Source of the DNA: an uncultured Acidobacteriota bacterium | GTDB taxonomy: Bacteria; Acidobacteriota; Terriglobia; Terriglobales; Acidobacteriaceae | Direction of reading: 5' to 3' | Assembly: GCA_963764145.1 (NCBI GenBank) | Contig: CAVXRC010000005.1 | Span: 1,660,413 to 1,692,412, forward strand | Length of the DNA stretch: 32,000 nucleotides | Part shown: positions 1 through 32,000 of the stretch, in pieces | Position numbering within the stretch: the first letter of the stretch is position 1 | How the letters are laid out: every line of letters begins with the position of its first letter | Translations under genes and position numbers: made by a program | Notes under the pieces: generated by a model | The model's input: only the letters and a program-made list of their open reading frames with translations | Database searches by the model: none | What the model was told of the DNA's origin: nothing

Positions 1-66
1 GAGCGAGACAGCCCTCACGGATATTGTGCTCCATCAGGCTGCTTCTTTGGCCGCGGTGTTCGGGAG

Positions 67-1266
67 CTACTTCTCTGCGGCCATGAGACTCTTGCTGCCG
101 GCAAGCTTGATGCCTTTGAGGTCAGCAATCTGCATCTCGATGCCCCAGCCGTAAAACTGTGTGGCTACGGCGATGGCGATCTCGTTGTGACCCGCCTGTA
201 AAGGCATGTCGAAGGAGCCGTTGTCGAGCGAGAGCCGGCCATCGGGCTTCTTGCGCGCCTCGGGCGGTCGGTACATGTTCTTGTCCGAATAAACCAGCTT
301 TCCGTTCACGAAGATCCACGCTTCACGTACCCATCCAAAGTCGATCTTCTTGCTTTGCGCCTGGTTCGAGACGATGGTGGTTTTGAGCCATGCCAAGGTG
401 CGTGTCTTGCGATTGGTGGGCAGGCCGTCGACCCGGCTGATATTGACGAGGCCAGCCCTTTCGGCTTCGATAGGCGACCAGCCATCGGTGGGCAGATCGG
501 AGTAGGCAGGCTCTTTGCCGGCCTCAAGCGTACTCCATTGGGAGAGTTGCCAACTACGCACCAGACGATTGTCGGAGTTGGTCGAGTCCGGCTGCGGATC
601 GGGCGCAAGTCCCTCGGTTGCGCCGGGTGTGATGACGAGATTGGCAAAGGTACCCGGGCCTTGCAGGAAGATGCCGCCCTCCATGGCGTCGCCTTCGAGG
701 CGGCCAATTTTCAGCGCGGGCTGGGCTGCGCCGTTCGCGTAAATATTCATGCGCTTGCCGGAAATCACCATGCGGATGTGGTTCCACGCCATGCCGTCTT
801 TCAGTGGAGCGGGGGCCTGGAACTGTGGATAGACATCCCATAGCAGTACTCCCTTTGTGTTGGGAGCGTACTGGATGCAGTCTTCCGCCTGATCGCATTT
901 GGGCCGGGGTCTCAGGTAGAAGTCTTCGTAAGTATCTTTGTCGCGATAGCGGAATGCTATCCCTGCGCCCATGCTGCCATTGGGCTGTGCGTCGAACTCT
1001 ATGGTGCCGTCGTGAAAGGTGAAGTCTTTGAGCAGCGCATAACCTTTGGCGACCTTAATGATGTCGCCCGCGGGCCCATCGCTGCCGTCGGAGTGGAGAA
1101 ACTGGACATCGCCGTTGACGTCCCAGCGGTCGGCCGTCATGGCGATCTTCTGCGGCTCGCCAGCCTGCAATGTTATCGGTACGGTGACAAGCAGGGCCAC
1201 CATGCAGACTGACTGGCAGAAACGGGAGCGGAGGGTACGGTTGGGGGCGGCAGCTGAGATCGGCAT
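67..1266 (-). CDS. Secreted hypothetical protein with a concanavalin/LamG-like (DUF1080-like) jelly-roll domain plus a C-terminal beta-sandwich domain
   Basis: Intact 399-aa ORF. Hydrophobic signal-like N-terminus (SVCMVALLVTVPITLQA). The pattern DRWDV.G.V.F...ALLKDFTFHDGTIEFD...GAGIAFRYRD resembles DUF1080/LamG-fold proteins. This is motif recognition only. Confidence 0.6.
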   Translation of the reverse strand: MPISAAAPNRTLRSRFCQSVCMVALLVTVPITLQAGEPQKIAMTADRWDVNGDVQFLHSDGSDGPAGDIIKVAKGYALLKDFTFHDGTIEFDAQPNGSMGAGIAFRYRDKDTYEDFYLRPRPKCDQAEDCIQYAPNTKGVLLWDVYPQFQAPAPLKDGMAWNHIRMVISGKRMNIYANGAAQPALKIGRLEGDAMEGGIFLQGPGTFANLVITPGATEGLAPDPQPDSTNSDNRLVRSWQLSQWSTLEAGKEPAYSDLPTDGWSPIEAERAGLVNISRVDGLPTNRKTRTLAWLKTTIVSNQAQSKKIDFGWVREAWIFVNGKLVYSDKNMYRPPEARKKPDGRLSLDNGSFDMPLQAGHNEIAIAVATQFYGWGIEMQIADLKGIKLAGSKSLMAAEK

Positions 1267-1554
1267 GCGGCCAATCTACGCGCCGCTAGCGGAGGACTAG
1301 ATGGAATTGTGGCAAGACGGATTATGGCGATCTGAAGCGGTTCTCAGCGCACGTGTGAAGGACACAGGACTTGTGCCCTGCTCGCCAGCCCGTCAGTCGC
1401 CAAGTTGCTTCGCGCTTTCCTGGATTTCAGATCTGCATTGCCTGGGTTGCCGGAGGTTGACCTCGTTGGGCTATCTCGGCAAGTACGACCGAGTTCTGAA
1501 GCGTCCGGCTTGAAAACGCCTGGGGGCGAATTTCGCAACCCTGTTCTCTCCGCC

Positions 1555-1577
1555 GCCGGTGAAAGACCGGCTTTTTT
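1555..1577 (+). terminator. Rho-independent terminator-like hairpin (GCCGGT-GAAAG-ACCGGC followed by TTTTTT)
   Basis: Perfect 6-bp GC-rich stem, 5-nt loop and a T6 tract, read directly on the plus strand. No convincing plus-strand CDS lies upstream. Confidence 0.45.
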
Positions 1578-1642
1578 AAGACTGCTCCATGCGTCTCACT
1601 CCCCTGAGTGGAAATCGCAGCCAGCCGGCCCGGATCGCTTAC

Positions 1643-1921
1643 TTACTTACCAAATACCGATATCAAGACCGGGGCCGCCTGCGCGTCCTCGATCACCGGA
1701 AACAACTCGAAGTCCAGCGCCGTCGCCCACCGCGCCATGTGCTTGTAGAGCAGTGACAGATCGTCAGTCTCCAGCAAACTGAACCCGCCGGTCAGGTCAA
1801 CCTTGTGCCATCGGCCCAGGTGCGTCACTCCCTCCGGAGGGGTGGCGTCTCCTGCCAGGAACCGCTTCACGATTTCGGCGATGACACCCTCTTTCGCCGA
1901 CCATGTATACATGAATTTCAT
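1643..1921 (-). CDS. DUF3303 family protein
   Basis: 92-aa ORF MKFMYTWSAKEG...PPEGVTHLGRWHKVDLTGGFSLLETDD...FELFPVIED matches the remembered DUF3303 pattern (MKFMV.W...P.GVK.LGRWH...G.L.E.DD). Confidence 0.7.
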   Translation of the reverse strand: MKFMYTWSAKEGVIAEIVKRFLAGDATPPEGVTHLGRWHKVDLTGGFSLLETDDLSLLYKHMARWATALDFELFPVIEDAQAAPVLISVFGK

Positions 1922-1979
1922 CGTCTCTCCGGTTGATTGAACAGGTTGGAAACCTGCCGGATGATTGTCAGGCTGCCGC

Positions 1980-2357
1980 TCACCCTTGGGCTGTCAACTG
2001 CGCCATCAGCTTTGCCGTGTCGAGCACCATCCAGTGATTGACGATCCTTTCGTCTTCCAGCCGGTAAAACAGCATCAGGTCGGCCGAAACCGCACGGCCA
2101 GTCGCCGGCACGCCCGCGAACTCGCCCTTGTGCTCCCCGAGGAAAGTGCCGCGCAAAGCCACCGTATCGCCGTCGGCCACTAGCTGCGCCACCTCGATGC
2201 GATACAGGGGAAACGCCGCTTCCGCCTGCCGTATATGTTCTTTCAATGCCGGATCAACTACAAACCGGCTTACAATGGCTTCTGTTTTCGCTTTCCCGCT
2301 CAGAGCACTAATGTACTCCCGGATCAGCTGCAGGTTGCCGTTCAACGTCAATGTCAT
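1980..2357 (-). CDS. SnoaL-like ester cyclase (NTF2-fold)
   Basis: 125-aa ORF. The motif GTFLGEHKGEFAGVPATGRAVSADLMLFYRLEDERIVNHWMVLD is typical of the ester cyclase / SnoaL polyketide cyclase family. Confidence 0.75.
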   Translation of the reverse strand: MTLTLNGNLQLIREYISALSGKAKTEAIVSRFVVDPALKEHIRQAEAAFPLYRIEVAQLVADGDTVALRGTFLGEHKGEFAGVPATGRAVSADLMLFYRLEDERIVNHWMVLDTAKLMAQLTAQG

Positions 2358-2469
2358 GAGATCCTCCCTGACTGCGTGCGGTCGGTTTCAAAACTGGGAG
2401 AATCTTAGCTGCGAAGTCTGCCGGTTGGTCCCATAGACTTTCCAGAAAAAATCAAAGGAAAATCAAAGC

Positions 2470-3762
2470 ATGCAGGACGGCGTATACGTTTTCGGTGACT
2501 TCTCACTCTCTCCCGGTGAACGGCGTCTCTTTCAGGCAAACCGCGATGTTGTCCTTCCGCCCAAGGCCTTCGACGCCTTGCTGCTGCTTGTCCGTCTGCA
2601 CGGAGCTCTCGTCTCCCGCGATGAAATCATTCGCACTCTGTGGCCGAGCGTCCACGTGGCCGAAGCCAACCTCACCAACATCATCGTCCTGTTGCGCAAG
2701 CTGCTCGGTAAAGAAGCGATCCAGACTGTCTCCAAGTTTGGCTACCGCTTCTCCTTGCCGGTCACTGCCGAGCCGGACAAGAAGCAGTCTGTGTACGCCA
2801 ACTTTGTTCGGGCCAAGGAGTTAGCCACGCAGCGCTCTCCCGAGTCTCTGACAAGCGCTCGCGAACTTCTCTGGATCTGCCTCGCCGAAGATCCCTCATT
2901 TGCCCCTGCCTGGGCTTGGCTGGGGCGCACCTGCCGTCTGCTGCAGAAGTTCTGCCTCGAAAGCCCAGGAGGCGACGATCTCGCCCAGGCCGCTTACAAT
3001 CGCGCCTTCCTGATCGACCCCAATCTCGCCTGCGCCCACCAGTTCTACACCCAGTATCAGATCGATACCGGCCAGACCGAAAAAGCAATGGTCCGTCTTG
3101 CCGGCCGGCTGAAGCGCTGCGGCGAGGATCCCGAGACCCTGACGGGCCTGGTGCAGATTCTTCGCTGCTGCGGACTATTGGACGAATCCATCGCCGCCCA
3201 CGAGCGGGCCATTGCCCTCGATCCCACGACCCAGACGAGCGTCGCGCACACCTATTTCTTGAAGGGGGAATATGCCAAGGTCTTCGAAACCTACACGGGC
3301 TTTCGTCTTTACCTCGACGCCGCGGCCTGGGCAGGCCTGGGCGAGACACAACACGCCGCGGAACTGTTACGGTCACGCCTGAACAAAAACGAGAAGGGCC
3401 CTCTAACGGCTGGCCCCGGCAGGTCGCTTCTTGCCGCAATTGAAGGGCGCCGCGATGAGGTCCTTGCCGTTCTCGCAAGCATGCGCTCCTTCAGTGAGCC
3501 GGAAGCCCAGTTTTATATGGCTCGCCACAGCGCCATGGTCGGAGCCCACGAGTCAGCTCTTGAATTGCTGCAGCGAGCCCGCGTCGGAGGTTTTCTCGGT
3601 CCCCTGTGCCTGCAACACGATCGGGTCTTCGACTGCATGCGCGACCTGCCGGAATTCAAGGAGGAAATTGAAACCTGCCGGCGCCTGAGTCTCCAGGCCC
3701 ACCTGCGCCTGGTTGAGGAATTCGGATCATTCCTTCCCGCGTCATCAGCGATCTCTCGCTGA
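2470..3762 (+). CDS. Winged-helix (OmpR/CadC-type trans_reg_C) DNA-binding regulator with C-terminal TPR repeats
   Basis: The N-terminus FGDFSLSPGERRLFQANRDVVLPPKAFDALLLLVRLHGALVSRDEIIRTLWP...VSKFGYRF is a classic CadC/OmpR wHTH. The remainder is helical and TPR-like (AWAWLGR, AYNRAFLIDPN, HERAIALDP). Confidence 0.8.
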   Translation: MQDGVYVFGDFSLSPGERRLFQANRDVVLPPKAFDALLLLVRLHGALVSRDEIIRTLWPSVHVAEANLTNIIVLLRKLLGKEAIQTVSKFGYRFSLPVTAEPDKKQSVYANFVRAKELATQRSPESLTSARELLWICLAEDPSFAPAWAWLGRTCRLLQKFCLESPGGDDLAQAAYNRAFLIDPNLACAHQFYTQYQIDTGQTEKAMVRLAGRLKRCGEDPETLTGLVQILRCCGLLDESIAAHERAIALDPTTQTSVAHTYFLKGEYAKVFETYTGFRLYLDAAAWAGLGETQHAAELLRSRLNKNEKGPLTAGPGRSLLAAIEGRRDEVLAVLASMRSFSEPEAQFYMARHSAMVGAHESALELLQRARVGGFLGPLCLQHDRVFDCMRDLPEFKEEIETCRRLSLQAHLRLVEEFGSFLPASSAISR

Positions 3763-3902
3763 TCGCCCTCTGATTCATCGCCTGCGCGGGCGTCTTACCT
3801 GAGTCTGTCCGCCAATTGATTCGCGTTGCGGTCCGGGCTGCGTTTCTAACAGCGCAGGGAAAATCGAAACCATGCTACGATTTCGGCACCCCGGAGGCAA
3901 GG

Positions 3903-5255
3903 ATGAAGATAGACGCTCTGCGAAAACGATTGCGCGGAACCGTACTGCTGCCAGGATCGGACGACTACGAGTCGAGCCGGCACATCTGGAATGCCATGAT
4001 CGATCGCAAGCCGCGGGCGATTGCCTGCTGTAGCGGACCTGCTGATGTCCAGGCTGCCGTTGAATTTGCTGGCGAGGAAGGTATTTTCCCAGCCATTCGC
4101 GCGGGAGGCCACAATGCCGCCGGCCTGGCGATGATAGACGACGGACTGGTCATCGATGTGTCGCACATGAAGGGTATCTTCGTGGACTCAACGCAGAGAA
4201 CTGCGACAGCGCAGGCAGGACTTACGTGGGGTGAGTTCGACCGAGAGACACATTTGTACGGCATGGCCACAACCGGCGGGTTGATTTCGACCACGGGAAT
4301 CGCAGGCTTGACGCTGGGCGGCGGTGTCGGTTGGCTTATGGGAAGATGCGGACTGGTCTGTGACAACACGTTGAACTACGACGTGGTTCTGGCTAGCGGC
4401 GAGATGGCGAGAGCCAATGCGGTGGAGAATGCCGACCTGTTCTGGGCGCTGAAAGGCGGTGGCGGCAACTTCGGCGTAGTCACATCCATCACCTATCGCA
4501 CATATCCCATCAAGGAAGTCCTGGCTGGATTATTGCTTTACCCGCTCGGGGACGCGCGGGAAGTAATAAGGTTTTATCGCGACTTTACATCCGGAGCAAT
4601 TCCCGACGAACTAACCATGTATGCGGCGGCGTTATGCACACCGGATGGAACTCCCGTCGTGGCGCTGATTCCAGTGTGGTGCGGAGATTTGGAAGAAGGA
4701 GAGCGGGTATTAGGGACGGTGAGGGCATTTGGATCACCCGTTGCCGACTTGATTACGCGGATGCCGTATCCGGCGATGCAGCAGATGATCGATGGAGTAG
4801 CGCCGTTTGGCTTGCGAAGTTATTGGAAGAGCCAATTTCTTCGCGAACTGACCAACGAAGCGATTGACCAATTTGTGGAGTTTGCCGAAACGAGTGTATC
4901 GCCGCGATCGCTTGCGATCCTGGAGCACGCTCACGGCGCGGTGGCGCGCGTGCCGGCGGATGCGACTGCCTTTCCGACGCGGAGTTCGCCATACGACCTG
5001 GTGGTCATTGCCGCCTGGACAAGCGCAGAGGACGACGAGGCGAATATCGCCTGGACGCGCCGTTTCCATTCGTCCATGGAGCAATGGTCAACTCATCTTG
5101 TCTATGTCAATGCATTGGATCAGGACGATATCGACCGCATCCCCCAGGCTTACGGACCGAATTACCAACGGCTTTGTGAAGTCAAGGAAAAGTACGATCC
5201 TGAAAATCGCTTCAGGCGCAACCAGAACATTCGTCCGCGGGTGAACGCGCGTTGA
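3903..5255 (+). CDS. FAD-linked oxidase (FAD_binding_4 plus BBE domain)
   Basis: IRAGGHNAAGLAMIDDGLVIDVSHMKGI (FAD-binding PCMH type) and C-terminal YVNALDQDD...YGPNYQRLCEVKEKYDPENRFRRNQNIRP (BBE motif). The start is taken at ATG 3903, preceded by GGAGG. The track ORF begins at 3816. Confidence 0.85.
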   Translation: MKIDALRKRLRGTVLLPGSDDYESSRHIWNAMIDRKPRAIACCSGPADVQAAVEFAGEEGIFPAIRAGGHNAAGLAMIDDGLVIDVSHMKGIFVDSTQRTATAQAGLTWGEFDRETHLYGMATTGGLISTTGIAGLTLGGGVGWLMGRCGLVCDNTLNYDVVLASGEMARANAVENADLFWALKGGGGNFGVVTSITYRTYPIKEVLAGLLLYPLGDAREVIRFYRDFTSGAIPDELTMYAAALCTPDGTPVVALIPVWCGDLEEGERVLGTVRAFGSPVADLITRMPYPAMQQMIDGVAPFGLRSYWKSQFLRELTNEAIDQFVEFAETSVSPRSLAILEHAHGAVARVPADATAFPTRSSPYDLVVIAAWTSAEDDEANIAWTRRFHSSMEQWSTHLVYVNALDQDDIDRIPQAYGPNYQRLCEVKEKYDPENRFRRNQNIRPRVNAR

Positions 5256-5318
5256 GCGACGAATTCTGAAGCATGAGCGATGCCATGGATTTCGTACCTT
5301 CAGGGTTAGCTCTCGCCG

Positions 5319-6692
5319 TCAGGGACGGACCAGAAATATGTTGTTGCTCTTGAGCGTTCCTTTGGTTGTCGTTAAGCTGATGAATCCGCTCGTGGCACCA
5401 TCGGGCACTACGACTCGCATATAAGTGGGCGTCAACGCGGTAATCTGCGCCGCAACGCCGTTGAAGAAGACTTGACTAGACGGCGAGAAGTACTGCCCGA
5501 GGATGTCCACCGTCATGCCTACCCTTCCATAACTTGGTAGATAGGTGACGAACGGAGGCAAGCCAAGATCGAAGCGGAAGAGCACGCCGTTGTTGTAGCT
5601 GCCGCCGGAGACCGTAACTCCATAGAGGAAGCCGTTCGTGTGCTGAATCAATGTGCATTGCGGATCGCTGCCGGTGTACTGTTGAAAGTCGTGAAGAACC
5701 GTGAAATCGCCGGTCGTGCTGATGCGGAAGAGGACACCGCCGTCAAAGGCGCCTCCTTGTTCATTGGTGCCGTAGAGATAGCCATCCGACGCCTGGACTA
5801 ATCCCCCCAGCGGTCCCGCCCCGTCGGCGCCTCCCGTGAAATCGTGGAGTACTGTGACTTGATGCGCGGGGTTCATTCGGAAGACGACTCCAGCGTTGTG
5901 CGCTCCACCAGTGGCGGTCACGCCATATAAGTTGCCATCGTTCGCCTGGATCAGTGCGGCATAAGGACCCGTGCCATGCGTTCCGTCAAAGTTGAACAGC
6001 GATTCAAACTTACCGCTGGAATTAATCCTGAAGATCGTACCGGCGCCGTGAGTGCCGCCCGCCGCAGTGGTTCCGTAGAACCAATAGTTAGTGGCCTGCA
6101 CCAGCGGCCCCCACAGGAGATCTCCATCCGGGCCGGAAAAGGCATGAAGGACGGTGAAAGTTCCGTCCTCGGCGATCTTGTAGACAGTTCCCTGGACCCC
6201 GGGAGCCCCCTCAATACCGGGTTCAACGAATGTCGTTCCATAGAGATCGCCGTACAGGCTCTGGATCGGCGGAGCCGTGGGAGACCCGCCGTCAGCGCCG
6301 CCAGCAAAATCATGGAGAGTCTTGACGATTCCATCCGGAGTCATTTCGAAGATGGTTCCCAAACCCTGGCTGCCGCCCGTCTCGGTAGTCCCATAGAACC
6401 GCCCATTTCTGCCCAGCGTCAGACCTCCGGAGGGTGTAGCACCATCCGTGGTGTCAAATTCGTGAAGGACCGTCAATGCGCCGCTGGTTGTGACCCGGAA
6501 GGCCACTCCGGGATCGTTCCCGAAGTCGTCGGCGGTAGTGAGCAGATAGCCCCCGCGGCTCTGCGCAATGATGCCCGATTCGGGCACCGAGGGCACGCCG
6601 TTGAAGTTGACCAGAACCTTATAGCTCTGGGCATGCAGGGTTGCGGCGATAGCCCAGAAAGGAGCGAGGCTGGTAAGACGACTCATTTTCAT
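5319..6692 (-). CDS. Secreted GloVer (choice-of-anchor) tandem-repeat protein with a C-terminal IPT/TIG-like domain
   Basis: About 8 repeats of the ~45-aa unit GG..G.GT(I/V)F(R/K)...G..T(V)LH.F. Signal peptide MKMSRLTSLAPFWAIAATLHAQ from ATG 6692, with GGAG 7 nt upstream. The C-terminal beta domain reads GMTVDILGQYFSPSSQVFFNGVAAQI...VVVPDGATSGFISL. Confidence 0.8.
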   Translation of the reverse strand: MKMSRLTSLAPFWAIAATLHAQSYKVLVNFNGVPSVPESGIIAQSRGGYLLTTADDFGNDPGVAFRVTTSGALTVLHEFDTTDGATPSGGLTLGRNGRFYGTTETGGSQGLGTIFEMTPDGIVKTLHDFAGGADGGSPTAPPIQSLYGDLYGTTFVEPGIEGAPGVQGTVYKIAEDGTFTVLHAFSGPDGDLLWGPLVQATNYWFYGTTAAGGTHGAGTIFRINSSGKFESLFNFDGTHGTGPYAALIQANDGNLYGVTATGGAHNAGVVFRMNPAHQVTVLHDFTGGADGAGPLGGLVQASDGYLYGTNEQGGAFDGGVLFRISTTGDFTVLHDFQQYTGSDPQCTLIQHTNGFLYGVTVSGGSYNNGVLFRFDLGLPPFVTYLPSYGRVGMTVDILGQYFSPSSQVFFNGVAAQITALTPTYMRVVVPDGATSGFISLTTTKGTLKSNNIFLVRP

Positions 6693-7131
6693 GGCATGAC
6701 TCCAAAAAGCCGAATGCGCCATTGGTGACCCGGTGCCTGGAATGGAACTGTGAGCGGGGAGGCGGGATGAGCTCTGGGATTTGTGCATGGCGCGGGATGA
6801 CCTGCAGCTATCCTTAGGGACATTTGCGGCGCGATTTTAGCACGCCTCTGGTCTCACTTGCCATCACCGCTATTACCGACCGCCCCAAGTTTAATTGGCA
6901 GAAGCACGTGCTCACGGTGCCGCGGCCAGTGAAACATTCAAAGCCCATGCTACTGAAGGACGAGAATGGTTGGGGCCACCAGGTGATCACGTTTTGTGTC
7001 CATGCACCATCGTTTGTGGCATAATGTGCAGGCTTACTACTCCACGGCTTCACTTGCCCTCCATCTGTCTGGGTTGGATGAAATGGGGCTGGGCCGCCTA
7101 ATTGGCCTGTCTGTTCCGAGTTAGAGGTCCA

Positions 7132-7728
7132 ATGAGCAACATCAACGGTAAGGTCTACGCGATGAATGCCATCACTCCCATGAAGCCATGGAAGACGTGG
7201 ATTCTCCGTGGATTTTTCTTTTTGCTGGGGCATATCAAGCCTCTGCAGAAAGACCTGGTCGACCTATCCTTTATTGAATTCGCACGATGGGTGGTTTTGC
7301 CGCGCAAAGGATTTCCTTATCTGCGCAACGGGCAGGTGCGGGAAGAGCTCAAATACGATTACCTTCTGTTCTTCAGTAACTTCAATGGCACATGGAACCA
7401 GTACATTGATGCCTTTTCGGCGGTTCTGAGTAAAGGCCTGAATCTTGTGTGGCGCTGGAGCGAGAAGTTTCCCGGTTCGGTTCCCGTAACTTCCTTCAAG
7501 GAATACATCGCCCGGGTCCAGTTCGATACGGACTACTACTACACCGCGTATCCCCACGCCACGGCGAATGACATCAAGTCAGCGCACATCGTGCAGTCCT
7601 CGCTGGATCAGCTCGGAGGGCTGGCTGAACAGTGCAGTCCGCAGCAGTTTTCCGATGCCTATCTTCGCTTCGTTCTGCAAGTGCAGTCCCATCTTGGCGA
7701 AACAGGCGAGGCTCCAATCGCCGGATAG
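7132..7728 (+). CDS. Uncharacterised protein, DyP-operon paralog A
   Basis: Intact ORF. ATG 7132 is preceded by AGAGG. It shares collinear motifs with the next gene: (K/S)VY(A/G)(M/L).(A/I)(I/L)(T/S)P, (F/L)ARxVV, YL(L/V)F.SN..G....Y. I recognise no family. Confidence 0.7.
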   Translation: MSNINGKVYAMNAITPMKPWKTWILRGFFFLLGHIKPLQKDLVDLSFIEFARWVVLPRKGFPYLRNGQVREELKYDYLLFFSNFNGTWNQYIDAFSAVLSKGLNLVWRWSEKFPGSVPVTSFKEYIARVQFDTDYYYTAYPHATANDIKSAHIVQSSLDQLGGLAEQCSPQQFSDAYLRFVLQVQSHLGETGEAPIAG

Positions 7729-7738
7729 AAAGACTTCC

Positions 7739-8371
7739 GTGGCCAATAAAAGCGGCAGTGTCTATGGACTTACAATCCTCTCGCCCATCATCGAAGATGA
7801 GAAGGCGACACCCTCTCACGACCTGCAGATCCGGGACTACCTGGCCAAACTATCTACCCGGGAAGACAGTCCGTTCGCGCAAGCTCCGGGCACGCATCTC
7901 GCCCGGCTGGTGGTCATGGACGATGTGATCTATGTCGGCATGCCGGCTTGTGAAGAACATCTCAAGTCGAAGTATCTTGTCTTCGAGTCGAATTGTGACG
8001 GCGATCTCGATGGCTATCTCCACGGCCTTGCGGATACGGTAGGCGATCATTTCGACGCCATTTGGACGCACTGTGTGGGATACCCGGGCGCAGCCAACCG
8101 GCGGGCATTCATTGACTATATGAAGGCGTGCCAACTGGAGACGACCTTCTACTTCGCAGCCGTCAACGACAAATCCGTCTCTGAGACATTGCGTGCGCTG
8201 CAGACCCAGGCCGCCGTTGCCGACTTCATCGCAACCCACCAGGGCGCGGATGCGACTACCCTGCAACGGGAATTCATCGAGTTCATGGCTCTGCTCAAAT
8301 CCCAGCCTGCTCCCCGGCCGGGTTCCATGGGCCCTCATCGCTATATCAAGACTGGCGGTCGAAATGAGTAA
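7739..8371 (+). CDS. Uncharacterised protein, DyP-operon paralog B
   Basis: In-frame GTG at 7739, 10 nt after the stop of paralog A. No in-frame ATG lies upstream of the conserved N-terminus ANKSGSVYGLTILSPI. The stop TAA 8369-8371 overlaps the DyP ATG 8364 (ATGAGTAA). Confidence 0.6.
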   Translation: MANKSGSVYGLTILSPIIEDEKATPSHDLQIRDYLAKLSTREDSPFAQAPGTHLARLVVMDDVIYVGMPACEEHLKSKYLVFESNCDGDLDGYLHGLADTVGDHFDAIWTHCVGYPGAANRRAFIDYMKACQLETTFYFAAVNDKSVSETLRALQTQAAVADFIATHQGADATTLQREFIEFMALLKSQPAPRPGSMGPHRYIKTGGRNE

Positions 8372-9749
8372 GCTCAACGAGACCGATATTCAGGGGTTTG
8401 TTCTGCGTGGCTACAACCTTCCATTCGCACGCTATCTGTTCCTGCATTTTGAAGATGCTAATCGAACGCGGAGCCTGATCGCGCGCCTGCTTAGCCAGAT
8501 AACCACCGGCCAGCGCTGGGACGGAGCCAAGCCGGAGAGCACGCTGAACATCGCATTTACTCACCGCGGCCTGCGGCATCTGGAACTGCCGGACGCAACA
8601 CTACTGACCTTTCCCGTCGAGTTTCAGCAGGGCATGAAGCATCGCGCCGAGATTCTCGGCGACTCGGGCGCGAATTCTCCCGAGCATTGGGATGAAGTCT
8701 GGCGCGAGGAACGCGTAGACGCCTGGCTGGGCATCAACGGCCTGACTGGAGAGGCTGTGGACGCCCGCTGTTCGGCTATCACCGCGATGATCGAGGCGAC
8801 GGGTGGAGCATTGGTGCTGGGCTCCCAGGATGCCGCGGCGGAAGTGTTCCAAGGCAAGGCGACGACCAGGGAACACTTCGGCTATACCGATGGCTTCGGC
8901 AATCCGGACTACCTTGGGGTCGATCGCAGCTCGCAGCCCGGCCAGGGAAAGCTTTTGCCGGATGGAAGCTGGGCGCCGCTGGCAACCGGAGAACTGCTGC
9001 TGGGCTATGCGGACGAGGCGGGCGAATTGCCGGTTGCCCCGGTGCCGCACCTTCTCGCCAGCAATGGCACCTTCATGGTGTATCGCAAGCTGCACCAGAA
9101 TCTGGCCACGTTTCGCGACTTTCTCGAGCAACAGGCCGCGAACTATGGCGGCGGCAAAGAAAAACTTGCCGCCAAATTTGTTGGCCGCTGGCGAGACGGC
9201 ACACCGATCGAACTCTCCCCCGACAGTCCCAATGCCGCCATTGCTCAGGACCCCAGCCGGAGCACCAACTTTACTTTCGGCCGGGATGCGGAAGGCACAC
9301 GGTGCCCCATGGGAGCGCACATCCGTCGCGTTCATCCACGCGATGCTTTCGGCTTCAACGGCCGGCTCATCAACCGTCGCCGCATCACCCGCCGAGGCCT
9401 GCCGTACGGACGCTTTGCGCCTGAAGGCACACCTGTCTCCGACACTGAGGAGCGAGGAGTCATCTTCATGGCGTTGAATGCCAGCCTGGCGCGCCAGTTT
9501 GAATTCGTACAGCAGCAATGGATTCAATATGGCAACGACGCCCGCCTGGGCAATGACAAGGACCTGCTGTTAGGCAATCACGGAGGCAGGGGAAGGTTTG
9601 TCGTGCAAGGCGATACGAGCCAGACGAATCCTCCGTTCGTTTGCAGCAATCTGCCGGATTTCGTAGAACTCCGCGGCGGCGATTATTTCTTTCTTCCCAG
9701 TATCACAGCGCTGGGAATGATCGCGATGGGGTTAGTCGATCCGCGCTGA
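8364..9749 (+). CDS. DyP-type (dye-decolourising) heme peroxidase
   Basis: N-terminal DIQGFVLRGY...FLHF. GXXDG region HFGYTDGFGNP (distal Asp). Proximal-His region CPMGAHIRRVHPRD. RRITRRGLPYG (distal Arg). GVIFMALNASLARQFEFVQQQW. The start is taken at ATG 8364; the track ORF extends upstream to 8193. Confidence 0.9.
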   Translation: MSKLNETDIQGFVLRGYNLPFARYLFLHFEDANRTRSLIARLLSQITTGQRWDGAKPESTLNIAFTHRGLRHLELPDATLLTFPVEFQQGMKHRAEILGDSGANSPEHWDEVWREERVDAWLGINGLTGEAVDARCSAITAMIEATGGALVLGSQDAAAEVFQGKATTREHFGYTDGFGNPDYLGVDRSSQPGQGKLLPDGSWAPLATGELLLGYADEAGELPVAPVPHLLASNGTFMVYRKLHQNLATFRDFLEQQAANYGGGKEKLAAKFVGRWRDGTPIELSPDSPNAAIAQDPSRSTNFTFGRDAEGTRCPMGAHIRRVHPRDAFGFNGRLINRRRITRRGLPYGRFAPEGTPVSDTEERGVIFMALNASLARQFEFVQQQWIQYGNDARLGNDKDLLLGNHGGRGRFVVQGDTSQTNPPFVCSNLPDFVELRGGDYFFLPSITALGMIAMGLVDPR

Positions 9750-9795
9750 ACTCAGGCTGCCGCACCGTCATCGTCAAATGGACGCTGGCGATGAA

Positions 9796-9815
9796 CAATT
9801 CCCGGACGGGAATTG
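9796..9815 (+). terminator. Hairpin downstream of the DyP gene (CAATTCCC-GGAC-GGGAATTG)
   Basis: Perfect 8-bp stem with a 4-nt loop, 47 nt after the DyP stop. There is no T tract, so only a weak terminator call is possible. Confidence 0.3.
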
Positions 9816-9890
9816 TGGGAATGTGGCAGCATGAACGGTTTTAGTAAAGACTATATAGACTGAATAGCTAACTATTTCAGGATCAATGTC

Positions 9891-9910
9891 TGGCGGAGAG
9901 AGGGGGATTC
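9891..9910 (-). other. Orphan tRNA 3'-end fragment, putative att core / ICE left junction
   Basis: The minus strand reads GAATCCCCCTCTCTCCGCCA, which is a T-loop end, T-stem, acceptor 3' strand, discriminator and CCA. The acceptor strand TCTCTCC would pair with GGAGAGA, which is tRNA-Ser-like. No matching 5' half, D-arm or anticodon arm exists in the adjoining 100 nt. The fragment is followed by AT-rich DNA and the integrase gene. Confidence 0.45.
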
Positions 9911-10001
9911 TCAAGCGGCAACCTGTATACTGTTGAAACTAAACGCTATGTGTAATAAAATCGGCGCTTAGCTAGATTTTAGCAGGGTAAACGGAGGGGA
10001 A

Positions 10002-11189
10002 GTGCCCAATCTGAAGGCCGTCTTGCTCTGGTACTGCCGCACTCCGCGCGGCTGGCGCCGGTTCCCCGTTTTGCTTGGTCGGAACAATAGAATTCGCCAC
10101 ACGTTTGTGACTGATCAGGGGAAGGAAATATCCTACCCGGAAGGTCGCTATCAGATTCTCGTCTACGAGGGCAGTCGTCCTGTCTACAAGAACGCGGGTG
10201 ATAACGCGGCGGACGCCCTGGCGGCTCGCGATAGGGAAACTCATTTGTTGGCGGCTAAGCTTTCAGCCGACAATGCTGGCGCCAAGATCGTCGAAGAAGA
10301 AAAGAGAACATATCTACGCCGAGCTGCCGGGCTCTACGTGCAAGACGCCGAGAATCGGAACGCCAAAGAAGCGGCAGAGCAGGCCGAGCAGGTTACTAAC
10401 GAGTTCTTGGACGTCTGCCGGAAGACGTTCGTTGACGAGGTCACCCGCGAGGACGTTTTCCGATTCCACAAGGCGTTGCGTGAGCGTGATTGCTCAGATC
10501 GGACGGTCGCCAACAAGCATGCTCGACTAAAAAGCTTCCTTCGATTCGCCGGCGTCGATCTCGCCATCGTTCCTCCAAAGCCAAAGTATGAAGAGGCGTT
10601 GCCGACGATCTACACAACGGAAGAGATACGGGGAATCCTCCAGGCAGCCGATCCCTACATGCGGATCGTGATCGAGATGGGTCTGAAGCTGGGGCTTCGC
10701 GAACAGGAATTGATGTATGCGGAGTGGACGGACTTGGACTGGGAAGAATCAGCGTTCAGAGTTCAAGGAAAGAAGTTTTGGGATTTTCGCGTGAAGGATT
10801 CTGAGCAGCGAGAGATTCCATGCGCATCGGACCTGCTGAAGGCGTTGAAGGCATGGAAGAAGAAGCATCCGAACTCCCGCCTGATCGTCGGGACCACCAG
10901 CGACAGCCCGAATACTCATCTGTTGCGTTCCCTCAAGCGATTGGCCAAACGCGCAAATCTGAACTGCGGGAAATGTGACGGATGCAACTCGAAGCTGAAT
11001 GAATGCCAAGGTTGGACCCTGCATAAGTTGCGGCGAACGTACTGCACAACCCTATTGCGCAACGGAATCGATCTGAAGACGGTCCAACACTACATGGGTC
11101 ATGCTGACTTGGCTTCTACGATGCGCTACCTGCGTCCGGCGGTCGGAAAGGAATCCCAACAGCGCATCAACGCCATTCAATGGATCTAA
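10002..11189 (+). CDS. int: Tyrosine recombinase / phage-type integrase
   Basis: GTG start after GGAGGGGA. The catalytic pattern is GLREQEL (Arg), HKLRRTYCT (H-x-x-R), MGHADLASTMRYL (His and Tyr nucleophile). An N-terminal SAM-like core-binding region is present (EDVFRFHKAL...NKHARLKSFLRFA). Confidence 0.9.
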   Translation: MPNLKAVLLWYCRTPRGWRRFPVLLGRNNRIRHTFVTDQGKEISYPEGRYQILVYEGSRPVYKNAGDNAADALAARDRETHLLAAKLSADNAGAKIVEEEKRTYLRRAAGLYVQDAENRNAKEAAEQAEQVTNEFLDVCRKTFVDEVTREDVFRFHKALRERDCSDRTVANKHARLKSFLRFAGVDLAIVPPKPKYEEALPTIYTTEEIRGILQAADPYMRIVIEMGLKLGLREQELMYAEWTDLDWEESAFRVQGKKFWDFRVKDSEQREIPCASDLLKALKAWKKKHPNSRLIVGTTSDSPNTHLLRSLKRLAKRANLNCGKCDGCNSKLNECQGWTLHKLRRTYCTTLLRNGIDLKTVQHYMGHADLASTMRYLRPAVGKESQQRINAIQWI

Positions 11190-11567
11190 AGGACTGGCAA
11201 CGGAATCACGCCGCGGGCGGCTTGAGCAGTGGGCGGACGCGTCGACGAATTCATCAAGTGAATTGCCGTCCGGGAAGATGGTTTTGACACTGCTGCCGTG
11301 CGCGTTGTGCGTAAAGAGGACGGGCAAAATCTGCTCGATATTGCCACGAAAAATCCACCTACGGACCTTACGTTGTTGCACTTGGTCTGGCAGAAGGCGC
11401 ACTTGCTGGCGATTTACCTGACGTTACCGGCGGCGCTGTCTCTTACTGCGACCGCGATGTATGCTCTGCGCCTGCCTGTTCCGTCGGGAAGACGCCCTGC
11501 TATCTGACCGGCACGCGCCTGTTTTTCAACCTCACTGCGGTCTCTTCGTAGTTGATATCCTTCAAAG

Positions 11568-12653
11568 ATGAATACTGTCTTCTATTCCTGGCAGAGCGAC
11601 AGGCCTGGGGCGGTTTGTCGCAATTTCATCGAGCGTGCTCTCCAGTCGGCCATCGACAGGCTGCGAGCCGACGTGGAGATTGAGCCGTCCCTGCGGAATG
11701 ATCTCGAACTCGATAAAGACACGAAAAACGTACCGGGCTCTCCCGCCATTTTCGACACGATTCTGTTGAAGATTGAGGCAGCGAGAGTTGCGGTTTCCGA
11801 TCTTACGTTCGTGGGCCGACGCGAAGACGGTAGACCGATCCCAAACCCGAACGTTTTGATCGAATACGGTTATGCGCTAAAGAAACCCGGCGCTACGAGA
11901 ATCCTTGCCGTGATGAACGAAGCGTATGGCGACGCGTCGAATCAAACCCTGCCTTTTAATCTAGCGCATGTAAGATTTCCTATTCGATATTCGCTGGCTG
12001 AGACCGCATCCGAGGACCAGAAGAAGGAGGCGCGAAAAGCGCTCACGGATGCATTCGAGTCGGCCTTAAGGACAATCTTCAGTAGCAAGGAATATCAAGC
12101 GGAAGAGGCAAGGCGGGTTCCCTCGGCGCTCGATGTTGCTGCCATTCATAAAAGAGAGCAGGAGTATTCATACCGGCTATCTGCTCTCGGCTATGGAGAC
12201 GGCCTAGAGGATGTCAACCAAAACGTAAAAACCTTGTTCGACCTCATCTGCGCCAAATGCAATGAAGTCGAAGCAAAACACAATTTGGATATCGAATCCG
12301 GCTTTCAAATAATTCCTCGGGAGAGAACGCAGGGTTGTGTCTTAAAGACACCGCATCTTGGAATCGTTCTGAATTGGGAGCAGCCCTTCATAAATTCGCT
12401 TGATCGCGCGAATCTCAACGTCGTTGAGTTGAGCGGGCGTCTCTATCTGCCTGGCCAGTTCTCGGGGGGAGCGTATTTTCCGCCGGAGGAACTTGACCGA
12501 AAAATCTATCAACCAACTCTCTCGGACGCGCTCGAGATCGGATGGGTGAAGCATGGAAAAACGATTCGGGAATCCCCTTTCATTTCGAACGAAAAATTTG
12601 CTGAAGGATGCGTCTCGCAGCTTTTGAATATGCCCCGAAAGGGCAATCGGTGA
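11568..12653 (+). CDS. TIR-like / nucleoside 2-deoxyribosyltransferase-like N-terminal domain protein with an unknown ~200-aa C-terminal domain
   Basis: The N-terminus is VFYSWQSDRPGAVCRNFIERAL...DKDTKNVPGSPAIFDTILLKIEAARVAVSDLTFV...PNPNVLIEYGYALKKPGATRILAVMNEAYG...LPFNL. This is the F(Y/S)SWQSD ... PNPNV.(I/F)E.GYA pattern I associate with TIR-like/NDT-like flavodoxin-fold domains. I do not recognise the C-terminal half. Confidence 0.55.
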   Translation: MNTVFYSWQSDRPGAVCRNFIERALQSAIDRLRADVEIEPSLRNDLELDKDTKNVPGSPAIFDTILLKIEAARVAVSDLTFVGRREDGRPIPNPNVLIEYGYALKKPGATRILAVMNEAYGDASNQTLPFNLAHVRFPIRYSLAETASEDQKKEARKALTDAFESALRTIFSSKEYQAEEARRVPSALDVAAIHKREQEYSYRLSALGYGDGLEDVNQNVKTLFDLICAKCNEVEAKHNLDIESGFQIIPRERTQGCVLKTPHLGIVLNWEQPFINSLDRANLNVVELSGRLYLPGQFSGGAYFPPEELDRKIYQPTLSDALEIGWVKHGKTIRESPFISNEKFAEGCVSQLLNMPRKGNR

Positions 12654-12922
12654 AACCTGAACGAGCATCGACCCGAACATGAGATTATGTTGAAATCAAC
12701 AATTCTGGCTTTTTGGTGTAGACCGGTAAGCCATTGTACTACTTCAACTTTCTGTGATCATGAGTTCTCGCCAACCTCACAGAGACGCACTCCGGGTTTT
12801 GTTCTTGATTCGCGCCGGCGGATCGGCTCCAGAGCCTCCTACGGAAGCGATCATTTAGATCTTCCGTTCAGAGGCGAGACTGCACGCCATGGATTTCTGG
12901 GTGAAAAAGAGGGCTCCTCAGG

Positions 12923-14473
12923 ATGTACTTTAAGGTGGCAACGACCTCAAGGCCCGACCTCGGGGGCCGGCTCCCAAGTGTCGTCCTTGTAGAGGACCAA
13001 TGGGACGACTGGTTCCAGTTCAGTACCATGTACACGGTTTACGTATTTGACTCCGGAGGCATTAGGCATCACATTGGAAGCGTAAAAATTGGTCAGTTTG
13101 GCATGGCTTCAGATCAGCGGCGCCCAGCGTTGGAAACTGATTTTGAAGCGCTAGACGATCGCTTCTTTTCCTTGGGCCAGGATGATTCCTATTACTCTCA
13201 GCTAAATGAACTCGTTCCGGATCTCAAAGACGAAATCCTAAACGCCCTAAGAGACCTTCCATACGGTGACTCCCGTCTATTTGAAATCGCACTTAAGGAA
13301 CGTGTGACTACCGTTTCCCTGCTTCGAAGTGTGGCGAGGGGAAGCGTGAGAGATCAGTTTCGCCGAATAGCACTAGGTGGAGCCAGGCTCTCTCAGTATC
13401 ATTTTTCGTATACTGCAGCTGCTATAGGACGACCAAGAAAAGCCGGGGCCTCATTTTCATTCGACGTACAGCCTGAATCGCAGCCGCCAACTAATATCCA
13501 CGTGATCATCGGGCGAAACGGTGTCGGAAAAACCTATCTTCTGAATGCAATGTCGAGAGCCTTGGTCCGCCTGCCGGACGATGAAATCGACAACGGTCGG
13601 TTCGACTTTCCTCACGAAACGTCGGGAACTGGGCTCTTTGCCAATTTTGTATCAGTGACATTCAGCGCATTCGATCCATTCGAACCGATTTCGGCGAGTC
13701 AGAGCCGAAAGGCTGGCGTGGAATATTCCTATATCGGTCTCAAGCGAATTCCTAAGCCGGGCGAAGAAAGGCCGTTGGCACCAAAATCCCCACAAATGCT
13801 TTCCCGCGAATTCACCGAGAGTGCGAAGATCTGCAGACAGGGAGCTCGGGCGGGTCGGTGGCTCAGAGCGCTCAAAATGCTGGAATCTGATCCCATATTC
13901 AAAGATGCCCAAGTCGCCTCCTTAGCTCCGTCGGATGAGGAGGGGGAACCGGGAACAGGTTCATCTACCAACGACATTTTTTCCCGTCTCAGCTCGGGAC
14001 ACAAGATTGTTCTGTTAACCATCACCCGCTTAGTCGAGACAGTCGCCGAGCGAACACTGGTCTTGCTTGACGAGCCGGAAGCTCACCTACATCCACCTCT
14101 TTTATCGGCGTTCATCCGAGCTCTTTCTGACCTCTTAATCAACCGTAATGGGGTCGCTATCGTCGCCACCCACTCGCCGGTCATCCTCCAAGAGGTTCCC
14201 CGAAGCTGCGTCTGGAAACTTCGACGAAGCGGCTTGATTTCTGTGGCAGAAAGGCCGGAAATTGAGACTTTCGGAGAGAACGTCGGGATCCTCACGAGGG
14301 AGGTATTCGGGCTCGAAGTAACGGACTCAGGTTTTCATAGGCTGCTCGCTGAGAGCGTCTCTGGAACGCGAACCTATGAACAGGTACTGACACGATTCAA
14401 CGGGGAACTTGGGGGAGAAGCAAGAGCCATTGTGATGGGACTACTTGCGGCGCGAGACGAGGAAGAAGCATAA
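12923..14473 (+). CDS. ABC/OLD-type (AAA_15/AAA_21-like) ATPase, PtuA-like, with an extra ~190-aa N-terminal domain
   Basis: Walker A GRNGVGKT (nt 13511-13534). Walker B / D-loop LVLLDEPEAHLHP (about nt 14057-14095). H-loop ATHSP. The first ~190 aa (SVVLVEDQWDDWFQFSTMYTVYVFDSGGIRHHIGSVKIGQFG...FFSLGQDDSYY) precede the P-loop and are not recognised. Confidence 0.75.
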   Translation: MYFKVATTSRPDLGGRLPSVVLVEDQWDDWFQFSTMYTVYVFDSGGIRHHIGSVKIGQFGMASDQRRPALETDFEALDDRFFSLGQDDSYYSQLNELVPDLKDEILNALRDLPYGDSRLFEIALKERVTTVSLLRSVARGSVRDQFRRIALGGARLSQYHFSYTAAAIGRPRKAGASFSFDVQPESQPPTNIHVIIGRNGVGKTYLLNAMSRALVRLPDDEIDNGRFDFPHETSGTGLFANFVSVTFSAFDPFEPISASQSRKAGVEYSYIGLKRIPKPGEERPLAPKSPQMLSREFTESAKICRQGARAGRWLRALKMLESDPIFKDAQVASLAPSDEEGEPGTGSSTNDIFSRLSSGHKIVLLTITRLVETVAERTLVLLDEPEAHLHPPLLSAFIRALSDLLINRNGVAIVATHSPVILQEVPRSCVWKLRRSGLISVAERPEIETFGENVGILTREVFGLEVTDSGFHRLLAESVSGTRTYEQVLTRFNGELGGEARAIVMGLLAARDEEEA

Positions 14474-15318
14474 TGTGGCCCCTTAATTCGCCAACTCGCC
14501 TCGTTGAATCTGTGCTTGCCACTTGCGTCAATAACATTGCGAATGCCGCAGCCAAGGCAACATATGAAAGCATGGCCCCGTTGTTGCTAGCAGCCGAAGA
14601 CCAGTTCAGAGCGGCCGCCCAGAACAACACACTACATCAGCTTCCAACGACCACAATGGTCGGGGCTCTGACAGCGAAGCAAATGGCCTGGCTCTACAGC
14701 AAGAAAATGGCAGATCCTAAAGCCCCAGGCAGAGCGATATATGACGAGATCAGAATGGCAGCCCCAAACGGGAGATGTCCGCTTTGCGGAAGAGGAGTCG
14801 TCTACACTCTGGACCATCATCTGCCTAAAGCCCACTATCCAGACCTTGCAATCACACCGATAAATCTCGTCCCCGCTTGTCAAGATTGCAACAAGAACAA
14901 AACCAGCATTTTGCCGACCACGGCCGGTGATGAAACTCTACATCCCTATTTCGACGACGTTGAACGAGATATTTGGCTCCACGCTCGCGTGATAGAGGTC
15001 GCGCCGGCAGCAGTCCTCTATTCGGTAGTTCCGCCGGCGACGTGGTCTCCGACTTTAGAAACGCGGGTGAAAAACCATTTCCGAATTTATCACCTGCGTC
15101 AACTCTATGCGTCGTTGGCGGGAGAGGAGATTGTTAACATTCGTGCTTTGCTAGCTGGCCCGCAGGCAAAGTCGGGGGCTCAGGGCATTCGAGAGTACTT
15201 AACATCTGTTTCAGAAAGCCATCGAACAACAAGACGAAACACTTGGCAGGCAGCCGCTTACTCCGCCATGGCGTCGAGTGACTGGTATTGCGAAGGAGGC
15301 TTTGCTCTCAAGGGGTAA
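14473..15318 (+). CDS. HNH endonuclease (HNH_5/TIGR02646-like), PtuB-like
   Basis: The start overlaps the ATPase stop (TAATG). HNH core: CPLCGRGVVYTLDHHLPKAHYPDLAITPINLVPACQDCNKNK. Confidence 0.75.
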   Translation: MWPLNSPTRLVESVLATCVNNIANAAAKATYESMAPLLLAAEDQFRAAAQNNTLHQLPTTTMVGALTAKQMAWLYSKKMADPKAPGRAIYDEIRMAAPNGRCPLCGRGVVYTLDHHLPKAHYPDLAITPINLVPACQDCNKNKTSILPTTAGDETLHPYFDDVERDIWLHARVIEVAPAAVLYSVVPPATWSPTLETRVKNHFRIYHLRQLYASLAGEEIVNIRALLAGPQAKSGAQGIREYLTSVSESHRTTRRNTWQAAAYSAMASSDWYCEGGFALKG

Positions 15319-15537
15319 CCTGCTACGAGGCAAACGAGCAAGGAAATGTGCCACTTTTGTGAATGCTCCCCCAACTTGTTGTCCACCAAAACATCTCGGA
15401 AGAAATCGGTCCCGATATGTCCGCTAGTTTCCGCGGATGACTGTAACCGATAGCAGGTGCCCATCAATTGTTTCCGTGTTGGCGCGACGGGTGGGGATTG
15501 ACAGCGGATGAGCAACGTGGTTTGTTTCCGATCGGAA

Positions 15538-15999
15538 CTACTGAATAGCCTTGGATTCGAGCCATGCCGCTGTCGCGTGCGGATCGAAGCGAATCGCCCC
15601 GCCGATGCGCAGTGACGGCATCCTGCCCTTCTTCGCGAGCTTGTAGATGTGTTTGCGACTGAGGGAGAGAACCTCTGCCAACTCTTCCGCCGTCCAGGCT
15701 GTACGCCTCTGGCGCACCAGAGAGGCGAGCGATTCAGATTCTGGATTCAATTGTGCACGGCCTTGCCCCCGAAGATCACGGGGCCCCGCCATCGGCGCCC
15801 CCATCTTCCCCCGTCGACGCATTGGCACTGTGGCGGAGCGCCTCGGTTTGCGACTTTCAATACCATCCTCGAACCGTGATCGGGATGGTTGAGAAGGAAT
15901 CTCATGACCTGTCGTTTGGACTTCCGAGGCAGGCAGAGTTCGCCTGGGGACCTCCTGGGCCAGATCTCGTTCGAGATTTATGCCGTTCTCGATAGTCAT
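15538..15999 (-). CDS. Excisionase-family (HTH_17/MerR-like) DNA-binding protein
   Basis: The C-terminus is WTAEELAEVLSLSRKHIYKLAKKGRMPSLRIGGAIRFDPHATAAWL. The N-terminal ~90 aa are low-complexity, so the true start may be internal. Confidence 0.6.
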   Translation of the reverse strand: MTIENGINLERDLAQEVPRRTLPASEVQTTGHEIPSQPSRSRFEDGIESRKPRRSATVPMRRRGKMGAPMAGPRDLRGQGRAQLNPESESLASLVRQRRTAWTAEELAEVLSLSRKHIYKLAKKGRMPSLRIGGAIRFDPHATAAWLESKAIQ

Positions 16000-16034
16000 T
16001 CTTGGCCCTCAATTGCATATCCAGGAGTTCATCA

Positions 16035-16715
16035 TCAACTGAACGCTTGATCCGTGCGGAACCGCACGATCGTCAATCCCAGCGGATTCACGGCAAGTTC
16101 GTTGTTTTTCACGTTTTCGCGGAAGACGTAGGTGACGGTCGCCGTCCAGCGTTCGCGCTTCACTTCACTGTGATCCGCGGGGTTCGTGAAGATCTTTTCG
16201 AACTCGATTCGCGCGGAATAGGGGGACTGCCGGAGATCATCGAGGACTACGTTTTTGACTTGGACATCGACGAACGGAAGGCCAGAATCCCTTTGGTAGT
16301 TCTGGATGACGTTGTCCTTGCGCTCCTGGTCAATGACCTGGCGCTGCACGTCGCCGTTCAGGAAGTAAAGCGCGTTCATCTGGTCGCGTTCGATTGTGAA
16401 CCGATTGCGGCTGAAATAGAGTTCGGCCCAGCGCGAAAGGTAGTACTTGTTCTCAGCTTCCTGAGGGCGGTATTGAAAATTGCGATAGTCGATTGCTTCG
16501 GCTCGGCCGACATCGTTGATGCGCACGATCATCGGATGCCTCGCTGCAAGCGCTCCTTGCGCTCTGTAGACAAGGGCCGTGAGCACAAGACAGATGGTGC
16601 ACAGCACCAGCACCGCAATCTTCAAATAGGTGTTCATCACGAGCGGCTCGCCATACTGTTCCAGATATTTTTCGGCGGCTCGGGTGAAATCGGGTTGTCT
16701 CATACTGACCTCCAT
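16035..16715 (-). CDS. virB8: T4SS VirB8/TrbF-like protein
   Basis: A single N-terminal TM helix (YLKIAVLVLCTICLVLTALVY) is followed by an NTF2-like periplasmic domain (YLSRWAELYFSRNRFTIERDQ...YSARIEFEK...WTATVTYVF). An alternative start at ATG 16703 has a GGAGG 6 nt upstream. Confidence 0.75.
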   Translation of the reverse strand: MEVSMRQPDFTRAAEKYLEQYGEPLVMNTYLKIAVLVLCTICLVLTALVYRAQGALAARHPMIVRINDVGRAEAIDYRNFQYRPQEAENKYYLSRWAELYFSRNRFTIERDQMNALYFLNGDVQRQVIDQERKDNVIQNYQRDSGLPFVDVQVKNVVLDDLRQSPYSARIEFEKIFTNPADHSEVKRERWTATVTYVFRENVKNNELAVNPLGLTIVRFRTDQAFS

Positions 16716-16720
16716 GTGGG

Positions 16721-17578
16721 CTACAGCGCCCGCGCAACTAATGCCGTAACCATTCCGCTAAGGCCGCTGCTATGACCGCCGACGTGGCCGGAGAAGAGGC
16801 TCGCCGTCATCGTCGGAATCTTCAGCAAAATAAATCCAGCAACCAGGCACATCATGAGCAGACCAGGCATGAGATAAACAAGCCTTTGCGGATCGTTGAC
16901 ATTCATCGCACCGCTGGTCAGGTACGTGATCATCAGGTGGCTCATGACGCTCATGGTTGCGGCGGCGACGACCTTGTAAAATTCAAATCCGACAAAGGCT
17001 TTGAGCCATCCCCAGAAGAGAAAATCGGTCTTATCGAACACCATCCATGGGATAAACACCGGGCCAAGAAGTCCAATAATGGTTGCGCCGATCGCGCCAT
17101 AGGCCAAAATTACTCCGATCAAGCCAGCCAAGATGCACAGCGAGATCTGCACTGTGTAACTGCAAACGAGCTTGTAGGGTTCGGTAAACGACGGTGAGAG
17201 GCTGCCGACTTTGCTCAGAGCTGCATGGATCGTGTTCTGGACTTCCTGCGTCGAGTCATTGCCGATGTAATCCACCAAGCTGCTCGTTCCGCCGCTGACA
17301 AAACCCTTGAGTGAGTAGCCAATTCCTGGGATCGAACTGTCGTAGAACTTCACGAAGCAGTAAGCAAAAGTGAGCAGCACGAAGAGGCTGATGAATTTCG
17401 GCAGACTAAACCCCGGACCGCCTTGCGCAGACGCGAGGGCCTCCTGTACGCCAAACCAACAAATCATGATGGTCGCAAGAGCAATGACCATTCGTAACCC
17501 AAGCGAATCGATAGAAGGCGACGCCGTTGCTGTCAGGTTGTCGCAGCCATTCTTAATCAGGATCAGAAAATCCATCAC
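16721..17578 (-). CDS. virB6: T4SS VirB6/TrbL-like polytopic membrane protein
   Basis: 285 aa with at least 5 predicted TM helices. It sits between the VirB5-like and VirB8-like genes. Confidence 0.65.
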   Translation of the reverse strand: MMDFLILIKNGCDNLTATASPSIDSLGLRMVIALATIMICWFGVQEALASAQGGPGFSLPKFISLFVLLTFAYCFVKFYDSSIPGIGYSLKGFVSGGTSSLVDYIGNDSTQEVQNTIHAALSKVGSLSPSFTEPYKLVCSYTVQISLCILAGLIGVILAYGAIGATIIGLLGPVFIPWMVFDKTDFLFWGWLKAFVGFEFYKVVAAATMSVMSHLMITYLTSGAMNVNDPQRLVYLMPGLLMMCLVAGFILLKIPTMTASLFSGHVGGHSSGLSGMVTALVARAL

Positions 17579-17594
17579 CAGCCCCCAAAGCTCC

Positions 17595-18407
17595 TTAATA
17601 ATGAAATGCCCATTGCGTGCCCGCGCTTGTCTGCTGAGGCGTGAGATACTCGAAATTCTGCTGGTAACCGTTGCCCGTCTGGAAGAGCGCCTTCAGGTTG
17701 TCCTGCTGAACCTTCTGGCCGACGATCTGTTGCAAAGTCTGGCCCTGAAGGATCTGATTGGTTTCCTGTTGGCTGCGCAACTCAATCAGGAGAGCCTGAT
17801 TAATGCGCTGCAACGTCGCCATCTCGGTATGCTGCGCCGGATCGCTTGAATGCGTCGCTGCTTCGAGTTGGCTGATGTCGGCCTCGCGCTGTGCCGCATT
17901 CGCGCGGACGGTCCCAACAGTTTGCAGATTGCTCGCATTTATGGCGTCCGAAAGATCGACCGTCGCCCCCTGTGCAGCAATCGCCTGTTGTCCTTCTGCA
18001 CTGAGAGAGGAATAGCCGGAGATCTGCCCCGTGTGCGGCAGACTCGACGACTGGTTAGCAGCAGACGCTCCATACCCGGTCGTAGCGGCATTGATCCAGG
18101 GAAGCGAGTTGCCGTAGGTATTCGCCGGCCGAGTGAGAATGATCCACTGCTGCCGGCCAAGATTGGCGTAGGAGCTGTATAGGGTCTGGGGCAGAGACGC
18201 CATCCGCTGGGCAAGGTTGTAGGCGGCGATGACGTTTCTGGTCGTCGCGACCGTTGTGGTGTACAACTGGTTTCCCTGCGTGATCTGTTGAATGGCGTGC
18301 CCAGATTGTGTCGGATCGAAGACAATACCTGATCCGAAGAACTGCGCATGCGCCAGCGTAGAAAGGGATGCAAACGCCATTGCCGCTACGACTCTGTGTA
18401 GTCTCAT
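17595..18407 (-). CDS. T4SS VirB5/TrbJ-like secreted protein
   Basis: Signal peptide MRLHRVVAAMAFASLSTLAHA from ATG 18407 (GAGGAG upstream), then GIVFDPTQSGHAIQQITQGNQLY, which is a TrbJ-like V(F)DP..... motif. The rest is helical and Q-rich. Confidence 0.6.
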   Translation of the reverse strand: MRLHRVVAAMAFASLSTLAHAQFFGSGIVFDPTQSGHAIQQITQGNQLYTTTVATTRNVIAAYNLAQRMASLPQTLYSSYANLGRQQWIILTRPANTYGNSLPWINAATTGYGASAANQSSSLPHTGQISGYSSLSAEGQQAIAAQGATVDLSDAINASNLQTVGTVRANAAQREADISQLEAATHSSDPAQHTEMATLQRINQALLIELRSQQETNQILQGQTLQQIVGQKVQQDNLKALFQTGNGYQQNFEYLTPQQTSAGTQWAFHY

Positions 18408-18423
18408 GTGTGTCTCCTCTGGC

Positions 18424-18669
18424 TCATTTGCTTCGTTCGTCCTGTAGTTGCTTCCAGACCTCGTCCATTTGCTTGGCTTCATCAGCGCATTTCTGACTGA
18501 ACTGGGGCTTGGCTTTCAAATACTCGTCTCCGCAGTCTTTCTGGTATTGCTGACTAAGCCGGTCATGCTCTTTCTGAAGGGCTTCGATCCTCGCCTGATG
18601 AGTTTTACAGCCGGTCAATGCGATAGCCGAAACTGCGATTAGAACAGCGGATGATGCAGCTTTGAACAT
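18424..18669 (-). CDS. Small lipoprotein in a VirB7/TrbH-like position
   Basis: 81 aa. Lipobox AIALTG|C after a signal peptide. The gene sits between the VirB10-like and VirB5-like genes. Confidence 0.6.
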   Translation of the reverse strand: MFKAASSAVLIAVSAIALTGCKTHQARIEALQKEHDRLSQQYQKDCGDEYLKAKPQFSQKCADEAKQMDEVWKQLQDERSK

Positions 18670-18681
18670 GAGTCAATCTCC

Positions 18682-20013
18682 TCAAAAGGTTTGCGGAATC
18701 GTGTGATTGTCGTATGCAGGTAGAAGCATGTCCTGCACGAAATAGACCTTGATACGATGTCCCTCCCGAATCGTGATCGTGGGAGGGATCTGAATGAACC
18801 GGTCGAGCACGGTGGTTGCCGACTGCGAGACGCTTGACGCGGCGCCCGTCGTGAATGCCTGCGAACCACTCGTTGTGATCGTTCCGCCGCCAGCTTCGAT
18901 CTGACTGGCTCCGGCGATCACACCCAAGGCAATGGAGATTCCGAAGATTTCGAAATAATGGTTGTTCACCTTGTCTTTCAGGCCTTCCTCTCCGATCTGA
19001 TCGAGGCCGTGAAACTGATCGAGATCGACCGAATATCCATCGGGCATGATCATGCGATGGAAAACGACCGCCATCCGCCGCTGCTGACCGAAGCCGCTTG
19101 ACCCGATCTTGCGAGCCTCCCCGAGCACGATCGTTCCATCTGGAATGAGCACATGCTGGCGATCGTGCGAATAAACGGGGCTTGATACCATGACCTTCAC
19201 CGGGCCAGGGGCATCTCCGTCGAGCCGGTTCATCAGAATCGTGTCCATCGTGAGGCCCTCATAAATCACATACGGCTGCCCAACCGCCGAATCGATATTG
19301 ACCTCCGCGGTTCGCTTGGCTGCAGGATCTCCACTCGAATCGCTCTTCTTTCCCGCCGCCTGTTGGGCCGGGATCATGTTCGTCGCCGGCGGATCAGACG
19401 GTTGGCTTGAAGCCGCTTGGATCGCGCCGTCCGAATGCGGATTCGCATCAGGAGCGGATGCAGCCTGAGGAGCGTTCGCCTGCGCATAAACAAGATTCGA
19501 TGCAAATCGAGCGTTGTACGCCAGTTCCCGCTCCTTGGCCGCCAGTTGTTGCGCTTGTTGCTGTTCCGGGGAAATTTGGGTTGCCCATAGACTCCTTGTT
19601 GCTGGCAGGGCTGGCCCGGCGTGCAGGACGTGGTTGCCCTGTTGGCCCATAGGCCGCGGCGGCTGCCTGCTGCGCCGGAGTGCCAGTCGATAATGCGGGT
19701 CGTCGCCGATGGCTGACTCGCTGCGGTCTGCGCTTCTTTCTGGCGCTCGGCGGCGAGCTGGTTCTTGAGATCCTGGACGTTGTTGTCCGTGTTGTCCTGA
19801 AGCGCTGGCTGCGGGGCTCATGCTGCGATGCGGCGATGGCCGGGTCTTCTTCCGGTAGTTGCTGATGAGGGCCGCAGACGACGACCGCCGACGCCCCCAG
19901 GAAGACCCCGACCTTAAGGTTCTTTCGGATCACGCCCTTGGGCTCTGTCTTGGCGCGATGCAACTGCGGCCAGGTACGGCCACGTGTTCGGGTTGAATCG
20001 TCTGCTCTGCCAT
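18682..20013 (-). pseudogene. virB10: T4SS VirB10/TrbI-like; the 3' two-thirds is intact and the 5' ~450 nt needs at least 4 frame changes
   Basis: The C-terminal domain is intact in one frame (PYVIYEGLTMDTILMNRLDGD...IPDGTIVLGEARKIG...GEEGLKDKVNNHYF...HRIKVYFVQDM). ATG 20013 lies 4 nt after the virB9 stop and gives MAEQTIQPEHVAVPG. The next segments read in other frames: LHRAKTEPKGVIRKNLKVGVFLGASAVVV, AALISNYRKKTRPSP and LQDNTDNNVQDLKNQLAAERQKEAQTAASQP. Confidence 0.7.
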
Positions 20014-20016
20014 TGG

Positions 20017-20780
20017 TTATCCCTTCCGTGTGAAGTCCATGCGCTTCTTGCCCAGTTCCAGGTACCCTGAATCCATGACCTTCGGGATGATGTAGGTCCC
20101 GTCGCGAAGGTCGTAGTTGACGAGGTTGGGCTTGCCGTCCTTCATCTCGTAGACGCTGAACTTCTCCGGGCCGTCGTCTTGATATAGGTGAACTTGTCGT
20201 CGTGGATAGATCGACTGAATGTCGAAGGGCGCTTCGTTCACGTTGAACGTATAGTCGAATTCAGCGAGAGCGGATACGCGCTCTTGTATTCGTCCACGGC
20301 CTGCGTGACATGCGCCTGCACAGCGGCAAGCTGCTGCCGCGACTGCTCGAGCTGCGCGGCAGGAACAAACTGCGCGGGCCCGGATGGACGCGACGATCGA
20401 AGAGTGGTCGGCAGGCTCGACGAGAACTTTCAGATCGGGCGCGACCGTGGCTGTCCGAAACATCCTGCAGGGTGAAGCTGTAGATGTTGCCTTTGTCCGT
20501 GATCAGGTTGAGATTGGAACTGATGCCGGCCTTCGCCGGATGAACGAAGCAGAAGTTGCCCACCACGTCGACGACCCAGAAATCCTTGTCGCCGGTCGCG
20601 GCCTCCATGATCTTTTCCGAGGGCGGCACCTCGATCAGGGTGGTGTACTTCAACTTGGCGTGGATGGGAACGATGTCCTGCGAGTGGTACTGCACGGTGC
20701 GCGCCGCGGCATCCTGCGCGAAGGCACGCAGTCGAGACTGAGAGCAATCTGAGAGCGGTGGAGATGGAGTGAGCGTTCAT
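20017..20780 (-). pseudogene. virB9: T4SS VirB9/TrbG-like, multiply frameshifted
   Basis: The pieces, in reading order across frames, are:
- MNAHSISTALRLLSVSTACL (signal peptide)
- VQYHSQDIVPIHAKLKYTTLIEVPPSEKIMEAATGDKDFWVVDVVGNFCFVHPAKAG...NLITDKGNIYSFTLQDVS
- APDLKVLVEPAD
- QFVPAAQLEQSRQQLAAVQAH
- EFDYTFNVNEAPFDIQSIY
- HDDKFTYIKTTA
- PEKFSVYEMKDGKPNLVNYDLRDGTYIIPKV
The start ATG overlaps the virB4 stop (ATGA). Confidence 0.7.
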
Positions 20781-23296
20781 ACAGCGGCTCCTTTGGGTTG
20801 GAGGTTGACGGTGCCGGCCGTCGTGCGAGGCCGGAAGGGATAGTCCTGGGCGAGCCGGCGCAAGCCTTCGGCGAATGCCGAAGCGCTCGAAGTATTCGCG
20901 CTTGGTAAGGTTGTCCCGGGCATTGTTGGTCGCCATCCAGTGGGAAACCGAATCGACGTTCAACTGAACTTTCTTCGAGCTCTGCGCTTTCCGGATCAGC
21001 ATCTGACCGGGGGGAACGAGGCCGGCGATGAGTTCAAGCTCCGTGTCGTTCAGGTGAAACGCCTCGCGGTAGAGCTCGCGGTCCATCTCCGGGTTGGCAA
21101 GGAAGATCTTGGTCGGGCAGCTCTCGGAGACGATCTGGAGCATCCCCGATTCCTCAAGCTCCTTGATGGACTGCGTGGCGAGGATCATCGCGGCATTGTG
21201 CTTGCGCCAGGTCTTCTGCGCCTGGACGACATAGTTGCGGATCGTCTCGTTGCTGATGAACAGCCATGCCTCGTCGAGCAGGAACATCTTGAAAGTGCCG
21301 AGCTTCGCGGGATCGGTGATCTCGTTGCTCGCCCGATGCAGGACATAGAACAGCAGCGGCTCCAGAACCTCGCGGCGCATCTCCCCAGCCGGCGAAGTTG
21401 AAGGTCTGGAAACGGCTGAACGAGAGCGTGTCTTCGGCGTTGTCGAAGAGGAATCCATACTGCCCTGCCCGCGTCCAGCGATGAAGCCGTTCCTTCAGCT
21501 CGCCGAGGATGTTGGCGAAGTTGGAGATGGTGCGCTGTTCGGGCTCGAGAACGTACACGCGCTCGATCCCGTCCCAGAGCTTCCGTTCTTCTTTGAAGTC
21601 GAGCCGGTACCGCGTGTCGTTGCCTTCGATCAGCGCCCGGAAGAACGCGAAGAGAAACTGCAGGTTTTCTTCGGTGCGGCGGAAGCGAGAACGGGTTGAT
21701 CGTGAAGTCGCGCGATTCGCTGGCCGACGTTCAGGTAGCTCCCGCCGAAGATCGTGGTCAGCGATTGGAAGCTGCCGCCGATGTCGAAGATGAAGGTGAG
21801 CGGCTCGTACTTCTGCGCATTCTGCAGCAGGAAGTTGCAGAGGTAGGATTTGCCGCATCCGGTCATGCCGAGGATGAGCGTGTGCGCAACCTCGCCGTTG
21901 TGCAGGTTCAGGAAGTACGGCGTGCTGTTGTCGGTTTCGAGCACCGCCAGGTATTCCGCGCCGAGATGCGGATTCCACTGTCTCGCCGGGCAGGATCGTG
22001 AACAGAAACGAGAGATCGGCATAGTTGGTGTTGAGCAGCAGCAGCCGGCGCAGATTCAGCGCGTAGTTGCCGGGCACCGTGGCGAAGTAGGCATTGAGCT
22101 GGTTGTAGGTCTCGACGAAGAGACTGCCATCGGCATTGGTGAACACGCCGGCGAACTCGCCCACCAGCCGATTCGACTTCGCTTTCGATCGCGGCCATAG
22201 AGAACGATGGTCAGAGAGAAGTCGCCCAGCGACTGGCCATCGCCCAGCGCGCGCAGGCAGTCGCCAAGGTTCTCGATATCGGCCTGCTTCGATTCATCGA
22301 TCAGAACATCGCGCGGGTTCGTCTTCGTCGGATCGTTGCCCAACTGCGAGATGAAGCCGGTCTTGGAGATGTTGAAGTGGCGGCGGCGCTTGTTCACTTC
22401 CTTGCGCGCCTTGTCCGCCGGGAAGCGGCGTCCACTCCGTCACCACATGGAAGTTGCCCGGAATCTTGAGCAGCGCATCGAGCACCAGCGGCCGCGTCTC
22501 GGCGATAGCCTCCTTCATCGTCAGCACGCGGACGAAGTGATCGCCCACGCGCAGATGGTCGCGCTCGGCCTCGATGTCGGAATTGACGACCTGGATAGTC
22601 GAGAAACTGCGTGCTCTTCGGATTGCCCGCAATGCGCCAGTCATCGTAGTTCAAAAGCCGGCGGAAGAACCGGAATTGGCCGCGCTGATTCAGGATCTCG
22701 ATCGGGACGAAATCGCTCAAGCTGGCGAACGAATGCCTCGACCCGCTGTTCGAGAAGAGCGCGGTCGCTTTCGATCTGCGACCGCAGCAGAGTCTTCATG
22801 CTGCCGCTTGCGAACTGCGCCTTCAATTCTTCGAAGGCGCCGGCCGGATTCTCGGCCAACCGGGCGAGGGCCGGACCGATTCCGGTCTTTGCAGTGTGCA
22901 GCCTCGAAGAAGAATGCAGTAGAAGATCTCGATCTGATAGAGAGCGTCGCGTTTGGCCTGGAAGAACTCGCGCCGGTGATTGACTTCGGTCTGAACGACC
23001 GGGTCGTCATAGTGCGCGAATGGAATCTCGGGCCGGTTCGATTTGAACAGATACTGATAGACGTGGAACCCGGGACCGAACGACTTTGAGCGCAGCTTCC
23101 AGCCGCTTGACGGCATATTCCTGCTCCGCGTGATCGAGGCTCTCGTAGTCGACCCCGGAACACGCGAAGCACCATGCCCAGGTCGCCGCTCTTGGTCAGA
23201 AACGCCGTCTCATTCCAGAAGCCGTAAAGATTGATGTGATCGTTGAGCGCACGCGGCTTCTTTCCACGGCTTGATGACCTTATCGAGGCGCAGCAT
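20777..23296 (-). pseudogene. virB4: T4SS VirB4/TrbE ATPase, broken by about ten or more 1-nt frameshifts
   Basis: The total span of about 840 codons fits TrbE. Walker A ILGMTGCGKSY is encoded at nt 21846-21875. Walker B MFLLDEAWLF is at about nt 21265-21294. Collinear conserved fragments are spread over the ORFs 23210-, 22823-, 22641-, 22394-, 22294-, 22056-, 21154-, 21630- and 20430-. The start ATG overlaps the virB3 stop (TGATG). Confidence 0.8.
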
Positions 23297-23594
23297 CAGC
23301 GCACCTCCACACGAGGGAGAGATTGCTTGGCGGCGTCGTAGCGCGCGTTGTAACGTTCCGATTTCGCCAGGATGCGAAGAAGAGCGGGATCGCTTCCGGT
23401 CACCCAACAGCCGAATGCAAACCCGCCCGCAAAGAGGAGCAACCCGGCGACCAGGCTGTTGAACAGGTTGAATGCGCCGACGGCGCCACACAGACGAAGA
23501 AGAACAGCGTTCGCTCGACCCCGAGGTACGTGAGGGGCTTGTGCAGGCTTTTGTAGACCCGGTTCCTCCGTCGGGTTGTAGTGTGTGTCTGCAT
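23296..23594 (-). pseudogene. virB3: T4SS VirB3/TrbD-like with one frameshift near 23482-23484
   Basis: MQTHTTTRRRNRVYKSLHKPLTYLGVERTLFFFVCVA continues in another frame as VGAFNLFNSLVAGLLLFAGGFAFGCWVTGSDPALLRILAKSERYNARYDAAKQSLPRVEVR*. Confidence 0.65.
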
Positions 23595-23652
23595 CGTCGC
23601 CCCTCGCGTAAGCGTTGGTTGATGGTTGAGGTTGTAGCTCGGAGAGGTTCGG

Positions 23653-23934
23653 TTAGATACCCCAAAGCCAGGTCAGGACGTTGGTGGCGAGCACGGCGAT
23701 TCCCGTGCCGGCGGCGACGCCGGCGAGAGTCTTCTTCGCGCCGGGCTCGCCGTGCGCGAACTGGTAGCCGCCAACCACAATCGCGATCAGGCTGGCGACT
23801 TTGGCAACCGTGCCGGTGAACAGGGTTTGCATGGCGGTAAAGCCGGTATCGAAGGGTGAGCCGCCCGCTGCTTGCGCGTGCGCGGCGACCGGCACGAGCA
23901 GAAGAAGCAGGAAGATCGCTTTCGAGTCTTTCAA
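23653..23934 (-). CDS. virB2: T4SS VirB2/TrbC-type pilin
   Basis: 93 aa. Signal peptide ...LLLLLVPVAAHAQA followed by two hydrophobic helices (VAKVASLIAIVVGGYQF; AGVAAGTGIAVLATNVLTWLWG). TTG start as given in the track. Confidence 0.7.
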   Translation of the reverse strand: MKDSKAIFLLLLLVPVAAHAQAAGGSPFDTGFTAMQTLFTGTVAKVASLIAIVVGGYQFAHGEPGAKKTLAGVAAGTGIAVLATNVLTWLWGI

Positions 23935-24195
23935 TGAGACGAAAGTGCCTCCGCCATGCGGGCGAAAGATTCATGCGTGTACCTCCGTTTCTGTGAATTT
24001 GACCTCAACCGAGCAGGTCATGACCCAGAGATTCGCGCGAACTCGATTTCTTGTCCAAGGCTTTATTCGCACGGTTTGATGCGTGAAAACCATCAATATG
24101 GCGCGCGTTGTAACCGTGCGGAGTCTGGCAGTACGTGACGGAGTTACTCTCTGTGGAAAATCTCAACTCGCGATCGCGAAATCTCCTCCACAAGT

Positions 24196-24501
24196 TCACT
24201 CGCGATGTCCGCGGTCCCGTGCTCTCAGACGCGCCAGTCGCTGCGCCCTTTCGAATTCGGTAACAAATCGAGCCAGAGCCTGTTCGAGGTCCATGATGAA
24301 TGGCCCTGCTTCCTCGGTAATCGCTACGAAGTGATTGGCGCGGGTGAAAACGGTAAACTCAAATTCCTTCTCGAGTGCTTTTACCTCTCGGCTGACGTGC
24401 GATTGGTCCACGTGAAGTCGTTCCGCTGCCTTTCCGAAGTGCAGCTCTCGCGCAACAGCGAGGAGGTATTAAGGACTTCGGAGCGGGGGGATAACGGCCA
24501 T
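24196..24501 (-). pseudogene. LysR-type HTH domain remnant (in-frame TAA at codon 11, no effector-binding domain)
   Basis: The minus strand from ATG 24501 reads MAVIPPLRSP*YLLAVARELHFGKAAERLHVDQSHVSREVKALEKEFEFTVFTRANHFVAITEEAGPFIMDLEQALARF... and stops after about 100 codons. A full LysR regulator is about 300 aa. Confidence 0.55.
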
Positions 24502-25048
24502 AAAATCACCACCAGAATGAAATGGTCCGAACCGCAGATCTCTCTGCACTGACTAAAGGCCTTTTCAAGGGCCTGTTAGCGCCAGTCAGACCTCTTACGC
24601 CGAAAATTTACAAAGGTGAGGGGATCGCAAATCAGTCAGCGAGCCACGATAATTTGCCCTCTCCATATCAGAGCTGTGAAAAACGCTCAAAGTTTGACAC
24701 CATAAACAGAAATATTTTTTGCCGGTAGTTCACTACCCTCCCAGCGTGGCCGATATTCAGCTCTTACAATATGGATTCTTGCCGCGTACTTGGAGGGGAC
24801 GTCAGACTTCGTGTGGCCAGAGATGCGGGCCTCGTGCGGCGTTCAGGACCGGATGGCAGCAGGCGCCCCGATTGCATACCATAGTGCTCCAATCCAAATC
24901 GTGTGTCAATGTAGTGCGATATAAACACGTTTACTACGCAAACGTATGTCAAGCTGCGGTTGACCTACAGCGGCCTGAAACTGTACTTTCCATTTTATAA
25001 TGACGGACTTTGACGAGATCTATTGGGTTGGGGGTCAGACGGAGGAAA

Positions 25049-25276
25049 ATGCGTCAAACGCGAGAGAACCAGCATCTGAGCCAGGATTCGTTGGCACAAC
25101 CGCTCGGAATCAGCCGTACCTCGATGGTCAATATCGAGGCCGGCCGGCAGCACACTCCCCTGCACGTGCTTTGGCAGATTGCCGAACTGCTTGAAACCAA
25201 ATTCACTTCGCTGATTCCTTCGCCGGAGGAACTGCTCCGCTCCACCGAAACGAGACCGTGCTGGATAAAGAAATGA
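25049..25276 (+). CDS. XRE-family HTH repressor (ImmR/cI-like); the 3' end is possibly frameshifted
   Basis: ATG 25049 after GGAGGA. MRQTRENQHLSQDSLAQPLGISRTSMVNIEAGRQHTPLHVLWQIAELL matches the HTH_3 pattern. Coding-like sequence continues in another frame (VLDKEMMEQIEEVANGDPAIIKVL). Confidence 0.65.
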   Translation: MRQTRENQHLSQDSLAQPLGISRTSMVNIEAGRQHTPLHVLWQIAELLETKFTSLIPSPEELLRSTETRPCWIKK

Positions 25277-25395
25277 TGGAGCAGATTGAGGAAGTGGCGA
25301 ATGGCGATCCGGCTATCATCAAAGTGTTAACCGGGTCTTGTTGGCCAGGAAGCTCAAAAGGAAAGTTAATTCGCCGAATACCGAGAGGAAGGCGC

Positions 25396-26018
25396 ATGGC
25401 CAGGCAAAATCTCGAAGAAAGAGCTGAAAAGACCCTTCGTGATACGGATTCCTATCAGGTACCGGTACCGATTCATCATGTCGCCGAGCGGTTGAACCTG
25501 ACCCTCGAAGCGACGGCCCTCGGTGACAAGGTATCAGGGATGCTGGTGGTACAGGGGGACGGGTCGATGGGGTATAACTCTGCCCATGCCCGAGTGCGGC
25601 AACGGTTCACGATTTCGCACGAAATTGCCCATTATCTGCTCCAAGCGAAGAAAACCGACAAGGCCCAATTGTTCATCGATAAGCAGATCACATTCCGGCG
25701 GGACGAACGTCTTCTGCCGGGATGAACCGCGAAGAGGTCGAAGCAATCAACCTCGGCGCCGCGCTCCCGATGCCTCGTGGTCTGGTCCAACAGGAAGTCC
25801 GGGCTCAGGATCTGGATTTAGATGACAATGAAGCGATCGAAGTTTTGGCCAAGAAATTCCAGGTGAGCACGGTGGCAATGGGGAATCGCCTGCAGATACT
25901 GAGAATGCTTGCCTACGAGAAATTTAGACAAAAGCCTTGTACGCAGTTTTTTCTTCTTTTCCAAATCCCTGGCGGTGCGGCCAATTTCCCAATCTGCACA
26001 TTGAGACATCGGGACTGA
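25396..26018 (+). pseudogene. ImmA/IrrE-family (M78) metallopeptidase with a frameshift near 25700-25725
   Basis: ATG 25396 after GAGGAAGG. HEXXH motif in RQRFTISHEIAHYLL. The expected downstream helix EVEAINLGAALPMPRGLV...LAKKFQVSTVAMGNRL is only readable in the next frame (ORF 25722-26018). Confidence 0.65.
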
Positions 26019-26051
26019 CAATTACCCATCTGCACTTTGGGTCATCTGGAC
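25988..26051 (+). repeat. Two imperfect ~27-bp direct repeats, 36-37 bp apart
   Basis: CCCAATCTGCACATTGAGACATCGGGAC (25988-26015) and CCCATCTGCACTTTGGGTCATCTGGAC (26025-26051). About 22 of 27 positions are identical when aligned by eye. Confidence 0.5.
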
Positions 26052-26205
26052 GGATGTAGCCCCAATAGCTCCGGCAATGGTGTGAACAGGCGTTGACCTA
26101 ATGCCAGCCCAAACCTAGATTGTCGACGTATGCGTCTTCCTCTCACTGTTACCTCAATTCGCGGGAGTCTTGATTTGTCTTAACTCGAGGGGATGAGGCC
26201 ATATC

Positions 26206-26967
26206 CTAACCCTTGAGAATTTCCGCGGTGGTCTTTGCGATTATCTCGATGATGCTTTCCCGTACAGCCTCGCCCGCTTTGGCGAGATTGATTTGAATTA
26301 GTTTTCGTTTCGCAGGTGCGAGGTCAGCTTTGGGGTCCGACATGACGTATTGCAGGTCATCCCAGAGCTCCTCACGCTCCTCATACGACAATTGGTCATC
26401 GTGGTCGAGTAGGCGGCGGGCAGTTTGCAGACGGTCCTCCATCCATGGGTAGGGCTTTCCGCACCGATGACAGAACAAGGGCAGAACATAGCCTCTCGTG
26501 TCTTGAAATTGCTGGGAACCTCGTATTGGCTCAGTGCACCCCGGACACTCGTGAATGCATGAGGCGCCGCACTTGCTGCAATGCGCGTCCGACTCGAAAG
26601 GCATCCCATCACAGTGTTGGATGTGGCCCTTTCGGCATATTTGGGCGCTGCAGTGGATTCCGTCTGGATGCGTACCGTCTGCCCGGCTCTTATCGCGAGC
26701 CTCGTTCTCCAGCGCCTCCTTAACTAACCGAAGAGCCCAAGCCTTGTATTCGTCCTGTCGCTCTTCCTCAGCAAAATAGCCGCCTTGCCGCCTCACTGAA
26801 AAGTGCGGGACCCACTCGACCGCTTTCCCCGTCGCTGTCGGGGGAGCGCAGACGCGGAACTGTCTCTCATTGATGTGAACCGTAGCAACTTCCTGCAAGA
26901 GCGTTGAGATATTGGAGCCGCGTAGGACGGTTTGAATGAGCACGACTCTCGTACTCGGACTGGCCAT
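26206..26967 (-). CDS. Cys-rich zinc-ribbon protein (DUF2321-like core) with unknown N- and C-terminal domains
   Basis: Intact 253-aa ORF. Cysteine clusters: HCSAQICRKGH...HCSKCGASCIHECPGCTEPIRG...FCHRCGKPYPW. The pattern C..GH / C.KCG...C..C...IRG / C..CGKPYPW matches my memory of DUF2321. Confidence 0.5.
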   Translation of the reverse strand: MASPSTRVVLIQTVLRGSNISTLLQEVATVHINERQFRVCAPPTATGKAVEWVPHFSVRRQGGYFAEEERQDEYKAWALRLVKEALENEARDKSRADGTHPDGIHCSAQICRKGHIQHCDGMPFESDAHCSKCGASCIHECPGCTEPIRGSQQFQDTRGYVLPLFCHRCGKPYPWMEDRLQTARRLLDHDDQLSYEEREELWDDLQYVMSDPKADLAPAKRKLIQINLAKAGEAVRESIIEIIAKTTAEILKG

Positions 26968-27001
26968 CTTCGAGACCTCTACCTAACATTCTAGAGACTA
27001 A

Positions 27002-27490
27002 TTACGATAACGTCGGCAGTTCTCCAAGCCTAATAGTGATTGGCTCTCCCTCCGGGCCAAGCGAATCTATCGCGATTTCCATGTTCTCTTTGAACTCTTT
27101 CATAACCTCTGCAAGCCCGAATACGTCTGCGAGACTGCCTAAGATCGAGTTCAGTGTTTTGAGAATCGGAGCGAGTGTCCCATTCTGAAGGTATTCCCAC
27201 AGGAGTTCGAGCTTTGCGCGAAGTTCTTCCGCAAGCAGTCCAACGCGGGCGAGAGATGCACTCAGGCCCTTACTCAGGCCGATGTCAAGCCTTTTCATAG
27301 TTCCCGCTACCCGATTGAATGTATGGACACGAAGGACGTCCAGATTCTCGATGATTCTAGTTGGTCTTTCGCCCCAACGATTGCGCAGTTCATCGAAGAC
27401 CTGCTGCAAAGTCTGTTGCGAGATGCGAATGAGGGTGCGCAAATTTTCCCGCGAGCGCCTTTCGGTGTTCGTTTCGCGACGTTTTGCCAT
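27002..27490 (-). CDS. Hypothetical all-helical protein
   Basis: Intact 162-aa ORF, 34 nt upstream of the Zn-ribbon gene on the same strand. I recognise no motif. Confidence 0.5.
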   Translation of the reverse strand: MAKRRETNTERRSRENLRTLIRISQQTLQQVFDELRNRWGERPTRIIENLDVLRVHTFNRVAGTMKRLDIGLSKGLSASLARVGLLAEELRAKLELLWEYLQNGTLAPILKTLNSILGSLADVFGLAEVMKEFKENMEIAIDSLGPEGEPITIRLGELPTLS

Positions 27491-27717
27491 TGTAGGCGGA
27501 ATTCTACCACTCTCTAAGCTGCAACCTCAGCGGGCCTTGTCACACACACCTGATAAAGAAACAAATCGCTTTTGAAAGCGCCTCCAATCAGCAGGCACCT
27601 GAATATTCCGAAGTGTGCCGACCGGCACTTCGTTGTTGCGTTTCACGCATCAATGTGGCGAAAAAAGCCTTGGACACATAAAAGAAACGCGGCCATATCG
27701 CGTCATCGGAGGTCACG

Positions 27718-27971
27718 ATGACGTTCCCCATTTCATCACGTTCTACTCAAATTTCAGTTCAGAGACGCTTCCCGGTTATCGAATTCGAACCGCTCTTGGA
27801 TGCTATCGAGGCCGCGGCTCTGCTCCGCATGCACCCGAACACGCTTAAGAAAAAGCTCGCCTTGGCGAGATCCCTGGTCGCCATATCGGCAAATACTGGC
27901 GCTTTCGCGTCTCGGATCTCAACGATTGGCTCTTGCGCCAGGAGCGGGCGGACGGCCCGCGAGTCCTTTGA
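27718..27971 (+). pseudogene. Excisionase/AlpA-type HTH protein with a frameshift near 27859-27861
   Basis: ATG 27718 after GGAGGT. ...LLDAIEAAALLRMHPNTLKKKLA continues in another frame as LGEIPGRHIGKYWRFRVSDLNDWLLRQERADGPRVL* (stop at 27969-27971). The join lies at a C-run. Confidence 0.6.
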
Positions 27972-28350
27972 TAGCGAACACGCGCACGATGTCCCGCTTT
28001 GTGCGGAGGGGGTCGCGAAGAGTTCATCGTCGGATTGGCGAACTTCCTGCACTGGGATCGAGTGGGAACTTTGGTCCAGAAGGCGTCTGCCGTTTGGTAT
28101 CCCGCCTTCTGCTCGGTCACTGCTTCGGGGCATAACCGGCGCCCGGCGGCAGCTCGCTCTTCTGCTTCGATTGCATCGCCCTGTGGGTTACGGTTTCCGA
28201 TCGAAATCTTGTTCGCAAAGTGCAGCGAAAAGATTTCTCCGGAGCCTCCGTAAATGCAGAGCTTCGGCCTTGGGAGCCGGGCCCCTCGCTTGGCTTCGCC
28301 GGGTGTGACCCGAGCAGGACGCGGGAATTCAACAAAACGGAGACGAGATC

Positions 28351-28728
28351 ATGTACCAGAACAAAGTCAGCCTCATCGGATTCCTCGGCGGTGATGCAGA
28401 AGTTCGCAACGCCAACAACCGCAGCTTCACAACACTCTCACTCGCGACCAAGTCCTCCTACAAGGACAAGAAGAGCGGCGAGTACGTCGCGCAGACCGAA
28501 TGGCATCGCTGCGTCGTCTTCGGCAAGCTCGCCGAGTTTGCCGGAACGCTCACGAAGGGCGCTCATGTCCAGATCGAAGGCGAACTGCGCAGCCGCGAAA
28601 TCGCGACCAAGAATTCCGACTTCAAGCGGCGCATCTGGGAAATCCGCGTCGATTCCATCCTGAAGCTCGACCGGGCTGAGAAAGCCGGCCCGGAGGACCA
28701 GGATACCGGGGAGGAACCGGCCGCTTAG
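28351..28728 (+). CDS. ssb: Single-stranded DNA-binding protein
   Basis: OB-fold pattern MYQNKVSLIGFLGGDAEVR...TEWHRCVVFGKLAEFA...LTKGAHVQIEGELRSRE. The tail is acidic (GPEDQDTGEEPAA) and lacks the canonical D-D-D-I-P-F tip. Confidence 0.85.
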   Translation: MYQNKVSLIGFLGGDAEVRNANNRSFTTLSLATKSSYKDKKSGEYVAQTEWHRCVVFGKLAEFAGTLTKGAHVQIEGELRSREIATKNSDFKRRIWEIRVDSILKLDRAEKAGPEDQDTGEEPAA

Positions 28729-28758
28729 GCCGGTCCTCCTCCACCGGAGGACTTCGCC

Positions 28759-29722
28759 ATGAGTTTTGATCTGATCCTTCCATTCCTTCGCCCGATCGAG
28801 CCGCTCCTGCTCGACGAGAGCGTGAGCGAGATCATGGGCAATCCCGACGCGTCATGGTGGTACGAGCGCGACGGGATTGTCTCGCCGGAAGCGAGCATTC
28901 GATTCGACGCGGGCAGACTGCGCACCGGGCTCGAAGTGATTGCGAATCATCTCGGCAAAAAGCTGGATGAAGACAATCCTCTCCTGCATGCTCAGCTTCC
29001 GGATGGCAGCCGCATCGCGGCAGTGATTCCCCCGGTTGTTCGACCTGCTCCGGCGCTCACGATCCGGAAGTTCACGAGCCGCAGATTCACCATCGATGAC
29101 CTGATCGCTCGCGGAACCTTAAGTGCGCTCGCTTGCGGACTACCTAAGCGCGCAGATCCGCGCGGCAAGACCATCCTTATCAGTGGCGGAACCGGGACCG
29201 GAAAGACGACCCTGCTGAACATTCTTGCCCAGGCAATTCCGGCAGGAGAGCGGATCGTAGTCATCGAGGATACGGCTGAGCTTGCGCATCGAGAAGCCGA
29301 ACATCTTGGCTGCCGAATGCCAGACCGATACCTTCAAGTCCCGCATCTCCTTCGACGATCTTTTGAAGTCGGCTCTGCGCTGGCGACCCGACCGGATCAT
29401 CCTCGGCGAAGTCCGCGGAACCGAAGCGCGAACGCTGCTCGATTCCTTCAATACTGGCCACGCCGGATCGCTGGCAACAATCCACGCAAACTCTGCCGAA
29501 AAGGCCCTCCATCGCTTCGCCAATCTCGTGATGCGCAGCCACTCGCAGAGCACATTCTCCGATACCGAAGCTGAGATCGGAGAGGCCGTCGATTTCGTGG
29601 TCCATATCGAGCGCAAGCCGGGCTGCAGAGTTGTCCGCGAAGTTCTGGCCATTCGCGGCTATGACCGGGACGCGAAGCGATTCCTGATCGAGCCCGTCAT
29701 GGAGGCGAACCATGCCGCATAG
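28759..29722 (+). pseudogene. virB11: T4SS VirB11-type ATPase, frameshifted (a compensated pair at ~29121/~29165, plus one at ~29282)
   Basis: Walker A ILISGGTGTGKTTLLN. IVVIEDTAEL then shifts to (L)RIEKPNILAAECQTD...LRWRPDRIILGEVRGTEA...NTGHAGSLATIHANSAEKAL. Between 29123 and 29164 the peptide VRSLADYLSAQIRA is readable only in the alternative frame. Confidence 0.8.
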
Positions 29723-30679
29723 AGAGCCGATTAACATCGGAATCGCCCGCGAATTCCTCAGCCGATCCTTCGCTCCCAGCGAGACGATTGCGATCGTCCT
29801 TCGCCGCACTTCGCCGGCCACAATCGTCCAGCGAATCGTCACGCTGGAGCGTGCGCTTCAGCCTCGGTATCTGGGCTGGTTGGCGCACGAAAATGCTACC
29901 GGAGCGAACGTCTATTTCGCCGCGAATCCTCTGGTTCCGGGAGCCGGAAACGGACCAAGGAAAGCGTCGCCGAAGTCCGGCATCTATACCTCGATCTGGA
30001 CACGGATGGAGAGGCGAAACTCGCCGCTCTAAGGACCTCGAATACGGTCCCAATTCCGACTGCAATCGTGTCCACTTCGCCGGGCAAATACCAGGTGCTT
30101 TGGCGGGTTGAAAGCATCCCCTTTGAGCAGCAGGAAGCCCTGCTCAAACTGCTGGCCATAACCTTCGGCGGAGACCCGGCTTGCACCGACTGCAACCGGG
30201 TCCTTCGCCTTCCCGGATTCCTGAACCAGAAGTACGCGCCGGCGCACCTTGTAACGGTCGAATACCCGACCTTATCGGTGTCGCATCCCGAGGACTTTAA
30301 GCTCGCTTATCCGGTCCCTAATCGGGAGCTTATCCGGGGGCCAATCGGACCCCTAAAGCCGACCGGAAAGCACTCCAATTCCGAGTCCGATTGGGCATGG
30401 ATTCTCGGGGAATTAGCCCGCGGAAAGGACCCGCTTAAGCTCACCCGAACGCTGGCCGAAAGGCGCTCGGATAAGCCGAATCCGGCGTACTACGCCAAGC
30501 GAACTGTCGACGTTGCATCGGCCTGGCTCTGGCTGAAGGACGGCCTTCCCATAGCGGATGTCGTCACCATGCTTCAGGTTCGCCGCCGCTTCCAGATTCC
30601 CGACAAGCTTTGCTCTGCCCGCGCACATGAGATTGCGTTCACGGCGCAGCGCATGATCGCCCGCAAGAAGATCGCCTGA
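29712..30679 (+). pseudogene. RepB-type (RSF1010 RepB'-like) DNA primase with a frameshift near 29946-29950
   Basis: ATG after GGAGG. ...GANVYFAANPLVPGAG shifts to KRTKESVAEVRHLYLDLDTDGEAKLAAL...PTAIVSTSPGKYQVLWRVE...FGGDPACTDCNRVLRLPGFLNQKY, which matches the RepB_primase signature as I remember it. Confidence 0.7.
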
Positions 30680-30705
30680 TTTCAGGCCACCAAGGAGGTT
30701 CGTAT

Positions 30706-31206
30706 ATGCCATTGATTGAAGTCACCCAAAGCCGATACGTGAGCGCCACGATTCGCCTCGACTCGGCCACCGCAAACCTGGTCGATCAGTACGCCGCATT
30801 TGTCCACGGATCGGCCGACGATGTCGTGGACAAGGCACTCAACTACGTCTTCGCCAAGGACCGCGAGTTTCAGGAGTATCTGAAGTCCTCGCGGTCCGGC
30901 GAAAGTGGTGCCGTCTCTGCGCGTGCGCAGACTCGGGACCGGAGAGGCGCGGAGCCTGCGGCCAACGGAAAGGCGCCGCCGTCGGGGTGGAGACACGTCG
31001 TGAGCCAGTTCCAAAAGCTGCATCGGTACCCGAAGAATCCCGTTCGGTGCTGCGCACCGGCTGAATCTCGACACTCCACCCCTCGTAGGGCGCTGCAGAG
31101 CTACTCTAGTAGCTCGTTGGCTCCGCTGAAAACAAATACCTTGCGAGCACGTAGTAGCTCCATAGCTCTCCAGGTGGCGGAAACTACACGTAAAGGAGGC
31201 ATCTGA
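30706..31206 (+). CDS. Hypothetical protein with a possible ribbon-helix-helix-like N-terminus; the 3' half is doubtful
   Basis: The N-terminal 65 aa look like real coding sequence (MPLIEVTQSRYVSATIRLDSATANLVDQYAAFVHGSADDVVDKALNYVFAKDREFQEYL). The remainder is R/S/P-rich and carries the repeat cluster at 31098-31168, so the true stop may be earlier. Confidence 0.4.
   Translation: MPLIEVTQSRYVSATIRLDSATANLVDQYAAFVHGSADDVVDKALNYVFAKDREFQEYLKSSRSGESGAVSARAQTRDRRGAEPAANGKAPPSGWRHVVSQFQKLHRYPKNPVRCCAPAESRHSTPRRALQSYSSSSLAPLKTNTLRARSSSIALQVAETTRKGGI
31098..31168 (+). repeat. Hexamer cluster TAGCTC/GAGCTA (4 copies) including a 7-bp-stem hairpin
   Basis: GAGCTAC-TCTA-GTAGCTC hairpin at 31098-31115. 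GTAGTAGCTC at 31151-31160. TAGCTC again at 31163-31168. The cluster lies 40-110 nt upstream of the RHH gene ATG at 31207. Confidence 0.5.
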
Positions 31207-31588
31207 ATGACGAATCTCCTTGACCACCAGGAAATGGCCGCGAAGGTTCACGCAGCCCGCGAAGTCACCGTGAGCACAAAGGTGACGGACCAGGAACTTG
31301 CCCAACTCTGCGACCGCCGCGGCTGGGAGAGCCTCGGCGAATGGATTCGTGATGTGCTTTTGAAAGAGGCGAGATCCGCTCGGACTCTTAGCGCCGAACA
31401 GTTAATGGTCGAAATCATCGGCCTGCAGATGTTCCTGACACGCGTATTCTCGACGATTGCCTGCGGCGATCGGATGACCCCCGAGCAATGCCAGGAACTC
31501 ATGCGCAACGTAAAAGCCAACAAGCATCGCGCCGCCCGCGAAATGCTGGCGCAGTCGAAACAGAGGCGAGGAGGAGCATCATGGCTGA
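31207..31588 (+). CDS. Ribbon-helix-helix (CopG/MobC-like) protein; 3' end uncertain
   Basis: ATG after AAGGAGG. The RHH pattern is EVTVSTKVTDQELAQLCDRRGWESLGEWIRDVLLKEA. This frame has no stop before the window end, which explains its absence from the ORF track. A TGA at 31586-31588 would terminate it only after a 1-nt shift. Confidence 0.5.
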
Positions 31589-32000
31589 AGTCACTTGGGG
31601 CCGGAAAGAGACGATCGTCTGGCCTCCGCATAAACCCATCTACACACTGGGCGCGCTGTTCCTGGGGCTTATCGCAACCGGATTTTTCGTGTATTTCCGG
31701 TTCATTTTTGTGCTGTCGCCGCTGCAGCAGTTCTACCTGCCGGCGTACATCAAAACCGCGGCCACAGCATCCGTTCCTTTCCACACGAAGTACCGGATGC
31801 TGCTCATGTCGGACGCAAAACGTCATGCCTGGTACGCGCGCGATGCGGACGTTGAGACCGGCTCAACGCCGCAGCCAAACGGGAAACCGATTCCTCTTCA
31901 GTTGTCCGATTCCGCGCGGCAAAGAGGGATGGTCTTTCTCTTCCGCAGCGTGCCACTGCGCTTTCCGGCATCGGCGTTCAACGCTATCTGCGGCAACAGG
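31581..32000 (+). CDS. Membrane protein, 5' partial (continues beyond the window)
   Basis: ATG 31581 after GAGGAG. MAEVTWGRKETIVWPPHKPIYTLGALFLGLIATGFFVYFRFIFVLSPL contains a clear TM helix. The frame is open to the window end. Confidence 0.45.
   Translation, partial: MAEVTWGRKETIVWPPHKPIYTLGALFLGLIATGFFVYFRFIFVLSPLQQFYLPAYIKTAATASVPFHTKYRMLLMSDAKRHAWYARDADVETGSTPQPNGKPIPLQLSDSARQRGMVFLFRSVPLRFPASAFNAICGNR

Follow-up and report, generated by a model that had tools for sequence, protein, structure and literature searches.

A family of predicted ferredoxin-like barrel proteins linked to class V-type DyP peroxidases in Acidobacteriota and other bacteria

To our knowledge, the physiological substrates and roles of bacterial DyP-type peroxidases (DyPs), especially those of class C/V, have not yet been established. 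The known DyP partner systems are encapsulin-DyP cargo, the EfeUOB iron uptake system, and Sco/ECuC/DtpA copper trafficking (PMC9719856), in which, as at the locus described here, a DyP shares an operon with dedicated non-peroxidase partners, and these partners define its cellular role. The closest solved DyP to the enzyme considered here is the crystallised class C/V DrDyP of Deinococcus radiodurans (DR_A0145; 8RE2/8RE3). DrDyP binds haem when expressed without its neighbour. The enzyme is reported to show no activity at neutral pH, its haem being six-coordinate and low-spin, and the authors raise the question of how it is activated (PMC10820274). Upstream of DR_A0145, separated by a 1-nt gap, lies a gene for a 243-aa hypothetical protein that belongs to the partner family described below (hhalign probability 99.9%) and receives no mention in PMC10820274 or PMC6300522. 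The Deinococcus locus also encodes a TetR regulator, a 3-hydroxyacyl-CoA dehydrogenase, and the catalase-like DR_A0146, for which a lack of catalase activity has been reported (PMC6300522), and it has a single partner gene, whereas the locus described here has a pair. An architecture identical to ours (198 aa + 210 aa + DyP) is found on plasmid pACIX901 of the cultured type strain Granulicella tundricola MP5ACTX9 (WP_013572739/40/41), where the genes are co-directional and overlapping and the first two are annotated as hypothetical proteins and unstudied.

The window analyzed here, a stretch of 32,000 nt from an uncultured member of the Acidobacteriaceae (Acidobacteriota), contains three consecutive genes on the forward strand. 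Gene A (7132-7728, 198 aa) runs from an ATG at 7132, with GAGG 4 nt upstream, to a TAG at 7726-7728, and is followed by a 10-nt spacer (7729-7738) and by gene B (7739-8371, 210 aa), which runs from a GTG at 7739 to a TAA at 8369-8371. The DyP gene (8364-9749, 461 aa) starts with an ATG at 8364, ends with a TGA at 9747-9749, and shares its first 8 nt with the end of gene B (8364-8371, ATGAGTAA), an overlap predicted to couple the translation of the two genes. Most close relatives have a similar overlap of 4-5 nt, as judged from match coordinates. The starts chosen for A and B were accepted because the lengths of their homologs agree: almost all A homologs have 198 aa and almost all B homologs 210 aa. 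An earlier note on this DNA had described two open reading frames 10 nt apart, the second overlapping the DyP start by 8 nt, with no encapsulin or EfeU/EfeO gene nearby, and both descriptions hold. The flanking genes, unrelated to such systems, encode an FAD/BBE oxidase, a tyrosine integrase, and, on the opposite strand, a TIG-domain repeat protein, and include no encapsulin, EfeU/EfeO, or copper-chaperone gene.

Upstream of gene A, a promoter-like element (6994-7025, forward strand) consists of TTGTGT at 6994-6999 and, at a hexamer spacing of 20 nt, the extended -10-like motif TGGCATAAT at 7017-7025; the block GTTTGTGnCATAAT is common to most of the 12 aligned upstream regions. This element may act as a promoter. 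A generic sigma-70 scan made no call at 6994-7025, and the generic promoter and terminator scan gave no signal exceeding shuffled controls. DNA similarity to the closest relatives begins at about 6980-6991 and is limited to 6980-9751, that is, to the cassette and about 150 nt upstream of it, which indicates that the cassette moves or is kept as a unit. Consistent with this, none of the neighbours of the cassette in the window is conserved with it across 80 related loci. The FAD/BBE oxidase (3816-5255) was considered as a source of H2O2 for the DyP; it adjoins the cassette in 0 of the 80 loci and therefore lies outside the module. A role in anti-phage defence, considered on account of the adjacent mobile element, was also rejected, as PADLOC gave no match and the cassette boundary falls at the DyP stop codon, short of the integrase.

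The third gene is a predicted DyP-type haem peroxidase on the evidence of both its domains and its catalytic-site motifs. It scores above the Pfam cut-offs for PF21105 (DyP_N; 49.8 bits, cut-off 27.5) and PF20628 (Dyp_perox_C; 23.8 bits, cut-off 20) and falls just under that of TIGR01413 (100.4 bits, cut-off 100.5). It carries the distal Asp in GYTDG (173-177), the proximal H319 in GAHIRR, and R343/R344 in RRG; these three motifs align with DrDyP, and D176, H319, R321/R322, and R343/R344 show no variation among 20 DyPs of the clade. The nearest solved structure is DrDyP (8RE3, E=2.5e-67), followed by an ancestral D-type enzyme, fungal DyPs, and DyP2. With its length of 461 aa, we assign the enzyme to class V (C-type), the criteria for which were a length of about 450-500 aa and clustering with class C/D structures; the original description of a class D/V-like DyP thus agrees with its nearest structures. 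No signal peptide or Tat signal was found, and the N-terminus opens at the conserved DIQG region. Identity as EfeB or another Tat-exported class I DyP is contradicted by the TIGR01412 score (19 bits against a cut-off of 428) and by the unrelated neighbours, and the flanking genes include no shell gene that would mark an encapsulin cargo. Compared with the known partner systems, the DyP in the window therefore has no encapsulin, EfeU/EfeO, or copper-chaperone gene among its neighbours and no Tat signal, and has as its partner an unnamed ferredoxin-like barrel family.

The sequences of A and B align collinearly over 182 residues at 23% identity (BLASTP E=4e-13), a similarity well above chance level that makes them true paralogs, in line with the paralogy first proposed for these two ~200-aa open reading frames. 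Neither has an accepted match in Pfam or NCBIfam, ABM, Dabb, and EthD included, at E<=1, and neither was assigned to a family by PADLOC or by PDB sequence search; a well-characterised family of unrelated function was looked for, and neither protein fell into one. The impression in the earlier note that the two have no recognisable family is thus borne out, and we define them here as members of an unnamed partner family outside Pfam and NCBIfam, for which a full-text literature search found no description. The PDB searches with A, B, and the family profile gave no match other than one of 29 residues to oligogalacturonate lyase (E=0.0014), which also appears weakly in the Pfam search and was treated as chance because this is a beta-propeller protein and the match covers a single strand-turn motif. 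Homologs number 1492 for gene A, none of them named, and 1561 for gene B, nearly all of 210 aa, and the family comprises ~3,200 sequence clusters at 50% identity. Its motifs, present in both A and B, are an IHFARW-type strand, an LLFxSNxDGxWxxYxxxF strand-helix, a GYPG loop, and a QxxT...Y.AYP strand; in the first, A reads IEFARW, with Glu in place of His, while B retains the His in THLAR. A has an unusually hydrophobic first helix (WKTWILRGFFFLLGHI), and the polar residues R52, N83, and Y91 are conserved within an otherwise hydrophobic core. Over 67 loci, median identity was 78.6% for A, 72.9% for B, and 76.4% for the DyP, so that A is conserved at the level of the enzyme.

The linkage of these genes to DyP is near-obligate. 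The A-B-DyP order was found in 79 of the 80 related loci, the remaining one being interrupted by a contig end. Among 401 genomes of the phylum, this kind of DyP occurs in 22 and the partner family in 19, all of them within the 22; 20 of the 22 partner loci in this sample adjoin a DyP, one lies 3.4 kb from it, and one is solo, while 4 of the 25 DyP loci have no detectable partner. The partner family is thus found with most class V-type DyPs in the sampled genomes. Adjacency also holds in all seven annotated records from five further bacterial classes, and was seen in D. radiodurans, Acinetobacter lwoffii, Brucella anthropi, Rhodococcus koreensis, Nostoc, Streptomyces, and Granulicella tundricola. 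The genomic linkage to DyP on which the earlier note's reading depended is therefore near-universal in both the related loci and the phylum sample. The genes are also naturally fused, as A-B (P0244, P0394-P0396), B-DyP (P0370), and A-B-DyP (P0251, P0252, P0349, P0372), and to a catalase-like protein (P0354, P0319); some of these fusion proteins recur on two or three contigs, and one A-B fusion lies on a 1.4-Mb contig, where it is followed by DyP, P450, and patatin genes. In other lineages, a second haem enzyme, either a P450 or a catalase-like protein, accompanies the core, and extended cassettes include the fatty-acid genes 3-hydroxyacyl-CoA dehydrogenase, oleate hydratase, and patatin. The gene company of the wider family points to lipid or lipid-hydroperoxide chemistry. 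This link to lipids comes from other genomes; in the genome of the window, neither the P450 nor the catalase-like protein of the module was detectable.

With regard to fold, an AF2 model of A alone was mediocre (pLDDT 76), showing a ferredoxin-like alpha+beta half-barrel with weak matches to dimeric alpha+beta barrel proteins (best E=0.15). The AlphaFold model of a natural A-B fusion was confident (pLDDT 85.9, pTM 0.86) and contains two ferredoxin-like halves, each with two additional C-terminal helices; the beta-alpha-beta-beta-alpha-beta order is present in both models. A Foldseek search with the fusion model retrieved sulfur oxygenase reductase, the ABM/SchA-like WhiE-ORFI, and the Abx(+)O decarboxylase (E=1.5e-4 to 1e-3, probability 0.94-1.0), with chlorite dismutase and a ferredoxin-like repeat protein as weaker matches. 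TM-scores to solved structures were low (0.26-0.38 on the query), so that fold class alone is established and function is not. The models thus place A and B in the dimeric alpha+beta barrel superfamily (ferredoxin-like, ABM/Dabb-type) by fold and not by sequence. Tandem or dimeric ABM-type barrels (sulfur oxygenase reductase, WhiE-ORFI, Abx(+)O, ActVA-Orf6-type monooxygenases, and Dabb), the only significant fold matches of A-B, likewise have two beta-alpha-beta-beta-alpha-beta modules per unit. The A-B unit differs from them in its extra pair of C-terminal helices per half, its lack of sequence similarity to them, and its composition of two diverged paralogs tied to a haem peroxidase. The likeness of HFARW to HIRRV and of LLFxSN to IFMALN prompted the idea that A and B are split DyP half-domains. 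This was rejected, as hhalign of the partner-family profile against the DyP profile gave a probability of 0.4%, and DyP was absent from the top fold matches of the A model and the A-B fusion model.

Our preferred reading, held as a whole with moderate confidence, is that the three genes make up a single transcription unit encoding a multi-subunit cytoplasmic haem peroxidase, in which a heterodimeric A:B barrel would dock on the class V DyP as a subunit that handles a ligand or activates the enzyme. The mechanism may involve the following steps: (i) A and B, as diverged paralogs, would pair into a pseudo-symmetric heterodimeric alpha+beta barrel like that of tandem ABM-type proteins; (ii) a hydrophobic ligand, possibly carboxylate-bearing, would probably be held in a barrel pocket, putatively lined by the conserved Arg (FARW), Asn (SNxDG), and Tyr, as deduced from strand and helix positions in the models; and (iii) the A:B barrel, bound to the DyP, would hand this small molecule to the haem peroxidase or activate that enzyme. 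The heterodimer is supported by the natural A-B fusions and the confident two-domain model of one of them, and contact with the DyP is supported by the B-DyP and A-B-DyP fusions. In both respects, the evidence favours the earlier note's proposal that the two proteins are a heterodimeric accessory pair for the DyP.

Adjacency and fusion also occur for consecutive pathway enzymes that form no stable complex. A:B could be an independent cofactor-free ABM-type enzyme (an oxygenase, cyclase, or decarboxylase) acting before or after the DyP in a shared pathway on a hydrophobic metabolite, with no stable complex between them, a reading that we consider fairly unlikely. The best fold matches (WhiE-ORFI, Abx(+)O, sulfur oxygenase reductase, and putative ABM monooxygenases), the polar residues conserved in the core, and the further enzymes of extended cassettes (P450, catalase-like, 3-hydroxyacyl-CoA dehydrogenase, oleate hydratase, and patatin) would all fit such an enzyme. 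However, the DyP is the sole constant neighbour while the others vary, a pattern commoner for subunits than for pathway steps, the fusions to DyP come in several arrangements, and neither A nor B resembles any of the ABM or Dabb families of Pfam in sequence. Less probable again is that A:B is a cofactor-free ABM-like oxygenase that would convert O2 and a lipid-derived substrate to an organic hydroperoxide consumed at once by the bound DyP. If this were true, the trio would work as a self-contained oxygenase-peroxidase machine and would be the bacterial counterpart to dioxygenase-peroxidase oxylipin synthases, which would reveal the physiological reaction of bacterial class V DyPs and explain why DrDyP is inert alone at neutral pH.

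It is very unlikely that A:B is a haem chaperone, store, or degrader of the IsdG or HemQ/chlorite-dismutase type that loads or regulates the haem of the DyP. IsdG, HemQ, Cld, and DyP itself, all of which bind haem, do belong to this fold superfamily, chlorite dismutase is among the weaker fold matches, and the strand-motif His (IHFARW/THLAR) is common in the partner family and present in B; yet this His is Glu in A of the window and its closest orthologs, the profile-profile comparison with DyP gave the 0.4% probability mentioned above, no haem-binding barrel in the PDB or Pfam was matched by sequence, and DrDyP takes up haem when expressed without its neighbour (PMC10820274). Least probable of all is that A:B mainly localises the DyP as a tether to the cytoplasmic membrane or another structure with no part in the chemistry, because, despite the hydrophobic first helix of A and the transmembrane segments predicted in 15 of the 150 best family representatives (inserted at different positions) and in the fused proteins of L021, L023, P0401, and P0414, no segment is predicted in A or B of the window (best 19-residue hydropathy 0.82 and 1.09, respectively), which led us to reject transmembrane anchoring of this A, nor in most family members, and the polar residues conserved inside the fold favour ligand binding over a mere anchor.

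Returning to A:B as a ligand-handling or activating subunit, the partner family offers a possible route to the cellular role of DyPs and a concrete missing component for DyP assays. Cultured sources are available in D. radiodurans, Granulicella tundricola, G. aggregans, and Brucella anthropi ATCC 49188. Should the partner turn out to supply or gate the substrate, studies that treat class V DyPs as stand-alone oxidisers of lignin or dyes would need reinterpretation.

Three genes on the plus strand occupy positions 7132-9749 of the window. Gene A runs from an ATG at 7132, served by a GAGG Shine-Dalgarno sequence, to a TAG at 7728 (198 aa), gene B from a GTG at 7739, 10 nt past A, to a TAA at 8371 (210 aa), and the DyP gene from an ATG at 8364, within the final codons of B (ATGAGTAA), to 9749 (461 aa), which agrees with the tight coupling claimed in the earlier note. 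The starts of A and B are confirmed by the lengths of their homologs, nearly all of which are 198 aa and 210 aa, respectively. The paralogy of A and B, also claimed there, is real, since the two proteins align collinearly over 182 residues (23% identity, E=4e-13), and the statement that they belong to no recognised family held as well: neither matched Pfam, NCBIfam, PADLOC models or PDB sequences. The third protein contains DyP_N and Dyp_perox_C (Pfam), lacks a signal peptide and carries the DyP catalytic motifs, namely the distal Asp of GYTDG, the proximal His H319 and the arginines of RRG, none of which varies within its clade. Its nearest solved structure is the class C/V enzyme of Deinococcus radiodurans, DrDyP (8RE3, E=2.5e-67), with D-type and fungal DyPs next in rank, as expected from the class-D/V-like assignment made previously.

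The cassette is present in one copy in the source genome. Relatives of A were sought in one genome per species, yielding 549 confirmed matches, from which 80 loci were kept; all are from Acidobacteriota save one contig binned as Rhodanobacter, and all are from MAGs with the sole exception of Granulicella aggregans M8UP14. A, B and DyP occur in identical order and strand in 79 of these 80 loci (the remaining one ends at its contig end inside B), and no other part of the window is conserved alongside the trio. At the DNA level, the five closest relatives resemble the window only between ~6980 and 9751, a stretch made up of the three genes and ~150 nt upstream, which ends at the DyP stop. Across 67 loci, the median identities are 78.6% for A, 72.9% for B and 76.4% for DyP; A is conserved to the same degree as the enzyme. 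The copy in the window is intact and unexceptional, and represents the module in its minimal three-gene form.

As the earlier note had said, no encapsulin or EfeUO gene is found among the flanking genes, and none of the DyP contexts on record, namely encapsulin, EfeUOB and Sco/ECuC/DtpA (PMC9719856), fits the cassette. An FAD-binding BBE-like oxidase (3816-5255, plus strand), a possible H2O2 producer 1.9 kb upstream, was rejected as a cassette member, being conserved beside it in 0/80 loci. The 489-aa protein at 5319-6788 (minus strand), with GG-x-G-[TV]-[IV]-F-type repeats, a C-terminal TIG/IPT domain and no further Pfam match, is probably secreted and unrelated to the cassette. Downstream, similarity to all close relatives ends at the DyP stop codon (9745-9751), and a ~250-nt AT-richer gap (9745-10001) precedes a tyrosine integrase (10002-11189); therefore, the cassette is the immediate left-hand neighbour of an integrated mobile element. 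Upstream, a conserved block at 6994-7025, with the extended -10-like motif GTTTGTGGCATAAT at 7017-7025, lies ~110 nt ahead of the A start and recurs in most close relatives, whose flanking DNA is unrelated elsewhere. A generic promoter scan did not call this element; on sequence grounds, it is a candidate for the promoter of all three genes.

Linkage to DyP extends across the phylum and beyond. A partner-family profile built from 17 diverse members was searched against 401 genomes spread over the phylum, finding the family in 19 genomes and DyP of this type in 22, with all 19 within the 22; the counts are descriptive, with no statistical test, because the genomes are mutually related. By coordinates, 20 of the 22 partner loci adjoin DyP, one lies at 3.4 kb (genome G279), and one, a possible solo copy (G087:C6:1617339-1617710, E=6.8e-10), is the only match in the 401 genomes not near a DyP. 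For four of the 25 DyP loci (genomes G040, G231 and G285), no partner was detected. The architectures seen were A+B+DyP, a single partner then DyP, DyP then partner, and a fused two-domain partner then DyP. Thus, the co-occurrence across genomes that the earlier note had proposed to check was found both in the related loci and in the phylum sample. A tblastn search of PLSDB with a single-type family member matched 64 plasmid or chromid records, including Rhizobium, Brucella, Sphingomonas, Streptomyces, Rhodococcus, Nostoc, Acinetobacter and Deinococcus. Seven annotated regions were inspected, and in each the match is a "hypothetical protein" beside a DyP or "peroxidase" gene (in Streptomyces with one gene between), and Granulicella tundricola pACIX901 has exactly the architecture of the window (198 aa, 210 aa, DyP). 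A "catalase family protein" is added in D. radiodurans, A. lwoffii pALWED3.4, B. anthropi pOANT02 and R. koreensis; a 3-hydroxyacyl-CoA dehydrogenase accompanies it in the Deinococcus, Acinetobacter and Brucella regions, a TetR regulator in two of these, and an oleate hydratase in pOANT02.

The DyP of the Deinococcus region is the crystallised DrDyP itself (1022 bits, full length), and the gene 1 nt upstream encodes a partner-family member (hhalign probability 99.9%, E=7e-36). DrDyP is reported to have a six-coordinate low-spin haem and to be inactive at pH 7.5, and its authors ask what could activate the enzyme, with the upstream neighbour going unmentioned (PMC10820274). A Deinococcus review names DR_A0146 alone, a catalase-like protein reported to have no catalase activity (PMC6300522). 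Full-text literature searches turned up no publication about the partner family.

Searching 1.84 billion cluster representatives with the family profile gave 3,242 clusters at E<=1e-3 (1,758 at E<=1e-10), many of them 360-460 aa with two family domains. Sequences and Pfam scans revealed A-B fusions (P0244, P0250, P0249, P0254), a B-DyP fusion (P0370, 665 aa), two-domain-plus-DyP fusions (P0251, P0252, P0349, P0372; 860-964 aa) and catalase-like-plus-partner fusions (P0354, P0319). Domain order equals gene order in the window, and several fusions were found again on two or three independent contigs; P0398, an apparent fusion resembling a frameshifted Acidobacterial contig, was left out of the count. 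In a context unrelated to DyP, a 719-aa metagenomic protein (P0267) bears the partner domain at the C-terminus of an nSTAND1 NTPase, which suggests that the domain is able to act in ligand sensing.

A model of A alone (pLDDT 76) gave a beta-alpha-beta-beta-alpha arrangement plus helices with weak fold matches (E>=0.15), the strongest nearly all dimeric alpha+beta barrel proteins. The natural A-B fusion P0244, aligned so that A orthologs cover its N-terminal half and B orthologs its C-terminal half, was modelled better (pLDDT 85.9, pTM 0.86). The two halves of this model are equivalent; both run beta-alpha-beta-beta-alpha-alpha-beta and end in a pair of long C-terminal helices. Nine Foldseek matches in the PDB at E<=1e-3 were sulfur oxygenase reductase, WhiE-ORFI (ABM/SchA-like) and Abx(+)O decarboxylase; CT0912 (a ferredoxin-like-repeat protein), chlorite dismutase and a tandem ABM monooxygenase followed more weakly. 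Since TM-scores were low (0.26-0.38 on query), the predicted fold class is a tandem ferredoxin-like barrel for which no closely related structure has been solved. A rival reading that such matches would also fit, in which A and B act as a separate ABM-type enzyme of the pathway, is unlikely beside the near-obligate linkage to DyP. A and B are not called split DyP domains, because profile comparison with DyP reached only 0.4%. The match of profile positions 73-101 (LLFxSNxDGxWxxY) to oligogalacturonate lyase 3PE7 residues 48-76 (E=0.0014; PF14583 weakly) covers a strand-turn motif and probably arose by chance.

The analysis thus shows tightly coupled genes, a paralogous pair, near-obligate linkage to DyP, fusions of every combination and a barrel fold of two modules, and we infer that A and B pair into a heterodimeric barrel that binds DyP. 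R52 (FARW strand) and G115 are invariant in the 17-sequence family alignment, as are N83 (SNxDG) and Y91 among A and B orthologs; within a hydrophobic barrel, these Arg, Asn and Tyr residues would be well suited to a carboxylate-bearing ligand. A haem chaperone is very improbable, given (i) a His-to-Glu change in A, (ii) no similarity of A or B to haem barrels and (iii) haem binding by DrDyP without its neighbour. A pure localisation factor is hardly to be expected: transmembrane insertions occur in ~10% of the best family representatives, and the window A and B have none, so that at most peripheral membrane contact via A's hydrophobic first helix is conceivable. Family members with one or two predicted transmembrane helices (L021:7797-9254, minus strand; L023:6114-7424, plus strand; P0401, P0414, P0408, P0434) carry them at differing sites, some at the junction of the domains, others within the first helix or ahead of the final strand, and by sequence membrane attachment seems to have arisen repeatedly.

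For the proposed DyP-binding heterodimer, the accessory genes of other lineages bear on the substrate. In 16 of the 80 related loci (such as L090:8639-9955, L107:8618-9955, L046, L039 and L082), a gene for a divergent cytochrome P450 (Pfam E=3e-11) comes after DyP at a distance of ~10 nt or less, and on a 1.4-Mb contig the A-B fusion P0396 is followed by DyP, P450 and an 895-aa patatin-like protein (L107:9998-12685), which hints at phospholipid-derived substrates. Together, the P450, catalase-like, fatty-acid and patatin genes point to lipid or lipid-hydroperoxide chemistry. No copy of the P450 or of the catalase-like protein was detected in the source genome; therefore, the trio is the minimal core of the system, and the link to lipids is indirect here.

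Follow-up and report, generated by a model that had tools for sequence, protein, structure and literature searches.

TIR-type NADases recur as an immune weapon in bacteria, plants and animals alike, and DUF4062, in 2026, is an example of the TIR-like families that continue to emerge as defence systems. The closest described systems include the CAP12/Pycsar TIRs (PF10137), represented by TIR-SAVED Cap12, TIR-STING (SfSTING, 7un8) and PycTIR, among which SfSTING has its catalytic glutamate E84 in helix alphaC, together with R78/N80 (PMC9402430). Swarozyc, Evangelion and NIR are DUF4062 single-gene TIR-like NADases, and the Swarozyc head is autoinhibited and becomes activated by a phage portal protein (bioRxiv 10.64898/2026.05.01.722283, 10.64898/2026.06.25.731849). 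The NDT/DNPH1 superfamily (6qai, 8pqt, 8qhq) belongs to the same flavodoxin-like fold class but consists of small single-domain metabolic enzymes that carry no sensor domain.

Within the window (the whole 32,000-nucleotide stretch of DNA analysed here), we identified a protein in which a TIR-like head is joined to a C-terminal domain of no recognised family, encoded as cargo of mobile DNA (Table 1). Our main reading, to which we assign a probability of roughly 0.55, is that this protein is a stand-alone two-domain sensor-effector that would cleave NAD+ and act against phage.

Table 1 Features of the locus, in positions of the window
Feature	Position	Strand	Evidence
Tyrosine integrase of integrative conjugative element (ICE)	10002..11189	+	PF00589, 6e-25
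99-nt leader, travels with the gene, probable own promoter/5'UTR	11469..11567	+	97% DNA similarity to L007 begins at 11469
Complete ORF, 361 aa (TIR-like head and new C-terminal domain)	11568..12653	+	ORF list, 599 homologs, AF2 pLDDT 92.9 / pTM 0.73, dN/dS
N-terminal TIR-like domain, aa 1-178	11568..12101	+	PF10137 profile matches, hhalign, Foldseek
Codon of E99, predicted catalytic Glu, motif N93-P-N95-V-L-I-E99-Y-G101	11862..11864	+	Conservation, profile alignment
C-terminal domain of no recognised family, aa 184-361	12117..12650	+	Two models, null searches
Independent PtuA/PtuB-like (PDC-M01, Septu-related) ATPase and HNH pair	12923..15318	+	PADLOC-type matches

The gene is an ATG-initiated complete ORF whose ends, strand and length are exactly those given in an earlier note made from the DNA letters of the window. 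The motifs quoted there are likewise all present (FYSWQSD, aa 5-11; GSP, aa 57-59; PNPNVLIEYGYA, aa 92-103; also the strings quoted for the C-terminus), and its placement of the gene as the first cargo gene after int, upstream of the ATPase/HNH pair, also held, with a 378-nt gap to the integrase and a 269-nt gap to the ATPase gene. The protein matches 599 database proteins (about 65 clusters full-length), and dN/dS values of 0.06-0.29 place both of its halves under purifying selection. Because these homologs and substitution rates coincide with a confident AF2 model (mean pLDDT 92.9, pTM 0.73), we conclude that this is a real gene and not a chance ORF; it is single-copy in its own genome. A Terracidiphilus MAG (L007) carries 97% identical DNA corresponding to positions 11469 to 12653 only, with unrelated flanks and similarity stopping at the stop codon, which delimits the leader that travels with the gene. 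A scan of this leader for a consensus sigma-70 promoter or a clear Shine-Dalgarno sequence found neither, and scanning the leader together with the 269-nt spacer for promoter, terminator and RNA structure gave nothing above background.

The AF2 model, built from an alignment of 97 sequences (27 full-length relatives plus 70 diverse N-domain pieces), shows an alpha/beta core extending to about aa 145, followed by a long helix at 149-172. An N-terminal domain of about 135 aa had been proposed earlier; the domain is there, but its length was underestimated, as the core of about 145 aa and the long helix together run to about aa 178. When AF2 was given the 27 full-length relatives alone, the N-domain reached a pLDDT of only about 40 and Foldseek returned no N-domain matches. 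With the 97-sequence model, the N-domain has a TIR/flavodoxin-like alpha/beta fold, and the top structural matches in both libraries searched are TIRs: in the PDB, TIR-STING 7un8 (2.2e-5), with 9lmq (1.9e-3) and plant TIR 4c6t (1.3e-2) also matched, and in BFVD a viral CAP12/Pycsar TIR from Terrestrivirus (2.4e-8).

At the level of sequence profiles, the protein itself matches PF10137 at 16.8 bits (E 0.007, aa 81-120 only), short of the Pfam gathering threshold of 24.7 bits, while 24 of the 27 family members match this profile, with a best E of 1.6e-5. When the 97-sequence family was aligned by hhalign with 25 true PF10137 domains, the probability was 96.1% (E 2.8e-9, 81 columns, aa 56-143), and the first ~55 residues (the FYSWQSD strand and helix A) were left unaligned. 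PDB sequence searches with the protein and three profiles returned noise only (gephyrin, KIF1A, GGT), PADLOC and NCBIfam gave no match to the protein, and the own genome yielded no PF10137 match at a limit of 1e-12. Taken together, the profile alignment and the modelled fold identify the N-domain as a divergent TIR homologous to those of the CAP12/Pycsar (PF10137) type. The earlier note had called a TIR/NDT-like fold, and this call is supported, for TIRs by both profile and structure searches and for NDTs by structure searches. Compared with the CAP12/Pycsar TIRs, the protein resembles them in its alpha/beta core and in its overall order of TIR head, helical stalk and second domain, but differs in falling below the Pfam threshold and in its distinct N-terminal FYSWQSD strand.

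Ten positions are invariant across the 97 aligned sequences (W8, Q9, D49, D51, D78, N93, N95, E99, G101 and N117), among them E99, the glutamate of the E-x-G that had been singled out before. In the hhalign alignment, PNPNVLIEYG falls on the RxNVxFExG motif of true PF10137 domains, with E99 on its Glu, and in the AF2 model E99 lies within a predicted helix at 94-105. The spacing of N93/N95/E99 equals that of R78/N80/E84 in SfSTING; on the basis of this spacing and the profile alignment, we map E99 to E84 and predict that it is the catalytic residue of an R/N-x-N-V-x-x-E-x-G motif shared with the CAP12/Pycsar TIRs.

The same fold class raises the alternative that, in place of an NADase, the head would be an N-glycosidase of the NDT/DNPH1 type acting on nucleotides or nucleosides. 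It might, for example, attack (modified) deoxynucleotides by hydrolysis and so starve phage DNA synthesis or damage it; the protein would remain a stand-alone effector-sensor. In the PDB, Foldseek matched Leishmania NDT 6qai (2.9e-4), human DNPH1 8qhq (2e-3) and cyanobacterial NDT 8pqt (3.5e-3) only slightly less well than TIR-STING, and a phage NDT appears in BFVD (1.6e-2). D78 at a strand end and E99 at the beginning of the corresponding helix form an arrangement that we take to resemble the NDT active-site layout. Against these similarities, the sole sequence-level relationship detected is to the PF10137 TIR family, PF05014 (NDT) gave no match to the protein at E<=1, and the best structural matches in both libraries are TIRs, so that we regard this alternative as unlikely, if worth keeping in mind. 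The DUF4062 NADases also resemble the protein, each being encoded by one gene, located on a plasmid or island, and having a divergent TIR-like head, a conserved Glu, helical stalks and accessory C-terminal domains; unlike them, it belongs to another TIR-like family, has no PF13271/DUF4062 match (E<=1 for the protein, E<=0.1 for the 27 relatives) and carries a different C-terminal domain.

The head belongs to a large family of 4,472 clusters at 50% identity, spread across many phyla, in which the C-terminal modules behind it are of at least 15 unrelated kinds. This family escapes Pfam, NCBIfam and PADLOC, so it is uncatalogued in the libraries searched, and a literature search found no paper on it; the protein gives access to a large TIR-like family outside these libraries. 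One sister protein (L046) carries the C-terminal module of PADLOC candidate PDC-S65 (3e-35) behind the same head, which shows that this head is swapped between candidate single-gene defence proteins; the protein in the window has a different C-domain and gives no PDC-S65 match. A related C-half also occurs in one case (L094) behind a different, TIR_2-type head. The same head sits on at least 15 C-modules, one of them common to PDC-S65, and the C-domain of the window in turn recurs behind a TIR_2-type head, a modularity typical of immune proteins. We tentatively propose, at somewhat less than even odds, that this uncatalogued FYSWQSD-type TIR-like superfamily may be a toolkit of single-gene immune sensors, with one NADase head on more than 15 unrelated sensor modules, and that the C-domain in the window may be a new fold dedicated to TIR control, because it is paired with two different TIR lineages. 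One conserved head with many exchangeable tails suggests distinct triggers to identify, and relatives occur on conjugative plasmids, with E. coli, Providencia and Proteus among the hosts. Those from E. coli and Providencia, such as a 275-aa protein on E. coli plasmid pETEC_35 and a 335-aa protein on Providencia pPROV050-1, bring the family within reach of tests in standard laboratory strains.

Under our main reading, the protein would be a self-contained sensor-effector whose N-domain uses the invariant E99 to cleave an N-glycosidic bond, with NAD+ as the most probable substrate. On the pattern of other TIR effectors, the head is expected to stay inactive until the protein oligomerises. We propose the C-domain as the regulatory part, which would hold the enzyme off. 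We further conjecture that the C-domain might sense an infection cue, such as a phage protein or another molecule, and promote assembly of active TIR sites, which would then deplete NAD+ and abort the infection as a single-gene suicide switch. The proposal of a single-gene effector-sensor in the earlier note accordingly stands as far as context goes (no conserved partner, swappable C-modules, sporadic occurrence, location on mobile elements), while NADase activity and an anti-phage function are inferred.

In the window, the gene belongs to the low-GC block of cargo that an ICE carries between int and an excisionase-like gene, beside a candidate defence pair (PDC-M01A 3.4e-201, PtuA 3.3e-187, PDC-M01B 1.1e-101). 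Its position on the same strand and in the same block, 269 nt upstream of this pair, would fit a third component of the PtuA/PtuB-like (PDC-M01/Septu-related) module, as had been suggested earlier. This suggestion failed on co-occurrence: tblastn with the PtuA, PtuB and integrase of the window found none of them at any of the 91 other homolog loci, the copy in L007 shares the ORF and its 99-nt leader only, and PtuA and PtuB overlap by 1 nt as against the 269-nt gap to the gene. We therefore hold that the gene is not part of the adjacent pair, and consider a role as its third component the least credible of the explanations weighed here; it shows none of the conserved co-occurrence expected of an accessory component of Septu/PDC-M01 (PtuA-PtuB, lambda Ea59/Ea31 type).

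Across 12 annotated homolog contexts we found no conserved neighbour, and the gene is sporadic, accessory and linked to mobile elements. Among 400 genomes of the phylum, 10 carry the head and 1 carries the C-domain, which is thus very sporadic. Integrases, PRTRC, D5 primase, TrwC/T4CP or BREX genes lie near about half of the loci, and the head occurs on 68 plasmids, 56 of them conjugative. Some copies, such as those in L088, L089, L090 and L007, sit between ordinary chromosomal genes (in L007, sugar-isomerase and laccase genes); within 7 kb of these copies there is no defence gene, and no such housekeeping context is conserved. A bulk PADLOC scan of homolog neighbours gave scattered defence matches which, having no background comparison, are weak support.

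These associations also bear on whether the gene serves the mobile element and not host immunity, either as an anti-defence enzyme that, while the element enters by conjugation, would destroy nucleotide signals of immunity or messengers derived from NAD, or as an addiction or competition factor. Its position as the first gene after the ICE integrase is in keeping with this, as are the plasmid counts and the two cases (L091 and Providencia pPROV050-1) in which the head gene lies directly beside relaxase and coupling-protein genes. However, the head is absent from 50,697 phage records, where such anti-defence genes usually also occur, several copies are plain chromosomal singletons, and swappable C-modules, one of them common to a candidate defence protein, fit sensors better than signal-degrading enzymes. 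We consider service to the mobile element improbable, and retain the stand-alone sensor-effector as our main reading.

The C-domain is predicted, with pLDDT of 80-98 in two independent models, to consist of helices 187-206 and 210-238, six antiparallel strands at 243-328 and a terminal helix at 341-359. It has no Pfam (also when 11 members were searched), PDB-sequence or significant Foldseek match, in agreement with the earlier observation that the C-terminal half matches nothing recognised. A p32/gC1qR- or CapZ-like fold was considered and set aside (E 0.06-0.3, probability <=0.4, not significant), the best Foldseek match being p32/gC1qR at E 0.06-0.1. A STING-like C-domain had been suggested by Foldseek alignments to TIR-STING that continue past the TIR (231-306 columns, rmsd 12-14), and was rejected because Pfam gave no STING match and Foldseek, with the C-domain as the sole well-folded part of the model, returned no STING or SAVED structure among its matches.

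This is relevant to a further alternative, namely that the protein is a signal-producing TIR (ThsB-like) or a Cap12-like effector from a cyclic-nucleotide system (CBASS/Pycsar), with the partner gene lying elsewhere. The closest family is indeed the CAP12/Pycsar TIR, and one homolog is labelled 'CD-NTase-associated protein' in UniRef, although this label is an automatic transfer. In contrast to CBASS/Pycsar effectors (Cap12, TIR-STING, PycTIR), the protein stands alone beside an integrase and PtuA/PtuB, its second domain is not SAVED, STING or cNMP-binding and matches none of these sensors, and no cyclase, CD-NTase, SAVED, STING or cNMP-binding domain occurs in the protein or in the 12 annotated neighbourhoods. 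We judge this alternative very improbable.

Should the C-domain be the part that senses the trigger or brings about oligomerisation, as our main reading would have it, it would represent a new mechanism for activating TIR enzymes. A common origin with the C-module of the ~415-aa class was rejected (hhalign 0.3%). Word-based searches with the C-region recovered only close relatives (8 clusters with the window protein as query, 2 with L094), and searches of this kind say little on how widespread the domain is. With a mean identity of 40%, against 62% for the head, the C-domain is the faster-evolving part of the protein.

The open reading frame described in the earlier note is a real gene: it has an ATG start and a 361-aa translation holding every motif quoted there, it matches 599 database proteins (~65 clusters with full-length matches of 40-91% identity), dN/dS values for the two halves of the protein are 0.06-0.29, the final AlphaFold2 model has a mean pLDDT of 92.9, and the gene is present once in its own genome. 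It lies, as had also been claimed, after the integrase and before an ATPase/HNH pair (PtuA/PtuB), with measured gaps of 378 nt and 269 nt, respectively. Because the integrase, an excisionase-like gene and type IV secretion genes found beyond the PtuA/PtuB pair (VirB8, VirB6/TrbL and TrbI/VirB10, by Pfam) surround it, we regard the gene as cargo of an integrative conjugative element (ICE); GC content across the cargo block is 0.51-0.55 vs. ~0.59 in the chromosome. A DUF2321 protein is encoded further into the ICE. The genome itself comprises 6.38 Mb in 7 contigs, much more than the 3.4-4.5 Mb of four other genomes sampled from its genus.

Features of the window around the gene under study
Feature	Position	Strand	Placement	Evidence
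Gene under study, 361 aa, ATG start	11568..12653	+		ORF list
Tyrosine integrase	10002-11189		upstream of the gene	PF00589 6e-25
ATPase gene (ptuA-like)	12923-14473		downstream of the gene	PADLOC PDC-M01A 3.4e-201, PtuA 3.3e-187
HNH gene (ptuB-like)	14473-15318		downstream of the gene	PADLOC PDC-M01B 1.1e-101
Excisionase-like HTH_17 gene	15538-15999	-	after the PtuA/PtuB pair	
DUF2321 protein	26206-26967	-	further into the ICE	PF10083, 7e-29

We assign the N-terminal domain (the head, aa 1 to ~178) to the TIR fold class with high confidence. Against Pfam, the protein gave a single sub-threshold match, to PF10137 (CAP12/Pycsar effector TIR; 16.8 bits vs. a cut-off of 24.7, aa 81-120), and searches of PADLOC, NCBIfam and PHROGs returned nothing useful for the head. 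PF10137 is matched by 24 of the 27 full-length relatives (best E 1.6e-5), and sister proteins show weak matches to CBASS TIR effector models. Aligned by hhalign with 25 genuine PF10137 domains taken from genomes of the same phylum, the family reached 96.1% probability (E 2.8e-9, aa 56-143), with the PF10137 consensus R-x-N-V-x-F-E-x-G pairing with the family's PNPNVLIEYG and the PF10137 DD motif pairing with D78. The nearest lineage of the head is thus the PF10137-type TIR, although the protein still lies outside the family as Pfam delimits it and is distinctive over the first ~55 residues, where the FYSWQSD strand lies.

Using 27 sequences, AlphaFold2 left the N-terminal domain unfolded; with 70 diverse N-domain pieces added, it folded into a beta-alpha-beta-alpha core that leads into a long helix. 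Foldseek against the PDB placed TIR-STING filaments first (7un8, 2.2e-5; 9lmq, 1.9e-3), then nucleoside 2'-deoxyribosyltransferases (NDT) and DNPH1 (6qai, 2.9e-4; 8qhq, 2e-3; 8pqt, 3.5e-3), and after those plant TIR domains (4c6t, 1.3e-2), while the top match among viral models was a protein annotated as CAP12/Pycsar TIR (2.4e-8). Together with the profile alignment, these matches bear out the TIR-like/NDT-like fold that had been proposed for the N-terminus. They are also compatible with an NDT/DNPH1-like activity on nucleotides, which we consider rather unlikely.

Across the resulting 97-sequence alignment, W8, Q9, D49, D51, D78, N93, N95, E99, G101 and N117 are invariant. In the TIR-STING protein SfSTING, the NAD+ pocket is formed by F6, S10, R78, N80 and E84, the catalytic residue, which lies in helix alphaC (PMC9402430). 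The R78/N80/E84 spacing recurs as N93-x-N95-x-x-x-E99, with E99 in a predicted helix (94-105), and for the pocket residue F6 there is F5 in the first strand. By this spacing and the profile alignment, E99 is the putative counterpart of E84.

The C-terminal domain (aa ~184-361) was predicted at pLDDT 80-98 in both models as an antiparallel sheet of six strands preceded by two long helices and followed by one last helix. In line with the earlier note, which recognised nothing in it, this tail is new: searches of Pfam with the domain from 11 members found no family, its profile matched no PDB sequence, and Foldseek gave nothing significant, the best hits (p32/gC1qR and CapZ, E 0.06-0.3) having only a helix-sheet-helix layout in common with it. 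Among species genomes, the full-length architecture occurs only in Acidobacteriaceae (Terracidiphilus, Silvibacterium, Granulicella and uncultured relatives). A search of 400 other genomes of the phylum with the C-domain profile gave a match in one (G245); the 33 genomes from the window's own family and the 4 from its genus gave none. In the G245 protein (L094:758-1771, 337 aa), the C-terminal half aligns along its entire length with the C-domain of the window's protein (24% identity, profile E 7e-12), and a TIR_2-type domain, distinct from the window's head, makes up the N-terminal half (PF13676, E 0.0036, 109/122 positions). A module combined with two distinct TIR lineages may work specifically with TIR heads, a link that is suggestive rather than firm since the TIR_2 match is below the Pfam threshold and this sister family is tiny, at 2 clusters.

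We put at roughly 55% the probability that the protein as a whole is a single-chain sensor-effector with NAD+-type cleavage, a regulatory C-domain and an anti-phage role. The head would cut an N-glycosidic bond via E99, most probably in NAD+. TIR effectors are known to complete their active sites only when they oligomerise. In TIR-STING, D110 of the adjacent subunit completes the pocket (PMC9402430), and Swarozyc, one of the DUF4062 TIR-like NADases (bioRxiv 10.64898/2026.05.01.722283, 10.64898/2026.06.25.731849), remains autoinhibited as long as no phage portal is bound. By analogy with both, the C-domain and the interdomain helical stalk would hold the head off and, on an infection cue, would assemble it. 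A TIR head with a regulatory tail acting as a single-gene system is an already known kind of system; the head subfamily is uncatalogued, and a literature search found no paper on it.

The gene very probably stands alone. No gene recurred beside homologs in 12 Pfam-annotated neighbourhoods, and a TIR that is cyclic-nucleotide-controlled or signal-producing with a distant partner, for which we see neither partner nor sensor domain, is very improbable. At three loci (L088, L089 and L090) the homolog is a single gene amid ordinary chromosomal genes. A 97% identical copy in a Terracidiphilus MAG (L007) shares DNA with window 11469-12653 only, that is, a 99-nt leader plus the ORF, stopping at the stop codon, and is flanked there by genes for a sugar isomerase and a laccase-type oxidase; the gene and its short leader thus behave as a self-contained cassette. 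The earlier note had raised a third component of the ATPase/HNH module and a co-occurrence check: by tblastn, the window's integrase, PtuA, PtuB and excisionase-like protein had no match in 91 loci. With the pair at 0 of 91 loci, different flanks in L007, and a 269-nt spacer before ptuA that lacks significant structure (the PtuA/PtuB genes themselves overlap by 1 base), we reject that role as a Septu accessory, whose probability we regard as close to negligible. In metagenomic contig L090, a 191-aa ORF with no Pfam hit (6419-6991) stops 7 nt short of the homolog's start codon; it is the sole tightly adjoining upstream gene observed and is absent from the other loci.

Mobile-element or defence genes lie within 8 kb in about half of the annotated loci, and Pfam identified integrases, a PRTRC/ThiF/E2 element, D5 primase islands, a TrwC relaxase with coupling protein, and BrxA/BrxB. 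PADLOC on 128 neighbour ORFs from 13 loci matched BREX, dGTPase, a DpdF-like Toprim-RecQ fusion, MADS components and PDC-M04A, which, read without a background rate and with some possibly housekeeping genes, lends weak support to a defence link. The fusion (L008:1568-5554, 1,329 aa, Toprim-topoisomerase-DEAD/RecQ), two genes upstream of a homolog, matches the DpdF model at E=0 (1,652 bits) and PsyrT at 7e-110, and may act in defence or as a housekeeping helicase-topoisomerase.

When aa 1-180 were searched exhaustively against 1.84 billion representatives, the head family came to 4,472 clusters (50% identity, E<=1e-3), and 494 of these reached E<=1e-30. Clustering the region behind the head in 187 proteins revealed at least 15 unrelated C-terminal modules and many singletons; the commonest class (~415 aa, 98 members) is unrelated to the window's class (70 members; hhalign 0.3%). 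In a Lichenihabitans MAG (L046:7992-9428), the same head is followed at aa 167-466 by the C-terminal module of PDC-S65, a PADLOC candidate single-gene system (3.4e-35); the first ~190 positions of that profile are unmatched, so PDC-S65 proteins seem to pair a different head with the same tail. Two full-length-class copies in Acidobacteriaceae MAGs (L014:8001-9075 and L047:8001-9077) carry 2 and 3 frameshifts, respectively, and are pseudogenes or assembly errors.

Named species genomes with the head span Acidobacteriota, Pseudomonadota, Planctomycetota, Verrucomicrobiota, Myxococcota, candidate phyla radiation bacteria and others, and its occurrence is sporadic: of 400 other genomes of the phylum, 10 have the head, each with a single copy and each from a different genus. 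Among sequenced plasmids, 68 carry the head (56 are conjugative), and it is absent from all 50,697 phage records searched. A role for the mobile element, e.g., anti-defence during conjugation, or competition, would fit the plasmid and relaxase-adjacent positions, but neither the absence from phages nor the chromosomal singletons sit well with it, and we hold it improbable. Among the plasmids are E. coli pETEC_35 and a Providencia, Proteus and Morganella series, in which the protein is annotated only as hypothetical. These enterobacterial conjugative plasmid relatives share 35-38% identity with the head. On pETEC_35 of E. coli E24377A (L095:4656-5483), the 275-aa protein has its TIR-like part at the C-terminal end and lies near RelE/ParE and repA, and a 335-aa form near a mobH relaxase and traD occurs in 20 Providencia plasmids (e.g., pPROV050-1, L096:4974-5981) and in several from Proteus and Morganella.

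Follow-up and report, generated by a model that had tools for sequence, protein, structure and literature searches.

An integrase-proximal ATPase-HNH gene pair in an Acidobacteriaceae ICE belongs to the phage lambda Ea59/Ea31 family

The ATPase-HNH gene pair found near a tyrosine integrase in a 32,000-nucleotide stretch of Acidobacteriaceae DNA (the whole stretch analysed, hereafter the window) is a member of the phage lambda Ea59/Ea31 family, which is modelled in PADLOC as PDC-M01 and represents a clade related to Septu. The module belongs to an already catalogued family and is neither a new defence system nor a new subtype. The first-pass annotation had suggested a possible new Septu subtype, a suggestion that falls away because both genes have homologues in lambda ea59-ea31 and PADLOC already has models for the pair. 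The locus is one more copy of a widespread and catalogued ATPase-HNH module, and flagging it as a new defence system would be unwarranted.

The gene pair and its locus

The reading frames, the stop/start overlap, and the sequence motifs of the two-gene module, which is intact, were confirmed as first annotated (Table 1), including the position of the P-loop behind a distinct domain. The Walker A lysine of the ATPase is K203, which follows a domain of about 155 residues and a linker. Pfam AAA_21 (E 2.6e-18) and AAA_15 (E 3.2e-12) match the ATPase, both from about residue 187 on, and a Pfam scan of residues 1-186 gave no match. The full-length ATPase was modelled with moderate confidence (pLDDT 70, pTM 0.47).

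Table 1. Features of the ATPase-HNH gene pair, with positions counted from the first nucleotide of the window.
Feature	Position	Strand	Details
Shine-Dalgarno-like purine-rich aaagaggg	12906..12913	+	9 nt 5' of the ATPase ATG; putative, from reading of the sequence
ATPase gene, ABC-type, Ea59-like / PDC-M01A	12923..14473	+	516 aa, ATG start; ORF list
Conserved N-terminal domain, residues ~1-155	12923..13387	+	Sheet of five beta-strands, then a helical bundle (AlphaFold2 prediction)
Walker A / P-loop GRNGVGKT, residues 197-204	13511..13534	+	G197-T204 invariant in a 30-sequence alignment
ABC signature-like LSSGH, residues 356-360	13988..14002	+	S357, S358, G359, and H360 invariant; L356 nearly so
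Walker B LLDEPE, residues 381-386	14063..14080	+	L381, D383, E384, P385, and E386 invariant; L382 nearly so
H-loop ATHSP, residues 415-419	14165..14179	+	A415-P419 invariant in the 30-sequence alignment
TAATG stop/start overlap (gcaTAATGtgg)	14471..14475	+	1 nt shared, read from the sequence; translational coupling
HNH nuclease gene, Ea31-like / PDC-M01B	14473..15318	+	281 aa, ATG start; ORF list
HNH beta-beta-alpha-metal core with CxxC...CxxC zinc finger, residues 102-143	14776..14901	+	Pfam HNH and homologue alignment

In the partner protein, Pfam HNH (PF01844) covers residues 102-145 (E 3e-5), and C102, C105, D114, H115, N131, C136, C139, N140, and K143 are invariant among 34 homologues, with C102/C105/C136/C139 constituting the zinc finger. 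Beside this zinc finger HNH, the HNH proteins of the Ea59/Ea31 family have conserved N- and C-terminal regions of their own. A database entry (P0121) is 100% identical to the HNH protein of the window. Judging from the invariant motifs, both the ATPase and the HNH protein are predicted to be catalytically competent. Abutting or overlapping coordinates of the ATPase and HNH genes are seen again in homologous loci of other phyla. No sigma-70-like promoter was found in a scan of positions 12500-15700, a result that says little for an Acidobacterium.

The module is located between a tyrosine integrase gene (10002-11189) and a set of HTH_17, VirB8, VirB6, and VirB10 genes, that is, between an integrase and the T4SS genes, and homologues occur on plasmids and phages, which bears out its initial description as integrase-proximal cargo of a mobile element. 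The scanned flanking genes encode the integrase, a TIR-like protein, and an HTH_17 protein. The upstream TIR-like gene was considered as a third component and dismissed, since it does not accompany the pair in other loci. Att repeats and tRNA genes were searched for in the window and none were found. The ICE backbone had been described as riddled with frameshifts, which applies to VirB4 and VirB9/CagX, both split across frames, but not to VirB8, TrbL, and TrbI, which are intact. The sequence of the module is independently supported by a short-read contig that is 100% identical to window positions 11832-16137. Between two ICE variants, the module is 100% identical, while their backbones differ by 5-18%. 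Sequencing noise was considered as the origin of the frameshifts. It was dismissed for the substitutions, which show a bias towards third codon positions, and may account for the indels.

Membership in the lambda Ea59/Ea31 family

Both proteins match the PDC-M01 models of PADLOC end to end. Residues 1-514 of the ATPase align with positions 1-508 of 510 of PDC-M01A PDLC04235 (E 3.4e-201), and residues 1-278 of the HNH protein align with positions 1-279 of 282 of PDC-M01B PDLC04264 (E 1.1e-101). The genes are adjacent and co-directional as in PDC-M01, with no structural difference between the two. The HNH protein also matches phrog_10378 over its full length (E 3e-62). In BLASTP comparisons, residues 14-513 of the ATPase, the N-terminal domain included, share an amino acid identity of 43% with the lambda-type Ea59 (E 2e-126), and the HNH protein shares 27% with the lambda-type Ea31 over its full length (E 1e-41). 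The lambda-type Ea59 and Ea31 proteins score the same PADLOC models as the window pair.

The likeness extends to the arrangement of the genes. Gene order and overlap are shared, the overlap of the lambda-type ea59/ea31 being 4 nt, and the window pair lies near a tyrosine integrase just as ea59-ea31 lie immediately beyond int/attP. In contrast to the lambda genes, which are carried by a lambdoid phage, the window pair resides in an ICE of an Acidobacteriaceae host and is separated from the integrase by the TIR-like gene. Within the ATPase, divergence from lambda is greatest in the N-terminal domain, with 31% identity versus 75% in the Walker B region.

The family is very large. Its matches exceed 7,700 protein clusters, and in reference genomes from many phyla it is present at no fewer than 353 loci. 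The HNH gene lies directly 3' of the ATPase gene on the same strand in 77 of the 80 surveyed loci, and the two genes form an obligate pair in a translationally coupled operon. Homologues are also present in 81 records of plasmids and 24 of phages. PDC-M01 is an unpublished candidate defence system of PADLOC (PMC11811056), and lambda ea59 is labelled as an "ATP-dependent endonuclease" and was scored as non-essential (PMC10695390). No experiment showing anti-phage activity of the Ea59/Ea31 / PDC-M01 clade was found in the literature searched. Experiments on the wider family would be worthwhile, as it is very abundant and spans many phyla, counts the textbook lambda genes ea59/ea31 among its members, is listed in defence databases only as a candidate (PDC-M01), and has a conserved N-terminal domain with no recognisable fold relative.

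Relationship to Septu, retrons, and OLD-family ATPases

The relationship of this ATPase-HNH operon to Septu, recognized at the first pass, is confirmed. The PADLOC model PtuA1|PtuA PDLC00282 spans the ATPase end to end (residues 18-515 on positions 18-519 of 520, E 3.3e-187), and PtuA proteins, the best sequence-profile matches in the PDB (E 3e-10), are the closest solved ATPases. PtuA chains of retron-Eco7, E. coli Septu, and retron Ec83 hold the top Foldseek ranks for the ATPase model (9kjz_B, E 3e-6; 8eea_D, E 4e-5), at low TM-scores of 0.2-0.3 obtained from a model of pLDDT 70. In common with Septu type I (E. coli ATCC 25922, Ec-B88; PDB 8EEA), the window pair consists of two genes for an ABC-type ATPase and an HNH nuclease and belongs to a family found in defence islands. 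In Bacillus genomes, PADLOC returns duplicate Septu/PDC-M01 calls (PMC11811056).

These likenesses would fit a canonical Septu type I (PtuA/PtuB) that works exactly as the validated E. coli systems do, either as an ATP-inhibited DNase that is switched on when ATP falls during infection or by cleavage of tRNA-Tyr (for the mechanisms of validated Septu and retron PtuAB, see PMC12673091 and PMC13096335). This reading is nonetheless unlikely in view of both proteins. Only residues ~344-470 of the ATPase (signature/Walker B/H-loop) resemble solved PtuA in sequence, the Walker B region being the part that aligns to PtuA structures. Other PADLOC PtuA1 models match the ATPase only locally (E 1e-14 to 1e-23), and with 48.5 bits it falls short of the cutoff of 500 for the NCBIfam PtuA equivalog. 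The HNH protein matches neither NCBIfam PtuB nor TIGR02646 at E<=0.1, and its profile reaches solved PtuB chains at E 1.7-1.9 in the HNH core only, with no significant PtuB similarity outside that core. Its best 25 PADLOC matches are taken up by PDC-M01B models, and a match to a PtuB model may lie beneath them, weaker than E 8.5e-14. With 281 aa, it is also longer than the 216-aa PtuB of Eco7 (PMC12673091). The ATPase possesses an additional N-terminal domain of ~155 residues, which places its Walker A lysine at K203 instead of K43, the position in the validated standalone Septu of Ec-B88, where the ATPase domain is N-terminal (PMC13096335). The earlier statement that canonical PtuA proteins start at the P-loop does not hold for the PtuA of Retron-Eco7, in which a 63-residue NTD precedes the ATPase and contacts the sensor component RT-msDNA (PMC12673091).

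The retron type I-A systems (Retron-Eco7/Ec78, Ec83; "Septu type II" in PADLOC) resemble the window pair in combining a PtuA-like ATPase with an HNH effector and, in Eco7, in having an N-terminal domain before the ATPase. However, the Eco7 NTD, with its 63 residues, is unrelated in sequence to the N-terminal domain of the window ATPase. A retron association was dismissed, as the scanned flanking ORFs contain no reverse-transcriptase Pfam domain and the Rfam search of the window gave no match. The OLD-family / AAA_15-AAA_21 ATPases (GajA, PARIS AriA, AbiLi, MADS MAD3) share the ABC-type head, and their HMMs match the ATPase partially, over residues ~350-430 (E 1e-13 to 1e-20), those of AriA and AriAB only locally at residues 352-427. 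Unlike these proteins, the window ATPase has no Toprim or other fused nuclease domain according to Pfam, and the partner proteins differ.

Possible function and the N-terminal domain

Genes of BREX, Gabija, Hachiman, CBASS, Wadjet, and restriction systems, as well as integrases, are frequent neighbours at the surveyed loci by raw occurrence (BrxL, GajB, HerA, HamB, SAVED-HNH, LmuB, JetD, Mrr, McrBC, integrases, and resolvases), which agrees with the defence-island or mobile-element surroundings anticipated for homologues at the first pass. Most surveyed copies are chromosomal and located beside classical defence genes rather than the replication or transfer genes of an element. The Ea59/Ea31-family pair is probably, though with only moderate confidence, a nucleotide-gated nuclease that acts against foreign elements and is carried as integrase-proximal ICE cargo. 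By analogy with PtuA-PtuB, dimers or oligomers of the ATPase would hold the HNH subunit, with the nucleotide state gating the nuclease, and a cue from an invading or replicating foreign element would free or activate it. The lambda genes ea59/ea31 are classical early genes of the b region. A lambda endonuclease dependent on ssDNA was reportedly described in a 1982 study, and we tentatively take it, partly from a RefSeq-style label, to be Ea59/Ea31. Because of this published ssDNA dependence, ssDNA would be the most plausible cue. The activated nuclease would then cut nucleic acid, so that a competitor is blocked or the infection aborted, and the module, as integrase-proximal cargo, would be of advantage to the ICE as well as to the Acidobacteriaceae bacterium that carries it.

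Alternatively, the module may serve the mobile element itself, as a nuclease of the active phase (lytic growth or transfer) directed at host or competitor DNA or helping to process the element's own DNA, or as an addiction module by which the element is stabilised. The lambda genes ea59/ea31 are part of the early leftward operon and can be lost without impairing growth, which makes an element-serving function possible. The integrase-proximal position shared by the lambda and window pairs, the frequency of the family on plasmids and lambdoid phages, and the identity of the module in two ICE variants with diverged backbones are consistent with it. However, the mostly chromosomal copies beside classical defence genes argue against such a role, as does the very dispensability of ea59/ea31 for lambda growth (PMC10695390), and the surveyed loci show no third gene of antitoxin type that is conserved alongside the pair. 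Service to the element is therefore considered quite improbable, and defence against foreign elements is preferred.

The N-terminal domain had been regarded as unrecognised, a view that does not hold at the sequence level. Residues 1-195 alone match positions 1-191 of PDC-M01A (E 2.8e-58) and positions 18-192 of PtuA1 PDLC00282 (E 2e-53) in PADLOC, as well as phrog_8066, and the domain is thus already part of typed defence-system models. Its AlphaFold2 model (residues 1-170) is confident (pLDDT 88.9, pTM 0.83), and Foldseek searches with this model against the PDB and BFVD returned nothing significant; the fold search therefore leaves the domain without a structural match, yet sequence models cover it. 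In a profile search against PDB sequences, an Affimer/cystatin scaffold (E 0.03) and GrpE were dismissed as chance-level. The lack of a Pfam family and of a PDB or BFVD structural match would suit a new subtype of Septu or an ATPase-nuclease system, fused to a sensor, that had so far escaped recognition. Such a reading is very hard to maintain, since the whole architecture, including this domain, is already modelled in PADLOC (PDC-M01A, PtuA1 PDLC00282) and PHROGs, the pair corresponds to lambda Ea59/Ea31, and there are >7,700 database relatives.

A search with the profile of the domain against 1.84 billion representatives yielded 2,139 matches, the best 150 of which have one common architecture, and the domain is found in the ATPase ORF at all of the 80 surveyed loci. 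A weak match to PDC-S34 is a lead as to whether the domain may also be fused to other effectors. It is a constant feature of the Ea59/Ea31 family and has no recognisable fold relative. Most likely, it serves in regulation or in recognising the cue, or else the HNH partner docks onto it. A more speculative proposal, to which we lend some but limited credence, is that the Ea59/Ea31 clade is a mechanistically distinct relative of Septu, in which the N-terminal domain, with its unprecedented structure, detects some conserved cue of infection (exposed ssDNA, for example) and licenses the HNH nuclease. If true, this would provide the lambda b-region genes ea59/ea31 with a role in inter-element warfare or defence, a link that nobody has drawn in the literature searched. 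Learning what the domain senses would clarify how triggers have diversified among Septu-like ATPase-nuclease systems.

The mean pairwise identity of the N-terminal domain is 0.46, versus 0.50 in the Walker-A lobe. Being about as conserved as this lobe, the domain would more readily have a conserved ligand or a structural role than act as a protein sensor in an arms race. It is also mildly acidic (pI 5.2), which disfavours a simple DNA-binding role.

The ATPase-HNH gene pair and its catalogued family

The ATPase and HNH genes form a conserved, translationally coupled pair whose catalytic motifs are intact. The purine-rich sequence aaagaggg stands 9 nt 5' of the ATPase ATG, and at the gene junction (gcaTAATGtgg) one base is common to the TAA stop and the ATG start. 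The ATPase carries Walker A (G197–T204), signature (L356–H360), Walker B (L381–E386), and H-loop (A415–P419) motifs, and its HNH partner carries a CxxC...CxxC zinc finger (C102, C105, C136, C139) with D114-H115, N131, and N140, all invariant among homologues or, at L356 and L382, nearly so. The ORFs and motifs were found exactly where the first-pass annotation had placed them, and an independent short-read contig is 100% identical to window positions 11832–16137, indicating that the sequence is sound there. Pfam AAA_21 and AAA_15 start only at about residue 187 of the ATPase, residues 1–186 having no Pfam match, and Pfam HNH covers partner residues 102–145.

Features of the module and its surroundings (window positions)
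Feature	Position	Strand	Description
Tyrosine integrase	10002-11189		upstream flank of module
TIR-like protein	11568-12653	+	361 aa
ATPase gene	12923..14473	+	ORF, 516 aa
N-terminal domain	12923-13507		part of ATPase
HNH partner gene	14473..15318	+	ORF, 281 aa
HTH_17 protein	15538-15999	-	153 aa, start of T4SS block
VirB4 and VirB9/CagX	about 20390-23300	-	split across reading frames

The proposal of a new system, with an unrecognised N-terminal domain on the ATPase, fails, as the whole ATPase, including this domain (N-domain, about residues 1–155), already falls within PADLOC and PHROGs models. The ATPase matches PADLOC PDC-M01A (PDLC04235; residues 1–514 on profile 1–508 of 510, E 3e-201) and the Septu model PtuA1|PtuA (PDLC00282; residues 18–515 on profile 18–519 of 520, E 3e-187), and PDC-M01B (PDLC04264) covers the partner over its whole length (E 1e-101). 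Residues 1–195 alone match positions 1–191 of PDC-M01A (E 2.8e-58) and 18–192 of PtuA1 (E 2e-53), so that the N-domain is part of typed defence models. In PHROGs, the ATPase belongs with phrog_8066, a 522-position profile of unknown function, and its partner with phrog_10378, annotated as an HNH endonuclease. PDC-M01 has the status of an unpublished candidate in PADLOC, and in Bacillus genomes its calls duplicate those of Septu (PMC11811056). The locus is another member of a known, catalogued, and experimentally uncharacterised family, and what value remains attaches to the wider family, with its lambda link and unexplained N-domain, rather than to this locus.

The family is large and constant in architecture. 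The ATPase has matches in more than 7,700 protein clusters, and the top 120, from Acidobacteria, Alpha- and Gammaproteobacteria, and Actinobacteria, are for the most part about 515 aa long with about 60% identity. At least 353 loci encoding a relative emerged when one genome per species was scanned, which added Cyanobacteria, Bacteroidota, Bacillota, Verrucomicrobiota, Planctomycetota, Campylobacterota, Myxococcota, and Chloroflexota. Of the 80 loci fetched for close survey, every one has the N-domain within its ATPase ORF, and 77 have the HNH gene directly downstream on the same strand, the other three reflecting a contig end, an apparent interruption, and an artefact of stop-to-stop ORF coordinates. 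An N-domain profile search returned 2,139 representatives (50% identity), and in the best 150 the domain sits at or near the N-terminus of ~500–550-aa proteins or of shorter, likely fragmentary ones.

Kinship with lambda ea59-ea31

A tblastn search of phage genomes matched lambda, HK629, HK630, and relatives. The window ATPase shares 43% identity with the lambda b-region early protein Ea59 over residues 14–513, N-domain included (E 2e-126), and the partner shares 27% with Ea31 over its full length (E 1e-41). The lambda-type proteins score on the same PADLOC models as the window proteins (PDC-M01A, E 8e-202; PtuA1 PDLC00282, E 9e-185; PDC-M01B, E 6e-113), which identifies PDC-M01 as the Ea59/Ea31 family. 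The lambda ssDNA-dependent endonuclease reported in 1982 is probably the Ea59/Ea31 product. HK630 has the order int, attP, ea59 (AAA ATPase, 525 aa), ea31 (HNH endonuclease, 296 aa), ea47, with a 4-nt overlap between ea59 and ea31; its segment from int to ea31 (NC_019723, 2065–6438) has the order and orientation of the window integrase, ATPase, and HNH genes. The int-proximal ea59-ea31 of the lambda b region thus resembles the integrase-proximal module of the window, a placement that recurs in very different mobile elements. Lambda ea59 has been labelled an "ATP-dependent endonuclease" and non-essential (PMC10695390; PMC9674246). A literature search found no paper pairing ea59/ea31 with Septu or PtuA, weakly suggesting that this link has not been made previously.

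Relation to Septu and the N-terminal domain

The view of the pair as a Septu-like module is supported by the ATPase plus HNH architecture, the PtuA1 HMM that spans the ATPase, and the nearest solved ATPases. By sequence profile the closest of these are PtuA (retron Ec78/Eco7 PtuA, E 3e-10), and Foldseek ranks 9kjz_B (E 3e-6), E. coli Septu 8eea_D (E 4e-5), and then Ec83 PtuA above ABC-transporter domains, the PtuA matches having TM-scores of only 0.2–0.3 from a pLDDT-70 query model. Several differences weigh against the rival reading of a strict canonical Septu. Only residues about 344–470 resemble solved PtuA in sequence; the ATPase scores 48.5 bits on the NCBIfam PtuA equivalog, whose cutoff is 500; and the partner matches neither the NCBIfam PtuB nor the TIGR02646 model, its profile reaching solved PtuB chains only at E 1.7–1.9. 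The Walker A lysine is K203 here versus K43 in the validated Septu Ec-B88 (PMC13096335), which bears out the reported departure from Septu at the N-terminus. The premise that PtuA starts at the P-loop holds for standalone Septu but not generally, as the 63-residue NTD of Retron-Eco7 PtuA touches RT-msDNA and is required for defence (PMC12673091). A retron at this locus was ruled out, with no reverse-transcriptase domain in the scanned flanking ORFs and no Rfam match in the window.

AlphaFold2 modelling of residues 1–170 from a 27-sequence alignment (pLDDT 88.9, pTM 0.83) predicted five beta-strands (2–6, 19–24, 36–42, 48–58, 81–85) followed by helices across residues 88–150; in the full-length model this fold is repeated, and the first beta-strands of the ATPase fall at residues 159–182. 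Foldseek found nothing significant for the N-domain in PDB (best E 0.57) or BFVD, and its profile gave only chance-level matches among PDB sequences. The domain is mildly acidic (pI 5.2) and is not hypervariable: its mean pairwise identity of 0.46 is near that of the Walker-A lobe (0.50) and lies between those of the helical insert (0.38) and the signature/Walker B/H-loop region (0.79). Its conserved residues include W27, D29, W30, K55, Q65, R67, G85-Q86-D87-D88, Y91, R135, R148, and R155. Such a pattern is easier to reconcile with a conserved ligand, or with structural or docking duties, than with arms-race sensing of a phage protein. The domain may also be found in other architectures, as hinted by N-domain matches to internal positions 175–266 of 639 in another PDC-M01A model (PDLC04240) and, weakly (E 0.009), to the C-terminal portion of PDC-S34, a single-gene candidate.

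The Septu PtuAB DNase is inhibited when ATP binds, and retron PtuAB is released when msDNA is removed (PMC12673091). By analogy, oligomers of the ATPase may bind and control the HNH subunit, with cleavage switched on by some signal, plausibly ssDNA, that comes from an invading or replicating element. The N-domain could act as a regulatory or cue-binding module, or as a docking module.

Mobile-element setting

The module is flanked by the tyrosine integrase on one side and by HTH_17, VirB8, VirB6/TrbL, and VirB10/TrbI genes on the other. The immediate neighbours in homologous loci are heterogeneous, many being defence or mobile-element genes: HEPN_AbiU2 with IS91; Mrr together with an OLD-like ATPase and an S8 peptidase paired with an AAA ATPase; and HNH-ResIII-DEAD. 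The 102 flanking ORFs include integrases (4), resolvases (2), Mrr (2), methylases (2), BrxL, McrBC, SAVED, JetD, a Schlafen-like helicase, and a terminase. Strong PADLOC matches among the neighbours are to BrxL, GajB, HerA, HamB, a SAVED-HNH CBASS effector, LmuB, and JetD, and 81 plasmid records carry a homologue. These data support a qualitative association, made with no background control, of the family with defence islands and mobile elements. A less likely rival reading is that the pair serves the element's own life cycle, which the integrase-proximal position favours and the defence-gene neighbours speak against.

An ENA contig (contig_72651) aligns to window positions 9909–25331 as a mosaic, in which blocks 100% identical (9909–10500, about 12900–15500 with the whole module, and about 18300–19500) alternate with blocks of 82–96% identity. 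The mismatches show a strong third-codon-position bias, indicating that the two ICE variants have really diverged, and the identical module suggests recent cassette exchange or strain-chimeric metagenome assembly. The earlier argument from an intact module in a frameshifted ICE stands in part: the window has split VirB4 and VirB9 but intact VirB8, TrbL, and TrbI. The ENA contig has an intact VirB4, with the reading frame broken in VirB8, TrbL, the TIR-like gene, and the integrase; because the split genes differ between the two copies, the argument carries only modest weight. The indels may stem from either biological decay or errors of assembly. The window holds no tRNA gene or Rfam family, and positions 9000–32000 lack direct repeats of ≥18 nt that would mark the attachment sites of the ICE, whose far end is probably beyond the window.

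Immediately past the HNH gene, the opposite strand encodes a protein that has a C-terminal HTH_17 (excisionase/AlpA-like) domain and is probably the excisionase or regulator of the ICE. A gene neighbouring the module has relatives in Terracidiphilus and Silvibacterium, suggesting an Acidobacteriaceae source. The protein encoded between the integrase and the ATPase has a TIR-like N-terminus (MNTVFYSWQSD...), with a below-threshold match to Pfam CAP12-PCTIR_TIR (E 0.007) and none to PADLOC or PHROG families. Its gene does not accompany the ATPase-HNH pair in other loci, which marks the pair as a two-gene system. The TIR-like protein has ~600 database relatives, mostly from Acidobacteriaceae, many of which are alike only in the N-terminal half and differ in their C-termini (about 410 aa), and it may be an independent, uncatalogued defence gene.
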